Shown here piece after piece: positions 1-63,853 of a DNA stretch of 63,853 nucleotides; the first letter of the stretch is position 1, and every line of letters begins with the position of its first letter. The position numbers and the translations under genes are program-made. Location of the stretch: positions 1 through 63,853 of the IMG/VR virus record IMGVR_UViG_3300036821_000178; one strand, given 5' to 3'. This DNA comes from a virus. Its lineage: Duplodnaviria > Caudoviricetes. The notes beneath the pieces were generated by a model. That model saw nothing but the letters and a program-made list of their open reading frames with translations, made no database searches and had not been told where the DNA came from.

Positions 1-37
1 GGAGAGGGTCCGGCCCGGCCTGCTCCAGGGGTGCGGG

Positions 38-1945
38 TTACGACCAGGTGCCCACGGAGCCGGAGCGGTCCGACTTCTGGATGCCCTGCATAAGGCCACA
101 GTAAAAGGGCGCATTTAGGACAAGAGCTCCGAAAAGGAACATCGAGTACCTAAAGGACGCATCGATCACAGGCCACGAAATGGACAAATAGTCCTGAACC
201 GCCACAAACTCCATCACATTGGACACGTTCGACCACGCGAACGGCATCGTGTAGCTCAGGAGCAGGACGTTGCCCTGCGGCAGCCAGGGGTGGACGACGA
301 CCCGGACGACGGACCGGGTGATCGGGTTCTGGAACTCGGACACGGCCGCGCCCAGGCGCACGCCCGGGACCTCGCTCTGCTCGATGAACAGGCGGTAGTT
401 GGTGGCCGTGCCGGACTGGACGATGTCGTTGCTCAGGCGCATCACGTCGCCGCCCTCGGCGATGATCTCCGCCGGGTCGGCGCGGTACGACCCGTAGGTC
501 GTGTTGCCGGTGCCGTCCCAGAGCTGCTGGAAGGCGGTGTTCAGGTTGGACGTGCGGAGCGTGTCGCCGACGGTCTGGCTGAAGTACCCCGCCTGCCAGT
601 TGGCCGGGTACACGGCCGAGCCGCCGCCCGTGGCGCTGTGGCCGGACAGGACCGCGAACAGGCCTTCCTCGTCGTTCGCCGAGGAAGTGCCCGAATCAGA
701 GCCCGGCGGCTGCGCCGTGGTGGTCGGCAGGGCACCCTGCAGCGTGAAGTACTGGCCGCCGACCTGGGCCTGGAACAGGTGATAGGTCCCGGCCGAGGCA
801 CCCGTGGTGGCGTAGATGTTGTACCACATCGCCCCGGCGACAGGGCTGATCTGGACGTCGACGACCTGGCCGGACGACCAGGCCACAGACTGCGAGGAGC
901 CTGCAGCCGTCTCGCCGAAGAAGGTGGCCGCAGTCACCTCAACGAAGACGTTCGTGGTGATGCCGGACAGGGCGGTCTCGCCGGAGTTGGCCGCGCGGGC
1001 GGTCAGCACCGGCGCCGCCGGGGCGCTCAGCGCGATCGAGGTGGCGCCGAGGTGGCTGGCCTCCTCGTTCAGCATGAACTCCTGCAGGAGCAGGAGGTTG
1101 GCCAGTGCGCTGATGTCTTCGAAGCCCTGACCAGAGAACTGCGCAAGCCAGCTCAGGTTTTCGGAAAGTCCCCAGAACCTGTAAGGAACCTTCAGATCGA
1201 CGGCGTCCTGGGAGCCCGTACCGGGCAGGTTCAGCGGCCAGGTGACCTGGCTGGCGGTGCCGCTGATCGCCGGGGTGTTCGCGGTCTGCACCAGCTCGGG
1301 GATGGCCAGGCGGACGAACTTGCCGCCGCTCGGGCCGGTCTGCGAGCCGGAGATGCCGGTGATGACCTTGCGCTGCCGGATCGTGCCCTGGCCCGGCACC
1401 CGCGGCAGCTTGTTGCGCAGCGGGGAGTAAACCGGGTAGATCAGGCTCGAAGGGGCAACCAGGTCGAACGGGACGAAGCCTGTCGACAGGGGCGACGTCA
1501 GGGTGATCGACTTGCCCAGCGCCTCGCTCAGCTGGTTGTTCAGCTGGCCGACGAGCTGCTGGAGCGCCTGGTTCTGCGGGCTGGCGGACATGAACGCGCC
1601 GAACTGGCCGGCGAACTCGGGTGCCATGCCCTTGATGACCTCGCCCGGGCTGTCAATCCCGGACTTGATCGCCCGGCGGAAGGCCGTCTCGGCCTTCATG
1701 GACCGCCGGAAGATCTGCTCGTCGTCCGACAGCGGCATGTTGCCGCCGACCTTCGCGAAGCCCGCGCCCTTGACCAGGGCGGGCATCTTGTCGCTGAGCA
1801 TGAGGTCGGGGGTGCGGTAGTTGTGCGCGTCCGCGTCGGCGTACCACGAGTCGACGTTGTCGCCGGCCTCGCGGGCAGCCTTCAGGGCCGGCGCTGCGGC
1901 CGTCCCGTACGGGACCTCGGCCGTGGCCAAGGCGGTGTCAGTCAT
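38..1945 (-). CDS. Major capsid protein (putative)
   Basis: 635 aa directly downstream of the protease gene; GGAGG RBS; capsid-like motifs (DLVAPSSLIYPVYSPLRNKLPRV, VVVHPWLPQG). Confidence 0.75.
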   Translation of the reverse strand: MTDTALATAEVPYGTAAAPALKAAREAGDNVDSWYADADAHNYRTPDLMLSDKMPALVKGAGFAKVGGNMPLSDDEQIFRRSMKAETAFRRAIKSGIDSPGEVIKGMAPEFAGQFGAFMSASPQNQALQQLVGQLNNQLSEALGKSITLTSPLSTGFVPFDLVAPSSLIYPVYSPLRNKLPRVPGQGTIRQRKVITGISGSQTGPSGGKFVRLAIPELVQTANTPAISGTASQVTWPLNLPGTGSQDAVDLKVPYRFWGLSENLSWLAQFSGQGFEDISALANLLLLQEFMLNEEASHLGATSIALSAPAAPVLTARAANSGETALSGITTNVFVEVTAATFFGETAAGSSQSVAWSSGQVVDVQISPVAGAMWYNIYATTGASAGTYHLFQAQVGGQYFTLQGALPTTTAQPPGSDSGTSSANDEEGLFAVLSGHSATGGGSAVYPANWQAGYFSQTVGDTLRTSNLNTAFQQLWDGTGNTTYGSYRADPAEIIAEGGDVMRLSNDIVQSGTATNYRLFIEQSEVPGVRLGAAVSEFQNPITRSVVRVVVHPWLPQGNVLLLSYTMPFAWSNVSNVMEFVAVQDYLSISWPVIDASFRYSMFLFGALVLNAPFYCGLMQGIQKSDRSGSVGTWS

Positions 1946-1963
1946 GCATGCCTCCGGGGCATG

Positions 1964-1988
1964 AAAAAAGCCCCCGCAGGGCGGGGGC
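1964..1988 (-). terminator. Intrinsic terminator-like hairpin upstream of capsid gene
   Basis: Minus strand GCCCCCGC-CCT-GCGGGGGC followed by TTTTTT. Confidence 0.6.
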
Positions 1989-2005
1989 CAGAGCGTGCTG
2001 GCGGG

Positions 2006-4915
2006 TCAGGCAGCGGGCCGGACGGCGGCCATCTTGTCGAGGACCGCCAGGGCGCGCTCGCGCACCTTGGGATCGCCGCTGCGGGACTGCATCTCGACGT
2101 AGGACTCGAATTCTTCGCGATCTGCCATGTCGCGGACGCGCACGCGCGTGGCGTGCTCGTCAACGAGGCTCCGCTTCTCCACGGGAGCGGCGGCACCTCC
2201 CCGGGCCATCTGCCCGCGCACGGGGGACAGGGCCGGGTCCGGCTGCGAGCCCAGGTCCTCGACCTGCTTGCGCAGGCCGGCGATCTGGCGCTCGTAGGCT
2301 TCAGCGAGGGGGGCGATCTGCTCGGCGACCAGCGCCTTCACGGCCTCAGCGTCCGTGACGACGCCCAGCTGGCCGGTCAGCTCGGCGGCCTTCTCGACCG
2401 ACAGTGGCTCGGTCAGCACCAGGCCATGCCGGGCGGCCTCGGCCATGAGCTCGTACTTGGACATCTTGCGGCGCTTCTTCTTCCCCCCGGCCTCACCTGG
2501 CGCGGTGCCGGCGTCCTGGTGCGCAGCGCGGGCCCCGCCCGCAGCACCATCGGCCGGGCCGGCCAGGCTCTCGCCCTTGCCGACGCCGGGGACGCCGCCC
2601 TGGTCGGACACGCTCACCGGGCGGGGGGAGGCACTGGCGTTCATGTCGTCGCTCATGTCTGCCTTCCGGCTGGAGGCCATCGGGCACATGTCGGGGAACT
2701 GGGCCGAGATGTGGTCGTGCACGCTCTGCATTGCCGCCCGGGCCGCATCGCGCGCGTTGTTGGTGTAGTAGGTCCTCGACGCGCCGGTGCCGACGGGCCC
2801 GCGGTTGTTCGGGGCGCGGTTGGCCGGGCTGTCGGCCTCGTGGCCGGCGGTGATCAGGCCCCGGTCGAACTGCTCGGGCTCCGGCGTGTGCGCCGGTGAC
2901 GGGATGTCCGGGCCGCCGTTATGCGCCGCATTCTCAGCCGCGTGGCCCGAGGTGAGGTAGGGCCGCTCGTAGGAGCCGGGCTTCGGCGGCTGCGACGGCG
3001 AGCAGCGCTCGTCCGGGTACATGTCGGTGAACGCCTTGTGCAGCGACGCGGCCGCGTCGGCCAGCGCGGCCGGCTCGGCGCCCTTGAGCAGGCCCGCGCT
3101 GGCGGCCAGCGCGGTGAGCTCGGCGGCCTTAGCGCTGTCGCCGGCCTGGACAGCCCGGGCGGCCTCGCCGGTGAACCAGCCCGCGTCGGCGGCGTCGGCC
3201 GCCGACTTCATCGCCGGGTACTCGGCCAGGACCTCCGCCGGGTCGTAGGCGGCGCAGAAGGCGTCGTGCATCCGCTTGGCCGCGTACGGCCAGTTCTGCG
3301 GGATCTCGCCTTCCTGCGCCTTGCCGGCCATCGGGCCGGTCCAGACCGCGTCAGGGACGTTATCGGGGCGCCGGTCTGGGTCAGTATGCATATCCGCCTG
3401 GTGCTCGAGGACCTCGACGCCTGTGGTGCCGTCCGGCTCGCGGTGCATCCCCGCAGACCGGGTGTCGGACGGCAGCGGGCGCGTGCCCTTCTCCGAGCCG
3501 GCCAGCCCGGCGGCCGCGAAGATGGCCTCAGCGGCGTCAGCGGTGATCAGGCCGGTCGCAACCGACTTGCCCACGGTCTCGGCGAGCTGCGACAGCGCAG
3601 CGGCCTTGCGGGCCTTCTTGCCGTCCTTGAGCGGGTTGGCCACGCCGAGCTCCCTCGCGCGCCGGGCGATCAGCTTCTTCGCCGCGGTGACGTTGCCGTG
3701 CCCGGAGCGGGCCAGGACGGCGGCATTCTGCAGGTCGCCGGCGCTGGCGATCGGGTAGCTGCCGTCCGGGAGGGCGTGGCCCTGCGAAGCGAGGCGCTTG
3801 CGCTCGCCGGTACTGATGTCGCGCTTGGCCGCCTCTGGCCCGGCGGCCTTGCCTGCCTCGGCCCCGGCGTCCTCGTCCGCGGCGTCCGCAGGCTCGCTCC
3901 CGGCACCGGAGTCCGGAGTCTCCCCGGCATCCTCGCCAGGCCCGGCCCCGCTGGCCGCCTTGACCAGCGTCAGCGCGCCGTAGGTGCCGCCCTGCGCGGC
4001 CAGCCACCGCCCGGCACCCTCGCGAGTGCCGTCCAGTCCCTCGTCGCCGCCGCGGGCGTCCCACCGCTGCCACTCGGCGCGCTTGGCCAGGTACTCGGTG
4101 CCGCCGATGACGTCCTTGTAGCTGGGCTCGGCGTCCAGCCACGCCTTGCGCTCGGCGCGGTAGGCGTCCCCGGCGGCCTTCAGCGCCGCCGAGCCGTCGA
4201 ACGCGGCCTTGACTGCCTCGCCGCCGTCGTCATCCCCGGCGTCGCCGTCCTCGTCGTCGACCGAGTCGTCCTCGCTGCCGCCGTCGCCGGCTTTGACGAT
4301 GTCGGCCTGGTCGACCTCCTCGTCGCTGCCAGTTCCCTGGCTGTCCTGGTCGCCGGGCTCGTCGTCGACGTCACCGCCGGCGGCCTTGGCCAGCAGGTCG
4401 TCCAGGTCGCCGATCGTCCAGGGCACCTCGTGGTCCTCGCTCTTGGCCAGGGTCAGCTGGCAGCTGCGGTTCGCCGGCCGGTCAACAAGGCTCACCTCGC
4501 AGAGCTCGCCGCCCTCGACGAGGCCGCCGGCGGCCTTGCCGGAGGGGTCGCGGCGGATCACCGGGTTGGAGATGCCGACCGACCAGGCGCGCAGGACCTT
4601 GTTCTTGACCAGCTTCTTGGCGGTGTCCTCGACGATCAGGCCCTTGAGGGTGTGCGCGAAGTCGCCGAGGTCGACCTGCAGGCCGCGGCCTGCCGGGTAC
4701 AGGTGCGGGGAGTGCATCACGCGGAGATTCGGGCCGGAGTCCATCCAGGTCGTCAGGGCCTTCGCCGACCACTGCGGCGAGACAATCTGCCGGTCAGTGT
4801 CGACACTCCCGTCAGTCACGATCCCCTCGACCACGAGGTTGCCGTCGGCGTCTTCCTCGTACTTCGAGATGGGAAAAGAGACGTACGTGAGCTCGTCCGC
4901 GGTGGTGTGAGCCAC
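2006..4915 (-). CDS. Prohead protease / scaffold fusion protein
   Basis: N-terminal HK97-type protease motifs (LRVMH, AWSVG, EVSLVDRPAN); acidic linker; coiled-coil-like C-terminus; GTG start at 4915 after GGAGG. Confidence 0.8.
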   Translation of the reverse strand: MAHTTADELTYVSFPISKYEEDADGNLVVEGIVTDGSVDTDRQIVSPQWSAKALTTWMDSGPNLRVMHSPHLYPAGRGLQVDLGDFAHTLKGLIVEDTAKKLVKNKVLRAWSVGISNPVIRRDPSGKAAGGLVEGGELCEVSLVDRPANRSCQLTLAKSEDHEVPWTIGDLDDLLAKAAGGDVDDEPGDQDSQGTGSDEEVDQADIVKAGDGGSEDDSVDDEDGDAGDDDGGEAVKAAFDGSAALKAAGDAYRAERKAWLDAEPSYKDVIGGTEYLAKRAEWQRWDARGGDEGLDGTREGAGRWLAAQGGTYGALTLVKAASGAGPGEDAGETPDSGAGSEPADAADEDAGAEAGKAAGPEAAKRDISTGERKRLASQGHALPDGSYPIASAGDLQNAAVLARSGHGNVTAAKKLIARRARELGVANPLKDGKKARKAAALSQLAETVGKSVATGLITADAAEAIFAAAGLAGSEKGTRPLPSDTRSAGMHREPDGTTGVEVLEHQADMHTDPDRRPDNVPDAVWTGPMAGKAQEGEIPQNWPYAAKRMHDAFCAAYDPAEVLAEYPAMKSAADAADAGWFTGEAARAVQAGDSAKAAELTALAASAGLLKGAEPAALADAAASLHKAFTDMYPDERCSPSQPPKPGSYERPYLTSGHAAENAAHNGGPDIPSPAHTPEPEQFDRGLITAGHEADSPANRAPNNRGPVGTGASRTYYTNNARDAARAAMQSVHDHISAQFPDMCPMASSRKADMSDDMNASASPRPVSVSDQGGVPGVGKGESLAGPADGAAGGARAAHQDAGTAPGEAGGKKKRRKMSKYELMAEAARHGLVLTEPLSVEKAAELTGQLGVVTDAEAVKALVAEQIAPLAEAYERQIAGLRKQVEDLGSQPDPALSPVRGQMARGGAAAPVEKRSLVDEHATRVRVRDMADREEFESYVEMQSRSGDPKVRERALAVLDKMAAVRPAA

Positions 4916-4933
4916 GGTTCCTCCGAGCATGAG

Positions 4934-4961
4934 AAAAGGCCGCCGGGTATCCGGCGGCCTT
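4934..4961 (-). terminator. Terminator-like hairpin upstream of protease gene
   Basis: AAGGCCGCCGG / CCGGCGGCCTT inverted repeat with T-run on the minus strand. Confidence 0.5.
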
Positions 4962-5017
4962 CGCGTGCATGCGCCCCTGCAGGGCGCCCGGCTATGCGGG
5001 AATGGCGGTGCGGGCGC

Positions 5018-5794
5018 TCAGGGAGCGGGGGTAAGCCCGAGCCAGTATCGTGCTGTCTGCCATGACGGGAATGTGCGCACGAACGGCCGGTCGCCCGGCG
5101 GGGAATAGGGACGCGCTGGCGTCCATACCTCAGTGCCGGGCCCGGCAACGGTCATGCGGGCAGCGGGATTGTCGTCGATGAGGACGCAGGGAGAACCGGG
5201 CCCGTAATGCGCCCGGATGAAGGCAGGCTTCTGGCCCCTGCCGACAGCATACACGTCACACCCTGCAAGGCCCCACTCGCCGAGCCAGCGCATGGTAATA
5301 TCCGCAGCCTCGGGCTCGCGCTCGGTGACGACAAGGGCCCGGATTCCGGCGTCGCGGGCCGCCGAGAATGCGTCGAACGCGCGGAAGTCAGGCGCGATGG
5401 CCAGCAGGAACGCCGGGTCGCGGAACAGTTCCGAGGCAAAGACCCCCTGCTCGGGAGCGAGCACGCCGGTGTCGAGCCGCCCGGGGAAGAACGACTGCGC
5501 CAGCGCGTCGTATGACGTGCCGAAGGCCGCGTTAAGCGAGGCGACCAGCGCCTCGGCGGTAAAGGCGAGAATGCCGTCGCAGTCGAACAGGACATCAGGG
5601 TGATCACGCGCCTGCGCGATACCCGGCGGCCATTCAGGCGACATCGCCGCGGCGATCGTGCGGGGGATATTCCACGCCGCCTCGGGTGCCGGCAGCCCCG
5701 CAGCCCAGGCGGCTGATGCCAGCACCGGGAGGGTAATATTCGCCGGGTCGCCGTGAGTCTCGGCCGGCAGGAAGCAGCCGCAGGTAAGGCAGAT
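5018..5794 (-). CDS. HAD-superfamily nucleotidase-like protein with N-terminal Cys-rich domain
   Basis: VLFDCDGIL (DxD) and LIDD motifs; frame extends upstream to an ATC codon at 5794 preceded by AAAGGAGG. Confidence 0.6.
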   Translation of the reverse strand: MCLTCGCFLPAETHGDPANITLPVLASAAWAAGLPAPEAAWNIPRTIAAAMSPEWPPGIAQARDHPDVLFDCDGILAFTAEALVASLNAAFGTSYDALAQSFFPGRLDTGVLAPEQGVFASELFRDPAFLLAIAPDFRAFDAFSAARDAGIRALVVTEREPEAADITMRWLGEWGLAGCDVYAVGRGQKPAFIRAHYGPGSPCVLIDDNPAARMTVAGPGTEVWTPARPYSPPGDRPFVRTFPSWQTARYWLGLTPAP

Positions 5795-5938
5795 TCCCCG
5801 GCCCTCCTTTGCTCTCGCGGTGCCCCAGGCGGGGCGTAGGGATTATCAGCATGCGCGATGTCCCGCCCAGGCGGGCCAGGCGAGGGACTTCCCGGAAGCC
5901 CGGCTGGCCGGCGAGCGCGGACTCAGGCACCGCGCGTT

Positions 5939-6610
5939 CTAGCGGGGCCAGTCTGCGAACCGCTTGCGCAGGACTGCGATGTCCTGTGCGCAGAGGTCGT
6001 ACTGGGCGAACAGCGCATCCGGCATCCGGTCCAGGCGGGCCGCTGCGTCGGTGAATTCGCGGGCGGCGAGGCCGGGATCGAGCCGCCGGGCCCAGCGGAT
6101 CAGGATGTCGGCACGGTAGTGAGCCAGGGCGGCCGCAGTGTCGATGTAGTCGCGCGGCTCGGATCGCGCCGCAAGCGCGGCCACCTTGCCGCCCAGGACG
6201 TCCTCGACGTCGAGGACCGGGCCGACGCCGGCTATCTCAACCGCCGGCAGAGCCCGGTCGAAAAAAGACATCTGCAGCATCACCGCGCTGCCGGGCCCGG
6301 CGAGCGTGCTCTCGCTGACGACGTACTCGGCCAGCCCCTCGCCCATTCCCGGGAAGATGTCGGCCAGGCCGCCGCCTGTCTTGTCGCGCGGCTGGACCCG
6401 GAACCCTGCGCGGCGCAGGGCGTCCTGCACGTCGTCAGCTGCAGCCTCGACTGCCCCGGGCGTGCTGGTGAACAGGTCGACGTCGGAGGTGGGCCGGCTG
6501 CCGATGCCGTGGGCGATCAGCGCGTTGCCGCCGGCGAGGGCGAAGCCCTGTCCGTGCGTCGCCTTCAGGACGGTGCTGGCGATCTTACGGTGCAGGCGCT
6601 TAATCGGCAC
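5939..6610 (-). CDS. AbiEii/AbiGii-family nucleotidyltransferase toxin
   Basis: FALAGGNAL, RPTSDVDLF, KVAAL..R.EPRDYID motifs. Confidence 0.85.
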   Translation of the reverse strand: MPIKRLHRKIASTVLKATHGQGFALAGGNALIAHGIGSRPTSDVDLFTSTPGAVEAAADDVQDALRRAGFRVQPRDKTGGGLADIFPGMGEGLAEYVVSESTLAGPGSAVMLQMSFFDRALPAVEIAGVGPVLDVEDVLGGKVAALAARSEPRDYIDTAAALAHYRADILIRWARRLDPGLAAREFTDAAARLDRMPDALFAQYDLCAQDIAVLRKRFADWPR

Positions 6611-6962
6611 GGGCTGCCTCCGTGCGACCCAGGCGCACCCACTGGAGCACGTGGTGGCTTTCCTCCCACCCGCAGCGGACGCCGTCGGGCAGTACCAGGT
6701 CCGGCCATATCTCGATGAGCCGGGCCCCGTTGATGAACCGGGTCAGCTCCCCGAGGAGGGTCGCCTCGCGGAGCACCATCTGGTACACCCACGGCAGGAT
6801 TCCCGGCACGTCCAGGTCGAAGGTGTGATTGGGGTGCCAGAACAACTGCGGAGGCAGGTCGATGGTCCCGCTGACCGGGCCCTGCAGGTCGGCGAGGTCG
6901 AGGGCGACCAGGACCGGCCGTCCTGGGCGGGCCAGGTGGGGAGCAAGCCGTGCCGCCGTCAT
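6600..6962 (-). CDS. Putative antitoxin partner of the AbiEii-type toxin
   Basis: Overlaps toxin start; small protein (YQMVLREA...LIEIWPDLVLP); TACTAT -10 box 7 nt before ATG. Confidence 0.6.
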   Translation of the reverse strand: MTAARLAPHLARPGRPVLVALDLADLQGPVSGTIDLPPQLFWHPNHTFDLDVPGILPWVYQMVLREATLLGELTRFINGARLIEIWPDLVLPDGVRCGWEESHHVLQWVRLGRTEAARAD

Positions 6963-7227
6963 GGCCTCGATAGTACGCGCGGACTCTAGCCGTGACCAGC
7001 GGAGGATGGCGGTCACCGTAGCATACCGGTGCTGATCTGACCGGCAAGTCGGCGGAGTGTGCCTGCGATGGCCTGGCGGAATCCGTCGGGGCCGTCGTTG
7101 ACCTCGTCCTTGTATGCCAGGTCAAACTGGCCGTCGGGCTGGACGATAAGGACCAGGGAGGCGTTCCGGGACAGTTCGGGGGTGATCTCGACGCTGCCGT
7201 CAGGGAGCCGGGGCAGGCCGCCGGCGC

Positions 7228-7560
7228 TCATGACTGCCATCCCGTGACCACGACGGGGGTGACCCAGTACATCGGCTCATGGTGCGGGAGAGCGACGAGC
7301 CTGCATTCACGCATTCTGCGCATGCCGCCGTGTACCAGCATGACCGGGTGGTTCAGAAGAGAACCGACCTGCTCGGTCAGCTGCCCCGCCGGGACATCAC
7401 GGGGCAGGTCGATGGTGAACAGGTCGTCTTCCTGCGGCTCGTGCAGGTCGAGCTGATCCAGGGGCTGGAGTGCCCACCACCCGTGACTCCCTGGCGGGAG
7501 GAGCCATTCGGGGATCCACGCTAATGCGTGGGTCGGCATCACCTGCGTGTACTGCGTCAT
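7228..7560 (-). CDS. Hypothetical protein
   Basis: ORF with TAGAAT 6 nt before ATG; protein-like composition. Confidence 0.5.
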   Translation of the reverse strand: MTQYTQVMPTHALAWIPEWLLPPGSHGWWALQPLDQLDLHEPQEDDLFTIDLPRDVPAGQLTEQVGSLLNHPVMLVHGGMRRMRECRLVALPHHEPMYWVTPVVVTGWQS

Positions 7561-7626
7561 GACTAGATTCTAGGATCCGGTCTTGTCCGCATCTGGTCGC
7601 GACTCGCGGAGTGTTACTGTTCCCTG

Positions 7627-8079
7627 GTGAACCTCCATCCAGTGGAGACCCTGGTCACACCAGGCGGGGACCCGGCCGACATCGATGTCGAGATGGTCCC
7701 GGTGATCCGGGCGCTGTGGTCTGCCGGATTCAAGACCGTGAGCTGCTGCCAGGATGCAGGCGAGAGCGGTGGCAGGATCAGCAGGCGCAGTCGTCAGCTA
7801 TGGACCGGCTACGCGCTGATCGAACTGCCGCCTGACGATGCCCTCGTCCTGATCGATGGCGTCAAGGGAACGCTGCAGTTCCGCAAGCGCATGCACTGGG
7901 CCGACTCCGGGGCATGGGAAATGCACATGCCAGTGCTGCCCTACATGCCACCGGAGGAGTTCGCGGGAGTCTACCCGTCGGTGCAGATCCGCTTTCCGAA
8001 AGACCAGCTCGAAGATCTTGCCGAGGTGATCCGCACCGAGTGGCGGCCTGCTGCCCTGGGGGCACGCAGCACTCGCTAG
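7627..8079 (+). CDS. Hypothetical protein
   Basis: 150 aa ORF with GFKTVSCCQD motif; protein-like composition. Confidence 0.55.
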   Translation: MNLHPVETLVTPGGDPADIDVEMVPVIRALWSAGFKTVSCCQDAGESGGRISRRSRQLWTGYALIELPPDDALVLIDGVKGTLQFRKRMHWADSGAWEMHMPVLPYMPPEEFAGVYPSVQIRFPKDQLEDLAEVIRTEWRPAALGARSTR

Positions 8080-8226
8080 TCGGGGCGCTCCCGATGGCTC
8101 CGGTTATGCTCGCGGAAGTCCTGCAGTAGCACCAGCGTGAGGATGGTGGCGCTCAGCAGGAGGTTGACGACGCTTTCGCACAGTACGCCTCCTCGCAAAC
8201 CCGGGCGCCTGCAAAATCGCTCCGAC

Positions 8227-10404
8227 TCATTTATGCGACGCACGCAGGCTCTCCCATTCCGCTAGGGCGCGACGAGCGGCTGCGACTACCTCTGGGTGTA
8301 TGTGACGGTTTCCCCAATGCAGGTCTCCACGGGCCCAGCGTTTTATGGCGTTGATAGCCGTAGCGATAGCCTGGCTTTCGTTCATGGAGTGGTCTCGCAT
8401 CAGGGCCCGGGCGATGTTCTGGGCGTACGCTGGGAGCTGCTGCATGTACCCGACGTGCCGGTCGGGAGTGTGCCAGAGCCCTTCAGTGCCGAGCGGGTGA
8501 TGGACCGTGGAAACGACCGGCGTCTGCGGTGACTTGGCAACAGGCGCAGGAGCGGGCAGGAGAGCGCATCGGCAGTTGTGGGTTAGAATGCCATTGCCGA
8601 TGTACCACCCATTCGCTGCTTCAAGGTTGTAAACGTGCGTCGTTACAACATCCTGCTTGACGTTGACGATCTCGTCGGGCGCTACGTCGCTGGAGAAAGC
8701 GAGAAGTCGCTCGCAGAATCCCTCGGAGTCGACCGAGGCGTCATCCGCCGCCGCCTCATTAATGCTGGCATCAAGCCGCGCGGTCGCAGTGCAGCTATGC
8801 GCGTCAGGATGGAGCAGGCGGGAGCCGACGGACGCGCGGAGCTCGTAGCCGCCGCCCACGAGTCCGTTCGCGGCAAGCCCAAGACTCCGGAGTTCCTCAT
8901 AGCACGCGCTCTCGGCATCGAGCGCAAGGGTGCTGAGCATGGAAACGTCTCCGCGTCCGAGATCATGCTCGCAGGCATGATGAGCAACGCCGGGCTGACC
9001 GTCATCCACCAGAAGGCCATCGGCCCGTATAACGCAGATATCGCTTCCGGCACCGTCGCCGTGGAAGTCCTCGGAGGAAGTTGGCACCGCACCAAAAAGC
9101 ACGGGGAACGTCTTCGCTACATCCTCGATGCAGGGTGGGATGTCATTTACATCTGGGTCGACGGACGCCGCTTTCCACTCGGCCCGCGTGCTGCTGAGTA
9201 CGTAGTCACCTACTGTCAGTTCCGCAGCCGGAACCCATCCGCCGCGCGTGGCTACCGGGTGATTCGGGGTGACGGAAAGCTCGTAGCCGAGGGCGGTGCG
9301 CAGGGTGATGATCTCCCCGACATACTCCCGATCAGTGACCGCCCGGATGTTCCGCCGGCCGAAGCCCTCTACGGCTTCTGTCATTGCGGATGCGGTCACC
9401 TGACTTCCGTCGCGGCCGTGACACGGCGAGAGCGGGGTCAGGTCGCCGGATTCCCGCTCCGCTATATCAGCGGGCACAACAATCCGGCCAGGTGCCGCAA
9501 CGCGAGTTGAGCCGAGGACGCACCGCGGGTGCGCCGGCGGGAACTTGTCTCCCGAAGGGAACCGCTTGCCGATCTCGCGGGACCCGGCAGCCTGGTTAGC
9601 GCGGCAGGCGGCGCAGACGCGGCTGTCGTTCTCGGTCTGCCAGCGGACGCGGGCGATCCCGGCACCGGCATACGCGTCCAGCGCGGCGGCCGAGGAAGCC
9701 CAGGTCACCTCGCTCTGCGCGATGGCCAGCGCGGCGGCGGGGCTGCCGAGGATGGCGGTGATCTCGGCAGCGAGCGAGTCCGCGCCGGCACCGGAGTCCA
9801 GTGCTGCGGTGAGCACCCGGGCGAGCCGGCTGATCCGCGTTTCCACAATCGCGGGAAGGCGGCCCTGCCCCTCGGCCAGGAGGGCATCCAGCGCCGCCCA
9901 GGCTGCTGCGAGCTCACCCGCGCCGAGGACCTGCAGGACTGCCTCGCGGCCGAGTCGCCAGGCCAGCTGCCATAGCTGCCGCAGGACGTCCAGCAGTGCC
10001 GCCGTCAGCGCGGCGGGAACGCCCGCCATGGTGAGGTACAGGCGCGCGTTCGGCCAGGAGGGCTGGCGCTGCGTGACAGGCCGCTGCCGGCGCTGCGGCT
10101 GCCCGGCGGGCGCGGGGCCCGGGGACTGCGCCGGCGGCTCGTGAGGGCGGTGCCGGCGGCGGTGCCGGTGGTGCACGCCGACAGCTTCCTGCTGGCCGGC
10201 GAGCCAGCCCTCGGCCAGCAGGCTCGGGCTGACGGCCGCCGCGAGGGCGGCGGCGATCTGCTGCGCGAACTCAGCGGCGATCTGCTCATCGCGCCACCAG
10301 CCGGGCCACTGCTGGGTGGTGGCCTTGTCCAGCACGTGCCGCTGCACGGTCCGGGCGATGCTGCTGCCGTCTGCCTCGATCGTGACCGGGATGGTCAGGT
10401 CCAC
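8227..10404 (-). CDS. Head morphogenesis (MuF/gp7-like) protein containing an intein
   Basis: WQTENDSRVCAAC and, after intein removal, PPAHPR|CRC; lies downstream of portal. Confidence 0.85.
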   Translation of the reverse strand: MDLTIPVTIEADGSSIARTVQRHVLDKATTQQWPGWWRDEQIAAEFAQQIAAALAAAVSPSLLAEGWLAGQQEAVGVHHRHRRRHRPHEPPAQSPGPAPAGQPQRRQRPVTQRQPSWPNARLYLTMAGVPAALTAALLDVLRQLWQLAWRLGREAVLQVLGAGELAAAWAALDALLAEGQGRLPAIVETRISRLARVLTAALDSGAGADSLAAEITAILGSPAAALAIAQSEVTWASSAAALDAYAGAGIARVRWQTENDSRVCAACRANQAAGSREIGKRFPSGDKFPPAHPRCVLGSTRVAAPGRIVVPADIAERESGDLTPLSPCHGRDGSQVTASAMTEAVEGFGRRNIRAVTDREYVGEIITLRTALGYELSVTPNHPVATRGGWVPAAELTVGDYVLSSTRAEWKAASVDPDVNDIPPCIEDVAKTFPVLFGAVPTSSEDFHGDGAGSDICVIRADGLLVDDGQPGVAHHACEHDLGRGDVSMLSTLALDAESACYEELRSLGLAANGLVGGGYELRASVGSRLLHPDAHSCTATARLDASINEAAADDASVDSEGFCERLLAFSSDVAPDEIVNVKQDVVTTHVYNLEAANGWYIGNGILTHNCRCALLPAPAPVAKSPQTPVVSTVHHPLGTEGLWHTPDRHVGYMQQLPAYAQNIARALMRDHSMNESQAIATAINAIKRWARGDLHWGNRHIHPEVVAAARRALAEWESLRASHK
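8575..9522 (-). mobile_element. Intein in MuF-like gene
   Basis: Starts CVLGST, block B TPNHPV, ends VYNLE...ILTHN followed by Cys; no LAGLIDADG motif seen in the sense frame. Confidence 0.9.
8635..9510 (+). CDS. Putative Vsr/DUF559-like endonuclease encoded antisense within the intein
   Basis: N-terminal HTH (SEKSLAESLGVDRGVIRRRL), SASE, HQKAIGPYNADIA..VAVEVLGGSWH, GWDVIYIW, C-terminal CHCGCG...YISGHN motif. Confidence 0.75.
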   Translation: MRRYNILLDVDDLVGRYVAGESEKSLAESLGVDRGVIRRRLINAGIKPRGRSAAMRVRMEQAGADGRAELVAAAHESVRGKPKTPEFLIARALGIERKGAEHGNVSASEIMLAGMMSNAGLTVIHQKAIGPYNADIASGTVAVEVLGGSWHRTKKHGERLRYILDAGWDVIYIWVDGRRFPLGPRAAEYVVTYCQFRSRNPSAARGYRVIRGDGKLVAEGGAQGDDLPDILPISDRPDVPPAEALYGFCHCGCGHLTSVAAVTRRERGQVAGFPLRYISGHNNPARCRNAS

Positions 10405-10408
10405 CGGA

Positions 10409-13400
10409 TCAGTCCTGCGCGGACTTGGCCAGCGGGATGCGCTCGCGGTTCATCTGGCCGTCCCACGGGCCGTCGGCCTCGTCGACCTCGCCGATCCACG
10501 CGGATACCTGCGTCTTCCCGGCGTGCTTCAGGCCGAGGGTGCGGTGCCAGCCGTCGGCGATCTTGTACTTGCCGCCGCCGGGGGTGTCGACCAGGACGAC
10601 GGGATGCAGGTGCTGCCCGGCGCTGGCATCGGCGGCGATCTGCGCGACGCGCTGCTCACTGCGGGCCCCGCCGGGCCGGCGCCCCATGTCGATGTCAGAC
10701 AGGCTGACGGTGACCGGGCCGCGCCACCGGGCCTTCCTGACCCAGCCCAGCACGCTGGCCGGGTACTGGCGGGTCAGGTAGGCGTAGACGTGCTCGGTGT
10801 CGTCGCCGTGGCCATGGCCGGCCGTGACTTCCCCGGCGGCCTCGGGCAGCAGCCCGGCGGCGATGTCGCAGGCCTGGTCGGCGGTAAGTCCCTTGCCCAG
10901 ATCCTCGGACAGCAGTTCCAGCACCTGGGCCGGGATGTCGCGCGGCTCCCACGCGGCCAGGTTCCCGCCGCGCCGCAGGTGCGACTTGAGCAGGCTCAGC
11001 TCGCGCTCCGCGCCGGCTGACTTGCGCACCGGCCGCCGCGTGCCCGCCAGCCCGCTCTCGGCCCGGGCGTTGGCCATGTCGGCCTCATGCGCGGGCGTCG
11101 GCCGGGCGTTCGCGGCTTCCTGCTGCCGGCCGGTGATCCCGGCGGCCTGGTCGCGGCGCGTCGAGCGCGTGGCCCGGTTGCGCGGCACCCCGGCCCCGGC
11201 GCCGGCGGGCAGCGACGGCGCACCGGTGTGCCGGATGTCGCCGGGCTCCTCCAGGTCGGCCGGCTGGCCCGCGCCGGGCGGCTTCGGGGCTGGCGGCGCA
11301 TTGCCCGGTGCCGGCGCGCCGCCCTGCGGGTTCGCGGTGGCCGTGGAAATGCCGGTGAGAGGAACGAAACCACCCCACTGGGTAGCCCATCCCGGGTCGG
11401 ACGTGATAGGAAGGCCCCACGGGTCGCGGCCAAGCTCCTGCCGCGCCTCGTCAATAGAGCAAAGACCGGCACCCAGCTGCTCGACCAGAAGATCGGTGAG
11501 CAACTTGGAGTCTTCATCTTCTTCAAGTCCCTCCCATTGCCACTCCATATCGTGCATTCCGCACACGTCCTGAATAATGCGATCGAAAATCGCCATCTTC
11601 AGGAAAAGGAGAAGCGGGACGGTAGACTTGCGCTCCTGGATATCCTGGGCCGCGGTGGCCATCTGACGTGCGGCACCGGACGCGACCGTGGTCGAGACCT
11701 CGGGCATGATGCCCAGCTCGAACGGCATTACGTCGAATGCCATGCAGTTATGGCAAACGCCGCCAGTCGTCACGTAAGAGTTGTCGTCCTCCACTTCTAG
11801 GTTATAGACGACGTGTCCGGTGTAATCGGACAATTCGTTAGACCGGACCGGCGACGTCAGGTGCGGGCCGTCGATACGGTAGGTGCCGCGTCGCTCCTGC
11901 TTCCGGACGACCTGGAGAACGTAGATGGTGTCGCTACCCTGGATCTTCCTTCCGTCGATCTCCGACTGAGTCTGCCGCTGAGCACGCAACTGTGACTCCA
12001 GTCCGCAGGCCAGTGCGACCATCCGCATCTGCCAAGCCAGGGTTTCGCTCGTGGTGTAGCCGCGCCAGCCGCTTGGCGTCAGCGTTCCGTCACCAGCGCT
12101 CCAGCCCCAAAGCAGGGATGCGTAGAACTCCGCCGAGCCATCCCAGGCCCATTCGGGCAGCTTCTTACTCTGAGCGGTACCACAGGAGAAAAGTTCCGCC
12201 AGCAGAACACTGGAGCATTCCACTCGCACGCACTTCTCATTGAACATCGGAGTGATCTTCGCGGTAAGTCCGAACACTGCAGAAAGGTCATCGAGTACCT
12301 GCTGCTGATAGGCGACTTCGTCTTCATGGAACGCCCAGGTCACCTGCCCGGCACCAGTGCACCCTTCGGCCATGTAGAAACCGAGGAGGCGTCCGAGGGC
12401 GGCGTTCATTGGCACCTCGCCCGGGATCGGGTTGCAGCGACCAGCGATCTTCAGAAGACCGTCGCCCGGATCAAGCACCCACTTCCGCCTGCGTACGTGG
12501 TCCATGATTCGCAGCCGTGCATCAGCTGAGCCGGTCACCGGGAGCGGGAGCGTCAGCGCGTCGAATTCGCCGCCTGTGTCCTTCGGCCGCGCGTCGCTCG
12601 CCGCAATCCAGCGCGTCTCCTCGTAGGACTGACGATGAGTCCGCGACTGGCTATACCGGGCGCTCCAGATGGGATGATTGCCGGTGACCTCAAGCGGGGC
12701 GAGCCCCTTGGCGGTGATCTTCCGTACTGGCGCGTGTACCGGATTTGACATGGTCTTGCTCACCGCACGCCAGCGTCCGCGATGAGTCATGACCCGATCG
12801 CCGACGCGGACGTCCTCGATTGCCACGAGCCCGCGGCGAGTCATCACCTTCGTGCCAGGAACGCAGCACGTCTGGATCATGATGACGTTGTCGAATGCGT
12901 CGGCAAGCGTCAGGGGCTTCTGCGGATCGACTTTCGAGCCGCCCGGCAGGACGATAATCTTGTGCTGCCAGGACTGGTCCGTGGCCACCGCATTAAGGGC
13001 GTCCTGCAGTTCCCGGAGCTGATTCGGGGTCATGTTGGGATCGCCGGGGGAGACGAACATGCCCGGCACTGACCGGTCGTCGAAGTAGTTGAGGACCCAC
13101 TGCTGCTTGCGCAGCCCGGCCATGATCGGCATGATCGCCCGCTCGACCGGCGCCTGCCCGTAGGGCGACCACACCCGCGGGGTGTACGGCAGGTACATCA
13201 GCTGCGAGTCGCTGTACTCCGCGGCCAGTCCCTTGTCGTCGGTGTCCTCGTCTAGAATCAGGGTCATAAGGTCAACACGGGGCACACCGTGCAAATACTG
13301 CTGAAAAGCGACGTTGGGGGGCGGCGGGCGCTCGCCGCGGACGTTGACGAGGGGCCTGACCAGAGAGCCGTCGATCAGGTCCAGGGCGGCGACGTCGGAC

Positions 13401-14071
13401 CCGAACAGTCCCTTGCCGTGCAGCCGCGAAGGGTGGATGTAGATCGACAGGGCGTCGGTGACGAGCATCTCCTCGAGGACCGCGTCGAACCAGGCGGTGA
13501 AGTCGGAGTAGTTCGGGTCCGGCCGCCGGAAGAACCGGACGGCCTCGGCTCGGCGGGCCGCGAACTCGGCCATTCCCTTGTGGTCGCCGCGCATGGCCTT
13601 GGAGGCGTGCTTGGTCGGCGCGATATCCCAGCCGACGCCTCGCAGTTCCGATTTGCGTAGATTTATGCAACTACGCGCTACGGAGTACAAGTCCGCTAGG
13701 GTGCGTAGTGTCTGAAAGTCCGCGAGCTTTCCGATACCCTCAGTTCCTGGTGCAGCCTGGGGCATATCCCAGCCCACCGGGTACTGCCAGCGACGCGGCT
13801 GGGAGTGGCCCTCGCCCGCAGGCGGCAGGTCGACCGGGACCGGGCCGATCGGGGACAGCGGGCCGAACATGCCGCCCAGGAACTGCATCCACTCGCGTGG
13901 CAGAGCCTGCTGCTGGCCGTAGGCGTGGCCCGAGGTCCACTCGTTGTAGCTGGCCACCAGGGGCGAGGGGCCAGGGCTCAGGAACGGCGGCGGCGCGGAG
14001 CCGTAGCCGCCCATCTGCGAGGGCGCGGTCGCCTTCAGGGCACGCATGATCGCCCGCTGGCTCGTGGCCAA
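10409..14071 (-). CDS. Portal protein with intein and C-terminal ParB-like domain
   Basis: Portal motifs (YGQAPVE, SIDEARQELGRDP); C-terminal PVVLV...IADGWHR. Confidence 0.85.
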   Translation of the reverse strand: MATSQRAIMRALKATAPSQMGGYGSAPPPFLSPGPSPLVASYNEWTSGHAYGQQQALPREWMQFLGGMFGPLSPIGPVPVDLPPAGEGHSQPRRWQYPVGWDMPQAAPGTEGIGKLADFQTLRTLADLYSVARSCINLRKSELRGVGWDIAPTKHASKAMRGDHKGMAEFAARRAEAVRFFRRPDPNYSDFTAWFDAVLEEMLVTDALSIYIHPSRLHGKGLFGSDVAALDLIDGSLVRPLVNVRGERPPPPNVAFQQYLHGVPRVDLMTLILDEDTDDKGLAAEYSDSQLMYLPYTPRVWSPYGQAPVERAIMPIMAGLRKQQWVLNYFDDRSVPGMFVSPGDPNMTPNQLRELQDALNAVATDQSWQHKIIVLPGGSKVDPQKPLTLADAFDNVIMIQTCCVPGTKVMTRRGLVAIEDVRVGDRVMTHRGRWRAVSKTMSNPVHAPVRKITAKGLAPLEVTGNHPIWSARYSQSRTHRQSYEETRWIAASDARPKDTGGEFDALTLPLPVTGSADARLRIMDHVRRRKWVLDPGDGLLKIAGRCNPIPGEVPMNAALGRLLGFYMAEGCTGAGQVTWAFHEDEVAYQQQVLDDLSAVFGLTAKITPMFNEKCVRVECSSVLLAELFSCGTAQSKKLPEWAWDGSAEFYASLLWGWSAGDGTLTPSGWRGYTTSETLAWQMRMVALACGLESQLRAQRQTQSEIDGRKIQGSDTIYVLQVVRKQERRGTYRIDGPHLTSPVRSNELSDYTGHVVYNLEVEDDNSYVTTGGVCHNCMAFDVMPFELGIMPEVSTTVASGAARQMATAAQDIQERKSTVPLLLFLKMAIFDRIIQDVCGMHDMEWQWEGLEEDEDSKLLTDLLVEQLGAGLCSIDEARQELGRDPWGLPITSDPGWATQWGGFVPLTGISTATANPQGGAPAPGNAPPAPKPPGAGQPADLEEPGDIRHTGAPSLPAGAGAGVPRNRATRSTRRDQAAGITGRQQEAANARPTPAHEADMANARAESGLAGTRRPVRKSAGAERELSLLKSHLRRGGNLAAWEPRDIPAQVLELLSEDLGKGLTADQACDIAAGLLPEAAGEVTAGHGHGDDTEHVYAYLTRQYPASVLGWVRKARWRGPVTVSLSDIDMGRRPGGARSEQRVAQIAADASAGQHLHPVVLVDTPGGGKYKIADGWHRTLGLKHAGKTQVSAWIGEVDEADGPWDGQMNRERIPLAKSAQD
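11747..12868 (-). mobile_element. Intein with LAGLIDADG homing endonuclease in portal gene
   Basis: CCVPGTKV start, TGNHPI, LLGFYMAEG and LLWGWSAGDG, ends VYNLEV...VCHN|C. Confidence 0.9.
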
Positions 14072-14116
14072 GGAAGCGCCCCCGTCCGTGTTGTCGGAAT
14101 AGGCTTCAGGCGGGGG

Positions 14117-14350
14117 GTGAGGACGTGCCGGACAGCGGGGGTCTCGGCCAGCGAGGCAGCGAGATTCCTGAACGTCTCGCAGCCGTATGTGGAGGGACTG
14201 ATCGAGACGGGGGTACTGCCGGGCGCGTGCCCGGGCTGCGGACTCATCGACGTCGCAGCGCTGCTTGACTTCGAGCGCCGGGGTGGTGAGCGACTCCGCG
14301 CGGTCGCTGATGAGATAACGCGCCTCGGCGAGGAGCTTCAGGAATCATGA
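14117..14350 (+). CDS. Excisionase-like HTH DNA-binding protein
   Basis: SASEAARFLNVSQPYVEGLIETGVLP motif. Confidence 0.6.
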   Translation: MRTCRTAGVSASEAARFLNVSQPYVEGLIETGVLPGACPGCGLIDVAALLDFERRGGERLRAVADEITRLGEELQES

Positions 14351-14598
14351 AGAGCTGGTACGGACGCCGGGTTCACTTGCACGGGCCGCAGTGGCGGGAG
14401 CGAGGCGATGTCCCGTGGCACAAAGTCTGGGGCGGCCACGCCGGCGACGAATACGGGAACTGCTCGCTTTACCTGCAGACGCTGTTCTTCGGGATCACCG
14501 TGTTCCCCGGCCCGCACTACCAGGACAAGGTGCTACTGCCGTCCGCGCACGATACCGGGGGAAGGTGGCAGGCATGGCTGGAAGCCCGCCGGCAGTAG
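14347..14598 (+). CDS. Hypothetical protein
   Basis: ATGA overlap with upstream gene. Confidence 0.45.
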   Translation: MKSWYGRRVHLHGPQWRERGDVPWHKVWGGHAGDEYGNCSLYLQTLFFGITVFPGPHYQDKVLLPSAHDTGGRWQAWLEARRQ

Positions 14599-14617
14599 TA
14601 GCCGGCTCATGCAACCC

Positions 14618-14983
14618 TCAGGCGGGGACTAGCTCCCCGTCGCGCAGCCACCAGTGGCCGTCGCCCTCGCCGCGCCGCCAGCATCCGCAGCCCAGCGACG
14701 GGGTGAGCGTCGGCCGCTCACGGGTGCCGGTGTTCACCCATCGCGGGCGGTCCCAGCCGCTGACGGGCTGCTCACCGAGCTGGCCGTAGCACAGCCCGGC
14801 GCAGGCCGGGCAGCAGTACGTGAACGCGTCGTAGCGGCCTTCTTCGTCTTCCCACCAGACGAACACCGTCGTCCCGGTGCGCTCCATCTCCGCCCGCTCG
14901 AAAGCCGAGCGGCTCAGGCCGCTGGCGCGGAAGCGCTGGTTGCGCTCGCGCGCCTCGACGGCGGAAAGGACGGTAACGCGCAT
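14618..14983 (-). CDS. Hypothetical Cys/His protein (DUF6527-like)
   Basis: CPAC, PTLTPSL, HWWLRDG motifs. Confidence 0.45.
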   Translation of the reverse strand: MRVTVLSAVEARERNQRFRASGLSRSAFERAEMERTGTTVFVWWEDEEGRYDAFTYCCPACAGLCYGQLGEQPVSGWDRPRWVNTGTRERPTLTPSLGCGCWRRGEGDGHWWLRDGELVPA

Positions 14984-15564
14984 CAGGCCGTTGCCTCCCC
15001 GGCCGCGTCCTCATGCGGGCGCCAGCGCACGCTCCCGTCACCAGCGAACTCAAAGCACAGCCCGCTGACCCGCTGGATCGTCTCACGGGCTGTCTCGCTG
15101 ACGTCCGGGTCAGCCAGGTGCATGGTGTAGAACTTCGCGTAGTGGGCAGCGCGGGTGCCGAACTGGTAGTAGTCGCTGTGGTCGTCCCGGGTGACGCTCC
15201 AGCCGTCGCGCCGGGCAAGGGCCCGCTGCTGGCGGGTCAGCCTCTCGAAGGCGACCCACCCCGCCCCGCCGGGCCGGGCCCCCGGCGCCGGGGCTGGCCA
15301 CCGGCACCCGCGGTGTGAGCCGATGACAAACAGCGTGGCCGGGGACCGGTTCGGAATGTCTATGTAAAATTTGTGGGGGAAATTATATTTCCTGTCGGCC
15401 CACTCGGCTTTCCATGCCGGCTCGGCCGCCAGGTCCTCAGGACGAATCGAGCCGCAGTAGGAGCACCGGCGGAAATGCTCGCCGCTGGCTGGCCGGTCCC
15501 AGGACCAGCCGCCCCATCGCTCTGCCTGCCCGAGGTGGACCGGGTCGAGGCGGGGCTCGCTCAT
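14983..15564 (-). CDS. Hypothetical protein
   Basis: CSYCGS motif; translationally coupled to neighbours. Confidence 0.5.
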   Translation of the reverse strand: MSEPRLDPVHLGQAERWGGWSWDRPASGEHFRRCSYCGSIRPEDLAAEPAWKAEWADRKYNFPHKFYIDIPNRSPATLFVIGSHRGCRWPAPAPGARPGGAGWVAFERLTRQQRALARRDGWSVTRDDHSDYYQFGTRAAHYAKFYTMHLADPDVSETARETIQRVSGLCFEFAGDGSVRWRPHEDAAGEATA

Positions 15565-15818
15565 GCCGCGTCCTGAGGGTCCGGCCCATCCTCGAGCGGG
15601 AAGTAGCACCCGCCAGGCAGGGCACTCGCAGCCCGTGCTTCCCCGGCCTCGGTCCGCTGGCGCAGGCGCGCCAGCAGTCGCTTGGCGTCGCGCTTGGCGA
15701 CCTGGGGGGACTTGCCGGTCACCGAGCCGATCTCGCGCCAGGTCGTGCCGCGCTGGCGCAGGACCGAGATCATCCGGAATGTGGCCAGGTCCGCGTCGAT
15801 GCCGGTGCTCTTACTCAT
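15561..15818 (-). CDS. Small HTH protein
   Basis: GTTWREIGSVTGKSPQVA. Confidence 0.5.
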   Translation of the reverse strand: MSKSTGIDADLATFRMISVLRQRGTTWREIGSVTGKSPQVAKRDAKRLLARLRQRTEAGEARAASALPGGCYFPLEDGPDPQDAA

Positions 15819-16785
15819 CCAGCCCGGCCTCCCAGTCGCCTTCGGCCATGAACCAGGGCGCGATGGGGAAAGAGCCCGGGAAGCCGATCGTCAGATTGCC
15901 GTCCGCGTGCAGCTGCTCGAACGTGGCGCGGTCCTCGTCGCCCAGGTGCCGGAACCGGAAATCGCTGCGCCGCTGACCGCTCAGGAAAGGCAGCCAGTGC
16001 TCTTCCCACTCGCGGTCAAGGGCCCGGGTAACGGGAGCCTCGGTACGGTAGCGCGGAGCGGTTTCGGCGCGGATGGCCGCAGCGATCCCGTCGGGGATGG
16101 CGAGCCACCCGGCTTTCGCCCGGGTCACCTGCTCAGGGGTGGCGGGCTCGGCGATGGTCACCTGATCATCGGAGTCGCCCGGTATCAGCGTCCAGCTCCG
16201 CGCGAGGATCATGAACCACCGGGGCTGCAGGGACCCGCACCACGAGCAGGTCGGGCCGGGTGCCCTGCAGGGATCATCATGATCCACCCAGGTGTCCTTG
16301 CTGCGCTTTGCGTATGAAGGCCTCGCCGCCCGGACCCGGCAGGGGCAGGTATGGCGCCCGGCAGTCACGCCGCCCGCTGCCCCGGCGGCACGCAGTCGCC
16401 GCACGTGCACTGACAGCACCCGCAGTGCGGGGGACGCGGGCGTGCGCCGCAGGTCACCAGTGCCGCGTCCGTGGTCATGCGGTCCCAGCGCGGCAGGTCG
16501 AACGGGGTCCTCGCGCAGCACGCCGTCACCTGCCAGCCGGGCGGCGGGCAGGCGTGCGTGATCTCCTGCGGGTGCCGCACGGAAATCCCCCTCCGGGAAG
16601 AGGGGGGAGACGCCTGCCGGGAAGAGGGGGGCCCCGGCAGTCCCAGTTCCTGCCGAGGCGGCCTCGCGAGCCAGTCCCCGTAAAACACGCTGCCCCCGGG
16701 CGGCGCGCGCCGGGGGGCAGGGCGTTCTCTGTAGGAGAGAGGGCTTCAGGTTACGCCCCGCGTAACGCGGAGGCAAGCATCCCCC

Positions 16786-17175
16786 TCAGCCGGGGGGGTC
16801 GTCCTGACTGTCCTCGGCGGGGTCGGGGGGCAGCGATTCCGGCCACAGGATGCCGTCGTCGCTCCAGTCGCCACGCGGCCAGAACTCGACTGACGCCAGC
16901 TTGGAGTCGGCGTGGAAACGGAACTTGCGCACGCGCGGGCACGCCCGGGCGTGCGCGCCGCCGCAGTGCTGGCAGCGGCGACGGCGGAACTCCTCGCGCA
17001 GCGCGGCGGCCTCGTCGCCCTGCAGCGCAGGCTCTGCCGGTACCTCGCGGAGCCTGCGCAGGGTGGCCAGTGCCCGCTCGACGGCGGCCGCAGCGTCGCC
17101 GCCGATGACGTCGATTCCGGCGGCGCTCAGGGCGCGGCGGATCTGGCTGACCTGGCGGCCTGCGCGGAACATCAC
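16786..17175 (-). CDS. Hypothetical protein
   Basis: CQHCGGAH..ACPRV motif; coupled ORF. Confidence 0.5.
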   Translation of the reverse strand: MMFRAGRQVSQIRRALSAAGIDVIGGDAAAAVERALATLRRLREVPAEPALQGDEAAALREEFRRRRCQHCGGAHARACPRVRKFRFHADSKLASVEFWPRGDWSDDGILWPESLPPDPAEDSQDDPPG

Positions 17176-17710
17176 CCGGCGTCGCCGCCGGCGGCCGGGT
17201 CGTTCTTGGCCAGGAACTGCGGCTCAGCGGCAGCGCTCTTCGGGCACTCGTGCGAGGGCACCCAGGGGGCCAGGACCAGGCCGCACCCGGCGCACTGCCA
17301 GCCCTGCGCGTGGGCGGCCACAGGAGTGACGGCGGCTGGTGCTGTCGTCCGGCCGGCAGGCGCCCACTGGTACCAGATCCCGTTCGACCAGTATCCGCCG
17401 TCGCCGGCGATGGTCCAGGTGCTGCAGTTGACGGCGGGGCTGTAGGTCATCTAGTCCTCCGGAGGTGTCCAGCCCATGGCGAGCAGGGCCTGGCGCGCGG
17501 AATCGTCAAGGAGCACCACGGCGGGTACCGCAGTGGTGAGGTCGTCGAGTACGAGCAGGGACAGTTCGAGCACGGGCAGCGGGGAGTCGGCGTCAAGCGT
17601 GAGCCTGGCCCGCGTGCAGGTGCGCAGTTCATGGCCGTCGATCGTGATCTGCAGGCGCCCGGATGCGCCGGTGATGGCGACCTGGTGGGTGGGGAGCTCG
17701 TGACGGCTGA

Positions 17711-18034
17711 TCACGTGATCACCAGCGATCCGGGAGTGAAGACGGGGATCTCCGGACTGTCGGTGATCTGCACCCAGATGGCATAGGTGCCGGGCCCGAG
17801 GTCCTTGCCGCCGTTCTGAGGGCCGACTAGGCACTGGGCCAGGTAGATGCCGGGCGCGGTGGAATCGGACCAGGACGCGGCGAGCCAGTCGGAGTCTTCC
17901 GGCAGTGCCCAGCCGGACATGAAGGCCATCCGCACGATGTCACCGGTCGGGTTGTAGGCCGCCCCGCTGATGATGGCCTCGACCGGGACCTGGACGTACT
18001 GCGTTGACAGCCGGGACATGCGCACCGAGGGCAC
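17711..18034 (-). CDS. Putative beta-rich virion accessory protein
   Basis: GTYAIWVQITDSPEIPV beta-sandwich-like pattern, within the structural module. Confidence 0.4.
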   Translation of the reverse strand: MPSVRMSRLSTQYVQVPVEAIISGAAYNPTGDIVRMAFMSGWALPEDSDWLAASWSDSTAPGIYLAQCLVGPQNGGKDLGPGTYAIWVQITDSPEIPVFTPGSLVIT

Positions 18035-18545
18035 AGCGTCACTCCGCTGCCGGCGGCCGGGTCCAGGTCAGGTACTTCAGTGCCTGGTCCTCGGTGAACC
18101 CGGCGGCGGTCAGGGCGCTGAATGCCTCGTGCAGCGAGATCGCCGCCTGGTGCAGCGGGCTGGACAGGTCCGTGAAGCCCGCAGGTGCCGGCCGGGGCGC
18201 GGCGGAGGCCGGGTGACGGGCCGCGCTCAGGGCGCGCATGATGCCGGCGGCGTCCTCGTCGGTGAACCGCTCTCCGTCGGGCCCGGAGCTCAGGCCGAGC
18301 CGGCGCAGGTAGGCGGCAAATCCGTCAGGTGCGGTCATGCGGGCACGCTTCCTTCTTGTCGGGCGGGCGGGCGCGCTACGCTGAGCGCCACCCGGCCAGC
18401 AGAGAGGCGAGATGCTCAGGCACATGCGCAGGTGGGTGCGGGAATGGCGGGTGACGCTGGCGCTGCGGTTGCGCGAGCCGGAGATCTACGGCCGGGATCC
18501 GGAGCCGTTCGACGTGGACGACTTCACCGAGGCCGGGCCACCGGA

Positions 18546-19112
18546 ATGAGGCCCTGGCTGCTGGTCGACGTCGACGACGTGCTGCTGTGGCAGAAGCGGG
18601 AAGGGGCAGGCAAGGACGATCCGCCGCACTGCAGGCACCCGCATCACCGGCACCTGCGCAAGCAGATGTTCGGCGTCAGCGCACGTCACGTCGACCGGAC
18701 AATGGGCGTGAAGCTGATGCGGGTGGCCGAGGAGACCGGTGCCGAGCTGGGCTGGTGCACCGGCTGGACGGACGGGGCCAACATCTACGTCTCGCCGGTC
18801 TTCGGCCTGCCGCAGCTGCCTGTTGTCCGCATCATGGACTACCCGGCTGAGATGAAAGACCGGCCGCCCGAGGGCGTATGGAAGTGCCTGAACCTGATCA
18901 CGTGGCTGGCGAGCCCTGGCGGCCAGCATGTCCGCACGGAGCAGATGCGCCCGTTCTGCTGGCTGGACAACGACCCGGACATCCCCGGCTACCTGGCGCA
19001 GGCGCACGGCCTGCCGGAGTTCAGGGTGGTTACGGTCGACCCGGAAACCGCGCTGACCGACGCGAACCTCGCCGAGGCGCGGGGGTGGCTGCGGTCACTG
19101 GGCGGCGCCTAG
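18546..19112 (+). CDS. HAD-superfamily protein
   Basis: LLVDVDDVL and RPFCWLDND motifs. Confidence 0.65.
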   Translation: MRPWLLVDVDDVLLWQKREGAGKDDPPHCRHPHHRHLRKQMFGVSARHVDRTMGVKLMRVAEETGAELGWCTGWTDGANIYVSPVFGLPQLPVVRIMDYPAEMKDRPPEGVWKCLNLITWLASPGGQHVRTEQMRPFCWLDNDPDIPGYLAQAHGLPEFRVVTVDPETALTDANLAEARGWLRSLGGA

Positions 19113-19444
19113 CCGCAGGTGACGGGAGGCGCTGCGCAGCATCTGCTCGCAGTCGGCGCCGGTGGTGCGCGCATCGTCGTAGAAGGCGCTCAGCACCATC
19201 CCCGCAGGGCCGGCGCGCTCGGGGAAATAGGCGATCATGACGGCGCACAGGATCTCGACGGCGGCCGCGACGTCGCGGCCGCTGGCGTCCGTTGCCCAGG
19301 CCGCGCAGTCCAGCGCGCCCGCGATGTCGTGCGGCGCGGCCGGGTTCTCCCGCGGTCCGGTCTCGCCCCGGGGTGCCCAGCCGCCGGCCCGGGCCACGCC
19401 GAGCGCGGTTTCCAGCAGGTCCAGGACAGCCTCGCGGCTCGCCA

Positions 19445-21085
19445 TCAGGCCGCCTCCTCGTCTTCGCGCCCGAGGGGTGCCCGGCAGTAGGGGCACTCGG
19501 TGCGGCCTTCCTTGCGGACCTGGGCGCGCTCGCATTTCTCGCAGACGATGACGTTGTAGGCGTCCAGCCAGGAGATCCCCGAGCCCCAGCACGCCTGCAT
19601 GACCGCGTCGCCGTGGTCGGTGGACCGGCCGATGCGCTTGCGGATGTCATCCTTGGACTCGACCATGATCTTGCCGCCGGACATCGGCTTGTAGTGCACC
19701 GCAGTCAGGTCGCCGGTCAGCAGGTCATCCGGCGGCAGGGCGAGGGTGGCCCCGCGGGCCGGGTCGAGCATCTCGCGCAGGTTCCACCACCCGGCGCTGC
19801 GCAGGTTCGAGAAGCCCAGCTCGCCCGAGGCGTCACGGCGCCGGGTAGCAGCCGAGGCGGTGAACGCCTCGACCTTTGCCTTCATCTCCCGCAGCCGGTC
19901 GACGACGCCCGCTCCGATGCCGATAACGTCGACGATCGCCGTGGCGTCGGGGTTGGCGTCCAGCATGCCCTTGACACGGCCGGTGGTGGCCATGGTGTCC
20001 TCGCGGACCGCAGTGCGCAGCTCGGTGATGACCGGGCCTGAGCGCAGGGCCAGGACGCTGCGGTCGGATCCGGACCGGGCGATGTCGACGCCGATAATGT
20101 AGGGGCCGGGCTGCTGCGGCCGCCCGTCGGCTGTCCACTCGCGCCACCGCTCGTTCGATGCCTCGATCCACGACAGCGGGACGATGGCGTCCTCGTCGCT
20201 GCTCCAGAACTCGCCCAGGACGCGGTTGTTGTAGACGGCCGTAGTGGTGCCCCACTGCAAGGCGCGCTGGTCAGCCCACTTACGGGACACGCGGCGGGCC
20301 TCGATGGCCTCGTTCAGCGTGACGTGCCGGGTCCACCAGTCTTCCGTGCCGGGGGCCCTGCAGTGAATCTCGTAAAACCGCCCGGACGGCTCGCCGGGGG
20401 TGGACATGGCCAGCGCGTACGCTTCCATGCCGTCGCCAGCCTCGGCACCGGAGAATGCGCCCTCGGCGGCATCGAACGTCCCGGCAATGATCGCCTTGGA
20501 CTCATCGAAGATATAGAGGATCGAGTCGGCGTGCGCGCCCTCGATCAGTTCCGGCTTGTCGGACGCCGCAGCGAACGCCTCGCCCATCCGCAGCTTCAGC
20601 TTCAGGGCCATGAGCTCGTTGCGCTCGTCGAACGGGCTGCGGCCAATCTCGTTCCAGACCAGGCGCTTGGACCACTTGCGAACCTCGGGCCACAGGTAGT
20701 GCTCCAGCTGGCGCCAGCCCCCGGCCGTGGCCACGCACTTCCAGTCGCAGCCTGTCGCCTCGCGAGTCAGTGCAAACCATAGGATGACAAGTGCTGATAC
20801 GCCCGTTTTGCCCAGTCCGTGGGGCCCGCGCACTGCGACGCGCTTGCGGTCGACCAGGGCCTGCATGATCTCGCGCTGATAGGAAGTCAGCCCGGTGCTG
20901 CCGCGGAAGGACACGCAGTTGTCGACGAAGCCCACAGGGTCGTGCACGTAGCGGCCGATGCCCTCGTCCATGGCCTGCTGCTGCATCTCGGCGGCCTGGA
21001 AGGCGCGCGCGAGCTCCAGGAACTGCCGGTACTGCAGCGGATCCCACTGCGGGTCGGCGCTAGCGGCCCGGGGGCGTCCCGCCAC
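19445..21085 (-). CDS. terL: Terminase large subunit
   Basis: Walker A (GPHGLGKT), Walker B (YIFDE), STP, nuclease GVDIARSGSD, C-terminal DHGDA. Confidence 0.9.
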   Translation of the reverse strand: MAGRPRAASADPQWDPLQYRQFLELARAFQAAEMQQQAMDEGIGRYVHDPVGFVDNCVSFRGSTGLTSYQREIMQALVDRKRVAVRGPHGLGKTGVSALVILWFALTREATGCDWKCVATAGGWRQLEHYLWPEVRKWSKRLVWNEIGRSPFDERNELMALKLKLRMGEAFAAASDKPELIEGAHADSILYIFDESKAIIAGTFDAAEGAFSGAEAGDGMEAYALAMSTPGEPSGRFYEIHCRAPGTEDWWTRHVTLNEAIEARRVSRKWADQRALQWGTTTAVYNNRVLGEFWSSDEDAIVPLSWIEASNERWREWTADGRPQQPGPYIIGVDIARSGSDRSVLALRSGPVITELRTAVREDTMATTGRVKGMLDANPDATAIVDVIGIGAGVVDRLREMKAKVEAFTASAATRRRDASGELGFSNLRSAGWWNLREMLDPARGATLALPPDDLLTGDLTAVHYKPMSGGKIMVESKDDIRKRIGRSTDHGDAVMQACWGSGISWLDAYNVIVCEKCERAQVRKEGRTECPYCRAPLGREDEEAA

Positions 21086-21632
21086 TGCCCTTCTCCTCGT
21101 GCGGCGCGGCCGGCAGCGCCGCGATCGCCCGGGCTGCGGCGAGCGGGTCGGGGATGCCCAGGGCCTTGCCCTGCTCTTCCAGCGCCGACTTGATGGTGTC
21201 GTAGTCCATCCGCAGCTCGACGCTGCGCTTGGGCGCGTCGGCCCCGTACAGCCGGGCCCGGCGCTCCTCTATCGCCGAGATCGCCAGCGCGGCGCGGATG
21301 GTCTTGTCGTAGTCGACCATCGGCTGGCCGTCCGGGCCGCGGACGAGCTCTCCCTGGGGGGTGTAGATGTAGGTGGTGTAGTCGAGGACCTCCATCAGCC
21401 GGTGGATGGCCCTGTCCAGCCGGGCGCTGCCCAGGCGCCGGACTTCCTCGGCGGTCTCGGCCGGGAAGCGGGCGAGGTACCGGTTGACCATCCGCCGGGC
21501 AGCCTCGGGGGTGGCCACGCCGAGCTCGTCGGCGATCTCGCGCAGCGTCAGGCCGCGGGCGGCCAGTTCAGCTGCGCGCTCGTCCTTGCGTGCCTGGTCG
21601 ATCCTCCCGGCCAGCGTCAGCTTCGGCGGCAT
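21060..21632 (-). CDS. terS: Terminase small subunit (putative)
   Basis: HTH (GLTLREIADELGV) and ERRARLYGADAP; overlaps terL start. Confidence 0.7.
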   Translation of the reverse strand: MPPKLTLAGRIDQARKDERAAELAARGLTLREIADELGVATPEAARRMVNRYLARFPAETAEEVRRLGSARLDRAIHRLMEVLDYTTYIYTPQGELVRGPDGQPMVDYDKTIRAALAISAIEERRARLYGADAPKRSVELRMDYDTIKSALEEQGKALGIPDPLAAARAIAALPAAPHEEKGSGGTPPGR

Positions 21633-23032
21633 GCCCCTCCCCTCACGCGGAACGAGAAAGCACCCCGGCGGAACCGGAGGCGCTTTCGAGGGCGGGGCGG
21701 GTCAGGCGGGAAGCACGACCGCAGATTCAAGCCAGGAGACGGCGACGTCCCAGTCCGGCGCGGTGATCAGGAACCCGGCGCGCGTGCTGATCACCGGCTG
21801 GGCGCTCACGAGGGCGACCTCGGACGGCCAGTCCTCGTCCGCCGAGGCCAGGTGGCCGGCCAGCCGGGTGGCGATCCGGGCGACGGCCGCGAACGACAGG
21901 CCGCGCAGTTCGGGATCCTCCAGCATGAGCGTCAGGCGGATGAAGGGGTCGGGCATCTCGCCCGGCTCCGGTGAGACTCCCTCGTAGGCCGCGCAGATCA
22001 CGGCCGGCATCGCGGTGACCACGCGGGCCGGGGCCAGGTACAGCCGCGGCGAGGTCTCGCCACCGTACCAGGCGCAGACCCGCAGGCCGCCGGGAACTTC
22101 GGTCACGCTGTGATTATCCCGGATAACGCACCGGGACCGCATGGAACAGTGCTTCCGCGCGCCGGGCTGCGCCGAGCGCGCCCGGGACGCAGGGCAGCTG
22201 GCGGACCGCAGGCGGCGGCGCATCCTCAAGCGGCGCGGAAGAGTGACCGGCCCACGGCACCGCCATCAGGCGGGCGCCCAGGCGCGCGGCCAGGACGGCC
22301 TCGGTGGCGTCCTTGAGGGTGACTAGCTCCGCGCCGCGCAGCTGGCGGCTGACCAGGTCCAGGACCTGCCGCTCGCGCAGCGGCGGCCGGCCGTCGCCGC
22401 CGGGGGCAATCTGGGGGTGGCGGGCGCGGATATCACGCAGTGCGCTGCAGTCGGCGCCGTCTAGGTCAAGATCCGCCTGATGGACGAACCAGACGAACTC
22501 ATCACGCCGGGGACCGCGCCAGACGACAAGCGCGACTTCCCAGAACCGGCAGCCGGGGAGCCCGGAAGTCACCTCAGCTGCAGCGAAGCAGATACGAGTA
22601 TCGCTCACGGCGCGTGATGATGCCACGACGCGCGCCGCGACGCAGCCGGGTTTGCCCGGATTAGCCCGGTGCAGGGGACTTAGCTGACAATCTCGTACTG
22701 CGCGAGCCGCCGGTCGCCGGGCTGGCGCATCAGGGAGACCCCGGCGATGCGGCCGGTGACGAGCGGCCGGCCGCGCCCGGAGGGATGCATGACCGCGCTG
22801 GTGACGTGCAGCCCGAGCCACGGGCAGGCCCGCAGCAGGGACGCCGGGGCGCCGACCCTGGCCTCGGCCCAGATGATGCCGTCCGGGTCGCGGGTCAGTG
22901 CCGCAGTGCCGATGACGCGGCGGCGGTCGAAGCCGACGGTGACCGGCACCTCGGCCGGGAGCGCGACCGTGCGGCTCAGCCGCCAGGCGCGACGGTGCCC
23001 GGTCAGGGCCCGGCCGCGGATCAGCGCCGGGC

Positions 23033-23545
23033 TCACCCGGCGGCGGCCTTCTCGAGCACGAGCTCGACGTCGGCACGCGTGCGCCGCTGCGCGGGGACGC
23101 CCCCGCACCCGGGGGCATCGTTGAACCCGATCATCGCGTTCTGCGCGGCACGGCCGCGGTCGGGGGCGAATCCGGCGGCAGCCACCGGGTGGAACTGCTC
23201 GCGGATGATGTCCGCGCACTTCTCCAGCACGGCGATGGCCAGGGGGCATGGCAGCTGCCCGGCCCAGGCGGGCAGCCACTGATCGCCTGCGGCTGCCATG
23301 AAGACCGCGCCCCCGCCGCAGACAGCACCGTCTGCGGCGAGGGTGACATGCTGCGCCCAGCCGCGCTCGCGGAGGATCTCCAGCGCCCGGGCAGCTGCCT
23401 GCGGGACTGCGGCGGCATCGCAGGCGCGGGGACGCTCGGCCTCTTCCGGGAAGAGAGTCTGCAGCCCGAACATGTCCCCCGCATACCGTCCGGGGACCGG
23501 CACCAGGACGGTGCCCGCCGCTGATGCCCCTGCAGCCTTACGCAT
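23033..23545 (-). CDS. Hypothetical phage protein
   Basis: RGWAQ...GAVC..GA...FNDAPG pattern; start uncertain. Confidence 0.4.
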   Translation of the reverse strand: MRKAAGASAAGTVLVPVPGRYAGDMFGLQTLFPEEAERPRACDAAAVPQAAARALEILRERGWAQHVTLAADGAVCGGGAVFMAAAGDQWLPAWAGQLPCPLAIAVLEKCADIIREQFHPVAAAGFAPDRGRAAQNAMIGFNDAPGCGGVPAQRRTRADVELVLEKAAAG

Positions 23546-24236
23546 TCTCGCTACCCCCCGCATCCGATCGCTCACCGGGAGTGTAGGAGAAGGCGGCATG
23601 AACCTCTACCGGATCGGCATTACTGGCGTAAGCGGAGCGAGTACGGGAAACCATCGAGCTCATCCCGCTGACTGAGCCGCAGGTGCCGGCTGCGCTCGCA
23701 TGCCAGTCCATCGTCGCATCGCGGGCGATGCCCAGGGACCCGGCCACGGCGAAAGCGTCCTGGTTGGCGCCGAGGTAGGTGAACAGCCACCCGGCATCCT
23801 GCAGCTCGCCCGTCAGGGCCCGGACGCCAGCCGGCGTCCACTCGCGCGAGATGTTCTCCGCGCCGTCGGTGATGACCACGACAACCGGGTGCGGCCGCCG
23901 CGCAGCCGGGAGCGCCTCGTACCGCGCACGCTCGCGGGTCAGCACGGTGCCCATGGCGTCGAGCAGGGGAGTGCGGCCGCCGGGGATCAGCCTCAGCGGG
24001 GGCGCGATGGCCAGCGGGCAGTCCTCGTAGACCTTCTTCAGGTCCAGGCCCAGGCCGTCGTGGTGGAACTGGTAGAGGGTGACCGTGCACTCGCCGGGCT
24101 GCTCGCGCTGCTCGGCGATAAAGGCGCCGAATGCGCCTTCCATGTCCGTGCGGACGGAGTTCATCGACCCGGACCGGTCGAGGATTACGGTAATCGCGAC
24201 CCGTCGCGAGGGCCGGTGGTCGTGGGCGTCGCGCAC
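23538..24236 (-). CDS. von Willebrand factor A domain protein
   Basis: MIDAS DRSGSM, TPLLDA, VVITDGAEN. Confidence 0.85.
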   Translation of the reverse strand: MRDAHDHRPSRRVAITVILDRSGSMNSVRTDMEGAFGAFIAEQREQPGECTVTLYQFHHDGLGLDLKKVYEDCPLAIAPPLRLIPGGRTPLLDAMGTVLTRERARYEALPAARRPHPVVVVITDGAENISREWTPAGVRALTGELQDAGWLFTYLGANQDAFAVAGSLGIARDATMDWHASAAGTCGSVSGMSSMVSRTRSAYASNADPVEVHAAFSYTPGERSDAGGSENA

Positions 24237-24442
24237 TGCTCCCCCTGACTGGCAACTGCCGGTGCCAGCGGGAACGGCCGGGGGGAACGACCGGGAAAGC
24301 CACTGCACCCGCTAGCTGGCATGTTACCCGTAACGCCGGCCCCGTGCGCAGCCGCTACGGTAGACCGCATTCCCCCCGAGGTTCCTGCTGCCAGAGAGCG
24401 TGGCTTTCCTGGCTGCCTATTCCGGGGGGAAAGGGAAAATTC

Positions 24443-25372
24443 ATGCCCGCAACGATGTGGGTCGCCATCATCTTCGCAATCCTCGCGATCGCCGCGGCCC
24501 TCCTGTCGCTGGCACTGAACGGCACCAGCCGCGACGAGGCCGCGCAGCGGGCCGCCGTGCGGGGCGTCGCGGCCGTGCTCGGGGGCCTGGCGGTCCTGAT
24601 GGTGGTGGTGTCATCGCCGGTGGTGGTCAGCACGCAGGCGATCGGCGTCGAGACGAACTTCGGCCGGCCGACGGGAGACCTGGGCGACGGCCTGCACTTC
24701 AAGGCGCCGTGGGACAACGTCACCGAGATGGACGGGGCGATCCAGACCACCACCGACGCCGGCGCGGACTGCCTGAGCGTGCGCATCGGCGGCCAGCAGA
24801 CCGCCTGCGTGGACATCACGATCCAGTGGCGGATCCGGCCCCGCGCCGCAGACGCGCTGTACCGCAGCTACCACAGCTTCTCCGACGTCCGGGCAGCGCT
24901 GGTCGACCGGGAGCTGGAGCAGGCTGTCAACCAGCAGCTGGCCGGCTACTCGCCGATCGCCGACCTGGCGGCCAGCGGGACGTCGGGCACCACCGAGTGG
25001 ACCGGGTTCTCGGGGCAGATCGCCGCGCAGATGCGCCGGGAGATCGGCGCTCAGATCGACGTGCTCAAGGTGATCATGCCCTACGTCACCTACGACCAGG
25101 CCACGCAGGCGCGGCTGAACTCGCTGCAGCAGCAGATCGCCTCGACGCTCATCGCCCAGCAGGCCGTGCACACCGCGCAGCAGGAGTCCGCGGCGAACAA
25201 GGAGCTCGCGGCGTCCGTCAGCCACGACCCGGACGTGCTGGTCTCCAGGTGCCTGGACTTGCTCAGCCAGATGATCAAGCAGGGCCAGGCCGTCCCGGCC
25301 GGGTTCTCGTGCTGGCCCGGCGGCTCGGCGGCCGCTGTCATCGCGAACGGCAGTTCCGGCTCAGGAGGCTGA
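24443..25372 (+). CDS. SPFH/band-7 domain membrane protein
   Basis: Two N-terminal hydrophobic segments; GVETNFGRP..GLHFKAPW. Confidence 0.8.
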   Translation: MPATMWVAIIFAILAIAAALLSLALNGTSRDEAAQRAAVRGVAAVLGGLAVLMVVVSSPVVVSTQAIGVETNFGRPTGDLGDGLHFKAPWDNVTEMDGAIQTTTDAGADCLSVRIGGQQTACVDITIQWRIRPRAADALYRSYHSFSDVRAALVDRELEQAVNQQLAGYSPIADLAASGTSGTTEWTGFSGQIAAQMRREIGAQIDVLKVIMPYVTYDQATQARLNSLQQQIASTLIAQQAVHTAQQESAANKELAASVSHDPDVLVSRCLDLLSQMIKQGQAVPAGFSCWPGGSAAAVIANGSSGSGG

Positions 25373-25543
25373 CAAAGCGCAGCGCCGGATCCCTCGGGCC
25401 TAGGCACGGAGGGATCCGGCGCTGGTTACCCTGTCAAGGCAATCTAACTTGAGAGGAGAGATCAGCATGACAGGCACCCGCCCGGTTAAGGACGGGCCGA
25501 GCCAAAGACTACAGGACGCCCCCCAGGGGCACGCAAGGTGCCG

Positions 25544-26449
25544 CTATGCGGGAACCTGCAGCCCGGTGCCGGCCAGATCGGCCCGCCGGGGCGGCTCCGC
25601 GAAGACCGGGGAGGTAAGGCGCGGGCAGTAGAAGGACGGGATCCGGTTCAGCGCCCGGGTGCGGTACCCGCGGGCGAAAGCCAGGCAGTTAGCCTCTGTC
25701 TTGTGCCCGGGGCTGCAGCCCCTGACGTGGCGCCCGCGGTCAGACCATGCCGACGAGTCGCAGGAGCGCAGGTCGTGGGCGTACTTGCTCAGCCCGAGCG
25801 CCTTGACGCCGAAGCCGTGCAGCGCCAGTCCCGTGTCTGCGAACTCGGCGGCGATGGCCGCGATCTCGCCGGTGTCCTGGCGGCGGCACACGCTGCCCAG
25901 GCCGACGCGCCACCAGTCTGGGCGCTGCGGGTACAGGTGGGAGGCGTTCAGCAGGTCGATGCCCGCTTTCTCGTACCTGTCGCGGCAGCGGAGGTACTCC
26001 GCGATGGTATAGCCCTGCAGGACGGGGATGACCGGCAGCGTGGCATCCAGCCACATCAGGTCCATGTAATTCCATACCGTGCGCTCCTGATGGACCGGCA
26101 CTGTCAGTTTCGTGCCGACAAAGTACGAGCGGCGGCCCGGTCGGCCGTACCACCCCCCCCTGATCACCGCGTCCTCGCACATGCGGTCCATGGGCGCGGC
26201 CCACTCCATCTTGCCGATCTCGTCGCGGAACCGGCGCACATTGCGGACGTACTCGGCGGCGGAGAACGTCCACCGGCCGAAGTCCTTCAGCATGGTGAAT
26301 CCCATGCTGTCCAGTGCCCACGGGTGAGTAGAGACGGGCAGCGTCCGGCGCCTGAACAGCCGGTTATAGGAGATGAAGAGCTCGAAATCGACCCCGGGGT
26401 CGGCCAGCCAGGACGGCATGTGCGTCCCCAGGTAGAACACGGGGCTCAT
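25544..26449 (-). CDS. DpdA / tRNA-guanine transglycosylase-like protein (7-deazaguanine DNA modification)
   Basis: ALDSMGF, MDRMCE, IPVLQG, LHGFGVK, SCDSSAW; coupled to queD. Confidence 0.7.
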   Translation of the reverse strand: MSPVFYLGTHMPSWLADPGVDFELFISYNRLFRRRTLPVSTHPWALDSMGFTMLKDFGRWTFSAAEYVRNVRRFRDEIGKMEWAAPMDRMCEDAVIRGGWYGRPGRRSYFVGTKLTVPVHQERTVWNYMDLMWLDATLPVIPVLQGYTIAEYLRCRDRYEKAGIDLLNASHLYPQRPDWWRVGLGSVCRRQDTGEIAAIAAEFADTGLALHGFGVKALGLSKYAHDLRSCDSSAWSDRGRHVRGCSPGHKTEANCLAFARGYRTRALNRIPSFYCPRLTSPVFAEPPRRADLAGTGLQVPA

Positions 26450-26808
26450 GGCGGCAGTTCACCGCAGTACACGCATCCTGCCCCGGCGTGCTCGCGGACC
26501 GTGACCTGGACGAGGTCAAGCTGCGCGCTCAGGTGATCCCAGATCCAGCAGGCGAGATACTCGCAGGTCGGGTTAGCCAGGCCGGGCACGTCATTGAGAC
26601 AGTGATGATCGAGTTGCCGACGCAGCGGCTCGAACGCCGACGTAATGTCTGCAAAGTCCGTTACCCATCCCTTTTCATGATCAAGAGGGCCGGTTATGTG
26701 GATCTCCACCTGATAAGAATGGCCGTGCAGCCTGGCGCACTTGTGCCCATCGGGCACGGCAGGCAGGGAGTGCGCTGCCTCGAAGGAGAACTCGCGGAAA
26801 ACCTGCAT
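26446..26808 (-). CDS. queD: 6-carboxy-5,6,7,8-tetrahydropterin synthase
   Basis: FEAAHSL, CARLHGHSY, LDHHCLN, NPTCE. Confidence 0.9.
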   Translation of the reverse strand: MQVFREFSFEAAHSLPAVPDGHKCARLHGHSYQVEIHITGPLDHEKGWVTDFADITSAFEPLRRQLDHHCLNDVPGLANPTCEYLACWIWDHLSAQLDLVQVTVREHAGAGCVYCGELPP

Positions 26809-28894
26809 GCCAGACCCGTCCCTGCAGAAAAGACCGGATGATTAGCATACGACGTCAGGATGCGCGCCATAGCGTGACGACACGCATCAGGTCACCGCCA
26901 ACTGCTCGGATTCACGGCGCCCCGGCGTCCGCTGCGCCGCGCAGTGCGAGCAGGTACTTAAAGGCGCGGTCTGCCTGAGCGGTGCTGATCCCGGTTCCGA
27001 TCATGGCCTCACTGACGAGATCGTCGGACTCGGCGGCCTCGGCCATCTCGAGGAACTGCAGGGCAATCTGGCGCGCGTCAGCGGCCGGGATGGTGGCCTT
27101 CTGCGTCCCGCGGCGCATGGTGACTGCCGCCTCGCCTGTCTTCGAGCTCCCGGCTGGGCCGAGCATCATCGTGGCGGGGGTGCCGAGCAGTCCGGCGCGG
27201 CCGGACTTGCGCAGGGCAGCCGCGCCCAGCCTGGTGACATGCTCCGGGGGCAGTCCCATGTCCGAGACGACCATCATCATCTCGGCACAGGCGGCGCAGG
27301 TCAGCAGGTCCAGCGCCGTCGGCCGGACGTCAGCCACTGAGGCATAGAACTGCACCGGGTCCCAGGTGATCAGGCACTGGGACTCACCATCAGGATTGCG
27401 GCGGGACTCGATCCAGACTGAGAGCTCGTCCTCCTCGCGCCCGGCTGCGGCGGGGTCCCGCGTCACGGCATGATCCAGCGAGCCAGGCGCAGGCGCAGAC
27501 GGGTCAGGGCCGGTGCCGCGCGCAGCCGGGCAGCGTAGATATCCTGCGCTTCCCCGATACTGCACACCCCGGCCTCGATCTGGGCGAGCAGCAGATGCTT
27601 CAGGAGGCGCTGCTCGCGCCGCCTGGCCGTGATCATCATCGTTCCCCCGCTGACCATGGTATGAAGCGCCAGGATCCCGGCGTCAGTCCCCCGCCGTTGC
27701 ACCAGCGCCCGTCACGCAGCCGGTGCGCGCCGACCGCATCCGGCCGCGACTCCGCGACCCCCTGCCAGCAGCGCGGGCAGATCCAGGCAAGCTCGCCCGC
27801 AGCGTACACCGCCCGCAGCGCGCCCGGGTGCCCGCTGCGGACAGCGGCGGCGACAGCAGCGGACAGCATCCGGGCGGCGATAGCGTGCCACTCGGCCAGC
27901 CACGGCGGGATGACTGCCAGGAACCGGGCTGCCAGCCGGACACGCAGCGCCCTCACTGCCGGTTCCGGTTCCTGTTCCGCAGCTCGCAGATCAGCCGCTC
28001 GCCGGTCGCCTCCGCCCAGCCGACGATGGCGCCTATCCCCAGTGCGGCCAGGATGATGTCGTGCAAGGGCCACGACAGGGCCCCGGCCCAGGTGTTCAGG
28101 ACTGCCCAGATGCCCGTGCAAATCACCCATATGATGATCAGCGCCCGGCACTCGCGGAATATCACCCCGGCCGGCGCCCGGTGCCTGCTCACTTTTCCGG
28201 GGTCCCCTCGTCTTCCGCGCCGGCGAGGCCCGACGGGTACCACGCGGGCCCTGCGGGGACCGCGCCGGGGTCTTCTTCCCACTCAGGCATGCACAGAGCC
28301 CGGCGGGCGTCGCTGACGGCGATCTCGCCGTGCCGGACAAGCTGCAGGGCCAGGTCGGCGATCGCGTCGCGCAGGTGAACCGCCTCTGACCGGCGGCCTG
28401 TCGGCTCGTGCACCAGGCACACGCAGTCGCGCCAGGGCCGCTTCCCCCAGGTGATGCGCACCTGGTCCATGAAGCAGGCCGGCGGCGGCTCGAAGCTGAC
28501 CAGCGGGTAGCTCCAGCGCCGGGAAGGGAGTTCAGGGCCGGCCGGCTCCGGCGGCCAGGGCAGCCCGAGCGCCGCCGCGATATCCCGGTGCGCAGCGATA
28601 TGGCCGGTCATGCCGGAGACGGCGTCCTCGTCGAGCCCGGCTGTCATGCCGCGGGCCCGGGGCCGAATCTGAAGCCGGTGATGCACCCGCCGGCGATCAC
28701 GGCGTCGCAGCCGGGGATGTCGGTGGTCACCGAGCCGTCCTCGTGCACCTCGTAGCGGATCTCGTCCTGCAGGGCCGGATCGCCGCTGATCCCGAGGACG
28801 ACCACGCCGCCGCCCAGGCCATCGATCCGGATACCCCCGGCGGGGATGTTAGTCCGGGCGGTCCCTTCCGGCGGTGTCACGCTGACGAGCACGC

Positions 28895-29251
28895 TCATGA
28901 TGCCTGCTCATCATCCGGGCGCAGGGCCTCGACGATGGCGGCGAACAGCACGTCCTTGCGGCGCTGGCCGGCGGGAAGCTGATCCCAGGGCACCAGGCCG
29001 GGATGCGTGCGCGCGACCGCGTCCTTGACCGGGCCGTGCGTCCAGCCGTCGGCATACCTGGACTCGCACCAGGCATCGTGCTGCTGGCGCGGGGTGAGCC
29101 TGCGCGCGAGTGCCGCGGCTACGCCCTCGCGGGCGGACTCGCGCTGCCAGGCAGGAGCCAGTTCCCAGTGCGGCGAGGGCTCCTCGCCTGAGGCCGCCTG
29201 CAGGACCCGGTTGGCCTCATGGCAGGCCCGGGCGATGTACTCGGCATCCAT
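28895..29251 (-). CDS. RyR-domain protein
   Basis: HDAW....ADGWTHGPVKD...THPGLVPWDQL....RRKD. Confidence 0.7.
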   Translation of the reverse strand: MDAEYIARACHEANRVLQAASGEEPSPHWELAPAWQRESAREGVAAALARRLTPRQQHDAWCESRYADGWTHGPVKDAVARTHPGLVPWDQLPAGQRRKDVLFAAIVEALRPDDEQAS

Positions 29252-29300
29252 TCCCCGTGCTCCCGTTGATCGGGTACATCGGGGGGATGTCAGTCACACG

Positions 29301-29585
29301 CTAGCAGCCGCCGGGCCCCAGCCATTCTGCGGCGAGCCGGCCCCCGGCCTCGGTCAGCCAGTAATGCTTCCGCGCCGGGCGCCGAGCGGCACGGGTGATC
29401 TCGGGATCCTCCCACCTGCCCGCGATATAGCCGCGGCCCTCCAGCCGCCCCAGGGCCGGGTACACCACGCCGCTGCGGACACCGGTCGCCCTGATGATCT
29501 CCCGTCCGTAAGCCCCCGGGCTGGACCGGATCGCGGCCAGGATCGCGCAGGAAGGCGGCGTCTTCCGGGGTGGCGCATCAGGCAT
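29301..29585 (-). CDS. PadR-family transcriptional regulator
   Basis: YGREI...SGVVYPALGRLE..GYI, RKHYWLTEAG. Confidence 0.8.
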   Translation of the reverse strand: MPDAPPRKTPPSCAILAAIRSSPGAYGREIIRATGVRSGVVYPALGRLEGRGYIAGRWEDPEITRAARRPARKHYWLTEAGGRLAAEWLGPGGC

Positions 29586-29615
29586 GATCTTATTCTAGCT
29601 TGGTAGGATTAAGGC

Positions 29616-30008
29616 ATGACAGAGGAACCAGCACCCCCCGCTGGCCCTGCGGCAGGCCTGACCCGCCTGCGCGTCGGCGGCGCCGATGTCATCCGGGCCG
29701 GAGACGAGCTGGACGTTTACTTTCTCCCGGCGCTGAGGCAAGCCGCTGCCGACGCGGCGCTGGTGGCCCGCGGGCGGCTGGTGATCGACCTGACCGGAAC
29801 CCAGTTTCTCGATCGCTTCTGCCTGGGCGAGCTCCATGACACGCTCAAGCGCATCCGGGCTGCCGGCGGCCTCATGAGCATCGCGTGCGACGGCAGGAAC
29901 GTGCGCCAGGCGATAAAGGACGTCGGCCTCAGCCGGATGCTGCCTGTCTGCGACAGCCTGGACGCGGCGGTCAGTGCTGTGACGAGCGACAGCAGGGAGT
30001 TAGCGTGA
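29616..30008 (+). CDS. STAS domain anti-sigma factor antagonist-like protein
   Basis: ELDVY, LVIDLTGTQFLD..CLGEL. Confidence 0.75.
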   Translation: MTEEPAPPAGPAAGLTRLRVGGADVIRAGDELDVYFLPALRQAAADAALVARGRLVIDLTGTQFLDRFCLGELHDTLKRIRAAGGLMSIACDGRNVRQAIKDVGLSRMLPVCDSLDAAVSAVTSDSRELA

Positions 30009-30983
30009 TCGCGATCGAGATGAGCCTGGTCCGGTGAGCAGCGCAGGGGGTCAGCCGCACGGCAAAGTGCACCGGGCCGCGCGAGCGCGGCGGGCTGGCG
30101 CGTGCGGCGAGCATGACATCGGGACCTGTTACACCACGAACGAGGCGCAGGTCTCGTGCACCAGGTGCCGCCTGGCAACGTCGCCCTATGCGTGGCTGGA
30201 ATTCGAGCGCTGCGGCACCCTGCAGATGGCCGAGAGCATCCTGACGGACCTCACCACCTGGTTCGGCTACCTGGCCGCTTACGATGGCAGCGCCGCAAGC
30301 GCGCTCACGTGGATGGCCTTCACGCGATGGCGCCGCAGCCGCCAGGCCGCCTGGCCGCTCGCGGCCGCCGGGATGTCGGCATACGTGCGCGAGGTGTTCC
30401 TGGCCGACCCGGAGATCCTGCGGGCGTCGGCCGGGGTACTGCAGATGCAGCTGCGTGACACCGCAGAGCGGCCCGGGGCACCCGCTGCCCGGCTGGACAA
30501 GGACCGGTTCCTGTGACTGCTGCTGGAGAACTGCGCGCAGCCGCCGCGTTACATCGCCCTCATGGACCCGCTCGTCGGCAGCGCGCTGGCGGACTGGCTG
30601 GAACGCGAGGCCGGGCTGCTCGACGCGCAGGTGCTCGCGCAGTCCGGCCCGGCGATGGAACGCTGCCCGCTCGCCGTGGCGCGGGCGGTCCTGCGTTCCG
30701 AGGGCGCAGGGAACTAGCACGATCACGAGAGGAGAGATCGCATCATGACACAGCAGGTTTTCCAGATCAGGCTCCACGACAGGGAATCGGAGGAGTGCAT
30801 CGGCGAGGTGCTCGAGTGGCCCGGCCTGCCTGTTGTCGGCATGGCCATCGTCTGCAGTGACGGTGTCTGGCGTGTCGAGGACCTCCAGGTCATGTCGGTC
30901 AGCCCAGGTTCGATCGCCGCCCGCAACGGCGACCCGGTGCTCGTGAGCGCGATCGTCTCCCGCGGAGAAGGGATCTTCCGGAC

Positions 30984-31205
30984 GTGAACGCGTCGCAGAT
31001 GTCCCCGCTCCCGCCGTACAGCGGCCAGTCGACCTGCTGTCCGAAATGCGGAGCCGGCCTAGGCACCACATGGCACGCCACGTGCTGCCTGCGGTTCGGC
31101 CCGGACCGGGAGCACCTGTGCCGGGTATGTCCAGTCTGCAGATGGTTCACGGTTGAGGCCACGAAGGACACCGCGGAACCCGGGGCAAAGGAGGTGCCCC
31201 AGTGA
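30984..31205 (+). CDS. Small zinc-finger protein
   Basis: CPKC...EHLCRVCPVC; similar to 38958-39233. Confidence 0.5.
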   Translation: MNASQMSPLPPYSGQSTCCPKCGAGLGTTWHATCCLRFGPDREHLCRVCPVCRWFTVEATKDTAEPGAKEVPQ

Positions 31206-31477
31206 AGATCCGGCTGATGGACACGCCGGGCGAGTGCGCCCGGCACCTCGCCGCGCTGGTGGCGTCCCCCTTCCATCACGTCGTCTCGATCTCCGAGCCT
31301 CGCGAGAACCACCGCGAGACATCGGCCCAGGTGCGGGTATACGTCGAGATCCGGCTCCCCGGCGACCCCGGCACCGACGCGGCCGAGCCGGACATGCCTG
31401 CGTGGACGGCCGAGTATGTCCGCATGCAGTCACCGGCCGGCCTGCCCGGGAATCTGACGCAGCCCTGATCTTCGTGC

Positions 31478-31879
31478 TCAGGGGCCGGCAGGCAATCCCA
31501 GGTGCTCGCGGACCGGCGGGAACATGCCTGGCATCAGGTCCAGAGCTGCGGCCGGCGTCAGCCACGCGATCGCGGGCAGCGCGCCCGCAGGCCACTTCAG
31601 GTTCGCCATAATCGGCACGCACGCTATGTAGGCAACCAGGACCTCTGTGGCCGGATGCAGGCCCCCGCCGAGCCACTCGCGGGCGGAGACAACGACGCCC
31701 GTCTCCTCGTAGCACTCGCGCTCGGCGCAGTCCGCCGGCGACTCACCCGGCTGGATCTTCCCGCCGGGGAACACCCACGGCGGAGTGCCGTCCTCGCGCA
31801 GGGCGGCCAGCACGCGGCCGCCGTGGAAGACGACGGCAACGGCGACGGGCACAGGGCCCGCGCTGCCTGATTCAGTCAT
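31478..31879 (-). CDS. NUDIX hydrolase
   Basis: GGKIQPGESPADCAERECYEETG Nudix box. Confidence 0.9.
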   Translation of the reverse strand: MTESGSAGPVPVAVAVVFHGGRVLAALREDGTPPWVFPGGKIQPGESPADCAERECYEETGVVVSAREWLGGGLHPATEVLVAYIACVPIMANLKWPAGALPAIAWLTPAAALDLMPGMFPPVREHLGLPAGP

Positions 31880-32133
31880 GCAGGCCATCCTTCCACCGGG
31901 CCGCAGGCGCCCCTGCGGAAACTCGCGGAAATAGTGTTTGCGCTTCAGCGTCACTGTCCCTACTCTTGAAACAAGGCCAGTGAAAGGCAGGAGAGACCGA
32001 TGGTGTACCGATCAGACCCCAGGCGGGCGAAGTGGCATGAGCGCATGCCGAATTTCGTCCAGCCCACGGCGAGTCTGGGTACCCAGATCGCCGGGACACA
32101 CCCGGGGTAAGCCTGCCAGCCTGACAGACAGGT

Positions 32134-32173
32134 AACCGCCCCGGGAGAAGTCCACCCGGGGCGGTTTTGCTTT
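32134..32173 (+). terminator. Intrinsic terminator
   Basis: AACCGCCCCGGG / CCCGGGGCGGTT followed by TTGCTTT. Confidence 0.6.
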
Positions 32174-32218
32174 ACATCCCCCCGTAGTACCAGCAGTTGT
32201 ATTTGGCGTGCCTTTCTT

Positions 32219-32290
32219 AGGGATGAGCCAGCGGTTAGGCGGCCGGTCTCCAAAACCGGCGGAATGGGGGTCCGACTCCCTCCGTCCCTG
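32219..32290 (+). tRNA. tRNA-Trp(CCA)
   Basis: Cloverleaf; loop CT CCA AA. Confidence 0.75.
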
Positions 32291-32383
32291 CGAGCACCAC
32301 CCTGCGGGGTGAACGTGCCGGTTAATTGACAGCTCAATAGCGTGAAGCACCAAACGGCGGCGGGCGCCATCCCGCCGCCACCT

Positions 32384-32456
32384 GGGCTGCTAGCTCATCA
32401 GGTAGAGCACCTGTGTCGCATACAGGAGGTAGACGGTTCGAGCCCGTCGCGGTCCA
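32384..32456 (+). tRNA. tRNA-Ala(CGC)
   Basis: Cloverleaf; G3-U70; loop GT CGC AT. Confidence 0.85.
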
Positions 32457-32529
32457 CCGCACTGTCAGATGGCAGCACTACCTTGTGCATGTCGATCCCC
32501 CCAGTCGCGTCTCAGGGGAATCGCCGACC

Positions 32530-32937
32530 ATGGGGTACGCAGGGGAGAAGAAGCGTCAGTATCAGCTCGCATGGCTGACTGAACGCCGGGCCAGGGGGGT
32601 CACTCTCCTCGGCGGGAAGTGCGTCCGGTGCGGGTCAACTGAGAACCTGCAGTTCGACCATGTGGATCCAGCAACAAAGTCGCCGGTCCTCCGGAGATAT
32701 CACACCAGCTCCTTCTGGTCCTGGAAGTGGTCTCGCGTGGAAGAAGAGCTGAGCAAGTGCCAGCTGCTCTGCACGCCTTGTCACCGCAGGAAGACCAAAG
32801 AGGACCTCTATCCAGAGGTTCACGGCAGTCACACCACATACGTCCGGCATGGCTGTCGATGCGACGCCTGCAAGGCGGCGCACGCGGCCACAAACCGGCT
32901 GTGGCGTCAGCGTCGCAAGCGGAATGTAGCTCAGTAG
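32530..32937 (+). CDS. HNH endonuclease
   Basis: CVRCGSTENLQFDHVDP...CQLLCTPCH; stop codon lies inside tRNA-Pro. Confidence 0.8.
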   Translation: MGYAGEKKRQYQLAWLTERRARGVTLLGGKCVRCGSTENLQFDHVDPATKSPVLRRYHTSSFWSWKWSRVEEELSKCQLLCTPCHRRKTKEDLYPEVHGSHTTYVRHGCRCDACKAAHAATNRLWRQRRKRNVAQ

Positions 32938-32993
32938 GTCAGAGCGCGCGCTTCGGGAGCGCGAGGCCGCCCGTTCGAGCCGGGCCATTCCGA
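32920..32993 (+). tRNA. tRNA-Pro(CGG)
   Basis: Cloverleaf; loop TT CGG GA. Confidence 0.9.
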
Positions 32994-32994
32994 C

Positions 32995-33069
32995 CGGGGT
33001 GTCGCGTACCGGCTAGCGCACCTGCTTTGGGAGCAGGAAGAGGGTGTTCGACCCACCCCTCCCCGACCA
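32995..33069 (+). tRNA. tRNA-Pro(TGG)
   Basis: Cloverleaf; loop TT TGG GA; CCA end. Confidence 0.8.
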
Positions 33070-33070
33070 C

Positions 33071-33144
33071 GCCGCCTTAGCTCAGTTGGAACGAGCGTCC
33101 GGTTGAAACCCGGAAGGTCCCAGGTTCGGCTCCTGGAGGTGGCA
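33071..33144 (+). tRNA. tRNA-Phe(GAA)
   Basis: Cloverleaf; loop TT GAA AC. Confidence 0.9.
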
Positions 33145-33148
33145 CCGT

Positions 33149-33220
33149 GCGGATGTGGCCGAATGGCTCAGGCACCTGCCTTCCAAGCAGGCTACGCAGG
33201 TTCGATCCCTGTCATCCGCT
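33149..33220 (+). tRNA. tRNA-Gly(TCC)
   Basis: Cloverleaf; loop CT TCC AA. Confidence 0.9.
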
Positions 33221-33224
33221 CTGA

Positions 33225-33298
33225 GCGTCGCTAGCACAAGTGGGCAGTGCACCGGACTCTTAATCCGGGTTGTGAGGGATCGTGGCCCTCGCGGCGCA
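33225..33298 (+). tRNA. tRNA-Lys(CTT)
   Basis: Cloverleaf; loop CT CTT AA. Confidence 0.8.
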
Positions 33299-33299
33299 C

Positions 33300-33374
33300 G
33301 CGGGCGTGACGGGAAGTGGCATACCTGGCCCGCTCAAAACGGGTCGTCTGGGAGTTCGAGGCTCCCCGCCCGTA
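33300..33374 (+). tRNA. tRNA-Leu(CAA)
   Basis: Cloverleaf; loop CT CAA AA; short variable loop. Confidence 0.8.
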
Positions 33375-33383
33375 CGTACTCGA

Positions 33384-33458
33384 TGGGGTATGGGGGAACT
33401 GGCAAACCCGCCCGGCTCTGGACCGGGAGCTTTCCAGGTTCGAAGCCTGGTACCCCAG
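33384..33458 (+). tRNA. tRNA-Gln(CTG)
   Basis: Cloverleaf; loop CT CTG GA. Confidence 0.85.
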
Positions 33459-33462
33459 CTTT

Positions 33463-33534
33463 GCCGCCGCGCACGGCTTGCGGCCCCGCCCCCGTAAGGC
33501 GGGAGGCCCGGCTCGACACCGGGTGGCGGCTCCA
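33463..33534 (+). tRNA. tRNA-Thr(CGT), degenerate D arm
   Basis: Acceptor, anticodon and T stems present; loop CC CGT AA; CCA end. Confidence 0.6.
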
Positions 33535-33684
33535 GATCCACCGGACAGTGAACGACGGTGCGTCGTTGAACACCTTCATGGACGACATCGACGCCCAGTG
33601 GCAGGACATCTGCGCCGCGGTCTATCTCTCGGGGCTGGCGACCTGGGACGACTGGATCAGCCTCGGCCGCCGCGATCCTGCCGG

Positions 33685-33757
33685 GTCCTCGTAGCCCAAC
33701 GGCAGAGGCACAGCCTTGAGGTGGCTGCCAGTGCAGGTTCAATTCCTGTCGAGGACA
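33685..33757 (+). tRNA. tRNA-Leu(GAG)
   Basis: Cloverleaf; loop TT GAG GT. Confidence 0.85.
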
Positions 33758-34036
33758 CTCACGGATGGCGGCGCTCGCGGACCTTACCTTCAGGAGGCAC
33801 CAGCTGGTGCCCGGCGAAGGGACGGCCGGCGTGAGCGAGTCATCTGCAGATCCCGAGATCGAGCGGATCGGGGAACTGTTCCGCGACGTGTTCGACCTTG
33901 CCGGCGAGCTCGCCGGCCGGATCAGCGACGAGCACGTGGAGGAGCGCCTGCGCGCTCTCCTGGCCCTCCGGACCGGCGTCCGGCCGTCCCCTGTAAGGAC
34001 AGCTCGCTCAGGTCGGCACTGAGGGAGGGCTCGCGA

Positions 34037-34110
34037 TGGCGGCTGGGGTAACGGCAGCCCTGCGGGTTTTGGCCCCGCCAGTCCTGGTCCGAGTCTAGGG
34101 CCGCCAGCCA
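34037..34110 (+). tRNA. tRNA-Gln(TTG)
   Basis: Cloverleaf; loop TT TTG GC; CCA end. Confidence 0.8.
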
Positions 34111-34129
34111 GGTAGACAACTTAAACCAG

Positions 34130-34201
34130 GCCCTCGTAGCTCAATGGCGGAGCACGTGCTCGGTACGCACGAGGATGCAGGATCGGTCCCTGCCGAGGGC
34201 T
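34130..34201 (+). tRNA. tRNA-Thr(GGT)
   Basis: Cloverleaf; loop TC GGT AC. Confidence 0.8.
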
Positions 34202-34202
34202 C

Positions 34203-34460
34203 TCAGTAAGAAAACCCCGGGCGGACCGCGCTGGGCGACGAGTCCGGGGTCCTCCAGTCCTTAGCGGGACCACCCAGAGCCTCACGGAGTCGGTCTCCGA
34301 CTGCAAGCCAGTCCTGCGCCGTGGCGCGAGCATCTGGGTCTGCTGGTGCAGCCGTCCTGTTGTACTCAGTCAGCGAGTCACCGAAGTCCACAAGCCGACC
34401 AACGCCCTCCTGCCAGGACGGGAGCGCGAAGAGGAACGTGGACCGGACATTCTCACCCAA
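34203..34460 (-). CDS. Small hypothetical protein antisense to the tRNA cluster
   Basis: FLFALPSWQEGVGRLVDFG..LTEYN...DWLAVGDRLREA; TTG start after GAGGGAG; fills a gap between tRNAs. Confidence 0.55.
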   Translation of the reverse strand: MGENVRSTFLFALPSWQEGVGRLVDFGDSLTEYNRTAAPADPDARATAQDWLAVGDRLREALGGPAKDWRTPDSSPSAVRPGFSY

Positions 34461-34520
34461 TGGTCTCGACTCCCTCAGCCGCGGAATCTGAGTGTATATC
34501 CTACCGCAGGTAGGGGGCAT

Positions 34521-34591
34521 GCGGATGTAGCGCAGTGGCAGCGCATCACCTTGCCATGGTGAGGGCCCGGGTCCGATTCCCGGTATCCGCT
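34521..34591 (+). tRNA. tRNA-Gly(GCC)
   Basis: Cloverleaf; loop TT GCC AT. Confidence 0.85.
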
Positions 34592-34594
34592 CAA

Positions 34595-34684
34595 GGGGAG
34601 AGGTCGCGGGTTCGACTCCCGCCCGGGCGCAAAATAAGGGGCTCCGGTCCTGGCGCCTGGTAGCTCAGCGGCAGAGCGCTCCCC
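34595..34684 (+). ncRNA. Circularly permuted tRNA-like RNA (YrlA/Y-RNA-like topology)
   Basis: 3' half (GGGGAG-AGGTC-GCGGGTTCGACTCCCGC-CCGGGCGC) precedes 5' half (GCGCCTGG-TA-GCTCAGCGGCAGAGC-G-CTCCCC); acceptor stem closed by a 22-nt loop. Confidence 0.7.
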
Positions 34685-34693
34685 GTAGATCAA

Positions 34694-34778
34694 GCGCTGG
34701 TGGCGGAATGGTAGACGCGCCGGTCTCAGGAACCGGTGTCCCTGACGGGGCGTGAGGGTCCGAATCCCTCCTGGCGTA
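34694..34778 (+). tRNA. tRNA-Leu(CAG)
   Basis: Cloverleaf with long variable arm; loop CT CAG GA. Confidence 0.9.
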
Positions 34779-34857
34779 CGCAGTGAGGCGGGGAGATCAC
34801 GGCCATGCGGGTCTGCGCGTACCCGCAGACTCGCCTGTCCCCGCCCACCGCCGTCAA

Positions 34858-34942
34858 GGAGAGTGAACCGGACAGGCGTGCCGGGCTCCGTTGCTAGCGG
34901 ATGCGCGTCGAAAGGCGTGGCGATCGTGTCGTCCGCTCTCCG
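34858..34942 (+). tRNA. tRNA-Ser(GCT)
   Basis: Long variable arm; loop TT GCT AG. Confidence 0.75.
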
Positions 34943-34947
34943 CTCGT

Positions 34948-35037
34948 GGAAACCGAACCGGACAGGCGTGCCGGCTTCGCCTGGAAAGCGAATGGGCCGG
35001 GCGACCGGCTGAGGCTCAGGTCCTCCGGTTTCCGCCA
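34948..35037 (+). tRNA. tRNA-Ser(GGA)
   Basis: Long variable arm; loop CT GGA AA; CCA end. Confidence 0.75.
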
Positions 35038-35038
35038 T

Positions 35039-35122
35039 GGATGGTGAAGCTGCCGGGCGGCAGCCCTCGCCCCGAAAGCGAGTGGGCGCGCAAGCGCTGG
35101 AGGTCGGGTCTTCCGCCATCCG
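35039..35122 (+). tRNA. tRNA-Ser(CGA)
   Basis: Long variable arm; loop CC CGA AA. Confidence 0.7.
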
Positions 35123-35126
35123 CAAT

Positions 35127-35212
35127 GGAGCGCACCCCGCCGGCGCGGGAACGGGTCTTGAAAGCCCGTGCGCGGCCGAAACGCCGTGGAGGCTCGACAC
35201 CTCTGCGCTCCG
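35127..35212 (+). tRNA. tRNA-Ser(TGA)
   Basis: Long variable arm; loop CT TGA AA. Confidence 0.7.
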
Positions 35213-35217
35213 CTCAA

Positions 35218-35291
35218 TGGCCGCGACCCAGCTGGTCGACGGGGCCTGTCTGATGAACAGGTATCGCTCGGTTCGATTCCGAGGCGGCCAA
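35218..35291 (+). tRNA. tRNA-Ile(GAT)
   Basis: Cloverleaf; loop CT GAT GA. Confidence 0.7.
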
Positions 35292-35292
35292 C

Positions 35293-35372
35293 TGGCCGGT
35301 AGCTCAGTGGTAAGAGCGCCGAGCTTATATCTCGGGAATCAGTCGCGGGTTCAATCCCCGCCCGGCCGACCA
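35293..35372 (+). tRNA. tRNA-Ile(TAT)
   Basis: Cloverleaf; loop CT TAT AT; CCA end. Confidence 0.8.
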
Positions 35373-35373
35373 G

Positions 35374-35448
35374 CCCTCCGTAACTCAGTCTGGCCAGAGT
35401 ACCGTCCTTTTAAGTCGGGAGCCGAGCGTTCAAATCGCTCCGGGGGGA
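35374..35448 (+). tRNA. tRNA-Lys(TTT)
   Basis: Cloverleaf; loop CT TTT AA. Confidence 0.85.
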
Positions 35449-35456
35449 CTTTCTAA

Positions 35457-35528
35457 GCGTAGCTGGCGCAATGGAAGCGCGGCTCCCTTCTAAGGAGACG
35501 GTTCAGAGTTCAAGTCTCTGGCTACGCA
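35457..35528 (+). tRNA. tRNA-Arg(TCT)
   Basis: Cloverleaf; loop CT TCT AA. Confidence 0.85.
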
Positions 35529-35529
35529 C

Positions 35530-35600
35530 GGCCGCATCGTCTAGTGGCAGGACAGCTGATTCTCAGTCAGCGGGGCGGAGTTCAATTCTCCGTGCGGCTA
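35530..35600 (+). tRNA. tRNA-Glu(CTC)
   Basis: Cloverleaf; loop TT CTC AG. Confidence 0.85.
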
Positions 35601-35612
35601 CGTAAGTTACAT

Positions 35613-35684
35613 GGCCCCATCGTCTAATGGCTAGGATACTGCCCCTTCAAGGCGGGGGAGACGGGTCGGAACCGTCTGGGGCCA
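35613..35684 (+). tRNA. tRNA-Glu(TTC)
   Basis: Cloverleaf; loop CC TTC AA. Confidence 0.8.
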
Positions 35685-35685
35685 C

Positions 35686-35759
35686 TGCGGACAGCAGCAC
35701 CGGTTGTGCTGAGCGGCCTCATAAGCCGATGCAGCTGAGTTCGACTCTCAGGTCCGCAA
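35686..35759 (+). tRNA. tRNA-Met(CAT)
   Basis: Cloverleaf; loop CT CAT AA; Met versus Ile2 identity not resolved. Confidence 0.7.
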
Positions 35760-35768
35760 CGTTACCGA

Positions 35769-35839
35769 TCCGGCGTAGTTCAACGGCAGAACAGCGGGCT
35801 GTTAACCCGTAAATGTTGGTCCGATTCCAGCCGCCGGAG
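35769..35839 (+). tRNA. tRNA-Asn(GTT)
   Basis: Cloverleaf; loop CT GTT AA. Confidence 0.85.
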
Positions 35840-35892
35840 CTAAACTGGTAGTGCCACCCCCGGTCAGCCATTAACGCGACCGGGGAGAGTCC

Positions 35893-36321
35893 ATGCCGTA
35901 CGCAGACCTCGACCAGCAGCGTGCTTATCAGCGCGAGTGGGTCGCGAGACGCCGAGCCGAGTGGCTCGCCGCGAACGGGCCCTGCGTGGACTGCGGCTCG
36001 TGGAAGAATCTGCAACTAGACCATGTCGACAGTTCCGCCAAGGTTTCGCACAGAGTGTGGTCGTGGTCGCGCATGCGGCGAGAAGCGGAGCTCGCCAAGT
36101 GCGCCGTCAGATGCGGCCCGTGCCACAGCGCCAAGACAACGGCGCACCACGAGCGGCCCCACGGCGAACGCAACGGCCAGGCGCGCGTCACTGAACGGGA
36201 CGTGCGCGAAATACGAGACTCGGCGCACACCGAGCGCGCCCTCGCCAGGCAGTTCGGAATATCCAACTCGGCGGTCCATCGAATTCGGGCTCGCGAGACA
36301 TGGCGACACCTAGAGTTATAG
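35893..36321 (+). CDS. HNH endonuclease with C-terminal HTH
   Basis: CVDCGSWKNLQLDHVD...CAVRCGPCH; HGERNGQARVTE...LARQFGIS. Confidence 0.8.
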   Translation: MPYADLDQQRAYQREWVARRRAEWLAANGPCVDCGSWKNLQLDHVDSSAKVSHRVWSWSRMRREAELAKCAVRCGPCHSAKTTAHHERPHGERNGQARVTERDVREIRDSAHTERALARQFGISNSAVHRIRARETWRHLEL

Positions 36322-36326
36322 ATCAA

Positions 36327-36403
36327 GGTCCTGTAGGGGAGTTGGAGTCCCCGCCACCCTGTCAAGGTGGAGATCGCCGGTTCGAGTCCGGTCTGGGCCG
36401 CCA
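36327..36403 (+). tRNA. tRNA-Asp(GTC)
   Basis: Cloverleaf; loop CT GTC AA; CCA end. Confidence 0.9.
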
Positions 36404-36404
36404 T

Positions 36405-36476
36405 ACCCGCGTAGCTCAATGGCGGAGCACCTGGACGACAGCCAGGAGGTCGCAGGCTCGGTACCTGCCGCGGGTA
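36405..36476 (+). tRNA. tRNA-Val(GAC)
   Basis: Cloverleaf; loop AC GAC AG. Confidence 0.75.
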
Positions 36477-36481
36477 CGCAA

Positions 36482-36555
36482 GTCCCGGCGGTCCAGCGGA
36501 TAAGGACACCTGACTACGAATCAGGAGATCGCAGGTTCGAGCCCTGCCCGGGACG
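36482..36555 (+). tRNA. tRNA-Arg(ACG)
   Basis: Cloverleaf; loop CT ACG AA. Confidence 0.85.
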
Positions 36556-36564
36556 CTTTATCTA

Positions 36565-36636
36565 GCCCGCTTAGCTCAACGGGAGAGCACTGCCGTCACG
36601 AGGCAGGGGTCGGGGGGTCAGCACCTCCAGCGGGTA
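36565..36636 (+). tRNA. tRNA-Val(CAC)
   Basis: Cloverleaf; loop GT CAC GA. Confidence 0.75.
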
Positions 36637-36638
36637 CT

Positions 36639-36709
36639 GAGGGCGTAGCACAAAGGCAGTGCGTCCGGTTGTGAGCCGGGATATGCGGTTTCAAGATCCG
36701 TCGCCCTCC
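36639..36709 (+). tRNA. tRNA-His(GTG)
   Basis: Cloverleaf; loop TT GTG AG; C discriminator. Confidence 0.75.
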
Positions 36710-36711
36710 CC

Positions 36712-36794
36712 GCCAGGTTGGCTGAGTCAGGACGAAAGCGCCCGGCTGTAAACCGGGATCCACGGACACGGAGGTTCAAATCCTTCACCTGGCA
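36712..36794 (+). tRNA. tRNA-Tyr(GTA)
   Basis: Long variable arm; loop CT GTA AA. Confidence 0.85.
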
Positions 36795-36798
36795 CCTC

Positions 36799-36870
36799 GT
36801 CCCCGGCAGCGGATCTGCCGCGGAGATTCCGAATCTCGGCTGTCCAGTCCGACTCTGGACGGGGGCACCA
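36799..36870 (+). tRNA. tRNA-Arg(CCG)
   Basis: Loop TT CCG AA; reduced D arm; CCA end. Confidence 0.65.
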
Positions 36871-36871
36871 T

Positions 36872-36943
36872 GGCGCATGTCTCGCCGGCGCGGGAGGCGG
36901 CCTGCAAAGCCGTCGCAGCTCGGTTCGACCCCGAGATGCGCCT
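36872..36943 (+). tRNA. tRNA-Cys(GCA)
   Basis: Loop CT GCA AA; U discriminator. Confidence 0.75.
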
Positions 36944-36948
36944 CTGAA

Positions 36949-37024
36949 CGGCCTGTGGCGCAACGGATAGCGCAGCTGCTTCCTAAGCAGAGGGTTGCGG
37001 GTCCGACTCCCGCCAGGCCGGCCA
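36949..37024 (+). tRNA. tRNA-Arg(CCT)
   Basis: Cloverleaf; loop TT CCT AA; CCA end. Confidence 0.85.
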
Positions 37025-37068
37025 GGTGCTCACGCTATTGGGATGCATCCCTCCGTATAGTGACCAGC

Positions 37069-37575
37069 ATGCCCTCCGATAACGACCTGGCGGCCGCCGA
37101 AGACTCGGAAAGACGCAAGCGCATCGCCTCGTTCAGCGGCGAGTTCGCCTTCTTGTCCAATTTCCACCCGGCCCCGCTGCGCTACGGCGGCGTGACCTGG
37201 CCGACCGTTGAGCACGCCTTCCAGGCGTACAAGACCACGGACCAGCAGACCCGGCTCGCAATCTGCGAGCTGGCCACGCCCGCCGAGGCCAAGCGGGCCG
37301 GGCGGTCGCTGAACCTGCGACCGGACTGGGACCAGATCCGCAAGCAGGTCATGCTCGACCTGCTCATCGCCAAGTTCCGCCACCAGGGCACCCTCGCCGC
37401 ACGGCTCGGCGCCACCCGCAGCCGGCTGCTGGTCGAGGGCAACACCTGGCACGACCAGTACTGGGGCTCGTGCGAGTGCGGCCGCGAGGCGTGCCGCCCG
37501 GCCGGCTACAACTACCTCGGCCGCCTGCTCATGGCCGTCCGGCTCACCTACCTGCCCGACGACCAGGCACAATGA
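37069..37575 (+). CDS. NADAR (YbiA-like) family protein
   Basis: FLSNFHPAP, WPTVEHAFQAYK, LVEGNTWHDQYWG, NYLGRLLM. Confidence 0.9.
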   Translation: MPSDNDLAAAEDSERRKRIASFSGEFAFLSNFHPAPLRYGGVTWPTVEHAFQAYKTTDQQTRLAICELATPAEAKRAGRSLNLRPDWDQIRKQVMLDLLIAKFRHQGTLAARLGATRSRLLVEGNTWHDQYWGSCECGREACRPAGYNYLGRLLMAVRLTYLPDDQAQ

Positions 37576-38502
37576 GCCATGGCCACCGCAGCCCCGAACC
37601 CGGCGAGAAGACCCCCCGAGACCACATGGCTCCGGATGCACCGCGGGCACGGCGACGAGCCGAAGATCGTCCACCGCACCGCCCTCGGCGCCTGGTGGCA
37701 CAAGCGCGATCTCGTCCGGCGCATCAAGGTCGACTCCGACACCCTGGCCATCTACCCGTGCTGGTTCACCGACGGCAACACTTTCGGCTCCCGGCACTGG
37801 CATGTCGGCCACACGCGCCAAGTGCTCTCGGTCACGGGATCGCAGAAGCCGCGGGTGCGCGCTGCGGGCAGGGGCGGCTACCTGCTCACCATTTCCCTGA
37901 CCGAGCCTGAACTGCGCCAGCTGGAACAGATGGCCGGCGACCGCCCCGTCCAGGAGTTCGCGGTGCGCGCCGTCCTGGGCGTCGCCCGCACCGGCGTTTC
38001 CTGCTGCCACCTCACCCCGGGCAACTGTGTCATGGACGCCAGCCGGAACACCAGGCGAGCGCAAGTCGCGCGATGAGGCCACCGAGGATGCGGCGCGGCG
38101 GGTGGACCAGCGAGCGCCAGCGAGCCGCCCAGCGCGACCGCAGCGCCGACCTGCTGACGGCCATTGCCGACCAGGGCGATGGGACGCGTCTTCCCCTACA
38201 TCGGCTGCGGCAGCCTGCTGTTATCGAACCGGTGACCGTGGACCCGCGCGGCCGACTCAATCCTCATCAGGCGCTCGGTGACCGTGCTCTGCGGGAACCG
38301 GGCCTCCCGTGAGGCCCCCTTCTCATCGCGGTAGAGCAGCACGTAGAAGCGGGCCCCGTGGTCGGGGTCGGGCCGGGTCGAGTACTCGAAGTGGATGATG
38401 CCCTCGGCGTGCAATCTGCCGATGTACTCGTCGACCGGGCTGCTCGCGCTCATGGCGGCAAGTCTAGCCGTACTGTGGCCATCCGCGTAATAAGATGACG
38501 GC

Positions 38503-38961
38503 GTGACATCATGCCTGACCCTGAAGATCCCCGAGGACCTTGCGGAGCGCCTGGCCGCGGCCGCAGAGACCAGCTTCCGGACACCCGATCAGCAGGCGCT
38601 CTGGATCCTTCACCGCGCGCTGCCCGAGCAGGGCGCCCGTAAGGTCCGGGAACGCGGCAACCTCCGCGTTCCCGTCACCCCCCAGGCACGCCTGCTGCTG
38701 GAGGCGCTGCGGGAACTGCTCAAGAATGCGGGGGAGCCGTCATCGCGTCAGATAGCGTCCCGGACCGAGATCAGCCACACCACGGTCAACGAGGCGCTCC
38801 GCGGGGAAACCGTCCCGAACTGGAAGGTCACGAGGGCGATCGTGGCCGCACTGGGCGGCGACCCCGAGCAATTCCTGACCGCCTGGGAACTCGCGTACAT
38901 GGGCGGCGCAGGCCGGCTGAACAGCGACGACCAGCACCGCGACGCAGGGTCATCGTCATGA
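38503..38961 (+). CDS. Transcriptional regulator (RHH-like plus XRE HTH)
   Basis: LTLKIPEDLAERL; PSSRQIASRTEISHTTVNEALRG. Confidence 0.7.
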   Translation: MTSCLTLKIPEDLAERLAAAAETSFRTPDQQALWILHRALPEQGARKVRERGNLRVPVTPQARLLLEALRELLKNAGEPSSRQIASRTEISHTTVNEALRGETVPNWKVTRAIVAALGGDPEQFLTAWELAYMGGAGRLNSDDQHRDAGSSS

Positions 38962-39233
38962 CCGACTTCATCTGGCCGAGCGAACTGCCCCCGTTTGACG
39001 AGGACGCCGACTGTCCTAAATGCCGCGCGAGCGGTGTGCGCGTGATCTTCCATTCCCTCCACATGAAGGGCTTCCCCTGCATGCAGGCGCTCGCCACCTG
39101 GGTACTAGGCGAGCACCTGTGCCGAGTCTGCCCCCGATGCGGCTACGGATGGGCCGAGGCACCCGCTGACATGAACGCCAGCCGCAAGCGTGACCTGCGG
39201 GTTGCATCAGGGATACAGAAGCAGCCCGAGTGA
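38958..39233 (+). CDS. Small zinc-finger protein
   Basis: CPKC...EHLCRVCPRCGYGW. Confidence 0.55.
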   Translation: MTDFIWPSELPPFDEDADCPKCRASGVRVIFHSLHMKGFPCMQALATWVLGEHLCRVCPRCGYGWAEAPADMNASRKRDLRVASGIQKQPE

Positions 39234-40158
39234 CCCATGGCATCCGGATCGCACACCTCACCCGGGCTTGACTTCGACAACACGGGCAAGCCGAACTCGG
39301 CCGCCGCCTGCCGGACGCTGGAATGGGAACTGCTGTGGTGGCGCGGCCCGCACCTGCTGCTGCGCGGTGCCTGCTGGCGCTGCGGCCGCTCGACTGTGTT
39401 CGCCGGCCCCGGCGGGCGCCCGTGCCACCTGGAGCCCCTCGACATCCCGGACCCCGCGGCACTGCTGTACCGCGGCTCAGGGCCCGCACCCCCCGAGAGG
39501 AGAGCAGATGTCCAGCGTCTACAACGAGGATCCCGACACCGGCCTGCCGCGTGACCGGCGGCCCTTCGAGAATCCGCCGGATCCTTGTGAGCCCGGCATG
39601 GCCGCCAGCTACCACGCCTACCTCGACTCACGCAATTACGGCGAGACCTGGGAGCACTGGGCCGCCCGGCAGTCCCCGGGTCAGGGCGAGCCCTGATGCA
39701 GATCTGAGTGACTAGGGGTCACCCGCCGGCCCGTCACGGCGGCGGTAACCCCAGATCGCGGCGTCAGCATCCGGCAGCTCGACCACCTCCGGCAGGGCAC
39801 CCAGGTCCGTCAGGTCCTGGCCGGCGAGCCACCGGAGGAACGGCTCGTAGAGCGGGCACACCCGGATCCCGTGCTCACTGTTCAGCTCCGTCGCCATGTG
39901 GCGGCCGGGGCAGAACCGGGCACCCTCGCCGGTGGCCAGGTCCAGGACCCAGATGTCATCCGGGCCGCCGTGCAGGCTCAGGACCGGGACGCGGCGGTCC
40001 CGGTCGACGCGACTGATCTGGCGTCTCTCGGCATCGGGCCGCATGATGAGGAACTTCCCCCAGTTCGGGCCGCGCTCAATGTCCTGCGTCGCCTCGACGA
40101 TGGCCGTTTCCACGGTCCCGATCGTAACGCCCGCAAGAAGCTGGCAGGCTAGGCAATC

Positions 40159-40571
40159 GTGGAAGTCAAGCAGGTCATCGTCATCCGCTCGGACCTGGGC
40201 ATGCCCCGCGGCAAGCAGGTAGCCCAGGGCACGCACGCCTCGACGGCATGGCTCGCCGAGCGCCTGACGCGCTGGCAGCGCCTGGCGGTCAGCGGGCCCG
40301 CAGCGGGCCTGTGGGAGGCGCGGGCGTGCTTCACTGACGCCGAGCAGGCGTGGCTGTGCGGCAGCTTCACCAGGATCTGCTGCCGGGCCCGCAGCGTGGA
40401 GGACCTGCTCGGGATTCACGATGCCGCCTGCGCTGCCGGGCTGAAGTCGGTGATCATCAATGACGAGGGCGCACCGTGTTCCGCGGCAAGGCGACCGAGA
40501 CGGCCGTGGCCGTCGGCCCGGATCTGGCTGAACGAATCGACCCGGTCACCGGGCACCTCGAGCTGTACTAA
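40159..40571 (+). pseudogene. pth2: Peptidyl-tRNA hydrolase Pth2, frameshifted
   Basis: KQVIVIRSDLGMPRGKQVAQGTHAS; after DEG at about 40471 the expected C-terminus (TVFRGKATETAVAVGP...VTGHLELY*) is in another frame. Confidence 0.8.
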
Positions 40572-40651
40572 GTCCCGCCGCACCCTTTCTGGTTTGACTC
40601 CCTTACTTCCGGATTTGCCGGGCATGAGGTGCGCGGCAGTCCTTGTCTTGA

Positions 40652-40704
40652 TGTACGAACCTTCGTACAGTCTCGTGGTGTACGAGAACTCGTACACCAC
40701 GAGA
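40652..40704. promoter_or_regulatory. Tandem palindromic operator-like sites
   Basis: TGTACGA-N4-TCGTACA at 40652-40669 and 40679-40696; the second is nested in a perfect inverted repeat with 16-bp arms (40671-40704). Confidence 0.6.
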
Positions 40705-40714
40705 GGAGAGAATC

Positions 40715-41032
40715 ATGACCTCGGAAGGCACTTTTCCCATCCCCAGGGAACTCCTGGCCGACGACGGCACGCTCTTCCTGATGCAAGCCCCCGACGACAC
40801 GATGGCCGGACTCGGGATCTGCAAGGGCGACTGGGCGATCGTCCGCGAGCAGAACGACGCCGAAAATGACGACTACGTCGTCACCATGATCGAGGGCGCA
40901 GCCGCAATCCGGTTCCTGGGAACGATCCACGGTGACCGCGTGCTGTTCGCCAGCTCCATATCCGAGCCGGTGATCCCGGCCAGGGACGCCGTGATCACCG
41001 GCCGCGTCGTGGCCGTCCTGCGGCAGATCTGA
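40715..41032 (+). CDS. LexA/S24 peptidase-like domain protein, apparently catalytically degenerate
   Basis: LFLMQAPDDTM..GICKGDWAIVREQNDAENDDYVV...ITGRVVAVLR; no N-terminal HTH. Confidence 0.7.
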   Translation: MTSEGTFPIPRELLADDGTLFLMQAPDDTMAGLGICKGDWAIVREQNDAENDDYVVTMIEGAAAIRFLGTIHGDRVLFASSISEPVIPARDAVITGRVVAVLRQI

Positions 41033-41041
41033 GAGTAAATC

Positions 41042-41467
41042 ATGCTCGAATTTGCGCACGGCGACCGTGCACGACAAGGCGGCACTGACCTGATCATCAG
41101 CCTGACGCCGGAGCAGGCGCAGTCTCTCGGAGACGACGCCGGGCACCTGGCCGACTGGCTCAATACCGCGCTCACCGCAATCTCCCGGCTCCGCAGCGAT
41201 CAGCAGGCGGAACCCCGGTACAGCGGCTGGGGCGGAATCATCACCGAACTCGACTACTACCTGCTGCCCAGGATCGGGGGCGCGCTGACTGCGGCCATCC
41301 GCGACTACGTGCAGAAGGACGGCGCCAGCATTGCCGACGTCGCCCGCGCCACCGGAGTCTCGCGCAGCACCGCCCAGTCGCGGCTCGATAAGCTGCTCGG
41401 CTCGCCCGCCACCAGGTACGAGGAGTGGGCGCGCGGCAATCCGGACGCTCCGGGGGTGACCGGGTGA
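41042..41467 (+). CDS. HTH domain protein
   Basis: GASIADVARATGVSRSTAQSR. Confidence 0.6.
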   Translation: MLEFAHGDRARQGGTDLIISLTPEQAQSLGDDAGHLADWLNTALTAISRLRSDQQAEPRYSGWGGIITELDYYLLPRIGGALTAAIRDYVQKDGASIADVARATGVSRSTAQSRLDKLLGSPATRYEEWARGNPDAPGVTG

Positions 41468-42047
41468 CCTCCTTCCTGGCCAGGCACATCGACACCCTGT
41501 ACTTCGGCTACCGTCCGGTAGCCGGGCACATGGAGAACTGCTCACGGCGCGGCACCGACATCTGGGAGGTCACCCGGTATGTCGAGGACGTGCCGGAGTG
41601 GAGCAACCGGGAGGCGGAGGTCACGCTGCGGCTGGCCTGCCATGAGTGCGGCGTAGTCCACTTCGAGACCTCGCACGGCTTCGGGAGCTCCGAGACGGCG
41701 CTCGCCCGCAACACCGGGTACGGCTCGAAGCCGGAGAAAGTACTCGGCGCGTTCCTGTACCCTGGGCCGCCCGTCATCTACGACGACAAGCGCGGCCCGG
41801 TGTCCTACCTGGTGACCTCATCAAAGAACCTGCCGCTGCGGCCGGAGGACGTGCTCGGCCGCGTCGGGTGGGTACGCGGGCCCCGCGGCGGCGTGAAGTG
41901 GGGTGCCGGGGCGGGCTGGAATGACGGGGGCACCGTCGCGAAGCCCGGCGGCCAGGACTTCGCCTCGAAGCGCGCCGCAGTCGCCTGGGTGCTCGCGAAC
42001 TGCGACCCGCGGCAGACCGGCCCTGAGCCATCCTGAAGGAGAATCTG

Positions 42048-42548
42048 ATGTTTGCACGCCAGCCAGTTCCCTGCTGGGATCGCGACTCAGGCGACTGGTC
42101 ATCCGCAGCCGAGCTCCGGAAAGCACAGAAGCTAGCGATAGCGATCACCGGGCCGCAGGTCCGCCTGATCGACGAGTTAACCCGTCACTGCGAGGACGCG
42201 CTCCGGAAAGGCCGTCCCGACATGGCGGGCGGCCACAGCTGGGACGCTGAGCAGCGGCGCCAGAAGCTGGTCCGCGACCTGTACGAGCGGGCGGGTGCCG
42301 CCTCGGCCGACGACGGCGACCTGCAGACGGTCCCGCTGACCCTGGAGGAGATCCGGATCATCGAGAAGATCCGGAATGACATCCGGTACTTCACGGATTA
42401 CTACATGCACGACCGCCGCGACCCGATGCTCAGTCAGGCCGACGACCTGATCAATCAGCTGCATTTCCTGGCTGGCCGCGCCCGCGCGACTGGCGACTCC
42501 GGCGGTGTCATCGTATTCGCCGGCCAGCGCGCCCTTCCCGGATCATGA
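42048..42548 (+). CDS. Hypothetical protein
   Basis: AAGGAG RBS; protein-like composition. Confidence 0.55.
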   Translation: MFARQPVPCWDRDSGDWSSAAELRKAQKLAIAITGPQVRLIDELTRHCEDALRKGRPDMAGGHSWDAEQRRQKLVRDLYERAGAASADDGDLQTVPLTLEEIRIIEKIRNDIRYFTDYYMHDRRDPMLSQADDLINQLHFLAGRARATGDSGGVIVFAGQRALPGS

Positions 42549-44023
42549 AGGAGAATCCGATGTCCGAGATGGCCATCAGCTTCACCCAGCAGGACGCGGA
42601 CAGATCCGACATCATCATTCTCGTCGGCACCGACGCCGGCGTGCGGGCCGCAATCGGTGTGGGCACGAAGTCCTGGAGTCCGGAGCACCGCGAGCGCGTC
42701 GTCGCGGCACTCCGGCAGATCGTCAGCCGGATCGAAGCCGGATCGTAAGGCTGCATGCACGGACCCGGCCCGCAGGCGCGCGAGCGCCCCGGCCGGGTCC
42801 GTGCTCTGCTTGCACGCCTCGACGACGCCAGCCGGCGAGACCGGCGGCACTCCCCCGGCGCTGGCCAGCGGGGCGTCGTAGTACCGGGAGATCAGCCGCG
42901 CGGTCATCTGCTCGCCCGCCAGGCCGAAGTGCTCGGTCAGGTCGATGCGGCCGGGCCGCACGAGAGCCTCGTCAAGGACCTCGGGCGTGTTGGTCGTCAG
43001 GATCGTCAGCAGCCCGTGCGGGGTGGCCATGCCGTCCAGGGCATTGAGCACGCCCGACAGGGTCAGCCCGTTATCGTCGTCGCGCTCCCTGGCCGCGTGG
43101 ACGACGTCGATGTCCTCCAGCAGGAGAACAGACCGGCTGCCGATGCTGGTGATCGTACGCAGCAGCGTGCCGTCTTTCTTCACATCGGCCAGCGGCAGGT
43201 ACCACACGTCCAGGCCGAAGTGCGCGGCCACGGCGCGGGCGACTGAGGTCTTGCCGGTGCCCGGCGGCCCCTCGTACAGATGCCCGCGGTGCCAGGGGAT
43301 GCACCGGCGCGCGTAATCCGCCTCGCTGGCCAGGAACTGGCCGACGTCGGCGATGATGCGCTCCATCTGGCCCGGCGGCAGGATGACGCTGGCCGGGGTG
43401 CGCGCCGGCAGGTCATCCAGCCGCGTCCAGTCACCCCACTGGTCAAGCATGCGGAACACCGGCCGCTGGCGCCCGGCGTGCGAGCGGGCCAGCACCTGCC
43501 TCATCTCCCCGAGGAGGGCATCGCGGCCTGCTGCCGAGGCGGCGGTGAAGGTGATCTCGGGCGGCTTCCATCCCGGGCCCTCCTCGCGGCGGGTGATCTC
43601 GGAGACCACGACGCGCACGGCGTGGGCGCCGACGCTGATCTCCTGCTCGCGGGTGCCGTCGTAGCGCAGCCGCAGCACCGGAGCCTGCCGTCGCGCGGGG
43701 GAGCCCGGGACGCTGACTGCCTCGCCGTTCATGCAGGGCCGGCGCGAGGACCAGGCGACTAGGGCACGCTGCTCGCCGGCGGGCAGCAGCCCGAGCACCC
43801 ACTCGTGCAGGTCATCGAAGATATCGTCCGTGCTCGTGACGCGCACGGTGTAGGTGGCGCGCTCGCGGGCCTTCTCCCGCAGGTGCGAGACTGCGGGCCA
43901 CGCGAGCTTCGCGGCTGCCAGGGCCATGGCCGCGCGCGGGCGCGTGTCGCGCAGCGTGGCAATCAGGTCGGAGCCGAGGCCTGCAGGGATAGCGCGCTGG
44001 GCGACTTCGCGCGGCAAGGACAT
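42455..44023 (-). CDS. BCS1-like AAA ATPase
   Basis: PWHRGHLYEGPPGTGKTS, LLLEDID, TLSGVLNALDG, ALVRPGRID; 3' tail overlaps convergent ORFs. Confidence 0.85.
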   Translation of the reverse strand: MSLPREVAQRAIPAGLGSDLIATLRDTRPRAAMALAAAKLAWPAVSHLREKARERATYTVRVTSTDDIFDDLHEWVLGLLPAGEQRALVAWSSRRPCMNGEAVSVPGSPARRQAPVLRLRYDGTREQEISVGAHAVRVVVSEITRREEGPGWKPPEITFTAASAAGRDALLGEMRQVLARSHAGRQRPVFRMLDQWGDWTRLDDLPARTPASVILPPGQMERIIADVGQFLASEADYARRCIPWHRGHLYEGPPGTGKTSVARAVAAHFGLDVWYLPLADVKKDGTLLRTITSIGSRSVLLLEDIDVVHAARERDDDNGLTLSGVLNALDGMATPHGLLTILTTNTPEVLDEALVRPGRIDLTEHFGLAGEQMTARLISRYYDAPLASAGGVPPVSPAGVVEACKQSTDPAGALARLRAGSVHAALRSGFDPADDLPECRDDALAVLRTPGLRAHTDCGPHAGVGADENDDVGSVRVLLGEADGHLGHRILLHDPGRARWPANTMTPPESPVARARPARKCS

Positions 44024-44187
44024 CCTTCCGGGCATGACACGGCGGGGGAAAGGCCAGGCTATCGCCATCCTGCGGTTACCCGCGAGCCAGATCAAAACAG
44101 GAGGAGAAAGCGGGTCTTATGCTATTCTGGCATAGCCGGGGAGGGAAGAGCCGGGTAGCTCTACCCGCCTTCCCCGGCTCCATTTTT

Positions 44188-45147
44188 TCAGGCCGCTGCC
44201 CCGCCCAGTTCTGCTGCGGTCATGTCGTCTAGGCTCGGCTGGTACCTGAACTCGCACGAACTGCACAGCGGACCTGCGCCCGACGGCCTCTCCCTGCCAG
44301 CCCCCCACCCCCACTTGCAGCGCGACGGCTCGGCCACGGCAGAATCGAGCGCCCGGCGCTCCAGACCCCGGATCCGGTCAGCCGCATAAGGGAAGTAGTC
44401 GCCGATCTCCTCCAGCTCGCCAGAATGGGCAAAGGCCCCGCAAAGACACTCACCAGACATGTGGAGAAGATCGGATACCTCGTTGCGCGGCACGTCGTTC
44501 AGTGCCCGGTAGGTATTCAGGTCCTCGTTAGTCCAGTTGACGAGGGGGCTGACGAAAACTGCCGACCCCTTCACGTCCAGGTACTTGATCTTCTGGCGCC
44601 TCTTAGACTCCGCCCGGCGGCGGCCGCCGATGAGGATAACTCGCTGCCTGCGAGGCATCTGGCAGAGACGGACCTTGAGCGCGTCGATCGCGCGCTCCTT
44701 GAGGAAGGCGAACATCGTGCTGTGCGAGCCCGGCCCGGGAAAGCCCTTGAACTTGATCATCTGGCCTGGGCGGCGCAGGTCAGGGACCTGGCCGAGTACC
44801 AGCTCATCGTAGCCGCGGCCCGGGCGCGTGTGGTTCTCGATCAGCGGCAGATTCCACGTACTCGCCATATCACGGACGAAAACGCGCGTTTCCTCAATGC
44901 CGATGCCCGTATTGGCATGAAAGGCATGCGTCGCCTGATCGCGGAACAGGTGGACAAGTGTAGTCGAATCGTTGCCGCCGGAGAACAGCAGCACGGTGCC
45001 GCGCACGTCATAGCCGGCACATGCCTCTTCCCGTGCCTGACTCATGATCTCCCGTGACTCGGCGAGCTTCAGGTTCAGTCGGTAAATCCGCTCAGGCGAC
45101 AGGAACGCGCCTCTCGGAAGGGAGGCTGCCGGGGCAAGAGATGACAT
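44188..45147 (-). CDS. PAPS-reductase family (PP-loop) protein
   Basis: LLFSGGNDST, GGRRRAESKRR, SPLVNWT, SGECLCGAF. Confidence 0.85.
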   Translation of the reverse strand: MSSLAPAASLPRGAFLSPERIYRLNLKLAESREIMSQAREEACAGYDVRGTVLLFSGGNDSTTLVHLFRDQATHAFHANTGIGIEETRVFVRDMASTWNLPLIENHTRPGRGYDELVLGQVPDLRRPGQMIKFKGFPGPGSHSTMFAFLKERAIDALKVRLCQMPRRQRVILIGGRRRAESKRRQKIKYLDVKGSAVFVSPLVNWTNEDLNTYRALNDVPRNEVSDLLHMSGECLCGAFAHSGELEEIGDYFPYAADRIRGLERRALDSAVAEPSRCKWGWGAGRERPSGAGPLCSSCEFRYQPSLDDMTAAELGGAAA

Positions 45148-48100
45148 GGGGTGACTCCGGGCGGAGCGAAGGGGCATTGAGCAGCATGCTAACGCATGTC
45201 ATCTCTCACAACGGTGCGCCGCGCTGGTACCTATTCTCCAGTTTTTCTGTGCATGCACACTCAGCGCCCTCGATCTCCTCATTGCCCGCGCTTTTAGCAA
45301 AGATCACGAAAAAAGCGTTCGATGGCCGTCGGCACTGCCAGTCAAGCTCGGCCTGCCCGGCGGCGGTGATCTTCCAGATGATGGGCCTTACCCCGGCGGC
45401 GGCCGTCGCCCGGCCGGCCACTTTCACCCAGCCGGCCCGCTCCAGCCGGCGCAGCAGCTGGCCGCACAGGACAATCATCTTCGCCCGCGGCACGGGCTCG
45501 CCTAGGTGCTGCTCTAACTGCGAGGTCGTCATGCCGGCCGGGTGGCAGTCCAGCACCCCCAGCACCCGCAGCGGCCGGCCCCTCATCGCGACGACCATAC
45601 TGCGCTCGCAGGACGCGAGGTGGGATCATCGGTCCATGACGGATCCTGATCCTGATCCGGGTGATCTGGCGCGCGCCGGTGCCGCCGCAGTCCGCGACAA
45701 CGACCTGGCCAAGGAGGCCAGCGCGGCAAGCGCGCCGTTCAGCGTCAGCCTGCGGCGGCGGACAGCGGCGGAACGTCTGCGCTACCTGGCCGGGCTGCTG
45801 CACCGGGGCGAGGCGTACCGGCTGGCTGTCGCAGTGTCCCTGGAGGACCTGGCCCGCGAGCTTGAAGGCAGTCAGGCTGCAGCCAGGGGGTGAGGCGGGA
45901 CGGCCGCCAGCCTAGCTGCCTCGTCGCCAGGCCGGGCGTAATATGAGCGCGGGGTCCCCGGCCGCTCCGGACATGCGCACCCACCGTGCCGGGGGCCCTG
46001 TCAGTCACCCTCACCGCCAGCCCGGGCGTTACCGGGAATCCAAGGTGCACCATGACGGGAACACCCGGCGCCGCGAGCGCCGCCATCACAAGGCGATGAA
46101 GTCCGCCCGGCACGAGACCGGGCACGACGCGAAGATCCGCAAGGCAAAGCGGCGCGGCGTTCGCGAAATCTGCACCATCTGCGGGAGGCCCACATACCAG
46201 CGGCGACGGAAGGCGGCTGACCCTCCGGGGTTAGGCTTGCCCGGTGGGCCAGGACCAGGACCAGGATCTGAAGCGCGAGCAGTACGGGTGGTTCGGCGAG
46301 CCGTGGCCATCAGGCATCTGCTATGACGACGACGGCAGGCTGAGGACTGAGGATCGCAAGGACTTCCCGGCCGGGAAGTCCTGCTTCTGGTGCGGGGTCG
46401 CATTCGACGAGGCGGCCGGCGACGGCGGGAAGGCACTGCCTCATCTCGGCGCGGCCGGGGACACGATGCGCATCGTTCACGCGCACAGGGAGTGCCTGCT
46501 GCGCCAGGTCACCGGAAGCCTGGCGCATCTGGAAGGCCGGTGCTCTTGCCGCGGCGGCGATGACGTCCGCGAGCCTGCAGACCGGCGCGCCGAAGCCCTC
46601 GCCGTCTGGGACCGGATCCGGACCCGGGGGAGCGGCCGGGGTCGGATGGCCGCCCCCCCTCATCCTCATCGCCGCGGGTCAGTGCCTCCCGCGCGGTGAT
46701 CACCGGGAACTGAGCGTAGCGGGAACTGAGCTGCGTGCGGGGCGCTTCCGAGCATCTCGGTACGAGACACCGGAGCCCAGGCAATCGCGTCCTGCCGGAA
46801 TTGCCGGGCCAGGGCGGCCAGCTGCGACTTCAGGGAGCGCGCGCCGGCGGGAGTGGTCCTGATGCACCAGCAGGCGTTCTGGAAGGGCGCGGTCACGGCG
46901 CTGAAGAATGCCCCGTGGATCTCGTCCGCGCTCATGCACACGGCGTCGACAGCCAGGATGAGGTCGTGCCACTCACGCTGAGTCAGCCTGTCGTCACTGT
47001 TGCCGATGCTGACGTAGATATTCATGGCGTCCCCTTCAGGCGCTGGGCGGTGCAGCTCGTACCCCACGGGACTACGCCGCAGCGTCCGCGTGTCGCGTGC
47101 CCGCGAACAGCGCGGCTATGACGGCCTTCTGCCGGTCACTGGGGAGAGGTGCCTGGGCGTCGATCTCGCGCCCGTACTCCTCGTTGTCGCGCTCCTGGCG
47201 CGCGGCCGCGTCGCCAGGCCCGGCGCTCATCGTGCCGCCTCTTCCCACTGGTAGGCGGCCCCGCGCAGGAGATAGGGCGAGCCGGGCCAGCCGGGCAGCG
47301 AGCCCTCGGCGGTCTTCACGTAGCGGCCGGTGCTGTCGTAGTCCAGGACGTCGGGCAGCGGCCAGGTCCACGCCCCGGTCCCGTCGGAGTTGGCCACGCA
47401 CACCTCGCCGTCGCACGGGCCGCCCTCGGCGCGCAGCAGAAAGCGCTCAGGCGCGGTCACGGCCATCCCCGCAGGATGTCACGCACGGGGGGTGCCGGGC
47501 TTATCTCCCCCGGGACGGGGGCGCAGGGGCCGCCGCGCGGGGCCTGCCGGCATCAGGCGCTCAGGGTGAGCCGGATCGCCGTACCAGGCGTGCCAGTAAG
47601 CGTCACGGGCCGGGTCGAGCATCGCGTCCGCGCGGCGAATGATCTGATGCCCGGGGCTGCCCGGTGTGTCACTCATGGTGTCCGTGCACCTCGCCGAGCA
47701 CGTCAGCGGCGCGGGAGTCGTCGTAGTGCGGCGGCTCGTGAACGGTCGCGAGCAGGATGGCGAGCTGGCGGCCTGACATGATGCGCAGCCGGGCCAGGGC
47801 CGCAGACACTGCGGCGGCGGCGATGATGTCAGCGCCGCCGGCCACGGTGACGTCTTCCCGGATCCCGGCGGTCAGGGAGCGGCGCACGCGGGCGTGCAGC
47901 AGGTCGCGCAGCACCTCACGCTCGGCTGCGAGGGACAGGATCTGCGGGCGGCCGGCCTCAGCCATGATCCTCGCCTGCCTGCCGGCTGGCGGCGCTCGCG
48001 TTCACCGCGAGCGTCCACCCGCGGGCGTAAGCGGCTGACACAGCCGACCAGGTCAGCGCGCCGGCGGTATAGCCGGCCATGAGGCCGTAGTCACCGCGCA

Positions 48101-49195
48101 GGCCGCAGCGGACGGCAAGAGCCGCCGCAGCCGAGGCAAGTGCGGCCGTCAGCAGCGCCGCCGGGCCGGTCAGCGGGAGAAATCCCGGATCAGCCAGCGG
48201 CGAGTCCCTGATCCTCATGATCCCGATCCTGCCATGCGCCCCGTCATGCCCCGTCTCCTGATCCTAAGTCCGGCCACTGCAGGTGCCAGCAGTCGTGCCA
48301 GGGCCAGCGCCCGCAGCGGCCCGTGACGCGCCAGACCTGAACGGCGCCCCCGGCAGTGCAGACCGAGCGCAGGACGGCCCCGGTGTAGTCGCTGCGGACG
48401 CCGCCGGGCTCGAGCGTGACCCGGGCGCGGGGAAAAGCAGCCGGGTCGTCCAGTCCCGCAGCGGCCATGCTCAGGAACAGGCGCGAGGCGCGAAGCCGCG
48501 GCGGGGCCTGGCGGCCGCCCGTCACCGGCGGCCAGCTGTCGCACTCGCAGGGTTCCCTCACGGGGACGCCCCCGGCCCGCGCTTTTCCAGGTGCCAGCGG
48601 CCGCGGTGGGAGCAGGTGCCCGTCACCTCGTAGTCCAGGGCGCCGTGCGGGAGCTCGGCGTGCAGGATGGCGCCAGTCATGTCGTCCGGCCCGGCGCCCG
48701 GCCGGCGTGTCAGGGTGCGGCCGAAGCCGTCAGCCGGGGGGCCGGCGATCTCGCGCAGAACCCGGTGGCTGATCACGGCGCGGTCATCGGCGCGCATGCA
48801 CCTGCTCAGCCACCTGCCGCCCAGCCGGTACGGGTACAGCACCAGGGCCGGGCCGGGGTCGCCGGGATTCAGCCACATATCGCAGGCGCAGGTGCTCAGT
48901 CCGGCCACCTGGCCTCGCAGCAGCCGCCCGGGATCACGATCACGGCGCCCCGGGACGGTGGCGGGAAGAACCGGATCTGCGGCACGGTCACCGGTGCCAC
49001 CGGGCCCGGTACTCATCGTGTTCCCGGTCGTAGGCGATCAGGACCGCCCTCAGCGGCTCGCCGTCGCCCGGGCTGCCGCAGGACCGGCACGGCTGCCGGA
49101 AGGAGAACACGTACCCGGCGGGCCAGGGCGGCGCGCCTTCCGACAGCCCGGCGTACCACCGCAGGAGGGCACCGGGCAGCGTGAGCTCCGCGCGG

Positions 49196-49597
49196 TCAGT
49201 CACCGGGGATGTCCTCGCGCAGGTGCAGGGCGAGGCGGGCGATCAGCTGCAGCCCCGGCCCGGCGGCGGTGATGACCCGGGTCAGCGCGGCCGCCTCCCC
49301 GGCGGGCAGCGCCGCACGGGCTGCCCGCGGCAGGTCCCAGGCCGGCGACGCGGCCGGCTCGCTGAGCACGGCCAGCACGGCGCCCGGCGGCCAGCGCAGG
49401 GCCGTCTCGAGGCGGGCCAGGGACGTGGCGTAGTACCGGCAGGGCTGACCGCGCTCGACCCGCACCAGCGTGGCATGCGAGGGACCGCCGGCCTGCTCGA
49501 CGTCGCGGAAGGACATCCGGAGCTCCGCCCGCCGCCGCTGCACGCACTGCGCCAGGCGCTCCGCGCTTTCCGGGGTGGTCGCCGGCGCACTGCTCAC
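49196..49597 (-). CDS. XRE-family HTH regulator
   Basis: RRAELRMSFRDVEQAGGPSHATLVRVERG. Confidence 0.7.
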   Translation of the reverse strand: MSSAPATTPESAERLAQCVQRRRAELRMSFRDVEQAGGPSHATLVRVERGQPCRYYATSLARLETALRWPPGAVLAVLSEPAASPAWDLPRAARAALPAGEAAALTRVITAAGPGLQLIARLALHLREDIPGD

Positions 49598-49800
49598 GAG
49601 GACCTCAGCAGGAGGTCCGGAGGCACCGGCAGGACGGACGCCACCTGCAGCAGGTGCGCCAGCGCCGGGACGCGGTACCCGGTCTCCCGGTGGCTCACCG
49701 ACACCTGCGAGACGCCCGCCGCAGCGGCCAGGTCGACCCAGGTCAGCCTGGCGGCCTCGCGCGCTATCCGGACGGCAGCTGCGACTGACGCCCGGCTCAC
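49594..49800 (-). CDS. XRE-family HTH regulator
   Basis: AREAARLTWVDLAAAAGVSQVSVSHRETG. Confidence 0.7.
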   Translation of the reverse strand: MSRASVAAAVRIAREAARLTWVDLAAAAGVSQVSVSHRETGYRVPALAHLLQVASVLPVPPDLLLRSS

Positions 49801-50123
49801 TCCCACCGGCCCGCCAGCGCGACGATCGCCTCGGCTGCGGCCGACATGCGCTGCAGGTCCCCGGCGGGCATGGTGACGATCCCGGACAAGGACTCGTCCT
49901 CGCCCGCGAGTACCGAGACGCGCACGCACGCGGCCCGGGCCGCGTGCAGCAGGTGGAACGCCGACATCTGCCGGCGGCCGGCCTCCCACATCGCCCAGGC
50001 GCTGCGGCTCACGCCGCACGCGGTCGCGGCGGACTCCTGCGACAGGCGCGCGGCGACGCGCGCGGCAGCCAGGCGGCGCCCGGTCTCGCGGGCGTAAGCC
50101 TGAGCAGAATTGTCACCAGACAT
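49797..50123 (-). CDS. XRE-family HTH regulator
   Basis: ARVAARLSQESAATACGVSRSAWAMWEAG. Confidence 0.75.
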   Translation of the reverse strand: MSGDNSAQAYARETGRRLAAARVAARLSQESAATACGVSRSAWAMWEAGRRQMSAFHLLHAARAACVRVSVLAGEDESLSGIVTMPAGDLQRMSAAAEAIVALAGRWE

Positions 50124-50894
50124 CGGTCTCCCGCCGGCGGCGTTGTTAAAGCTACGCTACAGAACAAAGGGACAACCGCCCGCGATTGCATTCATAGCGG
50201 AAAGACCGCGAAGGAACGCGAAGGGCAGTCCCATGCGCTGATCATGCCACGAGCTGCGGCGGGGCGCGAAAAGGATCGTGACAAGAGACGGGCACCGGGA
50301 TGGAAATAGCGCAGGAACTGGTATTTAGAGGGAAAGCGCGGGCGTGCCCGTTTACGGGGACACCCTTACCGTTTCCGGCTATACTGGAATGGTGCGTACC
50401 AATATTTCTGCAACTGCGGAAGAGGCCTGATGAGCACCCCGCCCGATGGCGCCATCAGGCTGGCCGAGAAGGCGCTGCGGGCCCGCGCTGCGCGACGACG
50501 GCGCTGCTGCCGGGGAGGCTGTCCAGGCGGTCAGCGACCAGTACGGCGGAGACGGCATAACCGGCATGCTCTGCGCCTGGAGCGACTGGCTCGAGGCAGT
50601 GCACCCCGCGGCCGCGAAAATGCGCGCCGGCGGCGCCCGGCCCGGCTGGACTAACGAGGACGCCGTCATCAGGACAGCCGGCGACATGGACCCGGCACCG
50701 CGCTGGGCGGGCCAGTTCGCCATGGCGCGCATGCGCATGGACCACGAGATGTGCTCGGCGCTCATCGCCGCGATCCCGGCCGGGAAGGTCCCGGAGTACG
50801 TCATCGCGCTGCTGGTCAGCGTCGCCGAGACCATGAAGGCGATCGGCGACGGGCGGCTGGCAGCAGCTGCGAGGCGGGCTGGCGAGGACGGCCG

Positions 50895-51194
50895 GTGACC
50901 GGGCGCCGCGAGCTCAGCCGGGACTGGACCATTGCCCCGGCCGCCATCCTCCGGGAGTGGATGAAGGAACACGACCTGGCCGCCGGGGCACTAGCGCGCC
51001 GGTACGGGCGCGGCGAGTCCGACATCGAGGCCGACCTGCCGATCGAGGACGTACTGGACAGGAAGCCGCTGGGGGAGTCGCACGCGGAGTCGCTGGAGCG
51101 CGGCACCGGCATCCCGGCGCGGTTCTGGCTGAACCTGGAGGCCGGCTACCGCCGGGATCTGGAGGCCGGGCGCAAGGACACGACGGATGACTGA
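50895..51194 (+). CDS. HigA-like HTH protein
   Basis: APAAILREWM...LERGTGIPARFWLNLEAGY. Confidence 0.7.
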   Translation: MTGRRELSRDWTIAPAAILREWMKEHDLAAGALARRYGRGESDIEADLPIEDVLDRKPLGESHAESLERGTGIPARFWLNLEAGYRRDLEAGRKDTTDD

Positions 51195-52951
51195 CGCCGG
51201 GGGGATGCGGGCAGTGCGCGGCTCGTCAGGCGCCGGCCAGGCGCTTCAGTGCCCGGTATGCCTCATGCTTGTCCGTCAGGCCGGCGAACTCCTCGCGATG
51301 GGCTGCGATCAGGTCCGCGACGGCCTGCAGTTCCGCCTCCAGGTGCCCGTCCCGGTGCCCGGAGGGCGCCGCGGGCCAGTTCGGCGAGTCGCACTCCTCC
51401 GCCATGACGGATATGGCGCTGGCAGCCCACTCACGGCAGGACCACATCCGGGTGTGGCACGCCAGGCAGACCACCCCGCCGATGATTATCTTCCACCGGG
51501 CCGCGCCTGCGCCCAGGCGCTCCTGCCGGGGGCGCGGGTCCCACTTCTCAGCCACGGCAGCGCGGATAAGGGCCTGCGCCTCAGCCAGCGTGATGCCCTG
51601 CACCCCGCGCAGGTCGCGGCCGCACAGGGCGCGCACGGGATCGCGCCAGGGCAGCACCGGGCGGATGATATGCGGCTTAGGCCCAGGCGGCATGGCTGGC
51701 TATCCGGGGAAGCAGGCCGGGCAGGTGTCCGCCTCGGCATCGGTGGCGTGGGAGTGCTCCTGCCTGCGGTTCCAGGCGGAGGCGCAGGCATCGCAGCAGA
51801 ACCAGCAGCCGTACCGGTCGGTACCGCGGTGAATGGTGCCGTGGCAGAAGTCGCACCTCCCGGTCTCGTGACCGGGCTCGGCGCTGGCCGGGCCCGCGGT
51901 CGCCAGCTTCGCGAACTCGGTGCGGATCTCGTCCTCAGCGGTCATGAGTCAGTCCTCCTCGGGCTTGTAGTAGGTGCTTTCCTCGACCAGGACGTAGACC
52001 GTATGCCTGGTGTCCCTCACGTGAGCGCGGACCTCGGCACGAGTCGGCTCGACGGGCAGAACCCCGTTGCAGCCCTCGCACTCGGCCATCGGCTGGCCGC
52101 GCGCACGGAAGATCGCGATCCCAGAGGTCACGGGTCAGCCCTCCCGCTTCAGCAGCTTCTCGGCGTCGTCCAGGTACTCTCCGGCCACGCCGAGCTCGCG
52201 GTAGCCAAGGTGCTCCACGGCCGCCAGGAGGCACCTGGCCGCCTGCGTGCTCAGCTTCAGGTTCCGGCTGATGGCCTTGACGTCCGCCGGGTTCGACGGC
52301 AGCAGCGACGACATCTCGCTGAGGCAGCCGTAAACGCGGGCCATGACCGCGCGCTCCCTGGCGTTCACCGGGAGTCCTCCGGCGGCTCGTGGATCTCGGC
52401 AGCGCGGGCCCGGCGCTCGGCCTCAGCCGCCAGGCGCGCCCCGGGCAGGAAGCGGATCATGGCGCGGGTCATGGCCTCATAGTGCCCGCAGGGCCAGGTG
52501 CCGCCCTCGGTGAGGCAGCCCGTGCGGTTCCTCGTGATCTGCACTGGCCTGTGGTAGGCGAGCGCCGCGTCTACTACGGCCAGGAGCAGGGGAACGTCGG
52601 CGGCCGACTCCATCAGGGCCTGAACGGCAGGATGGGAGACGGGAAGGCCGCCAGGGTGGGGGAGCGGCCGGTCACTGCGCTCGCGGATGGCGGCCAGCCC
52701 GGCCGCCAGGAGATCCTCAGGCATGGCCGGTTTCCTCGACCTCGTCTTTCACCTCGCGGGGCCCGGGCATGTCGCCCGAGGTCTCCCATTCGTAGTTCTG
52801 GACGTCAGCCCCGACCATGAAGACAGCCTGATCCGGGGTGCTCCAGCCGTTTGAGGAGCCGAAGCCGATCTCAGTGAAGTCGTCCTCGCCGTCGCGGCGA
52901 CGCTGGACGGAGTAGTCAATGCGGTAGAGGGTCTCGCTCACTGCGTGCTCC

Positions 52952-52983
52952 TTCAGGTATACCGTTACCCTTTCAGGTATACC
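52952..52983. promoter_or_regulatory. Direct repeat operator-like pair in a divergent intergenic region
   Basis: TTCAGGTATACC at 52952-52963 and 52972-52983. Confidence 0.5.
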
Positions 52984-53012
52984 ACAAAGGCAGCATCCGT
53001 ATACTCAAACTT

Positions 53013-53390
53013 ATGGGACGGCAGGCTAAGCCAGACGGCAGGCGCGTCACGCTGTCCTTCAAGGCCAGCGAGGACCTCGCGGCGGCCGTCGGCGCTCAGA
53101 TCGGACCGGGAGAGAGCCGCTCAGCATGGCTGCTGGACGCTGTCATGAGCAAGCTGGAGCGCGGTAGCGGCGGGACTCGCAGTCTGGGGTGCCCCGGCAG
53201 TGCCGGGGGCTGCCAGCGTGCCCGTGAAGCCGCGCGGGAGAGCAGGTCACCAGGGCCGCCGGGGGCATGCCTGCAGTACAAAGAGGGGCATGAGCGAGAG
53301 CCCTGTAGTACAGCTCCGCGTCCCGGCGGATACCCTGGGCCCGCATCGACGACGTCCGCGGCGGCCTGGCGCGATCAGCGTGGTTCCTGA
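53013..53390 (+). CDS. Ribbon-helix-helix-like regulator
   Basis: RVTLSFKASEDLAAAV...ESRSAWLLDAV; TATACT 7 nt before ATG. Confidence 0.5.
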   Translation: MGRQAKPDGRRVTLSFKASEDLAAAVGAQIGPGESRSAWLLDAVMSKLERGSGGTRSLGCPGSAGGCQRAREAARESRSPGPPGACLQYKEGHEREPCSTAPRPGGYPGPASTTSAAAWRDQRGS

Positions 53391-53570
53391 CCCTGGCGGA
53401 CGCCCGGCTCAGCGGGAAGCCCTGTACTACAGCAGGGGCGCGTACTACAGCTCCGGCCCCGTCCCTGGCCAGCGGGACGCCCAGTCTGGGGCACGGCCTG
53501 CATGGCCCCCCGGCCGCGCGGCGAAGGACGCGCGAAAGCGGCCAGGGGTGCCTGACGGCCAGCCTCAGCC

Positions 53571-53942
53571 TCACCTGGAGCCGGGGACGGGGCGCAGGCC
53601 GGAGCAGGGCCGGGTGCGCTCGCGCATGGCGGCAACCATGGCCGCGCGCAGCCTGCGGGCCCGGTCGCTGAGCGCCTCGATGAGACGGCGGCGGCCGCGG
53701 CGTCGTCGTCGCAGTTCCAGCCAGAGCCATGCCATGAAGACCGCGATCAGGGCATCAAACGCAGCGCCGGGCCAGAAACACTCTGCGGCAAAGCCTGCCG
53801 AGCCGGCGATCCAGGCCAGGGACATGAGGCCGCAGTAGAACTCGACGGCGCGCTCCAGCCGGCGCGTGAGGCCCAGGAAGCTGCAGGCTATCGCGGCGAC
53901 CGCGAGCAGCGCCTGCAGCGCAAGAAACGCGAGATGGGTCAT
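53571..53942 (-). CDS. Membrane protein
   Basis: Three hydrophobic segments plus Arg-rich tail. Confidence 0.55.
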   Translation of the reverse strand: MTHLAFLALQALLAVAAIACSFLGLTRRLERAVEFYCGLMSLAWIAGSAGFAAECFWPGAAFDALIAVFMAWLWLELRRRRRGRRRLIEALSDRARRLRAAMVAAMRERTRPCSGLRPVPGSR

Positions 53943-54328
53943 GACCGGGCCCCCTGCGGGGCCGGGTGCAGGACAGGCCCGGGCCGGGGCCCGGGTGACG
54001 TCTCGCGCATGACGCGGACCAGGGCGACCCGGGCGGCGCGGCCGCGCTCGCTGAGCAGGGCGCGGACGCGGCGGCGCGAGGGACTGCGGGGCATCTTGCG
54101 CCACACGATGATGAAGGCGGCGGCGTAGACGGCGGCCATCGTCCACTGGGTCAGGATCACCGACAGGAGAAGGCCCGCGGCGAAGGACGCCAGGGCAGCG
54201 GCGTAGGCGCGCAGGACCCGCGTCAGCATGCGGGGCGAGGGAGGATGCAGCAGGGCCGGGAAGACGAGGGCCCAGGAGACGGCGGCGCCTGCCAGCAGCG
54301 GCAGGAGGCAGATGACCGGGGGGCTCAT
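53939..54328 (-). CDS. Membrane protein, similar architecture to 53571-53942
   Basis: Three hydrophobic segments plus Arg-rich tail; TAAACT 7 nt before ATG. Confidence 0.55.
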   Translation of the reverse strand: MSPPVICLLPLLAGAAVSWALVFPALLHPPSPRMLTRVLRAYAAALASFAAGLLLSVILTQWTMAAVYAAAFIIVWRKMPRSPSRRRVRALLSERGRAARVALVRVMRETSPGPRPGPVLHPAPQGARS

Positions 54329-54528
54329 GAGGGTGAGTTTAACCGCGGGCGCGAAGGAGGGAGGGCTTCGGGCGCGGGAAATGCTGCGTGAAAACTGGGA
54401 GGGGGTCGCTCAGGGTGATTCAGGCCGCTCGTGGCGCGCGCGAAAGTGGCGGGGTGCGCGCCCCGCACGCGCGCCGCGCGCGCACCCAGGTCGCACCTGG
54501 CCAGCGAGCTGGCGGTGCGTCTGGGCGT

Positions 54529-54567
54529 GCCTGACTACCGGTAACTCCCGATTACCGGTAGTCAGGC
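54529..54567. repeat. Perfect 16-bp inverted repeat
   Basis: GCCTGACTACCGGTAA-CTCCCGA-TTACCGGTAGTCAGGC. Confidence 0.8.
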
Positions 54568-55020
54568 CGGGCCCGCGCACAGGCCTGAGAGCAACGCTGC
54601 GGGCCCGTGCGTGCGGGCCCGCACGCGACCACCTGAACCGGTCCGTTCGGCGGCCAGCCGTGCTCACGCGCGCGTGCGCGGGGACATGGGGGAGATCTGG
54701 ACGCGCGTGCGCACCCGTCCCCGCATCCCCCCTCACCCCTGATTATTGTCACTCGATGACGATATCCCCTACCTCTCCTGACCAGCCGTAACCGTTTGCC
54801 CTGAACAATCTTGGTTCTACGTCTTGCACAGACGTCCGAACGCACGCTATCTTGGTGTCTGTCGGCAAGGGCGAGAGCCCGGAACCCCCGCCCTTCCCCC
54901 CTACAGGGGAAGGGTCACCGATGGGGCTAACTTCACAACAAGCGCGCTGAGGAGAGATCCCCTGCACTGTCACTACCTCGCAAGAGGCAAGCCAACTGGG
55001 GATGCCCGCAGAGAGGCCCG

Positions 55021-55371
55021 GGGATAGCATCGCCGGCGCAGAGACCATGCGGACTGAAGCGCGGACCCTTCCCCCTACGGGGACAGTGAATATGACCGGG
55101 GCGAACAGGCCCCGGATGCACTAGCGGGTAACTAATCTCCACACGCCTGGTGTGGCACTGCCGGACAATCTTCCGTGTACTCGGACAGTCGGCAAGCCCG
55201 GGGCTGAAGCCAGATCCGCTAGCGCATGGTCCGAGCACTACAGTCCGGCAACGGGCTAGGTTCTCGCGCGTTTGCTCCGCGAGACTCCGGCGTCACAGCA
55301 TGCGGACCGCATATCTCTCTCTCACTCTCACAAGAGTGAGGTACGGGGCTATCCCTTGCGGATGGCCCCGT
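55021..55371 (+). ncRNA. Candidate structured leader/ncRNA upstream of the array
   Basis: Nested complementary segments and several local hairpins; no convincing ORF. Confidence 0.35.
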
Positions 55372-55425
55372 GTCTCGCCCGGAGCGCACGTGCATGCCGC
55401 ACGCGCGCTGAGAGGAGAGACCCGG

Positions 55426-55719
55426 ATGCTTCCCTACATTGAGCGCGGCGAGGCTGGCATGGTCATTCTCGCCGAGGACGACAGCACGGGCACCTACTAC
55501 TGGTCAGAGCCCGTGAGCAGGCTTGACACGCACGCACCCGCGGGCGTGTCTCACGTGGTGCTGGCAGACGGCGGTGTCCTTGCCGGCTGGATAGCCGACA
55601 TGACACCTGTCCGCCCGGGCACGACCGCGCGCGCACTCAGCGCTGACGGTGCCGCTCTGCCTAGCCGGCACGGGGACTTTGAAGGTGCCATGACGGCTGT
55701 TATCGACAACCATTCCTGA
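55426..55719 (+). CDS. Array ORF 1, hypothetical
   Basis: GAGAGGAGAGA RBS then ATG. Confidence 0.7.
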   Translation: MLPYIERGEAGMVILAEDDSTGTYYWSEPVSRLDTHAPAGVSHVVLADGGVLAGWIADMTPVRPGTTARALSADGAALPSRHGDFEGAMTAVIDNHS

Positions 55720-55720
55720 T

Positions 55721-55780
55721 CCTGACCTGTTGCGGGGGAGATGTGCCTGACCGGGCGCGTCTCCCCCGTTGCATGCCAGG
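55721..55780 (+). repeat. Array hairpin R1 (class A variant, CCTG...CAGG ends)
   Basis: CCTGACCTGTTGC-[stem]-GTTGCATGCCAGG. Confidence 0.75.
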
Positions 55781-55808
55781 CAGCATGCACGCGAGAGGAG
55801 AGATCACG

Positions 55809-56033
55809 ATGGCCATCTTCCGCCCGGTTATCGCGGACAACGACACGCCGGCAGACATGACTGAGGACGCGGCGCAGATGTACGCGCGCTCACTTGCCCG
55901 TGCGCACAGGCAGGCAATGTCCGTACTTCAGCGCGGCGGGGACTACCTGATCCTTGCCGCGTCGTCGTTCACCGCCGGCGAGGCGCGGTACGCCGCTGAC
56001 GGCTGGCACCTGATCGGCACGCAGCAGGCCTAG
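55809..56033 (+). CDS. Array ORF 2, hypothetical
   Basis: Array RBS; TAG stop inside R2. Confidence 0.7.
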   Translation: MAIFRPVIADNDTPADMTEDAAQMYARSLARAHRQAMSVLQRGGDYLILAASSFTAGEARYAADGWHLIGTQQA

Positions 56034-56082
56034 ACACTGCCTGTGCTGCCCGGCACCGCCGGGCAGTGCGGAGTGTGCCTAG
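56030..56082 (+). repeat. Array hairpin R2 (class B)
   Basis: CTAGACACTGCCTGTG-[stem]-TGCGGAGTGTGCCTAG. Confidence 0.85.
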
Positions 56083-56112
56083 ACGGGTGCACGAGAGAGG
56101 AGAGAAACCCCG

Positions 56113-56433
56113 ATGGAATTGCATGGCACCTACACGGGCCCCAGCTACGGCACGATGGATTACCGCGACGGACTGGAGAGTTTCACCTCGCTCCGGCAGG
56201 CACAGGAACGTTTCTCCGAGCGCCTTCACACCTCCGGGGCGTGGCCGCTGGATGTCACTCGCGTGACGTTCAGCGATGACGGCTCCGCATGGACCGAAGA
56301 AGCGGAGTTCGTCTGCTTCCCCGCGACCACCTATGAGGATGTGCTGACGCTGTACGTTCCCGGTAATTACGACAACATCGCCTGGCAGATCACGGCCGGA
56401 CCGCACGGCGGGGTCAGGACAGAGCGAGGCTGA
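56113..56433 (+). CDS. Array ORF 3, hypothetical
   Basis: Array RBS. Confidence 0.7.
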   Translation: MELHGTYTGPSYGTMDYRDGLESFTSLRQAQERFSERLHTSGAWPLDVTRVTFSDDGSAWTEEAEFVCFPATTYEDVLTLYVPGNYDNIAWQITAGPHGGVRTERG

Positions 56434-56444
56434 GTGAACCGCAC

Positions 56445-56498
56445 CCAGCGCGTTGCGGGCGGCACGGGATCACTTCCGTGCCGCCCGCTGCCCGCTAG
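56445..56498 (+). repeat. Array hairpin R3 (class A)
   Basis: CCAGCGCGTTGC-[stem]-GCTGCCCGCTAG. Confidence 0.85.
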
Positions 56499-56519
56499 GG
56501 CAAGCGAGAGGAGAGAACG

Positions 56520-56744
56520 ATGGACGGTGTTATCACGCTGGTCAACGGTCACGGGACGTTCACTGCTCCCGCGATCACTGTTCAGCAGCGCCTTAACTGG
56601 TACGCAGGGTTCGGCGATGATGCCCCGCAGCGCGCACGGGCCGATTTTGCGCGCCGGCTGGGAGCGCCGGCGTTCGCCTACTGGGATGTGCCCGACACGC
56701 TTTCACTGTCGGTCATGCTCGTGCACGCGGAGCAGCATTCCTAG
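56520..56744 (+). CDS. Array ORF 4, hypothetical
   Basis: Array RBS; stop inside R4. Confidence 0.7.
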   Translation: MDGVITLVNGHGTFTAPAITVQQRLNWYAGFGDDAPQRARADFARRLGAPAFAYWDVPDTLSLSVMLVHAEQHS

Positions 56745-56793
56745 CGCGTTGCGGGGTGCACGAGACTGGCTCGTGCACCCCGTTGCCCGCTAG
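56741..56793 (+). repeat. Array hairpin R4 (class A)
   Basis: CTAGCGCGTTGC-[stem]-GTTGCCCGCTAG. Confidence 0.9.
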
Positions 56794-56852
56794 GGCAGTA
56801 AGGAACGGCCGCACGGGCGGCAGCTTGATCGCTTGGCATGAGAGGAGAGACA

Positions 56853-57149
56853 GTGAAGGTCAGGACGAACAACACCCCGCGCGACGTCATAGACGGAAGT
56901 CAGCTCACGCCGGCGGAGCGTGCGAAGTTTGACTATCTGGACTGGCCGGCTATCGAGGCCGGGACTGACAGCGCCTTGTTCTTCCGCTATCGCGGGACCG
57001 TGCATGACATGAGTGAGTTCATGCGCACGACAGGCGAGCTCGCAGACGCCGGCTGGCAGGGGTACAGCAGTGACTCCTACTCCTCCGCCACCGTCATCCG
57101 CATTACCGACGATGGCGAAGGAGTAGTTGTCGGCTATGCCACAACCTAG
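56853..57149 (+). CDS. Array ORF 5, hypothetical
   Basis: Array RBS, GTG start; stop inside R5. Confidence 0.7.
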   Translation: MKVRTNNTPRDVIDGSQLTPAERAKFDYLDWPAIEAGTDSALFFRYRGTVHDMSEFMRTTGELADAGWQGYSSDSYSSATVIRITDDGEGVVVGYATT

Positions 57150-57200
57150 CGCGTTGCGTGCGACCTGGGCGACATGTCCGGACCGCGCGCTGCCCGCTAG
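57146..57200 (+). repeat. Array hairpin R5 (class A)
   Basis: Class A arms. Confidence 0.9.
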
Positions 57201-57229
57201 GGCAGAGGTACCCGAGAGGAGAGATCACG

Positions 57230-57451
57230 ATGGACCCTGACGTTGCCCTGTCTAATGCTCGCGACGCCCTGACCCGCTACCGGTTCGCTCAGGATGCGCA
57301 GGAACGGGAAGAAGACCAGACGTCGCCGGCGTCCGATCAGCACCGGGTTAACGCCGAGGATGCGGCTTCCGATCTGGCCGGCGCATTCGAGGCGCTTGAC
57401 GGATGGATGTCCGGGCGGGGATTCGCGCCGGCCGCATGGCCGCGCCCGTAA
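57230..57451 (+). CDS. Array ORF 6, hypothetical
   Basis: Array RBS; MDPD...FEALDGWMSGRGFAPAAW. Confidence 0.7.
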   Translation: MDPDVALSNARDALTRYRFAQDAQEREEDQTSPASDQHRVNAEDAASDLAGAFEALDGWMSGRGFAPAAWPRP

Positions 57452-57455
57452 GTTC

Positions 57456-57505
57456 CTAGCGCGTTGCATGGCTACCGGCCAGCCGGTAACCGTGTTGCCC
57501 GCTAG
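57456..57505 (+). repeat. Array hairpin R6 (class A)
   Basis: Class A arms. Confidence 0.9.
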
Positions 57506-57528
57506 GGCAAACGAGAGGAGAGAACACG

Positions 57529-57843
57529 ATGGCACGAATCGTCGGCACATCCTTTGCTATCGTCGCGCTGGTCATTGCCGGCGCGTTCGCGTGGGCGGCG
57601 CTGACCGGCAGTCCGCCGGCCGTCTCCCGGGTGCCCGGGGGCATCGGGGCCGGGTGCATCGGCACGGGCTACTACCCCTCGCCCGTGCCGTGCACGGCCA
57701 GCCGGCTGCACTCGCTCATGGGGGCAATCGTGCACGGCCAGACCATCACGATTGACGGCCGGACCTACCGCGCAGCTCACTGCCAGCGCGAACGGGGACA
57801 TGCTCCCGGCCAGCGCTCGCACTGGCAGGTGATGTGCGGCTAG
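57529..57843 (+). CDS. Array ORF 7, putative membrane/secreted protein
   Basis: Array RBS; N-terminal hydrophobic segment, four Cys. Confidence 0.7.
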   Translation: MARIVGTSFAIVALVIAGAFAWAALTGSPPAVSRVPGGIGAGCIGTGYYPSPVPCTASRLHSLMGAIVHGQTITIDGRTYRAAHCQRERGHAPGQRSHWQVMCG

Positions 57844-57850
57844 ACCGCAG

Positions 57851-57918
57851 CTGGACACTGCCCGTGATCCCCAGGGAGCTCACTGTAGCTGGCCCCGGGG
57901 GTCGCGGAGTGTGCCCAG
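57851..57918 (+). repeat. Array hairpin R7 (class B, CTGG...CCAG ends)
   Basis: CTGGACACTGCCCGTG-[stem]-CGCGGAGTGTGCCCAG. Confidence 0.85.
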
Positions 57919-57946
57919 ACAGGCACGCGAGAGGAGAGAAGCAAAC

Positions 57947-58285
57947 ATGACCGATGCTCACTGGCACGCTTACAGCAATGTGGCGGGCTATCTGTCAGAG
58001 CAGGATGAGATTCCCGCGATGGACTGGGAAGACGCGCGCGGTTCGCTCGACCACGACATAGAGCGTGAGCGCGATTCGCTGGATTACGCCCCGGAAACAG
58101 ATTCCGATGAAGACGACCGGACTCAGGCGCTCTATAACTCGCTTACAGACGCGCTGACCGCCGTACGGAATGCGACCCCCGGTCAGGACTTCCTGGCCTA
58201 CACCGACGATGGCACGTCGCACACCATACCGACCGCGTGGCAGATCGTCTCGTGCACGGAAACCGACTGCCAGCCGGCAGAGTGA
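57947..58285 (+). CDS. Array ORF 8, acidic hypothetical
   Basis: Array RBS. Confidence 0.7.
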   Translation: MTDAHWHAYSNVAGYLSEQDEIPAMDWEDARGSLDHDIERERDSLDYAPETDSDEDDRTQALYNSLTDALTAVRNATPGQDFLAYTDDGTSHTIPTAWQIVSCTETDCQPAE

Positions 58286-58288
58286 GCG

Positions 58289-58339
58289 CTAGCGCGTTGC
58301 ATGACTCCCGGTCCCCCCGGGAGCCGTGCTGCCCGCTAG
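58289..58339 (+). repeat. Array hairpin R8 (class A)
   Basis: Class A arms. Confidence 0.9.
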
Positions 58340-58362
58340 GGCAGGCGAGAGGAGAGAAAACT

Positions 58363-58716
58363 ATGCAGTGCAAGCACGGCGATGGCGCGATTCACGACGA
58401 CGGCCATCGCCATGACGGTGCAAGCCCGTGCTACGTGCACTCCGCTACCGGAATGCACGTCTGCCACACGGAAGACGGCTACCTCAGCACTAATGCGGAA
58501 CCGCTGACCACTGAGGAGCAGGTCACCCGGGCGCGCCGGCTAGGCGCGGTTCACTACGGGGCCGGCGTCCATCTGGACATGCAAGACGAAGACTCCGCGC
58601 AGCTCATGGACGCGCTGAACGAAACCGGCCCGACCACTGAGGACAACCATCCGGCGCGCTACCGGATGTGCGAGGCATACGAGGATGGCCGGCAGGCAGC
58701 TGCCGGCGGGGCATGA
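58363..58716 (+). CDS. Array ORF 9, Cys/His-rich hypothetical
   Basis: Array RBS. Confidence 0.7.
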   Translation: MQCKHGDGAIHDDGHRHDGASPCYVHSATGMHVCHTEDGYLSTNAEPLTTEEQVTRARRLGAVHYGAGVHLDMQDEDSAQLMDALNETGPTTEDNHPARYRMCEAYEDGRQAAAGGA

Positions 58717-58730
58717 CTGACCCCCCTTGA

Positions 58731-58780
58731 CCTGACCTGTTGCGGGCGGCACGGGATTTACCCCCCGTGCCGCGCGCCGC
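58731..58780 (+). repeat. Array hairpin R9 (class A variant, right arm lost)
   Basis: CCTGACCTGTTGC left arm identical to R1; inner stem like R3; no right arm or RBS. Confidence 0.65.
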
Positions 58781-58952
58781 GCCGCGCGCTGGCCGCATGG
58801 TCACCAGCGCCGCCTGGCGCGGCGGGCACGGGCGCCACCGCGGGCACCGTAAGGCGCGGTAAGTTGCACGGCCCCGGGTGGCACCTGCATAACCTGATCG
58901 CCGCTCTTGTCCTTAGCTGGGCAGAGCGCGCACTGCGGAGGAGGTACCAGCA

Positions 58953-59006
58953 CTAGGCGCGTTGCGGCGCGCACGGGATCACCCGTGCGCGCCGTTGCCC
59001 GCCTAG
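58953..59006 (+). repeat. Array hairpin R10 (class A with extra G-C pair)
   Basis: CTAGGCGCGTTGC-[stem]-GTTGCCCGCCTAG. Confidence 0.9.
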
Positions 59007-59027
59007 GGCAGATGAGAGGAGAGATAC

Positions 59028-59447
59028 ATGAGCGAGATCACCGGCTACACGTTCAGCGCTGACCAGTACTGCCCCGACGACATGCGCCAGATGACGCTAG
59101 AGCGTCTCTGGACACTAGGCGAGCGACGTGCTGACAGGTTCGCGCCGGGTGCGGAAGATGTCCTAGATGAACTGGCACGCATCCTCGGCGTTAACCGCGC
59201 CGATGAATACTCATTCGACTCCGGTTACTTCCCGAAGGTCATATTCGGCAGCATGGCGCACGACGGATGCAGCACGGCCAGCGGGTACGACCCGGGCCAG
59301 TGCGGGGACGCATGCGGAGCATGCGGTTACCCGCTGGGCGGCCCATGCCCGAACGGATACGAGGGCCCGAACACCATTCCGGCCGGGACAGGTGACGCTG
59401 TCGCCCGCACTGCTCACTACGAGGAGCGCACGGCCGACCGGCGCTAG
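59028..59447 (+). CDS. Array ORF 11, hypothetical
   Basis: Array RBS; DEYSFDSGYFPKVIF, CGACG; stop inside R11. Confidence 0.7.
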   Translation: MSEITGYTFSADQYCPDDMRQMTLERLWTLGERRADRFAPGAEDVLDELARILGVNRADEYSFDSGYFPKVIFGSMAHDGCSTASGYDPGQCGDACGACGYPLGGPCPNGYEGPNTIPAGTGDAVARTAHYEERTADRR

Positions 59448-59496
59448 CGCGTTGCGTGCGGCGCGGGATCTTCCCGCGCGGCGCGTTGCCCGCTAG
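59444..59496 (+). repeat. Array hairpin R11 (class A)
   Basis: Class A arms. Confidence 0.9.
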
Positions 59497-59522
59497 GGCA
59501 CGAGAGAGGAGAGACTGTAACC

Positions 59523-59903
59523 ATGAGTGACAGCCTTAACGACATCATGGAATTTGACCACGTGATACAGGTCAGCCCCGATGGCACCGTCAGTGACGGG
59601 CCGGCGGGCATCTACGCCCCGGAATCGGTGATCGATACCGACGATGACGGTCAGATCGGGCTGCCCGACGAGACGGAATGGCAGGAATCCCTTAGCCGGC
59701 AGGGCTGGGAAGTCCTGACGGGCTACTCCGGTCAGGATCGCTACCCGGGTCCGATCATGCACGCCTCCGAGTCCATCGGCGGCGCGCTGGCCGGCCACAT
59801 CCGGGCGACCCCCGGGCTGTGGGTCGCGGTGTCCGTCGAGACGCTAGACGATTCCGGAGAGGCGACCGGCTGGGCGGTATGCCACCGTGACCTGCCGGAA
59901 TGA
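59523..59903 (+). CDS. Array ORF 12, hypothetical
   Basis: Array RBS; LTGYSGQDRYPGPIMHASESIGG. Confidence 0.7.
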   Translation: MSDSLNDIMEFDHVIQVSPDGTVSDGPAGIYAPESVIDTDDDGQIGLPDETEWQESLSRQGWEVLTGYSGQDRYPGPIMHASESIGGALAGHIRATPGLWVAVSVETLDDSGEATGWAVCHRDLPE

Positions 59904-59909
59904 CAAGCG

Positions 59910-59964
59910 CTAGCGCGTTGCGTGCGGCCTGGACGACACATCCGGGGCGCGCGTTGCCCGCTAG
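59910..59964 (+). repeat. Array hairpin R12 (class A)
   Basis: Class A arms. Confidence 0.9.
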
Positions 59965-59991
59965 GGCACCTAACCGAGAGGAGAGATCACG

Positions 59992-60360
59992 ATGGACTCA
60001 CCAATAGAGACACGTCATGTGGAATCCGGCGGTCTGGGCTTCACTATCTCGCTCTACCGGGATCCGGACGTGGATATCACCGATTCCGACGCCTATTCGG
60101 AAGCCGACATCGCTGCATGGAAGCGTGATGAATGGACTTTCGTAACGGTGGAGGTCCGTTCGGACGTCGGCGGGATCTATGACGACCTCGGCGCGTGCGC
60201 GTTCGGGACCGGCGACGGATGGACCGTCAGTATGGACAGGATGGTTACCGAGTATCCCGTGCCCGACATGCTGAGCGCGGTCAAGCGCAAGATGCGGCGC
60301 GACCTGCCCGCCATGCGCGCCGAGATCGACGCTGCCATAGCCGCAACCAAGAGCGCCTAG
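59992..60360 (+). CDS. Array ORF 13, paralog of ORF 16
   Basis: Array RBS; DIAAWKRDEWTFV, EYPVPD; stop inside R13. Confidence 0.75.
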   Translation: MDSPIETRHVESGGLGFTISLYRDPDVDITDSDAYSEADIAAWKRDEWTFVTVEVRSDVGGIYDDLGACAFGTGDGWTVSMDRMVTEYPVPDMLSAVKRKMRRDLPAMRAEIDAAIAATKSA

Positions 60361-60410
60361 CGCGTTGCGTGATCCCCGGGCGCAAGCCCGGGGGTGGCGC
60401 TGCCCGCTAG
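60357..60410 (+). repeat. Array hairpin R13 (class A)
   Basis: Class A arms. Confidence 0.9.
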
Positions 60411-60432
60411 GGCAATGAGAGGAGAGATCACG

Positions 60433-60855
60433 ATGGCGCAGTTCAGGACCGGCGACGAAATCGCGGTCGACGACCCGAAGTACCCCGGCGTGTGGATTGT
60501 CCGGAAGGTCAACCCGACCACGTACGCGGCCGACCCGAAGGAAGGCGGGCGCGGGCTGAAGCTGCCGCACGCCATGGCGCTGCCGGCCAGCGAGGCCCGG
60601 GAGGCGGGCCCCGTGGGCATCGCGGCACCCGAGCGCCCGGAAGGACTCCGCACGGGCGCGCTCGTGCGCATCAAGCCGGGCCGCGTGCGCGGGATCAGTG
60701 ACCCCGCCGCGCTGTTCGTGGTGTTCGCGGACAAGTACGACACGGTGAACGTGACCATGCTCGGAGGCGACCCGGGCCGGCGCTACTGGCGCTTGCCGCC
60801 CAGCTGTATTACCGAGGTGATTGACCCGGCCCGGGTGACCGTGGCCGCGTCCTAG
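60433..60855 (+). CDS. Array ORF 14, possible tandem SH3-like barrels
   Basis: Array RBS; FRTGDEI and LRTGALV repeats; stop inside R14. Confidence 0.65.
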   Translation: MAQFRTGDEIAVDDPKYPGVWIVRKVNPTTYAADPKEGGRGLKLPHAMALPASEAREAGPVGIAAPERPEGLRTGALVRIKPGRVRGISDPAALFVVFADKYDTVNVTMLGGDPGRRYWRLPPSCITEVIDPARVTVAAS

Positions 60856-60901
60856 CGCGTTGCATGGCCCCTAGGCGACCGGGGACCGTGTTGCCCGCTA
60901 G
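60852..60901 (+). repeat. Array hairpin R14 (class A)
   Basis: Class A arms. Confidence 0.9.
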
Positions 60902-60927
60902 GGCAGAGGTACTAAGAGAGGAGAGAT

Positions 60928-61122
60928 ATGGAATACGTGGGATTCACGGTGTCCTTTTCGCTCGACAACGCCGAGGCGGAGGAGATGGGCACGGACATGG
61001 CCGTTCCCGCTTACCTCCGGCAAGTCGCTGACAAGGCGGAGGACGGTCAGACATCCGGCACTGTCCGCGACGGCAACGGCGTGACCATCGGCAGTTTCGA
61101 GGTCACCCGCACGCCGGCCTAG
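60928..61122 (+). CDS. Array ORF 15, hypothetical
   Basis: Array RBS; LRQVADK...GTVRDGNGVTIG; stop inside R15. Confidence 0.7.
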   Translation: MEYVGFTVSFSLDNAEAEEMGTDMAVPAYLRQVADKAEDGQTSGTVRDGNGVTIGSFEVTRTPA

Positions 61123-61171
61123 GCGCGTTGCGTGGTCCCCGGTTCACCCGGGGCCCGCGTTGCCCGCCTAG
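61119..61171 (+). repeat. Array hairpin R15 (class A with extra G-C pair)
   Basis: CTAGGCGCGTTGC-[stem]-GTTGCCCGCCTAG. Confidence 0.9.
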
Positions 61172-61199
61172 GGCAGATCGGAACGAGAGGAGAGGCAGA

Positions 61200-61604
61200 A
61201 TGAGCAGGCCATTTGAGACCCGTCATATCGAGGACAAGGGGCTTGGCTTCACGGTGGAGCTGTGGCCAGACGAGGACTCGACGACCGACGACGCCGAGTG
61301 CTACTCGCCCTCGGACATCGCGGCATGGCAGCGTGACGAGTGGTCGTTTATCGGCGTCGTCGTGCGCTCCGACACCGGGGACTTGCAAGAGTCCCTGTGG
61401 TCAGTCGAGTACGGCTCCTGTCCGGCCGAGACAGAGCCGTTCCAGGGCGGCATGCACGAGGCGTGGACCGTCGATACGGACAAGATCGTTTCCGAGTACC
61501 CAGTGCCGGACCTGCTGTCCGAACTGCGCTCACGCATGCACAAGGAACTTCCGGCGCTGCGCGAGCAGGTCAACGCGGCCATAGCCGCGACCGAGAGAGA
61601 CTAA
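61200..61604 (+). CDS. Array ORF 16, paralog of ORF 13
   Basis: Array RBS; DIAAWQRDEWSFI, EYPVPD. Confidence 0.75.
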   Translation: MSRPFETRHIEDKGLGFTVELWPDEDSTTDDAECYSPSDIAAWQRDEWSFIGVVVRSDTGDLQESLWSVEYGSCPAETEPFQGGMHEAWTVDTDKIVSEYPVPDLLSELRSRMHKELPALREQVNAAIAATERD

Positions 61605-61608
61605 GGGG

Positions 61609-61664
61609 CTAGACACTGCCCGTGTCACCCGGGGCGATTCCCGGATGGCGCGGAGTGTGCCTAG
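61609..61664 (+). repeat. Array hairpin R16 (class B)
   Basis: Class B arms. Confidence 0.9.
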
Positions 61665-61698
61665 ATCGCACACTGGCGAGAGGAGAGGTAAGAGACGC

Positions 61699-61947
61699 AT
61701 GGACATTTACACCGCCCTGTGCGACCCGATCGACGGGCACAGCCAGAAAACGGACCTGGTAGGGGTTTTCAGCACCGAGCCCAAGGCGCGCGACGCATGC
61801 CAGGTCCACGCCGACGAGGACGGAGACACCGGCCCGGACGACCCGGGCCGGCTGGTCCTGCAATGGAACGAGGACAGCGCCGAGGGGCGCGACGGCCGCA
61901 AGTACGTCGTGATTCTGGGCGACCTTGACCGGCGAACGGGCACCTAA
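61699..61947 (+). CDS. Array ORF 17, hypothetical
   Basis: Array RBS; LVGVFSTEPKA; TAA stop inside R17. Confidence 0.7.
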   Translation: MDIYTALCDPIDGHSQKTDLVGVFSTEPKARDACQVHADEDGDTGPDDPGRLVLQWNEDSAEGRDGRKYVVILGDLDRRTGT

Positions 61948-61997
61948 CGCACAGCGTGACCCCCGGGCAGGTGCCCGGGGGCTGCGCTGCCCGCTAG
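61944..61997 (+). repeat. Array hairpin R17 (class A, degenerate left arm)
   Basis: CTAACGCACAGC-[stem]-GCTGCCCGCTAG. Confidence 0.8.
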
Positions 61998-62018
61998 GGC
62001 AGACGAGAGGAGAGATGG

Positions 62019-62669
62019 ATGCTGTCAGAGATGATGGAAGTCCGCGACGCTACCCGGGCGTGGCAGCACGCGGCCGGCCGGCAGCGGGCGGACGCGGCTA
62101 GCGAGCTGGCCCTGCGCGCTGAGGAGCTGATGCAGGCCCTCGCATGGTGGGGCGTGGACACACCCGAGGCGCGCGCCCTGAAAGGCGCGCTGGGCGTGTA
62201 CCAGGCCGATCCGGAGACGTGGTATCGCAGTCCCGATGCCCCCGGCTCGCGCGCGGTCACAGATGCCATCGTGACCGCGTTCGATGCGTTCGCCCGGAGC
62301 GCCCACGGCCGCCAGGCCGAGGCCGGCGACCGGGATCCCGTAAGGGCCATGCCGGCCGAGGCCGGGCGCTGGGTATCGGAGGCGGCGTTCGGAGTGCCGG
62401 CCAACTGCGGCCAGATGGTGCTGCTGGCCTGCGCCCGCGGGTGGGTCAATCCCGCCGCGCTGGCACTGGCCGGGCGTGCCGTGGGCACGGGCCCGGCGCT
62501 GACCGAGGACGAGTCGTGCGCGCTGTGCGAGAAGTACGCGATCGAGGCTGAGTACTGGCTCAATGGGCACTGCGCCCCGCCCGGCTACCTGTTCGGGTGG
62601 AAAGATCTTTCGTTCTACTTCGAGAGCGCGGAATGGTGGGCCGAGCACGACGGGCCCGACCAGCTTTAG
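62019..62669 (+). CDS. Array ORF 18, hypothetical
   Basis: Array RBS; 216 aa. Confidence 0.7.
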   Translation: MLSEMMEVRDATRAWQHAAGRQRADAASELALRAEELMQALAWWGVDTPEARALKGALGVYQADPETWYRSPDAPGSRAVTDAIVTAFDAFARSAHGRQAEAGDRDPVRAMPAEAGRWVSEAAFGVPANCGQMVLLACARGWVNPAALALAGRAVGTGPALTEDESCALCEKYAIEAEYWLNGHCAPPGYLFGWKDLSFYFESAEWWAEHDGPDQL

Positions 62670-62728
62670 CTAGACACTGCCCGTGGCCACCCGGCGATGG
62701 ATGCCGGGTGACTGCGGAGTGTGCCTAG
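62670..62728 (+). repeat. Array hairpin R18 (class B)
   Basis: Class B arms. Confidence 0.9.
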
Positions 62729-62763
62729 ACCCCTAGGAACACTGACGAGAGGAGAGACGGGCT

Positions 62764-63033
62764 ATGCCGAAATACGACGTGGAAGTCAGCCACACAATCA
62801 CGGTCACGGTGCCGGTTCAGGCGGATTCGCCGGCAAAGGCGCACGAGACCGTAAGCCGGCGCGATTTCCCGCTGCCCCCGCGCGATCAGTGGACGGGCGG
62901 CAAAGACTGGTCTTATGTCGTATATGGCGAGGACGGCACCAAGCTGGGCGGCGACGACGGCGACGGAAGCGGCTACGGGTCCTGTGAGGACCTCCCCAGC
63001 GAGCACGAGTACGGCTGGTATGAGGAGAACTAG
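62764..63033 (+). CDS. Array ORF 19, hypothetical
   Basis: Array RBS; YDVEVSHTITVTVPVQADS..KA. Confidence 0.7.
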   Translation: MPKYDVEVSHTITVTVPVQADSPAKAHETVSRRDFPLPPRDQWTGGKDWSYVVYGEDGTKLGGDDGDGSGYGSCEDLPSEHEYGWYEEN

Positions 63034-63040
63034 ACCGGAC

Positions 63041-63093
63041 CTAGCGCGTTGCGGGGTGCGCGAGCATGTCTCGCGCACCCCGTTGCCCGCTAG
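63041..63093 (+). repeat. Array hairpin R19 (class A)
   Basis: Class A arms; inner stem related to R4. Confidence 0.9.
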
Positions 63094-63118
63094 GGGCAGC
63101 GCGAGAGGAGAAACGACC

Positions 63119-63376
63119 ATGAGGACTGCCGCCCAGAACAGCGTGAATCGCGCGGCGAAGTTCCATCCGGAAACGACTGACGACGAGCGGCCGGCTATCG
63201 AGGTTGCCGGCGTGCTGGTGTTCACCTACGTGAACGAGGATGGAATCCTGTGCGTCTCAGTCGATCTGGATACACCGGACCGTGACGTGTTCCCCGCCGA
63301 ATGCGTGCCACTGCGCGTGACGGTACAGGGTAATACGGTGTTCGCGGCCGACCAGGACGGCACCACCTGTAGCTAG
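63119..63376 (+). CDS. Array ORF 20, hypothetical
   Basis: Array RBS; stop inside R20. Confidence 0.7.
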   Translation: MRTAAQNSVNRAAKFHPETTDDERPAIEVAGVLVFTYVNEDGILCVSVDLDTPDRDVFPAECVPLRVTVQGNTVFAADQDGTTCS

Positions 63377-63426
63377 ACACTGCCCGTGGCGCGCGGGGAA
63401 ACCCGCGCGTTGCGGAGTGTGCCTAG
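63373..63426 (+). repeat. Array hairpin R20 (class B)
   Basis: Class B arms. Confidence 0.9.
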
Positions 63427-63457
63427 AACGGCACGCGAGAGAGGAGAGATGAGGGGA

Positions 63458-63853
63458 ATGGAACGATTCCGGCTAGTGGTCAAGGTCAGCCCGGATGACC
63501 CGGGCAGTGCGGCGCAAGAGGCGAAAGATCTCCTGTACGCGCCGGGCGCGCCCACCAGCAAGAGCGTTGCGGCCACGGTCGCATACCTCGCCACGCTGGA
63601 CGGCGGCGCGTCTGCGGGCTCACACGTCTATACCACGCTGCCCGTGTTTCTGGGCGAGCTGTGGGAGCGTGCAGGTAACTACCTGCTCACGTGGCGCGGG
63701 CCCGCTATCAAGCTGTACGAGATCCACGCCGACGAGCCTGCCGAAAAGGTTCTGTGTGGAGCACACGCGGGCGTTCACGACGAGAGGCCGGATTGCGCCT
63801 GGCCCCATTTCTTCCACGGACAGGGCCCGATGCCCGTTGTCGGTCACCCGCTT
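63458..63853 (+). CDS. Array ORF 21, hypothetical, runs off window end
   Basis: Array RBS; frame open from MERFRLVVKV to the end. Confidence 0.65.
   Translation, partial: MERFRLVVKVSPDDPGSAAQEAKDLLYAPGAPTSKSVAATVAYLATLDGGASAGSHVYTTLPVFLGELWERAGNYLLTWRGPAIKLYEIHADEPAEKVLCGAHAGVHDERPDCAWPHFFHGQGPMPVVGHPL

Follow-up and report, generated by a model that had tools for sequence, protein, structure and literature searches.

The locus considered here raises the question of where the homing function of an intein resides when its own reading frame encodes no endonuclease. The window, namely the whole analysed stretch of 63,853 nucleotides (positions 1 to 63,853 of IMG/VR record IMGVR_UViG_3300036821_000178; Duplodnaviria, Caudoviricetes), harbors a MuF-like gene interrupted by such an intein, and a preliminary description had proposed that a homing nuclease with its own transcript is encoded antisense to it. 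Our analysis strongly favors an element of this kind, a mobile intein with its homing endonuclease encoded by a gene of its own, which lies within the intein on the opposite strand.

The MuF-like minor capsid/head morphogenesis gene is located on the minus strand (8227-10404) and encodes a 725 aa precursor, which scores 32.1 bits against the Pfam model Phage_Mu_F (cut-off: 29.6) and whose PHROG matches are head and packaging families. Its N-extein (9523-10404, minus strand) and C-extein (8227-8574, minus strand) flank an intein of 316 aa (8575-9522, minus strand; MuF residues 295-610), inserted between PPAHPR and CRC. The intein starts with C1 in 'CVLGSTRV', ends in H315-N316 and is followed by a Cys as +1 residue, while its block B comprises T85 to H88 (TxxH). 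C1, T85, H88 and N316 are invariant across 51 intein sequences (alignment A2), and a profile built from these 51 relatives matches solved inteins with e-values down to 3.5e-10. The curated models TIGR01445 (intein_Nterm; intein residues 1-92; 28.3 bits, cut-off: 24.5), TIGR01443 (intein_Cterm; residues 296-316; 15.8, cut-off: 15.6) and Pfam Intein_splicing (PF14890; 36.0, cut-off: 35.8) all match the sense frame, each threshold being exceeded by a narrow margin, while no endonuclease family was matched by this frame among the Pfam and NCBIfam models and PHROG. Coordinates, catalytic residues and curated models agree with the preliminary description of a 316-aa MuF intein with intact splicing motifs and a middle devoid of an endonuclease motif, and the HMM search it had named as a check returns the intein models and Phage_Mu_F for the sense frame. 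Judged by these features, the element is a class-1 intein, which would be expected to splice. An intron was considered and rejected, as an Rfam scan of positions 8000-10500 identified no RNA family.

Within the intein, the N-terminal splicing region (residues 1-110; blocks A, N2, B and N4; 9193-9522, minus strand) contains a clade-specific insertion after block A (residues about 15-57; 9352-9480, minus strand). This insertion amounts to 46-58 extra residues in the window and in relatives L004-L007 when compared to short-type inteins in the intein-frame alignment, and shows no conservation in the intein frame. The middle of the intein (residues 111-291; 8650-9192, minus strand) is an open frame, probably unfolded at the protein level, and is unconserved except for the patches 'P.RIE.V' (9118-9138) and 'EDFHGDG' (9052-9072), the latter of which may be a relic of LAGLIDADG block C (F-x-G-D-G). 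The C-terminal splicing region comprises blocks F and G (residues 292-316; 8575-8649, minus strand), and its antisense strand bears the expression signals of the nuclease gene discussed below.

The opposite strand carries an ORF of 291 codons (8635-9510, plus strand) with a GTG start and a TGA stop, and all three parts that had been read from its letters, an HTH, a Vsr/DUF559-like core and a CHCGCG...GHN motif, were recovered by models, alignment and fold. An N-terminal HTH DNA-binding domain (residues 9-47; 8659-8775, plus strand) precedes a Vsr-like, PD-(D/E)xK-derived nuclease domain (residues 103-220; 8941-9294, plus strand), which includes D135 (9037-9039), E144 (9064-9066), H151 (9085-9087) and R159 (9109-9111). 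The invariant family residues D135, E144, G148, R159 and G212 are all present in the window nuclease (alignment A1); H151 is retained in 63 of 65 unique elements. Model matches within the family are to MTES_1575 (47/73 members) and HTH_58 (38/73), and the A1 profile reaches the DUF559 protein 3hrl (HMMER; e-value: 1.1e-4), while no sequence match of this profile to 3R3P was obtained with HMMER at an e-value of 10 or below. The structure search that had been suggested for the antisense translation likewise points to a nuclease: an AlphaFold model built from the alignment (pLDDT: 90.3; pTM: 0.74) predicts a Vsr-like fold with confidence, while single-sequence folding of the ORF gives a pLDDT of 45.7. 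Covariation in the intein frame could contribute to the high model confidence at residues 184-222.

In its C-terminal portion (residues 247-283; 9373-9483, plus strand) the protein forms a Cys/His module, CxCGCG...G.P.R(F/Y)..GH(N) in alignment A1, which is encoded antisense to the insertion following block A. It is carried by 43/252 family proteins, is limited to the clade of the window and matches PHROG 25114 (e-value: 1e-6). The module corresponds to no named NCBIfam or Pfam family (Atlas scores of 0.86 or lower), and searched alone by tblastn it has no match in phages at an e-value of 1e-3 or below. It is probably an added DNA-binding or zinc module, and may resemble N-terminal motifs of HNH endonucleases from actinobacteria.

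The two frames lie codon on codon, with nuclease codon position 1 paired with intein position 3. As the GTG start is opposite His296 of block F and the TGA stop (9508-9510) opposite Ser5 (TCA) of block A, the nuclease ORF reaches both splicing regions. The overlap with both regions proposed previously therefore stands for the N-terminal region, which is covered entirely by the 3′ third of the ORF, but is limited to about five codons in block F. The window has a GC content of 68% and contains many other antisense ORFs of at least 150 aa. In 84/84 loci (80 from IMG/VR, three phage records and the window), an open frame of identical codon register runs along the other strand over the entire nuclease match, which answers the question raised earlier as to whether both frames remain open in homologs. 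The IMG/VR loci were fetched by two patterns, one of which mirrors intein block B, and the locus set is consequently biased toward intein-nested copies. The junctions could be located in 52/65 elements, the remaining 13 having been dropped owing to a missing block F/C1 pattern match or a stop in the extracted stretch. Intein residue 2, 3 or 5 faces the nuclease stop in 35 of the 52, and in 51 the stop falls opposite one of the first 24 residues. From its promoter to its stop, the nuclease gene nests inside the intein.

Which of the two frames is conserved differs along the element, as is evident from the 65 unique elements (GC 0.43-0.70) used for the selection analysis. From nuclease residue 3 to 182 the nuclease frame reaches mean pairwise BLOSUM scores of 1-3 and the intein frame about 0, with the third position of the nuclease codons showing the highest entropy. 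The intein frame is the better conserved opposite blocks N2, B and N4 (nuclease residues 195-230), while in the stretch of the Cys/His module the nuclease frame again predominates (BLOSUM 3.5 versus 1.2). Both frames are constrained in the patch at 9052-9072, where intein residues 151-157 (E-D-F-H-G-D-G) overlie nuclease residues 140-146 (x-V-A-V-E-V-L), the catalytic strand that includes the invariant E144. The wobble bases of the nuclease codons are fixed in this patch (GCC in 58/65, GTG in 56/65 and GAA in 56/65), whereas those of conserved Gly, Ala and Arg codons adjoining it are free. Furthermore, the nuclease residue at column 140 varies (P/S/A/R/T), yet the intein Gly is kept in 55/65, and intein residues D152-D156 are at least 90% conserved (alignment A2). 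The claim that about 875 nt are meaningful on both strands was thus too strong, since nuclease residues 3-182, two short patches excepted, are conserved in the nuclease frame only; double constraint, as read from the alignments, is real but confined to patches.

The family of HTH and Vsr-like nucleases to which the protein belongs comprises 1606 clusters (50% identity) at an e-value of 1e-30 or below. There are 144 homologs of the window nuclease, up to 69% identical, and the relatives in its own clade share 53-69% identity at full length. Searching with the nuclease by tblastn identified 127 phage records, including those of Salmonella, Pseudomonas, Klebsiella and Vibrio phages. The 40 matches listed show 29-42% identity and are all situated beneath MuF/head-morphogenesis CDSs of the other strand, including MuF of Gordonia phages; the Gordonia terrae phages Malisha and Fosterous are among the carriers of the element. 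The element was retrieved from 561 stretches by the IMG/VR pattern fetch. At the DNA level similarity extends to one record, over 83 nt, and the conservation of the nuclease is therefore at the protein level. In the Jerseyviruses of Salmonella the element shows exact presence/absence: 70/348 Jerseyvirus-like records cover at least 80% of an intein-spanning query, most of the other listed Jerseyvirus matches fall into two pieces spanning 683-685 nt, and phage FSL SP-101 has an exact empty site, with PPAHPN joined directly to CRSATAP. The site is also empty in Escherichia phage buks, a Jerseyvirus-like phage of E. coli K-12. No relatives of the window's own MuF extein, intein-less or otherwise, were found in phages or IMG/VR, and as such the evidence for mobility derives from relatives rather than from recent movement of the window copy.

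We propose that a late minus-strand message would be translated through the whole 316-codon intein, of which an N-terminal part (residues ~1-140) and a C-terminal part (~280-316) would form the Hint splicing domain, with the ~170 codons in between merely kept open as a loop. Splicing would link ...PPAHPR to CRC... and yield mature MuF. A short plus-strand transcript would start from a -10 element opposite block G, and translation from a ribosome-binding site and the GTG opposite block F would produce the 291-aa HTH/Vsr-like/Cys-His protein, ending at the stop opposite intein residue 5. During mixed infection the nuclease would cut an intein-less MuF allele near the sequence coding for the PPAHPR-CRC junction, and recombinational repair would then copy in the entire intein together with the nuclease gene.

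The expression signals of this gene were compared in the 57/65 elements in which the block F pattern could be located, the eight misses falling outside the counts. A Shine-Dalgarno-like AAGG (8623-8626, plus strand) is located 8 nt before the GTG start of the window nuclease, opposite the Asn-Leu codons of block F. GGAGG, GAGG, GGAG or AAGG occurs at the same position in 51/57 relatives (AAGG in five), and the start is ATG or GTG in 56/57 (GTG in ten), opposite or just past the block F His codon. The intein codons appear fitted to these signals: the Leu codon of block F is CTC in 43/49 compared to 29% in exteins, and xTA codons are used at the residue of the -10 box in 32/52 elements compared to 11% in exteins. 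The -10-like TAGAAT of the window (8584-8589, plus strand) lies 45 nt before the GTG, opposite Ile312-Leu313 (ATT CTA) of block G, and a match of at least 5/6 to TATAAT is found at this fixed place in 43/57 relatives versus 4.3/57 random segments. A minority of elements have another residue in place of the penultimate His of block G (VKN, SSN), and in the listed VKN elements a TTGACA-type -35 lies opposite the VKN codons. By comparative evidence (family, register in 84/84 loci and conserved start, Shine-Dalgarno and -10), the proposal of an antisense homing nuclease with its own expression signals has held up. The gene would be transcribed and translated, its product may cleave DNA, and its timing may be uncoupled from that of the late genes.

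The window itself has weaker signals than most relatives (AAGG, GTG, TAGAAT matching at 5/6, -35 at 2/6), a consensus promoter scan of 8100-9800 predicted no promoter, and the sequencing runs listed as holding the window DNA comprise one DNA run, possibly from the source sample, and no RNA run. The nuclease gene could thus be a silent or decaying passenger in this phage, the intein then being a de facto mini-intein that has a long loop and is passed on vertically, a reading with which the weak variant of each signal, the empty promoter scan and the lack of an intein-less allele of the window extein in the searches are consistent, as is the vertical inheritance that several VSR-like groups appear to show in the available text of a preprint (Gosselin, Arsenault, Gogarten, bioRxiv 10.1101/2025.01.02.630785). 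We nevertheless consider it unlikely, as the ORF is intact over 291 codons with every invariant family residue present, the family-wide selection pattern takes in the clade of the window (relatives of 53-69% identity), and both the GTG start and the AAGG recur among the relatives (10/57 and 5/57, respectively).

A functional nuclease gene, or its RNA, might instead serve the phage, either by excluding competing phages or by lowering MuF through RNA pairing. Homing nucleases are generally known to be able to act in phage-phage competition, and an antisense transcript would pair fully with the MuF message. Such a role is nonetheless highly improbable given that the gene is nested exactly inside the intein boundaries, from promoter to stop, and that the element comes and goes with the intein, as expected of a selfish unit; a role for the RNA only would, moreover, leave the protein-level selection on the nuclease frame unexplained.

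The codon usage of the two frames bears on the remaining readings. If MuF were a fractured gene in function, two halves would be made, with no translation through the intein middle, and then trans-spliced, as might be suggested by the unconserved sense-frame middle and by the Vsr-like nucleases known to lie between the halves of split inteins (Dassa et al. 2009, PMC2677866). The sense frame is, however, one unbroken ORF in the window and in 84/84 loci, and in the 52 inteins selected as stop-free the nuclease frame contains zero TTA, CTA and TCA codons versus 191 expected from extein usage, a constraint that a split gene would not require. Internal start/stop signals for two halves were not seen, and the antisense position of the nuclease sets the locus apart from fractured genes, leaving this possibility with a very small probability. 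As for the antisense frame, extein codon usage predicts just 2.2 stops in 316 codons, and GC by codon position does not tell the intein and nuclease frames apart, since in this register position 1 of one frame is paired with position 3 of the other. At a GC content of 43-55%, the intein frame of the elements contains 37 TTA/CTA/TCA-type codons versus 109 expected; each element's nuclease stop is among the 37, and some elements have more of them in the promoter stretch. A non-coding antisense ORF, open by chance in a high-GC gene, has a negligible probability and is already refuted as far as computation goes, because, although codon-aligned antisense frames of high-GC genes are often open, the window is rich in other long antisense ORFs, GC by codon position is uninformative and ORF length alone is here within chance, the confident Vsr-like fold, the thousands of homologs, the conservation of specifically the nuclease frame and its openness even at 43-55% GC show the nuclease to be real.

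The strongly favored mobile intein with an antisense nuclease gene may be extended to a broader reading, to which, taken as a whole, we give an even chance. Intein and nuclease would here constitute a fully two-way-coded unit of a type that is common rather than rare. Firstly, the nuclease cassette (-10/-35, ribosome-binding site, start and stop) would be antisense to blocks G, F and A, with the codon choice of the intein bent to serve it. Secondly, the last nuclease helix and hairpin would lie opposite blocks N4 and B, with selection on the two interleaved. Thirdly, the insertion in the N-terminal domain of this clade would exist solely to encode the Cys/His module. Fourthly, EDFHGDG would be under protein-level selection on the nucleotides of the catalytic strand, which hints at a role for the 'junk' loop of the intein. 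The type would then be among the commonest phage intein families and have been overlooked by annotation. Where annotation pipelines permit a single gene per locus, a nuclease family of at least 1606 clusters (50% identity) escapes them and the intein is labeled decayed or 'mini'. The element furthermore provides a natural case of two proteins, and the promoter and ribosome-binding site of one gene, on complementary strands of ~950 bp, and reveals which frame prevails at which place. With regard to intein evolution, it lends support to repeated and independent association between splicing domains and nucleases. Candidates for site-specific nucleases are provided by Vsr-like homing nucleases whose HTH and Cys/His DNA-binding parts are modular, and the Jerseyviruses, in which the element is polymorphic for presence/absence, make homing tractable to test.

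The architecture is not new in kind, having been described in the 2025 preprint (10.1101/2025.01.02.630785), according to the available text of which MuF-like minor capsid proteins of actinobacteriophages contain full inteins with an anti-sense VSR-like homing endonuclease, one member giving an HHpred match of 4.6e-5 to 3R3P. As in that description, the window has an unsplit intein with a VSR-like ORF antisense inside it, in a host protein that is MuF-like (Phage_Mu_F above cut-off). The preprint calls the type rare, with a coverage of actinophages only, whereas the window derives from an uncultured soil virus and relatives were identified here in Salmonella, Pseudomonas, Klebsiella and Vibrio phages as well, although closer ones may be in its supplement. 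The window ORF spans the entire N-terminal splicing region, with its signals in blocks F and G, details that the supplementary tables of the preprint may also hold. Two further details, some of which may likewise be in that supplement, are the Cys/His module opposite the N-terminal-domain insertion and the co-conservation of EDFHGDG with the catalytic strand. The literature search on this architecture yielded the preprint and the papers on fractured genes and I-Bth0305I, and no paper on the Salmonella-phage copies was found.

The domain order is shared with I-Bth0305I of the EDxHD family, in which, in the available text, an N-terminal HTH-type region precedes a C-terminal Vsr-like catalytic domain with conserved catalytic D196 and H213 and further acidic residues (Taylor et al. 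2011, PMC3239194). Both nucleases are at home in a self-splicing element of a conserved phage gene, and the Asp-His spacing is 16 in the window nuclease (D135-H151) and 17 in I-Bth0305I. Fractured genes, as far as described in the accessible portion of Dassa et al. (2009, PMC2677866), have their inteins split, and a Vsr-like or GIY-YIG endonuclease gene stands free between the two halves. The window element similarly has a Vsr-like nuclease as a separate gene inside the intein, between blocks N4 and C2, but its host gene is a single 725-aa ORF with the nuclease antisense in register, while fractured genes have the host broken up into two ORFs, with a nuclease that runs in the same direction. 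Anti-sense LAGLIDADG ORFs in the inteins of Synechocystis DnaX and others (Gorbalenya 1998, as cited in 10.1101/2025.01.02.630785) likewise represent unsplit inteins with an opposite-strand nuclease, although the nuclease fold and host genes differ. Finally, the same phage carries a canonical LAGLIDADG intein in its portal gene (11747-12865, minus strand; LLGFYMAEG motif), in which the endonuclease is in frame, in contrast to the MuF intein. Both have class-1 splicing blocks, and alignment of the MuF intein profile with the portal intein by hhalign is limited to blocks F/G, in which the two are highly alike (29 columns; e-value: 8.3e-5).

The MuF-like head-morphogenesis gene of the window (8227-10404, minus strand; 725 amino acids; Phage_Mu_F: 32.1 bits, cut-off 29.6) contains an intein of 316 amino acids (8575-9522, minus strand; MuF residues 295-610), recognized by intein models and splicing residues. 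The intein begins with CVLGSTRV, carries T85..H88 in block B and ends in THN followed by a cysteine. The exteins are joined at PPAHPR/CRC, where the MuF domain has its conserved end. The sense frame narrowly passes three curated intein models (TIGR01445: 28.3 vs cut-off 24.5; TIGR01443: 15.8 vs 15.6; PF14890: 36.0 vs 35.8), and no endonuclease family was matched in it in Pfam, PHROG or NCBIfam. The residue C1, the block B and terminal motifs and these models thus confirm the preliminary description of an intein with splicing motifs and no sense-frame endonuclease. A second intein of 373 amino acids (11747-12865, minus strand) is located within the portal protein gene (10409-14071); it contains the LAGLIDADG-type motif LLGFYMAEG in frame, and its block F/G closely resembles that of the MuF intein (hhalign; e-value: 8.3e-5). 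The C-terminal end of the portal protein shows a weak ParB-like PHROG match (e-value: 9e-4).

The 291 amino acid ORF antisense to the MuF intein (8635-9510, plus strand) lies codon-on-codon with the intein frame, its GTG start opposite His296 in block F and its TGA stop opposite Ser5 (TCA) in block A. Its length alone does not exceed chance, because extein codon usage predicts no more than 2.2 antisense stops over the 316 intein codons and long antisense ORFs abound in the window (GC content: 68%). GC by codon position cannot separate the frames in this register. Long opposed ORFs also occur elsewhere, at 290-2899 (+) versus 38-1945 (-) and 2921-5065 (+) versus 2006-4930 (-), as well as at 9545-11020 (+). 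These are typical of the chance antisense frames of high-GC genes, so that ORF length proves nothing in this window.

Homology is the evidence that decides for a predicted gene over a chance frame. A tblastn search with the nuclease matched 127 phage records (e-values down to 3e-39; 29-42% identity among the 40 listed), including Gordonia, Salmonella, Pseudomonas, Klebsiella and Vibrio phages among the matches listed, where the matched stretches always lie under a MuF or head-morphogenesis CDS of the other strand. At the DNA level similarity to phages is almost nil, with a single 83-nt match. A protein collection yielded 144 homologues with up to 69% identity, some carrying the source name "very-short-patch-repair endonuclease", and an exhaustive profile search recovered 1606 clusters (50% identity) at E <= 1e-30, the best 150 of which all aligned over nearly the whole profile. 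Many family members, including those of the homologous loci L001, L003, L004 and L006 and many cluster proteins (2-5 matched stretches in the profile search), have at least one extra N-terminal HTH repeat, with a matching increase in intein length, which reaches 369 amino acids.

A single-sequence fold of the nuclease was poor, while a fold from an alignment of 73 homologues reached a pLDDT of 90.3 (pTM: 0.74). The model begins with an HTH (residues 9-47), followed by a helical linker, by the alpha/beta core of the nuclease (residues 103-220) and, at lower model confidence, by a Cys/His module (residues 247-283). The final helix (184-199) and hairpin (206-221) of the modelled nuclease fold sit opposite the N4/B/N2 stretch of N-terminal splicing blocks. 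Profile searches of both translations, proposed earlier as a check, are favourable, and the homologues and fold model bear out an antisense ORF with an HTH, a Vsr-like nuclease and a CHCGCG...GHN motif.

Conservation of both frames was assessed among relatives, for which the best 80 of 561 confirmed IMG/VR stretches were fetched. The proposed check that both frames stay open in homologous inteins was borne out in 84/84 loci (80 IMG/VR, three phage records and the window), where the other strand shares the codon register and is open over the entire nuclease match, with a selection bias in that one of the two search patterns mirrors intein block B. A codon alignment was then read in both frames for 65 unique elements, which range from 0.43 to 0.70 in GC and share a median nucleotide identity of 49%. 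Across nuclease residues 3-182, mean pairwise BLOSUM scores are 1-3 in the nuclease frame and about 0 in the intein frame, and the third position of the nuclease codons has the highest entropy. The intein frame is the conserved one at nuclease residues 195-230, which face blocks N4, B and N2, and the nuclease family motif YRVIRGxG mirrors xVTPNHPV of block B. Here G214 is kept in 63/65 elements with free wobble opposite a variable intein residue. At G212 only GGT and TGT occur, complementary to the codon of Thr85, which is invariant. Judging from these patterns, selection is interleaved between the frames in this stretch.

The intein patch EDFHGDG (residues 151-157; window 9052-9072), whose nucleotides also encode the catalytic strand of the nuclease, is as conserved as the splicing blocks, with D152-D156 at least 90% conserved in the intein-frame alignment. 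Nuclease wobble bases are fixed here (GCC 58/65, GTG 56/65, GAA 56/65) across elements of 43-70% GC (the window and the corresponding columns of L004-L083), while nearby codons for conserved Gly, Ala and Arg residues of the nuclease vary freely at the wobble base. At nuclease column 140, the intein Gly is retained in 55/65 elements opposite a variable nuclease residue. The patch thus looks like one under protein-level selection in the intein frame. It may resemble the F-x-G-D-G of LAGLIDADG block C. A second motif, P.RIE.V (intein residues 129-135), aligned to IPARVQALADAL of the Mtu RecA mini-intein. Between blocks A and N2, the window and its nearest relatives, loci L004-L007, have 46-58 additional residues relative to the common short type. 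This insertion is not conserved in the intein frame, and its antisense is the conserved nuclease module CxCGCG...GHN, for which no family name was found in Pfam, NCBIfam, the Atlas or by phage tblastn with the module alone.

The two ends of the intein were located in 52 of the 65 elements, where intein length is 268-369 amino acids. In these, the stop codon of the nuclease falls opposite intein residue 2 (18 elements), residue 3 (11), residue 5 (six), residue 7 (five) or residues 9-24 (11); in one it falls seven codons beyond the intein. Where block F was located (57/65), the putative start (ATG 46/57, GTG 10/57) faces the His codon of block F or lies at most four codons downstream of it, and is preceded by about 8 nt by GGAGG (29/57), GAGG (9/57), GGAG (8/57) or AAGG (5/57), with none in 6/57. 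A hexamer matching TATAAT in at least 5/6 positions recurs at constant distances, facing block G or the stretch directly after it, in 43/57 elements (28 perfect; TG extension in 14; a -35 of at least 4/6 in 18), against 4.3/57 in random segments of the same loci (maximum 9, 200 trials). Codon usage in the inteins is skewed toward these candidate nuclease signals: CTC encodes the Leu of block F in 43/49 versus 29% in exteins, and an xTA codon occurs three residues before the terminal Asn in 32/52 versus 11%. Every such signal in the window is a weaker version, namely AAGG at 8623-8626, GTG at 8635 and TAGAAT at 8584-8589 with a -35 of only 2/6 (all plus strand), and a consensus scan reported no promoter in 8100-9800. 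The penultimate His of block G is replaced in eight relatives that read VKN before the +1 Cys (L016, L031, L046, L047, L058, L062, L065, L074) and in three that read SSN there (L028, L055, L067). On their plus strand a -35 matching TTGACA in at least 5/6 positions lies 16-18 nt upstream of the -10 hexamer, which is TATAAT except in L046 (TACCAT), and a splicing residue may have been exchanged for a promoter element. Just downstream of the MuF stop is a 150 amino acid ORF (7627-8079, plus strand) with no PHROG match; if this ORF is genuine, read-through from it on the plus strand might extend into the nuclease gene as well.

No relatives of the window's own MuF extein were found in the phage or IMG/VR collections. 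Among close relatives in the Salmonella Jerseyviruses, the element is exactly present or absent. A 1501-nt query spanning it matched 348 records, 70 covering at least 80%, and most other listed rows show a two-piece match over 683-685 nt; phage FSL SP-101 reads PPAHPN/CRSATAP and phage PK2 reads PPAHPN/intein/CRSTTAP. Annotation is inconsistent: labels for the intein-bearing MuF include hypothetical protein, "NAD+--asparagine ADP-ribosyltransferase" and structural protein. Of three intein-bearing records with feature tables examined, one (PK2) annotates the antisense gene, and the PK1 row lists extra hypothetical CDSs.

Homology, frame conservation and candidate expression signals together support the preliminary reading of a putative antisense-encoded homing nuclease. 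Literature searches returned nothing beyond a preprint that describes inteins with antisense VSR-like nucleases (Gosselin, Arsenault and Gogarten, bioRxiv 10.1101/2025.01.02.630785), Dassa 2009 and Taylor 2011. The main text of the preprint contains neither "promoter" nor "ribosom", and some of the details given here may sit in its supplements. In its section 15, Affeca and Angelicage are grouped with the endonuclease VII-like inteins. The MuF genes of both phages hold a VSR-like antisense match, and the two entries may be different inteins of the same phages. The window element belongs to the layout already described in the preprint, with putative expression, splicing, cleavage and homing. 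In the fractured genes described in Dassa 2009 (PMC2677866), by contrast, the Vsr-like nuclease has the same orientation and lies between the split halves, while I-Bth0305I, as presented in Taylor 2011 (PMC3239194), is the studied enzyme with the domain layout nearest to that of the nuclease.

Follow-up and report, generated by a model that had tools for sequence, protein, structure and literature searches.

Two related hairpin families and a conserved ribosome-binding site punctuate an array of small genes in a soil phage

From position 55410 to its end, the window (the whole stretch of 63,853 nucleotides analysed here, i.e., soil phage record IMGVR_UViG_3300036821_000178, which is about 66% complete and ends at 63853 inside ORF20) contains at least 20 small co-oriented ORFs of 64-216 aa, punctuated by hairpins of two classes, which are related element families without earlier description. 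The order at the junctions is a stop codon that coincides with the hairpin foot or shortly precedes it, the helix, a short conserved tail, a purine-only RBS and a start codon. The array is probably one long polycistronic block of small accessory genes, and we see about an even chance that the elements act after transcription, with a role at the RNA level, be it in processing, in stabilisation or in expression coupled to translation. Control of expression is more likely than integron-type gene capture. The features, in window coordinates, are:

54939-54962 (+) weaker RBS-like copy with 79% identity to the region of the ORF1 RBS; direct repeat D1, possible array start
55260-55425 (+) structured leader 5' of ORF1, CU-rich tract paired with the first RBS in the MFE fold; fold z = -4.96, 0 of 200 shuffles as good
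55426-55719 (+) ORF1, 97 aa, pI 4.56, no Pfam match; RBS at 55410
55722-55782 (+) degenerate class A-like hairpin; R1 25.9 bits, fold -41.7 kcal/mol
55809-56033 (+) ORF2, 74 aa, TAG stop in the next element's foot; RBS at 55793
56030-56083 (+) class B hairpin; R2 70.9 bits
56113-56433 (+) ORF3, 106 aa; RBS at 56095
56445-56502 (+) class A hairpin, 5' foot CCAG; R1 73.3 bits
56520-56744 (+) ORF4, 74 aa, stop in foot; RBS at 56506
56741-56797 (+) class A hairpin; R1 77.0 bits
56853-57149 (+) ORF5, 98 aa, GTG start, stop in foot; RBS at 56840
57146-57204 (+) class A hairpin; R1 69.1 bits
57230-57451 (+) ORF6, 73 aa; RBS at 57214
57456-57509 (+) class A hairpin; R1 72.3 bits
57529-57843 (+) ORF7, 104 aa, basic (pI 9.9), hydrophobic N-terminus; RBS at 57513
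57851-57919 (+) class B hairpin, compensated foot CTGG/CCAG, pair 3/66 changed from A-U to G-C; R2 70.9 bits
57947-58285 (+) ORF8, 112 aa, pI 4.05; RBS at 57929
58289-58343 (+) class A hairpin; R1 70.1 bits
58363-58716 (+) ORF9, 117 aa; RBS at 58347
58739-58780 (+) degenerate class A-like hairpin, first in spacer 9, upper stem similar to copy 56445; R1 23.1 bits, model positions 8-46 only
58953-59010 (+) class A hairpin, second in spacer 9, paired G/C insertion in basal stem (CTAGGCG/CGCCTAG); R1 60.8 bits
59028-59447 (+) ORF10, 139 aa, stop in foot, phrog_7422 (function unknown); RBS at 59014
59444-59500 (+) class A hairpin; R1 77.8 bits
59523-59903 (+) ORF11, 126 aa; RBS at 59504
59910-59968 (+) class A hairpin; R1 72.3 bits
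59992-60360 (+) ORF12, 122 aa, phrog_5644, stop in foot; RBS at 59976
60357-60414 (+) class A hairpin; R1 74.2 bits
60433-60855 (+) ORF13, 140 aa, basic (pI 9.2), stop in foot; RBS at 60417
60852-60905 (+) class A hairpin; R1 66.5 bits
60928-61122 (+) ORF14, 64 aa, stop in foot; RBS at 60916
61119-61175 (+) class A hairpin, paired G/C insertion in basal stem; R1 58.3 bits
61200-61604 (+) ORF15, 134 aa, phrog_5644; RBS at 61185
61609-61665 (+) class B hairpin; R2 78.9 bits
61699-61947 (+) ORF16, 82 aa, TAA stop replacing the foot's TAG; RBS at 61678
61944-62001 (+) class A hairpin, 5' arm degenerate; R1 51.3 bits
62019-62669 (+) ORF17, 216 aa; RBS at 62005
62670-62729 (+) class B hairpin, H2 (see below) from different sequence, H2 z = -3.16; R2 71.5 bits
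62764-63033 (+) ORF18, 89 aa; RBS at 62747
63041-63098 (+) class A hairpin, 3' tail GGGGCA; R1 74.6 bits
63119-63376 (+) ORF19, 85 aa, stop in foot; RBS at 63103
63373-63427 (+) class B hairpin; R2 78.1 bits
63458-63853 (+) ORF20, cut by the record end, start 63458 or 63449; RBS at 63439

The 19 spacers hold 20 elements, and covariance models built for both classes score 13 copies of class A at 51-78 bits, two degenerate A-like copies at 23-26 bits and five copies of class B at 71-79 bits, reproducing the 15 plus 5 copies counted in the initial annotation. On the plus strand of the window neither model finds a further match at E<0.1 except low-scoring cross-matches between A and B. The strict alternation described there is not perfect, because spacer 9 (58714-59027, 314 nt) contains two elements, with about 170 nt between them lacking a convincing ORF. 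The last part of every spacer is GAGAGGAGA followed by a start codon, in line with the fixed RBS noticed earlier; this motif occurs 24 times in the window (0.57 expected; none of 100 shuffles has as many), and its 20 copies in the array are all on the plus strand, each with a start codon 1-12 nt further 3' that opens an ORF of 64-216 aa. Similarly, the class A 3' arm plus GGGCA has 12 matches with up to two mismatches (1.02 expected; 0 of 100 shuffles), and its 10 exact copies are all in the array and on the plus strand. The class A 5' arm is found in the array as nine exact copies and one with a single mismatch, matches elsewhere being at chance level, and five of the six matches to the class B 3' arm (0.96 expected) are in the array. 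The weaker RBS-like copy at 54939-54962 suggests that the array may start slightly upstream. An 11.7 kb contig from the same sample matches the window at three element/RBS positions only.

Small acidic orphans make up 18 of the 20 array proteins, none of the 20 reaches the Pfam cut-off, and ORF12 and ORF15, both phrog_5644, are paralogues with 47% identity. ORF18 has a sub-threshold match to DpnD/PcfM (20 bits; cut-off 25). Sigma70-like promoters are absent from 53800-63853 (0 found, 1.1 expected), which agrees with the lack of promoter-like spacers remarked upon initially. U-tract terminators are present at none of the elements; the region has three terminator-like hits, a number expected by chance, and none coincides with an element.

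The structure, strand specificity, position and conservation across phages of the elements form the observed part of our model. Each element consists of a conserved, mismatch-bearing basal stem and a variable top, with helices of 20-23 pairs in 17 of 18 canonical copies and 27 in one. In the class A alignment 94.5% of cells are paired and 9 of 22 pairs are changed on both sides; none of 500 shuffles equals the observed value for pairing or for covariation, and the highest pairing among slid controls is 48%. For class B the values are 97.4% and 7 of 23 pairs (0 of 500 shuffles). Between phages, the basal stem covaries (CTAGCG/CGCTAG versus CTGGTG/CACCAG; paired insertions; CTAG/CTAG versus CTGG/CCAG, CCGG/CCGG and TTAG/CTAA; G.U to U-A). 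All 20 copies are located on the coding strand; scored on the minus strand, their loci reach 19-37 bits, compared with 51-79 bits on the plus strand. The sense fold, with 1-5 G.U pairs over all copies and 2-5 in the 18 canonical ones, has the lower energy in 14 of the 20 copies (mean -36.8 versus -34.1 kcal/mol; Wilcoxon p = 0.017); the energy gap is modest, and the antisense fold, equal or better in 6 of 20 copies, counts against an RNA-level reading. The same hairpins could also form in single-stranded top-strand DNA, a further point on that side.

Beyond the window, these arms recur in distant actinophage contigs and in two Kribbella genomes, and a variant form is present in Streptomyces phage TurkishDelight; none of these has an array gene in common with the window. 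Exact arm matches occur between phages whose terminases are 27% identical and which have 0 of the 20 array proteins in common, and such identity suggests that one common factor recognises the arms. Alternatively, their conservation could stem from horizontal spread of the elements, which is counted against an RNA-level role. The initial annotation knew of no analogue with these sequences. Cluster M mycobacteriophages do share the design, in that stem-loops stand ahead of conserved RBS repeats in the gaps of their right-arm genes, but their sequences are unrelated.

All 19 stops in the array lie at -25 to +1 nt from the foot, nine of them inside it. Outside the window, 21 of 25 elements (including the near-duplicates L152 and L155) come after an ORF that has 50 or more codons and ends at -13 to +3, with 11 stops inside the foot, and for 23 of 25 an SD-like motif plus start codon follows 19-45 nt further 3'; the foot variants CTGA and TTAG found there still contain a stop codon. 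Overall, 20 of 40 stops are in the foot, only modestly above the one-in-three frame expectation, which counts against the RNA-level reading. The 3' basal arm is predicted to form, instead of the basal stem, a small alternative hairpin, H2, with z < -1 versus shuffled downstream sequence in all 19 copies of class A and in 17 of the 21 copies of class B. H2 is compensated in TurkishDelight (GUGUG/CACAC to GGGUG/CACCC); covariation cannot confirm it in class A because its stem is invariant, and its absence from four of 21 class B copies weighs against the RNA-level reading.

For this role we propose the following mechanism, in which transcripts, transcript ends and cleavage at the elements are predicted from the sequence. 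Going by helix geometry alone, the helix would be the target of a conserved factor of the host, with the double-strand-specific RNase III as the most likely candidate; 20-23 bp with internal mismatches is a typical geometry when compared with the idealised 22-bp substrate. In the available part of PMC3867540, mismatches are described as leading to cleavage of a single strand and to 3' hairpins that stabilise; five such signals are given for T7. By analogy with T7 early junctions, the mismatches may limit cutting, each upstream cistron thereby keeping a protective 3' hairpin. We further propose that, because the stop codon adjoins the foot (within about 14 nt), a terminating ribosome would open the conserved basal stem, upon which the freed 3' arm and conserved tail might refold into H2. 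Processing and/or initiation at the next RBS would thereby depend on translation of the preceding gene; f1 genes VII/IX, in the excerpted PMC12548453, are an earlier case in which a stop codon located at a hairpin gates the gene that follows. No sequestration of an RBS by the hairpin is predicted, which makes the benefit of ribosome-driven opening less evident. Of the two readings offered initially, RNA processing thus seems to fit the covariation, strand, stop/RBS position and RNase III-like helix, but recombination sites find no support.

It is possible, if unlikely, that the elements are transcription attenuators, i.e., weak factor-independent or translation-sensitive terminators without a U-tract, which would impose an expression gradient along the array, relieved by translation of the upstream ORF or a phage antiterminator. 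Strong GC-rich hairpins (-27 to -48 kcal/mol) directly 3' of each stop codon favour this, as do the U-tract-less terminators reportedly present in the phiC31 early region. Furthermore, the part of PMC12548453 at hand describes terminating ribosomes as preventing formation of terminator hairpins. However, no element has a U-tract, 19 serial terminators would silence distal genes unless each were very weak, no promoters exist there for restarting transcription, and simple termination leaves the conserved mismatches and the sequence-specific arms found across phages unexplained.

We also regard as doubtful that the main use of arms and RBSs is to supply short stretches of homology through which general recombination inserts, deletes and exchanges ORFs, in the manner of the PeSLs to which the accessible text of PMC2839356 attributes modular shuffling in T4-type phages. 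Arms common to phages sharing 0 of 20 array genes would agree with such exchange, as would the RecT-like protein and exonuclease annotated in TurkishDelight and the whole-gene indels and replacements in the collinear array of the Kribbella pair. In the only informative syntenic pair, a hairpin stands immediately 5' of one edge of a gene indel, and the RBS of the additional gene is of the window array's type, not the local type. Yet the other edge lies inside an ORF end and the locus without the gene retains both flanking hairpins, so that the event looks illegitimate and not like repeat-to-repeat recombination. In addition, the variable tops cut usable homology to about 12-16 nt, the source-sample contigs (contigs only) contain no joined or circular forms, and homology-driven exchange needs neither a covarying stem nor strand specificity nor conserved mismatches. 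Repeat-mediated shuffling can coexist with an RNA role.

Quite improbable are selfish miniature mobile elements, or dsDNA operators for a phage regulator, as has been suggested for cluster K ESAS, without an RNA role. Near-identical arms in very distant phages, the CTAG palindromes framing the elements (6.4-fold enriched in the array) and upper stems that fall into subfamilies in the window, suggesting duplication, are consistent with them. Recent mobility, however, predicts near-identical whole copies, whereas the tops here differ and are compensated, and an orthologous Kribbella copy keeps its arms while the top drifts. Operators do not need 20-bp covarying stems, cluster K ESAS are described without such compensation in the available part of PMC3203893, and no regulator common to all lineages was found.

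Least probable by far are attC-like sites, as first considered, or IS200/REP-like sites, at which a dedicated recombinase captures ORF cassettes. In their favour are the promoterless co-oriented ORFs with an imperfect, strand-specific hairpin behind each, whose ends and unpaired bases are conserved and whose centre varies. Against them, integrase, resolvase, transposase (Y1/HUH) or RAYT domains were found neither in 71 ORFs outside the array nor in 10 adjoining it in this record of about 66% completeness (no recombinase had been recognised in the window initially either), and what the relatives have in common with the window is limited to packaging and head proteins. Both hairpins are retained after gene loss, the elements are linked to a stop codon and an RBS whatever the lineage, Kribbella genomes of 9-9.7 Mb have just 1-2 copies each, and the element arms do not match what we take to be the attC core sites.

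Punctuation by hairpin and RBS is already known in cluster M; the sequence families described here are new. If an RNA-level role is true, this repeated punctuation would equip any newly acquired ORF with the signals for its expression and, incidentally, provide short stretches of homology at which genes could be gained or lost.

The ribosome-binding site (RBS) string GAGAGGAGA occurs in 20 exact copies on the plus strand from 55410 to the end of the window, and its 24 copies in the window as a whole compare with 0.57 expected, a count that none of 100 shuffles reached. Each array copy is followed after 1-12 nt by the start codon of an ORF of 64-216 amino acids (ORF1 to ORF20), which agrees with the fixed RBS and start codon described in the initial annotation. 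The 19 spacers between these genes measure 74-314 nt and contain a strong hairpin fold in each case, and the arm motifs of two hairpin classes, A and B, are far above chance and restricted to the plus strand of the array. Covariance models made from 10 class A copies and 5 class B copies recover the 20 elements originally claimed, all of them on the coding strand, as 13 class A copies (51-78 bits), two degenerate A-like copies (23-26 bits) and five class B copies (71-79 bits). On the plus strand of the rest of the window there is nothing at E<0.1 except low-scoring cross-matches in which the model of either class picks up copies of the other. The alternation of elements and ORFs, described at first as strict, holds almost throughout but not perfectly, because spacer 9 carries two elements with no convincing ORF between them. 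The roughly 170 nt between these two hairpins (58780-58953) contain a GGAGGAGG motif. By analogy with the tandem hairpins of a Kribbella locus that lacks one gene (a5) of a syntenic array, this interval may be the remnant of a lost gene.

Class A elements are predicted to form one long imperfect hairpin consisting of a basal stem of 6 bp (CUAGCG/CGCUAG), followed upwards by a conserved C.C mismatch, G-C and U.G pairs, a conserved U.U mismatch and about 14 variable pairs that end in a loop of 3-7 nt; the conserved tail GGGCA lies directly 3' of the hairpin. Class B elements comprise a 4-bp foot (CUAG/CUAG), small bulges, a conserved middle and a variable top. In the 10-copy alignment of class A, 94.5% of the cells are paired and 9 of 22 pairs are changed on both sides; the observed percentage paired or covariation score was reached by none of 500 shuffles, and controls in which the partner was slid by 1-3 columns are 28-48% paired. 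For class B, 97.4% of the cells are paired and 7 of 23 pairs are changed on both sides, and again no shuffle attains the observed values. The conserved basal parts also covary once other phages are included: the class A basal stem CTAGCG/CGCTAG is replaced by CTGGTG/CACCAG in a Kribbella contig, a paired basal insertion is found in two copies of the window and in one of the viral record G002, the class B foot varies as CTGG/CCAG, CCGG/CCGG, TTAG/CTAA and CTG/CAG, and a G.U pair of class B is U-A in another locus (L129). Of the 18 canonical copies, 17 have a predicted helix of 20-23 pairs and one has a helix of 27. Two well-defined element families with such strong covariation provide usable evidence for the hairpin as the functional form. 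Neither family was found described in Rfam or in the limited literature collection searched. The elements match no Rfam family at either threshold applied: at gathering level all 24 matches in the window are of tRNA type and situated outside the array, and a permissive scan of 54000-63853 gives three matches, none of which attains half of the gathering score of its family.

In both classes, the 3' basal arm is predicted to pair alternatively with conserved sequence just downstream, forming a small hairpin, here termed H2, which is UGCCC-loop-GGGCA in class A and is made of GUGUGCC and a GGCACAC-like sequence in class B. When the downstream segment is shuffled for comparison, z for H2 is below -1 in all 19 class A copies (mean -9.6 versus -4.9 kcal/mol); the same holds for 17 of the 21 copies of class B (-9.4 versus -5.8 kcal/mol). 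The H2 of class B is made from differing sequences in different copies and shows compensation in Streptomyces phage TurkishDelight (GGGUG/CACCC); for class A, covariation cannot test H2 because its stem never varies. According to the predicted folds, H2 and the basal stem are mutually exclusive.

Read on the minus strand, the element loci score 19-37 bits. The sense fold is the more stable one in 14 of 20 copies (mean -36.8 versus -34.1 kcal/mol, Wilcoxon p = 0.017) and contains 1-5 G.U pairs over all copies (2-5 in the 18 canonical ones), which would read as A.C mismatches on the opposite strand, and the strand asymmetry of these predicted folds is real but modest. All 19 array stop codons are located -25 to +1 nt from the hairpin foot, 18 of them within -14 to +1, and nine of the 19 use the foot's own TAG, or TAA. 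The density of CTAG in the array is 5.21 per kb versus 0.81 elsewhere, i.e., 6.4 times as high, and 33 of the 44 array CTAGs are inside elements. Between 53800 and 63853 no sigma70-like promoter was found (1.1 expected), in line with the initial statement that spacers between units are not promoter-like.

Directly 5' of the ORF1 start codon, a leader of 166 nt (55260-55425) is strongly structured (z = -4.96 when folded with the start codon, 55260-55430), and a CU-rich tract within it, complementary to the purine RBS of the array, is paired with the first RBS in the predicted fold. CTCTCT-rich leaders are likewise located 5' of Kribbella arrays (locus L133, about 6900-6960; locus L145, about 6440-6500). 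Class A-like arms on the minus strand at 55117-55259 show no significant structure (z = -0.25). The four GAGAGGAGA sites outside the array (25451, 30727, 39495 and 40701) also lie 3' of hairpins, none of which belongs to class A or B; the hairpin at 40701 extends with its 3' arm into the RBS.

No variants of the window are seen in the contigs of one DNA run that possibly represents the source sample, and two "joints" in these contigs were regarded as repeat artefacts, with sides of 21 nt that fall on repeated 3' arm and RBS sequence. The same sample includes an 11.7 kb contig that matches the window only at 56488-56522, 59975-59995 and 63084-63111, all of them 3' arm/RBS positions, at a depth of 12.8 versus 9.4 for the contig of the window. 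Probably this contig either continues the array beyond the window or belongs to a co-occurring relative.

The IMG/VR record, included here in its entirety (63,853 bp, 69% G+C), is classed as linear with an estimated completeness of about 66%, and nothing can be read past 63853 because the record stops inside the last array ORF. Large terminase, portal and MuF-like head protein are all encoded on the minus strand. Among cultured phages, those closest in terminase sequence are TurkishDelight (53% identity) and Actinoplanes phage phiAsp2, and no Mycobacterium phage is among the ten commonest organism names in the tally of terminase matches. ARAGORN identifies 31 tRNA genes, covering 20 of 20 amino acids, within about 5 kb (32219-37024). 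A tRNA-Sec-like sequence at 35126-35212 is recognized by Rfam (49.5 bits; gathering score 47) and has no ARAGORN counterpart. A DpdA-type transglycosylase is encoded outside the array (Pfam E = 2.2e-63), the ORF at 25544-26449 on the minus strand matches the PHROG "queuine tRNA-ribosyltransferase", and a PAPS-reductase-like domain occurs among the ORFs outside the array. Judged from these domains, the transglycosylase and the PAPS-reductase-like protein suggest that the phage DNA may carry a 7-deazaguanine modification. A batch domain scan places NADAR, NUDIX, AbiEii, S24 peptidase, STAS and intein/Hint domains among the ORFs outside the array as well, and in the 10 ORFs adjoining the array no domain was found.

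None of the 20 array proteins reaches the Pfam cut-off, one having a sub-threshold match to DpnD/PcfM, and four of the ten proteins scanned against PHROGs (ORFs 10-13 and 15-20) match families of unknown function. Eighteen of the 20 are acidic (pI 4.05-5.75). ORF12 and ORF15 are paralogues (47% identical), ORF15 has two homologues besides itself among 5.8 billion proteins, and the look-alikes of ORF17 and ORF10 in a protein atlas are only uncharacterised viral proteins. Such arrays of small orphan genes at phage genome ends are thought to house much of the accessory and counter-defence function.

For other genomes, two-arm patterns, which are not producible by chance, superseded single-arm scans of viral contigs with 14-mers and 16-mers, whose matches were treated as chance, being scattered and one per locus in all 82 loci among the matches listed. 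The two-arm scan of viral contigs identified one contig with class A and four with class B. The number for class B rose to 13 with a relaxed pattern, and the class B covariance model (R2) confirmed six of the nine new contigs; L153, L156 and L159 were dropped as lacking this confirmation. A relaxed class A pattern found 11 contigs, and the 10 new ones were dropped as chance since none was confirmed by the class A model (R1), which gave no match at E <= 0.001 on the 19 new loci from both relaxed scans. A metagenome scan for class A yielded one contig (L149) with a weak R1 match of 30 bits and no ORF context, and megablast of the array against 50,697 phage records gave no match. Besides the window, three records combine both classes, namely G001, which is a complete provirus of 56 kb, G002 and G003. 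Two class-B-like copies of about 40 bits are present in TurkishDelight, and class A is found in two Kribbella genomes, on a 17.8 kb contig and at a site within a 1.4 Mb contig. With 150 candidates scored in each, these genomes of 9-9.7 Mb contain one and two copies of class A and none of class B, so class A is not a chromosome-wide repeat, and identity with a host repeat of the REP/RAYT type was rejected on this basis. The exact two-arm pattern of class B has no copy in one genome from each of 185,579 species.

The search of other contigs, suggested initially, led to the elements in other phages but not to the array genes of the window, none of the 20 array proteins being matched by tblastn at E <= 1e-3 in the records of eight relatives. 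Proteins common to the window and other element-bearing records are, in some lineages only, the terminase, the portal, the MuF-like protein and one further, probably structural protein, whose gene adjoins the portal/MuF genes in the records of the relatives; a candidate partner protein common to all element-bearing phages was not found. Terminase identity to the window is 69% for G003 and about 27% for G002 and a further record, G004. The element-bearing contigs represent at least five lineages that are hardly alike, and their arms are still exact over 12 + 13 nt.

The genetic context recurs outside the window, where 21 of 25 model-confirmed elements (near-duplicates L152 and L155 included) have on their 5' side an ORF of 50 codons or more whose end falls at -13 to +3 relative to the foot. 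The stop is within the foot in 11 of these 21, and the foot variants CTGA and TTAG still hold a stop codon. An SD-like motif and a start codon follow 19-45 nt 3' in 23 of the 25. The RBS strings differ between phages, with GAAGGGAGCA in the Kribbella array and a looser string in L129, so the fixed RBS is particular to each phage and the hairpins are the shared part.

In the right arm of TurkishDelight (L131, 74.5-89.5 kb), a hairpin is situated 3' of each gene, some hairpins being near-identical in three copies and two being class-B-like, and several spacers contain a conserved TTGAC-type promoter-like motif. Kribbella arrays (L143 and L150-L151) contain further hairpin families with conserved feet, for example one that opens with TAGTCGAG at a TAG stop and has GCGACTCGGCAGCA at its end, and another with TGAGTGAGCATCG at its start; several punctuation classes thus coexist in each phage. 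In locus L135, adjacent class B copies on the minus strand (260-316 and 609-665) flank one small ORF and differ solely by compensated changes in the upper stem, a sequence pattern that suggests local duplication of the element.

Two syntenic Kribbella loci (genes a1-a10 and b1-b7) are 82% identical across 10.4 kb upstream and align patchily inside the array. Their gene order is collinear, a1-a4 corresponding to b1-b4 and a6-a7 to b5-b6; a5 exists in one locus only, a8 and b7 occupy equivalent positions without being related, and a9 and a10 are additional genes. The indel that comprises a5 starts just 3' of the hairpin of a4 and ends 9 nt before the a5 stop codon, and the locus without a5 retains both flanking hairpins in tandem. 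Gene a5 carries the window-type RBS, not the local Kribbella one. In this single case, genes are gained or lost around the hairpins and not excised as an ORF plus one hairpin, and the initial reading of the elements as recombination sites is to that extent not supported. At an orthologous class A element, the arms are identical in both loci and the top has substitutions and indels that preserve pairing; in another orthologous spacer, an unrelated hairpin stands in place of a class A variant.

Of the two functions initially offered for the hairpins, the evidence leans towards the one at the RNA level and against an integron-like system, as no recombinase is found in the roughly 66% complete record and both hairpins are kept in the one informative gene indel. 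An RNA-level role overall, i.e., translation-linked intercistronic processing, stabilisation or coupling, has in our judgement an even chance of being correct. It is argued for by a conserved, covarying and strand-specific hairpin with an alternative basal fold, by placement exactly between stop codon and RBS, and by conservation across unrelated phages combined with the absence of promoter, U-tract and recombinase. That the elements persist in lineages with no array genes and hardly any structural genes in common points to one factor that recognises them all, and suggests a punctuation longer-lived than the genes it separates.

An excerpt of PMC3867540 describes how the polycistronic early RNA of phage T7 is processed at five RNase III signals, how mismatches at such a site lead to single-strand cleavage that leaves stabilising 3' hairpins, and gives 22 bp for an idealised RNase III substrate. 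The elements resemble these signals as mismatched hairpins of about two turns between cistrons, here with a presumed polycistronic mRNA and presumed cleavage. Their predicted helix lengths, the C.C and U.U mismatches of class A and the bulges of class B correspond to a T7-type helix and, as modelled, match the idealised substrate of that excerpt. In contrast to T7, there is no sequence similarity, the host RNase III is actinobacterial, and 20 sites occur in 8.4 kb versus five in about 7 kb. The conserved host factor that would read the arms is probably RNase III, a proposal in which we place less confidence than in the RNA-level role as a whole.

With the stop codon placed at the foot, a ribosome that terminates there would be expected to unwind the conserved basal stem and so to favour H2. 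Once released, the 3' arm would fold into this small alternative hairpin, and the state adopted would decide on cutting of the junction by a conserved host nuclease and on initiation at the next cistron. That each junction is such a ribosome-gated two-state RNA switch, and a portable expression socket for any captured ORF because the same switch is kept in lineages sharing almost no proteins, is a tentative proposal that we consider rather unlikely in this full form. Genes VII and IX of phage f1 are the nearest precedent: according to an excerpt of PMC12548453, a long hairpin ends just 5' of the next gene, and translational coupling depends on an upstream stop codon that lies at this hairpin or inside it. 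The stop codons of the array are likewise at or within a long hairpin just upstream of the next gene, but f1 has a single such junction, with overlapping genes, whereas the design is repeated here at 19 junctions with intervening spacers.

The closest known thing to the array are the repeats of cluster M mycobacteriophages. Their conserved repeats CR3 and CR4 with upstream stem-loops were reportedly treated by Pope and colleagues in the Journal of Virology in 2014. According to an excerpt of PMC7953290, many right-arm genes are separated by conserved repeats, CR3 and CR4 are preceded by stem-loops, and inserted genes bring their own CR3 copy. Twelve right-arm spacers of the cluster M phage Estes (MT657341) were folded and compared with the 19 of the window. 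As in the window, small co-oriented right-arm genes are separated by spacers (80-115 nt), the stop is at the hairpin foot or, in several of them, within it, and a conserved lower and a variable upper stem are followed by a fixed RBS repeat and the start codon; both phages are rich in tRNAs (21 in Estes according to the excerpt, 31 in the window). The sequences are unrelated, R1 and R2 having no match in the Estes right arm (L136) at E <= 1, and the Estes RBS repeat having one match in the window versus 0.25 expected, outside the array. The initial remark that no analogue has these sequences can thus be extended to cluster M, but cluster M has the same design.

In cluster K mycobacteriophages, the SAS/ESAS are, in an excerpt of PMC3203893, a conserved RBS-containing motif before start codons and an inverted repeat that is often immediately upstream, for which the authors see little support for hairpins in mRNA, and a 2025 paper states that the role of these repeats still needs experimental verification. 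The array shares the RBS repeat with an inverted repeat upstream; unlike the ESAS as portrayed in that excerpt, its elements covary strongly. The 13-nt SAS consensus has two matches in the window (with up to 2 mismatches) versus 2.52 expected, both on the minus strand.

We regard attenuation by hairpins that lack a U-tract as improbable; U-tract terminator-like sites are at chance level (3 versus 3.4 expected) with none at an element, and identity with intrinsic terminators was rejected on the same count. No better placed, and compatible with an RNA role, is repeat-mediated shuffling as with the PeSLs of T4-type phages, which an excerpt of PMC2839356 presents as repeated regulatory modules on either side of small orphan genes in hyperplastic regions, associated with the gain and loss of genes. 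The array resembles this arrangement in its repeated modules at small orphan genes and in gene gain and loss, but PeSLs, in the same excerpt, have strong sigma70-like promoters and effective terminators, whereas the array region has neither promoter-like sites nor U-tracts. Mobile elements or operators are clearly less probable again, although similar copies do recur in lineages that are hardly alike. Phage_integrase, Resolvase and transposase families are absent from the 24 Pfam families matched by the 71 non-array ORFs of this roughly 66% complete record, which upholds the initial remark that no recombinase is recognisable in the window. Integron cassette arrays consist of promoterless ORFs, each followed by an imperfect attC hairpin with conserved ends and a variable centre, in which inverse core and core sites read RYYYAAC ... 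GTTRRRY. The array is similar in its promoterless ORFs and in hairpins with conserved ends and a variable centre, but recombination of the attC type is very improbable, as no integrase domain is found, each unit has a fixed RBS, gene loss leaves both hairpins (in the single Kribbella case), and on inspection of alignments A3 and A5 the core consensus fits neither arm in either class or strand, the class A 3' arm reading GTTGCCC.

The array is a real, well-defined instance of a known but functionally unsolved phage gene punctuation. For cluster M and K mycobacteriophages, repeats of similar design have been on record for over a decade, and the expression of dozens of unrelated ORFs from one block is poorly understood. 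New here are the cross-lineage conservation and the geometry of stop-in-foot and alternative hairpin, both of which are testable, and this geometry gives a concrete model in which processing is tied to translation. Should that model be right, multi-gene constructs for GC-rich actinomycetes would also gain compact insulating junctions in these elements. The ribosome-gated switch, if true, would correspond at the RNA level to the integron cassette; it would be widespread in soil actinophages, and the unexplained repeats of cluster M would perhaps be the same device.

Follow-up and report, generated by a model that had tools for sequence, protein, structure and literature searches.

Twenty intergenic elements separate the small + strand ORFan genes of a soil phage at about 55.7-63.4 kb (55721..63449, + strand) of the window, by which we mean the whole stretch of 63,853 nucleotides analysed, and they are very probably sense-strand RNA structures with two alternative pairings. 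Comparison of their sequences indicates that the repeats are real, conserved RNA hairpins, each of which appears to tie an upstream stop signal to a downstream start signal. The best explanation, which we put forward tentatively, is that they are mRNA boundary modules placed between the cistrons of a polycistronic phage operon.

An array of elements with conserved pairing

The contig, which is linear (CheckV completeness 66%), has a G+C content of about 69%, 24 tRNA matches and a gene for a band-7 protein. Its last array gene runs off the contig end at 63853, so that the array may extend further. Thirteen elements belong to class A, five to class B and one (R1) to class C, while R9 is a remnant that retains a class C 5' strand and the inner hairpin, lacks a proper 3' strand and a Shine-Dalgarno (SD) motif, and sits within a 311-nt non-coding gap. 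With at most one mismatch allowed, the SD motif is found 26 times where 6.0 would be expected, and 20 of these occurrences fall within 55410-63448. All features are on the + strand (CM, covariance model):

55382..55420 (+), pre-array hairpin, from folding; abuts the operon's first SD (55410), no long hairpin upstream
55721..55789 (+), R1, class C; CM 52.5 bits, folds; outer helix CCTG/CAGG, compensated 3' hairpin TGCATGC..GCATGCA; SD 55793
56030..56092 (+), R2, class B; upstream stop TAG within CTAG; SD 56095
56444..56502 (+), R3, class A with 5' end CCCAG; CM 73.2 bits; SD 56506
56740..56797 (+), R4, class A; CM 79.3 bits; stop TAG within CTAG; SD 56840, after a longer than usual spacer containing one additional small hairpin
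57145..57204 (+), R5, class A; CM 71.6 bits; stop within CTAG; SD 57214
57455..57509 (+), R6, class A; CM 73.2 bits; SD 57513
57851..57926 (+), R7, class B; compensated outer pair CTGG/CCAG; SD 57929
58289..58343 (+), R8, class A; CM 68.3 bits; SD 58347
58731..58803 (+), R9, degenerate remnant, from sequence; partial CM hit of 21.9 bits
58953..59010 (+), R10, class A; CM 65.6 bits; matched extra G:C in outer helix; SD 59014
59444..59500 (+), R11, class A; CM 72.1 bits; stop within CTAG; SD 59504
59910..59968 (+), R12, class A; CM 71.2 bits; SD 59976
60357..60414 (+), R13, class A; CM 72.6 bits; stop within CTAG; SD 60417
60852..60905 (+), R14, class A; CM 67.4 bits; stop within CTAG; SD 60916
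61119..61175 (+), R15, class A; CM 63.4 bits; matched extra G:C; stop within CTAG; SD 61185
61609..61671 (+), R16, class B; SD 61678
61944..62001 (+), R17, class A variant; CM 66.0 bits; 5'-strand stop TAA; SD 62005
62670..62742 (+), R18, class B with extended 3' hairpin; SD 62747
63041..63098 (+), R19, class A; CM 71.8 bits; SD 63103
63373..63434 (+), R20, class B; stop TAG within CTAG; SD 63439

A preliminary description of this DNA had proposed that the array conserves structure through compensatory changes, and every sequence feature that it listed was found in its place when the sequence was parsed. Most copies have CTAG/CTAG as their closing helix, R7 has CTGG/CCAG, R1 has CCTG/CAGG, and R10 and R15 have CTAGG/CCTAG, where the extra G:C is matched on both strands; the inner stems of R4 and R19 do differ by a single A-T to G-C swap. 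Pairing exceeds that of shuffled sequences: 92.5% of the 322 cells of a 14-copy class A alignment are paired, against 79.1% in shuffles (none of 500 reaching it), and 92.6% of 529 cells in a 23-row alignment, A3, that includes relatives and one antisense hit, although such cell counts exaggerate the number of independent events because copies of the same genome are kin. Eleven of the 23 class A pairs have changed on both sides, ten of them, in the window, within the inner stem, where 10 of 12 pairs are so changed; this GC-rich inner hairpin varies in sequence among copies and always keeps its pairing. For the closing helix, the variants that had been taken as covariation are present, but support from the window copies is thin, because classes A and B contribute only one covarying pair each and that of class B (R7) is matched by 105 of 500 shuffles. 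It becomes solid with relatives, since A3 retains two-sided changes at 14 of 23 pairs, including the closing-helix pairs 6-96, 8-93 and 11-90, and the class-swap test described below agrees.

The idea that the sense strand is the one that folds was borne out as well. Comparison of folding energies makes the + strand the more stable in 16 of the 20 window elements (mean -3.6 kcal/mol, Wilcoxon p=0.012) and in 39 of 44 elements from four viral genomes, where 151 of 1101 sense-strand pairs are G.U, against 59 of 1004 for the antisense.

Two partners for one strand

For the 3' strand of the closing helix there are two possible partners. Pairing with the 5' strand yields one long hairpin of about 22-25 bp, broken by mismatches (22-25 bp in the predicted structures of class A); pairing with the 5-8 nt that follow yields a small hairpin, stacked on the inner hairpin and placed just before the extended Shine-Dalgarno GAGAGGAGAGA. 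The small hairpin directly adjoins the inner stem, and 2-10 nt separate it from this polypurine run, which is followed by the start codon. The alternative 3' hairpin, the embedded stop and the fixed short distance to the SD had escaped the preliminary description.

Both pairings have been assessed by a class-swap test using an energy model. Of the 48 elements parsed in four viral genomes, 43 supplied the 23 sequence classes compared. Strands of the same class gave -11.1 versus -7.3 kcal/mol for crossed classes in the outer helix, and -11.5 versus -6.2 kcal/mol in the 3' hairpin (permutation p<=5e-5 in each case), so that, as modelled, the two pairings are both class-specific. In 11 parsed class A copies the long form is the more stable by 4.9-9.9 kcal/mol, and in R1 and four class B copies the two forms differ by -0.6 to +4.1 kcal/mol; given the preference of 5-10 kcal/mol in class A, an occupied 5' strand may be a precondition for the second state there. 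The small hairpin and the SD form a unit even without the long hairpin: at two genes that lack the latter, the same SD motif (40701 and 55410) is again directly adjoined by a hairpin.

The 5' strand, for its part, is marked by translation stops. In 39 of 44 elements a stop triplet is located 7-11 nt ahead of the inner hairpin, versus 9.5% of random windows, and in several elements the 5' strand has stops in two or even three frames. At 31 gene-to-element junctions the distance from the first base of the true stop to the start of the inner hairpin is 7-24 nt, being 7-11 nt in 19 of them and 15-24 nt in the other 12. This geometry might suggest ribosome-gated translational coupling without any cleavage: the terminating ribosome would open the basal helix, the 3' strand would pass into the small hairpin, and the two stacked hairpins would loop out about 55 nt, bringing the SD to within a few nucleotides, in space, of that ribosome for re-initiation. 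The position of the stops, the reach of the small hairpin from the end of the inner stem almost to the SD, and the retention of the design in phages of different hosts would all fit. Yet masking the footprint of a ribosome at the stop hardly alters the predicted accessibility of the SD (0.64 versus 0.65, 19 elements), which leaves the small hairpin without an obvious unmasking role; each gene has its own very strong SD, so that coupling is unnecessary for initiation; the 12 junctions with a distant stop fit poorly, and the SD-adjacent hairpin of operon-first genes is left unexplained. We regard coupling of this kind as rather unlikely, while keeping it in mind.

Stable GC-rich hairpins immediately after genes, with alternative 1:2 and 2:3 pairings like those of leader attenuators, could also be seen as factor-independent terminators or attenuators devoid of a U-tract, the long or the small hairpin stopping or pausing RNA polymerase depending on upstream translation. 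Intrinsic termination by mycobacterial RNA polymerase depends on a U-tract. Neither hairpin is followed by a T-run, the array holds three terminator-like sites against 3.5 expected, none of them at an element, and some 20 serial terminators would silence the distal genes, all of which makes this explanation highly improbable.

Internal motifs and the question of a dedicated protein

From the two-fold symmetry of internal motifs it had been proposed that the long form is bound or cut by a dimeric protein (GYUGC/GYUGC in class A, GC bulges in class B). The class A motif is there, GTTGC lying opposite GYTGC with T.T and C.C oppositions, and its mismatches look selected, since in the class A copies of five genomes C56 faces C, A or U at position 11 and never G, and the T.T is retained everywhere except in R17, where the 5' strand CTAACGCACAGC gives an A-T pair instead. 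The class B drawing, in which the 5' strand CTAG-ACACT-GC-C faces the 3' strand G-AGTGT-GC-CTAG, is possible as pairing (55 of 55 cells in the five-copy alignment), but it is the minimum-energy fold in none of the five copies. TGC is indeed found on both strands, with a simpler cause than dyad recognition, as on the 5' side GC closes off the inner stem, and on the 3' side TGC begins the alternative hairpin TGCCC-GCTA-GGGCA. The symmetry amounts to a 5-nt quasi-palindrome around the T.T and to the palindrome CTAG; being local and class-specific, it does not require a dimeric enzyme. Although conserved within the window, the motifs vary by class and are missing from the related elements of two other genomes (G002 and G003) and of Mycobacterium phage Bongo, which keep the architecture with different internal loops. 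The conserved letters are accounted for by three-way pairing constraints, no candidate protein is common to the four viral genomes, and a survey of 85 ORFs turned up neither a nuclease nor an RNA-binding family. A dimeric protein is thus neither needed nor supported, and we consider it very improbable.

The archaeal bulge-helix-bulge splice motif has a 3-4-3 geometry. The class B drawing recalls it by its two bulges on opposite strands around a short helix, and differs from it, as had already been conceded, by being 2-5-2; another fold is preferred, and no splicing endonuclease was found in the contig (66% of the genome). Class B was therefore rejected as a site of this type.

Boundaries between cistrons, in this phage and others

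The same design is present in Bongo (JN699628, cluster M), at 10 of its 11 junctions of 60-130 nt, where an outer helix with a stop codon at its 5' base encloses a variable inner hairpin, and a short spacer lies between the alternative 3' hairpin and a polypurine SD; the class A CM matches its gene 153/152 junction (27.5 bits, E 1.6e-4). Both phages have tRNA arrays and a band-7 protein, and they differ in arm sequences, SD motif and host; no nucleotide-level similarity of the window to Bongo was found. Rhodococcus phage Braxoaddie has one copy (CM 66 bits). Because the design recurs in these two phages, the window elements can be counted as members of an actinophage element type. Cluster M mycobacteriophages reportedly contain 'conserved repeated sequences' (Pope et al. 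2014, J Virol 88:2461); the repeats of the right-end operon of Bongo may be the same thing, and thus already described. Part of the hairpin-after-stop pattern may moreover be generic, GC-rich hairpins directly after stop codons being common in other actinophages, of which TurkishDelight is an example.

In phages T7 and SP82, RNase III processing hairpins lie between early genes. They resemble the present elements as repeated, related hairpins with internal mismatches between the cistrons of early operons, with a helix of about two turns followed by a strong SD-like polypurine run. We know of no T7 or SP82 site with a stop codon inside the helix and an alternative 3' hairpin; hosts here are actinobacteria. 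Downstream of the SP82 site a polypurine stretch reportedly acts as a 5' stabiliser (Hue et al. 1995, as cited in PMC7509114). In cluster K mycobacteriophages (PMC3203893), start-associated sequences are a conserved SD-containing motif upstream of non-structural gene starts, extended in about half of the cases by preceding imperfect inverted repeats of 17 bp, with spacers of 4-13 bp, whose function was said to be unknown; the departures were held not to support RNA pairing, and DNA-binding sites were favoured. The likeness is an SD motif just before starts with inverted repeats preceding it; in the array, unlike there, compensatory changes maintain the pairing and it is the sense strand that folds better.

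The elements could alternatively mark boundaries in DNA, their conserved ends serving as recombination linkers or sites for the shuffling of [SD-ORF-stop] cassettes. Integron attC sites are imperfect inverted repeats directly after promoterless cassettes, and it is their bottom strand that folds. Conserved ends, a variable but paired centre and conserved unpaired bases are common to attC and to the array, where, unlike attC, the top (sense) strand is favoured and the SD is part of the unit. The PeSLs of T4-type phages (PMC2839356) unite an effective terminator with a strong early promoter of the sigma-70 type and are thought to drive modular shuffling. They too are repeated stem-loop modules between small ORFan genes, whereas the array has no promoter-like site, within elements or elsewhere, and no terminator tail. 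All 20 array genes are ORFans without a Pfam hit over cut-off; families D15 and D17 are two paralogous cassettes bordered exactly by elements; R9 resembles the scar of a lost cassette; a second contig of the same metagenome has the same 3' strand and SD with different spacings, and identical 16-mers occur in otherwise unrelated arrays. Against this, the bias of G.U pairs and stability toward the sense strand suggests RNA, inner stems that are hypervariable yet always paired would be unnecessary for homologous recombination, the attC core consensus is unmatched, and no tyrosine recombinase or other integrase was found in the contig. As a primary function, a DNA boundary is very improbable, and shuffling is better seen as a by-product.

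We may then return to boundary modules of the mRNA, for which a role in cistron-wise processing, stability or translation seems to us about evenly balanced. No RNA run was found to contain the stretch. Each element would be a cis-acting structure of the sense-strand mRNA that separates two cistrons and combines a stop triplet, often the real stop of the upstream gene, in the 5' strand of the basal helix, a GC-rich inner hairpin, the two-way 3' strand, and the polypurine SD with its start codon. The long form would be the resting state, until the 5' strand is removed by an endonucleolytic cut or covered by a ribosome terminating on the embedded stop, whereupon the 3' strand would refold as the small hairpin. 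The candidate for cutting the long helix is a double-strand-specific enzyme of the RNase III type, assumed to be the host's because neither an RNase III gene nor that of another nuclease was found in the contig, and its involvement specifically is doubtful; RNase E might instead cut in the short single-stranded linker. The mycobacterial RNase E cleaves single-stranded RNA immediately upstream of cytidines (PMC10641625), and in mycobacteria a processed mRNA is stabilised by a polypurine sequence located 4 bp ahead of the katG start (PMC2358910).

The array proteins show no relationship between the genomes compared, and this suggests that what they share is machinery of the host, not a partner encoded by the phage. 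The upstream cistron would retain a structured 3' end, the downstream one would begin with a hairpin and a ribosome-bound polypurine SD, and identical boundaries would incidentally permit cassettes to be shuffled by recombination. The net result would be that each small gene is independently stable and independently translated.

Setting and conservation of the element array

The structures that the preliminary description saw between the small genes at the right end of the window are real, and they are more elaborate than first described. A typical element is made of a 5' strand, which in most cases holds a stop triplet, an inner hairpin and a 3' strand; when the two outer strands pair, they close an outer helix around the inner hairpin, giving what we call the long form, and an SD follows. 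Numbered R1 to R20 in their order, the elements, and the gap that holds the most degraded of them, are placed as follows:

55721-63434, + strand: 20 intergenic elements (13 of class A; R1, a class C variant; 5 of class B; the remnant R9)
58717-59027, 311 nt: non-coding gap containing the remnant R9, which has a class C 5' strand and inner hairpin, without the 3' strand and without the SD

The record is linear, with a completeness of 66% (CheckV) and a G+C content of about 65-75%. No near-identical DNA was found for it among the phage records searched, and its large terminase is 53% identical to the homologues of Streptomyces phage TurkishDelight and Actinoplanes phage phiAsp2. The structural genes occupy the left side of the window, on the - strand, where a MuF-like head protein (8227-10404) and the portal protein (10409-14071) each carry an intein-type domain (Intein_splicing, Hint_2). 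The same strand encodes a DpdA homologue at 25544-26449 (PF23859, E 2e-63) and a protein with a PAPS-reductase domain at 44188-45177, and a 7-deazaguanine base is probably put into the phage DNA. On the + strand, Rfam gives 24 tRNA matches at 32219-37021, among which the one at 35126-35212 scores as tRNA-Sec (49.5 bits, for a cut-off of 47). Small + strand genes then run from 55.4 kb to the contig end, and none of the 20 array genes has a Pfam match over the cut-off. Since the last of them (63449-63853) is truncated by the contig end, in a linear and incomplete record, the array may continue beyond the window. Two paralogous array genes, 59992-60360 and 61200-61604 (repeat families D15/D17), have DNA that is 75-79% identical; their likeness stops at the flanking elements, the 3' neighbour being a class A element for one and a class B element for the other. 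The gap that contains R9, for its part, resembles a scar left where a cassette was lost.

A covariance model trained on 14 window copies (class A and R1) recovers all 14 in the + orientation, with scores of 52.5-79.3 bits, against 10.1-41.7 bits for the antisense images; inside the array its sole further match is a partial one to R9, and outside the array no match in the window has an E value below 0.05. In the Rfam scan no family attains its gathering score for the elements, the window giving tRNAs only, and at E<=1 the array yields only three sub-threshold chance matches. The motif GAGAGGAGAG comes after every element but R9; it is counted 26 times where 6.0 are expected, and its 20 array sites (55410-63448) each lie 4-12 nt upstream of a start codon.

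All the sequence details listed in the preliminary description are indeed present, and pairing is retained in 92.5% of the 322 cells of the class A alignment, against 79.1% after shuffling, a level that none of 500 shuffles equalled. Both sides have changed in 11 of 23 pairs, 10 of which belong to the inner stem. The proposal that the closing helix covaries has therefore to be divided. Within the window this helix varies little, and the single compensated pair of class B, in R7, was reached by 105 of 500 shuffles; when relatives are included, in a class A alignment of 23 rows (one of them an antisense match), both-side changes appear in 14 of 23 pairs, three of which are closing-helix pairs.

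Two pairings of the 3' strand and a built-in stop codon

In the closing helix, the 3' strand has a possible alternative partner in the next 5-8 nt, with which it forms a small hairpin (TGCCC-GCTA-GGGCA in class A, GTGTGCC-loop-GGCACNC in class B, TGCATGC-loop-GCATGCA in R1). This hairpin begins immediately 3' of the inner stem, and 2-10 nt separate its end from the SD. Minimum-energy folding gives the long hairpin for 12 of the 20 elements and the inner plus small hairpins for 7, including all five of class B, while R9 is degenerate. The 11 parsed class A copies prefer the long form, with 22-25 predicted pairs in this class, by 4.9-9.9 kcal/mol; the two forms are closer in R1 and in four copies of class B, at -0.6 to +4.1 kcal/mol, three of the 19 window elements having been left unparsed and out of this comparison.

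That both pairings matter is indicated by an alignment-free test, in which the pairing energy of a strand with its own partner was compared with that obtained with the partners of other classes, over 43 of 48 elements that could be parsed in the window and three related viral contigs, falling into 23 sequence classes. The outer helix gives -11.1 kcal/mol with its own partner and -7.3 with the others, the small hairpin -11.5 and -6.2 (permutation p<=5e-5 in both cases). Pairing energies that are specific to a class in this way imply that the outer helix and the small hairpin are both maintained by coordinated change. Automatic parsing dropped 4-5 of the 48 elements from this test, as from those on strand and on stop triplets. 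The small hairpin together with its SD may be a separate unit: a hairpin adjoins the same SD motif at two genes (40701 and 55410) that have no long hairpin. At 40674-40711, outside the array, this is a perfect 11-bp hairpin adjoining the GAGAGGAGAGA motif, as at 55382-55420.

The preliminary description took frequent G-T pairs as favouring the folding of the sense strand, and the count bears this out, with 151 G.U pairs among 1101 in the sense orientation against 59 among 1004 in antisense. The energy comparison of the two strands that it proposed goes the same way: the sense strand gives the better fold in 16 of the 20 window elements (p=0.012) and the more stable one in 39 of the 44 elements compared overall. 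All elements point the same way as their genes, no sigma-70-like promoter was found in 54000-63853, and no hairpin followed by a T-run occurs at an element in the array. Taken together, the strand bias, the co-orientation and the lack of promoter or T-run suggest a structure that exists in messenger RNA rather than in double-stranded DNA. The GC-rich hairpin and T-run of an intrinsic terminator were also looked for, and no terminator-like site coincides with any element.

In 39 of 44 elements, as compared with 9.5% of random windows taken from these arrays, the 5' strand has a stop triplet that starts 7-11 nt upstream of the inner hairpin, and several 5' strands hold stops in two or three frames. 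When open reading frames were called from an SD and a start codon, 31 of 57 had a parsed element no more than 60 nt from their end, the other 26 calls being uncounted owing to a wrong start or to the lack of a parsed element downstream. At these 31 junctions the distance from the stop, counted from its first base, to the start of the inner hairpin is 7-24 nt, and at 19 of them it is 7-11 nt.

Relatives in cultured and uncultured phages

The three viral contigs with related arrays (G001, G002 and G003) were found through an exact 16-mer taken from the 3' strand of class A. The window shares several virion proteins with G001, and no similarity was detectable between the array proteins of the window and those of any of the three. 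A second contig of the source metagenome (11.7 kb) matches only the 3' strand and SD of three elements, 621 and 1024 nt apart, and it seems to come from another phage, which would have these boundaries around other cassettes. Two hairpin 16-mers gave 81 and 41 oriented matches in viral contigs, with a hairpin-plus-SD context in 6 and 1 of them, 4 and 1 of these being in G001-G003. The wider scans were negative: a gapped pattern found at least 118 stretches in viral contigs, and the model matched none of 85 loci (80 of these stretches and 5 others); a 15-mer found at least 120 stretches in bacterial genomes, with no model match in the 80 loci examined; and a model search of whole bacterial genomes, a weak test in that only 35 candidates were scored per genome, found nothing in 3 genomes and then in 151 Actinomycetes.

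Among cultured phages, six that infect Rhodococcus equi have one class A copy each, that of Braxoaddie scoring 66.3 bits at the junction of genes 91 and 92. Braxoaddie also places the same 19-nt start-associated sequence (ending ...CGGAGCAAGGCAATG) before nearly all its right-arm genes at 4354-12407, and it encodes an RtcB-like ligase. A further case is that of Mycobacterium phage Bongo, of cluster M (JN699628), which has a right-end operon of small genes. The design recurs at 10 of the 11 junctions there that measure 60-130 nt: the stop stands at the 5' base of the outer helix and is followed by a variable inner hairpin, then by an alternative 3' hairpin and, after a short A/C spacer, by a polypurine SD. 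There the inner hairpin follows the stop by 10-19 nt, and the sense strand is more stable, again in 10 of 11 junctions each. The class A model recognizes one Bongo junction at 27.5 bits (E 1.6e-4), the others remaining below 14 bits. Window elements thus share with those of the cluster M type the stop in the 5' strand, the variable inner hairpin, the second small hairpin before a polypurine SD, and a detectable similarity, and the type to which the array belongs has members among cultured actinophages too. The type recurs with different sequences in phages of Mycobacterium, of Rhodococcus and of uncultured soil hosts with a high G+C content. In Bongo (24392-33335) the 5' strand adjoining the inner stem reads GGAGGA, which is SD-like and pairs with a CTCT run, a feature absent from the window elements. 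The abstract of the cluster M paper, by Pope and colleagues in J Virol in 2014, reportedly mentions unusual conserved repeated sequences and suggests a novel regulation of transcription and translation, and the paper may already cover part of the present reading; in the full texts searched, no description of such elements was found.

Other resemblances led elsewhere. A class B query of cultured phages returned only three chance-level matches, and the match in Gordonia phage Wizard (E about 3, in a convergent gap) is put down to chance; the 50-bp motif of phage Vardy is an unrelated promoter motif, and the class A 3'-arm motif was not seen in the first 50 kb of phiAsp2. TurkishDelight, the closest cultured relative, has hairpins after its stops that are a different element: a nearly identical long GC-rich hairpin follows a CTGAC stop at 31013-31107 and 32365-32459, several other gaps hold hairpins and then promoter-like TTGACA boxes, and these repeats constitute a different family.

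Known systems, candidate enzymes and a possible working

Similar in position are the SAS/ESAS of cluster K mycobacteriophages, in which a conserved SD-containing motif lies a few bases before the starts, as GAGAGGAGAG does here. The ESAS have 17-bp inverted repeats with a 4-13 bp spacer, departures from which do not keep pairing, and their authors regarded RNA pairing as being without support (PMC3203893). The window elements differ in having arms of about 12 nt, with a covarying hairpin of 30-45 nt between them, and in keeping their pairing. The PeSLs of T4-type phages, described as combining promoter and terminator (PMC2839356), also have hairpins, whereas the elements are without sigma-70-type promoter and their hairpins are followed by no T-run. 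Integron attC sites do not agree with the elements in their defining features: integrase (PF00589) has no match in the 66%-complete contig; measured against the core and inverse-core consensus, both window arms read GYTGC on the same strand, and the 3' arm has G-C-C after GTT where purines are expected; finally, attC folds from the bottom strand, while 39 of 44 window-type elements are more stable on the sense strand.

It had been proposed that the dyad symmetry of the folded motifs is recognized by a dimeric enzyme. The symmetry exists, but it is local, being confined to the palindrome CTAG and to a quasi-palindrome of 5 nt around T.T. The letters that are conserved also take part in other pairs, the 5' GC closing the inner stem and the 3' TGC opening the small hairpin; moreover, the three-strand architecture persists in the related elements of G002, G003 and Bongo, whose internal loops are different. 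The mismatches do look selected, the position opposite C56 being filled by C, A or U, never by G, in class A copies from five genomes; a tuning of the balance between the two folds would explain them as well as recognition by a protein. The earlier caution that class B does not match a bulge-helix-bulge was well placed, with 2-nt bulges around 5 bp instead of 3-nt bulges around a 4-bp helix. An archaeal site of this kind is rejected on these sizes, and the splicing endonuclease (PF01974) has no match in the contig. The combined reading, dimer and bulge-helix-bulge, is not supported. More generally, the contig as it stands, 66% complete, encodes no integrase, RNase III, splicing endonuclease or RtcB. 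As for RNase III, the predicted class A long form does offer the two turns or so (20 bp or more) of double-stranded RNA of its processing sites, and we consider it an unlikely identity for the enzyme.

We may instead picture the elements as follows. Either a ribosome that terminates on the stop within the element or a cut by an endonuclease would open the long form; the 3' strand thus freed would fold into the small hairpin, so that the upstream cistron would retain a structured 3' end and the downstream one would start with a hairpin and a ribosome-bound polypurine SD. This working fits the SD-adjoining hairpins at 40701 and 55410, and it fits what is reported of mycobacteria, where a polypurine run before katG stabilizes processed mRNA (PMC2358910) and RNase E cuts single-stranded RNA before cytidines (PMC10641625). 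A classical coupling through release of the SD finds no support: masking 30 nt around the stop leaves the unpaired probability of the SD at 0.65, against 0.64 (19 elements), the predicted accessibility being independent of the fold state. For the mechanism as a whole, we see the chances as evenly balanced. A broader view, which we offer tentatively and lean against, is that the elements could be ribosome-gated three-strand RNA switches, a class not yet formalized, in which termination on the stop of the basal helix would flip the long form into the small SD-proximal hairpin and so set cutting, protection or re-initiation for each cistron, and which would be common to early-type operons of distantly related actinophages (cluster M, Rhodococcus and uncultured soil phages).

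Phage early operons are rich in small genes whose function is not known, and in actinobacteria little is understood of the way in which the output of these operons is balanced. The element type described here is a compact boundary that brings together a stop codon, two hairpins, of which the first is stable and the second conditional, and a very strong ribosome-binding site, and it is directly testable, since phage Bongo grows on the laboratory strain M. smegmatis mc2155. Should its two states answer to a host RNase or to the terminating ribosome, the element would be a natural and simple means of making the cistrons of a long message independent of one another. Were this true, it might provide an insulator part for the design of operons in bacteria of high G+C content, as well as a handle on mRNA processing in mycobacteria.
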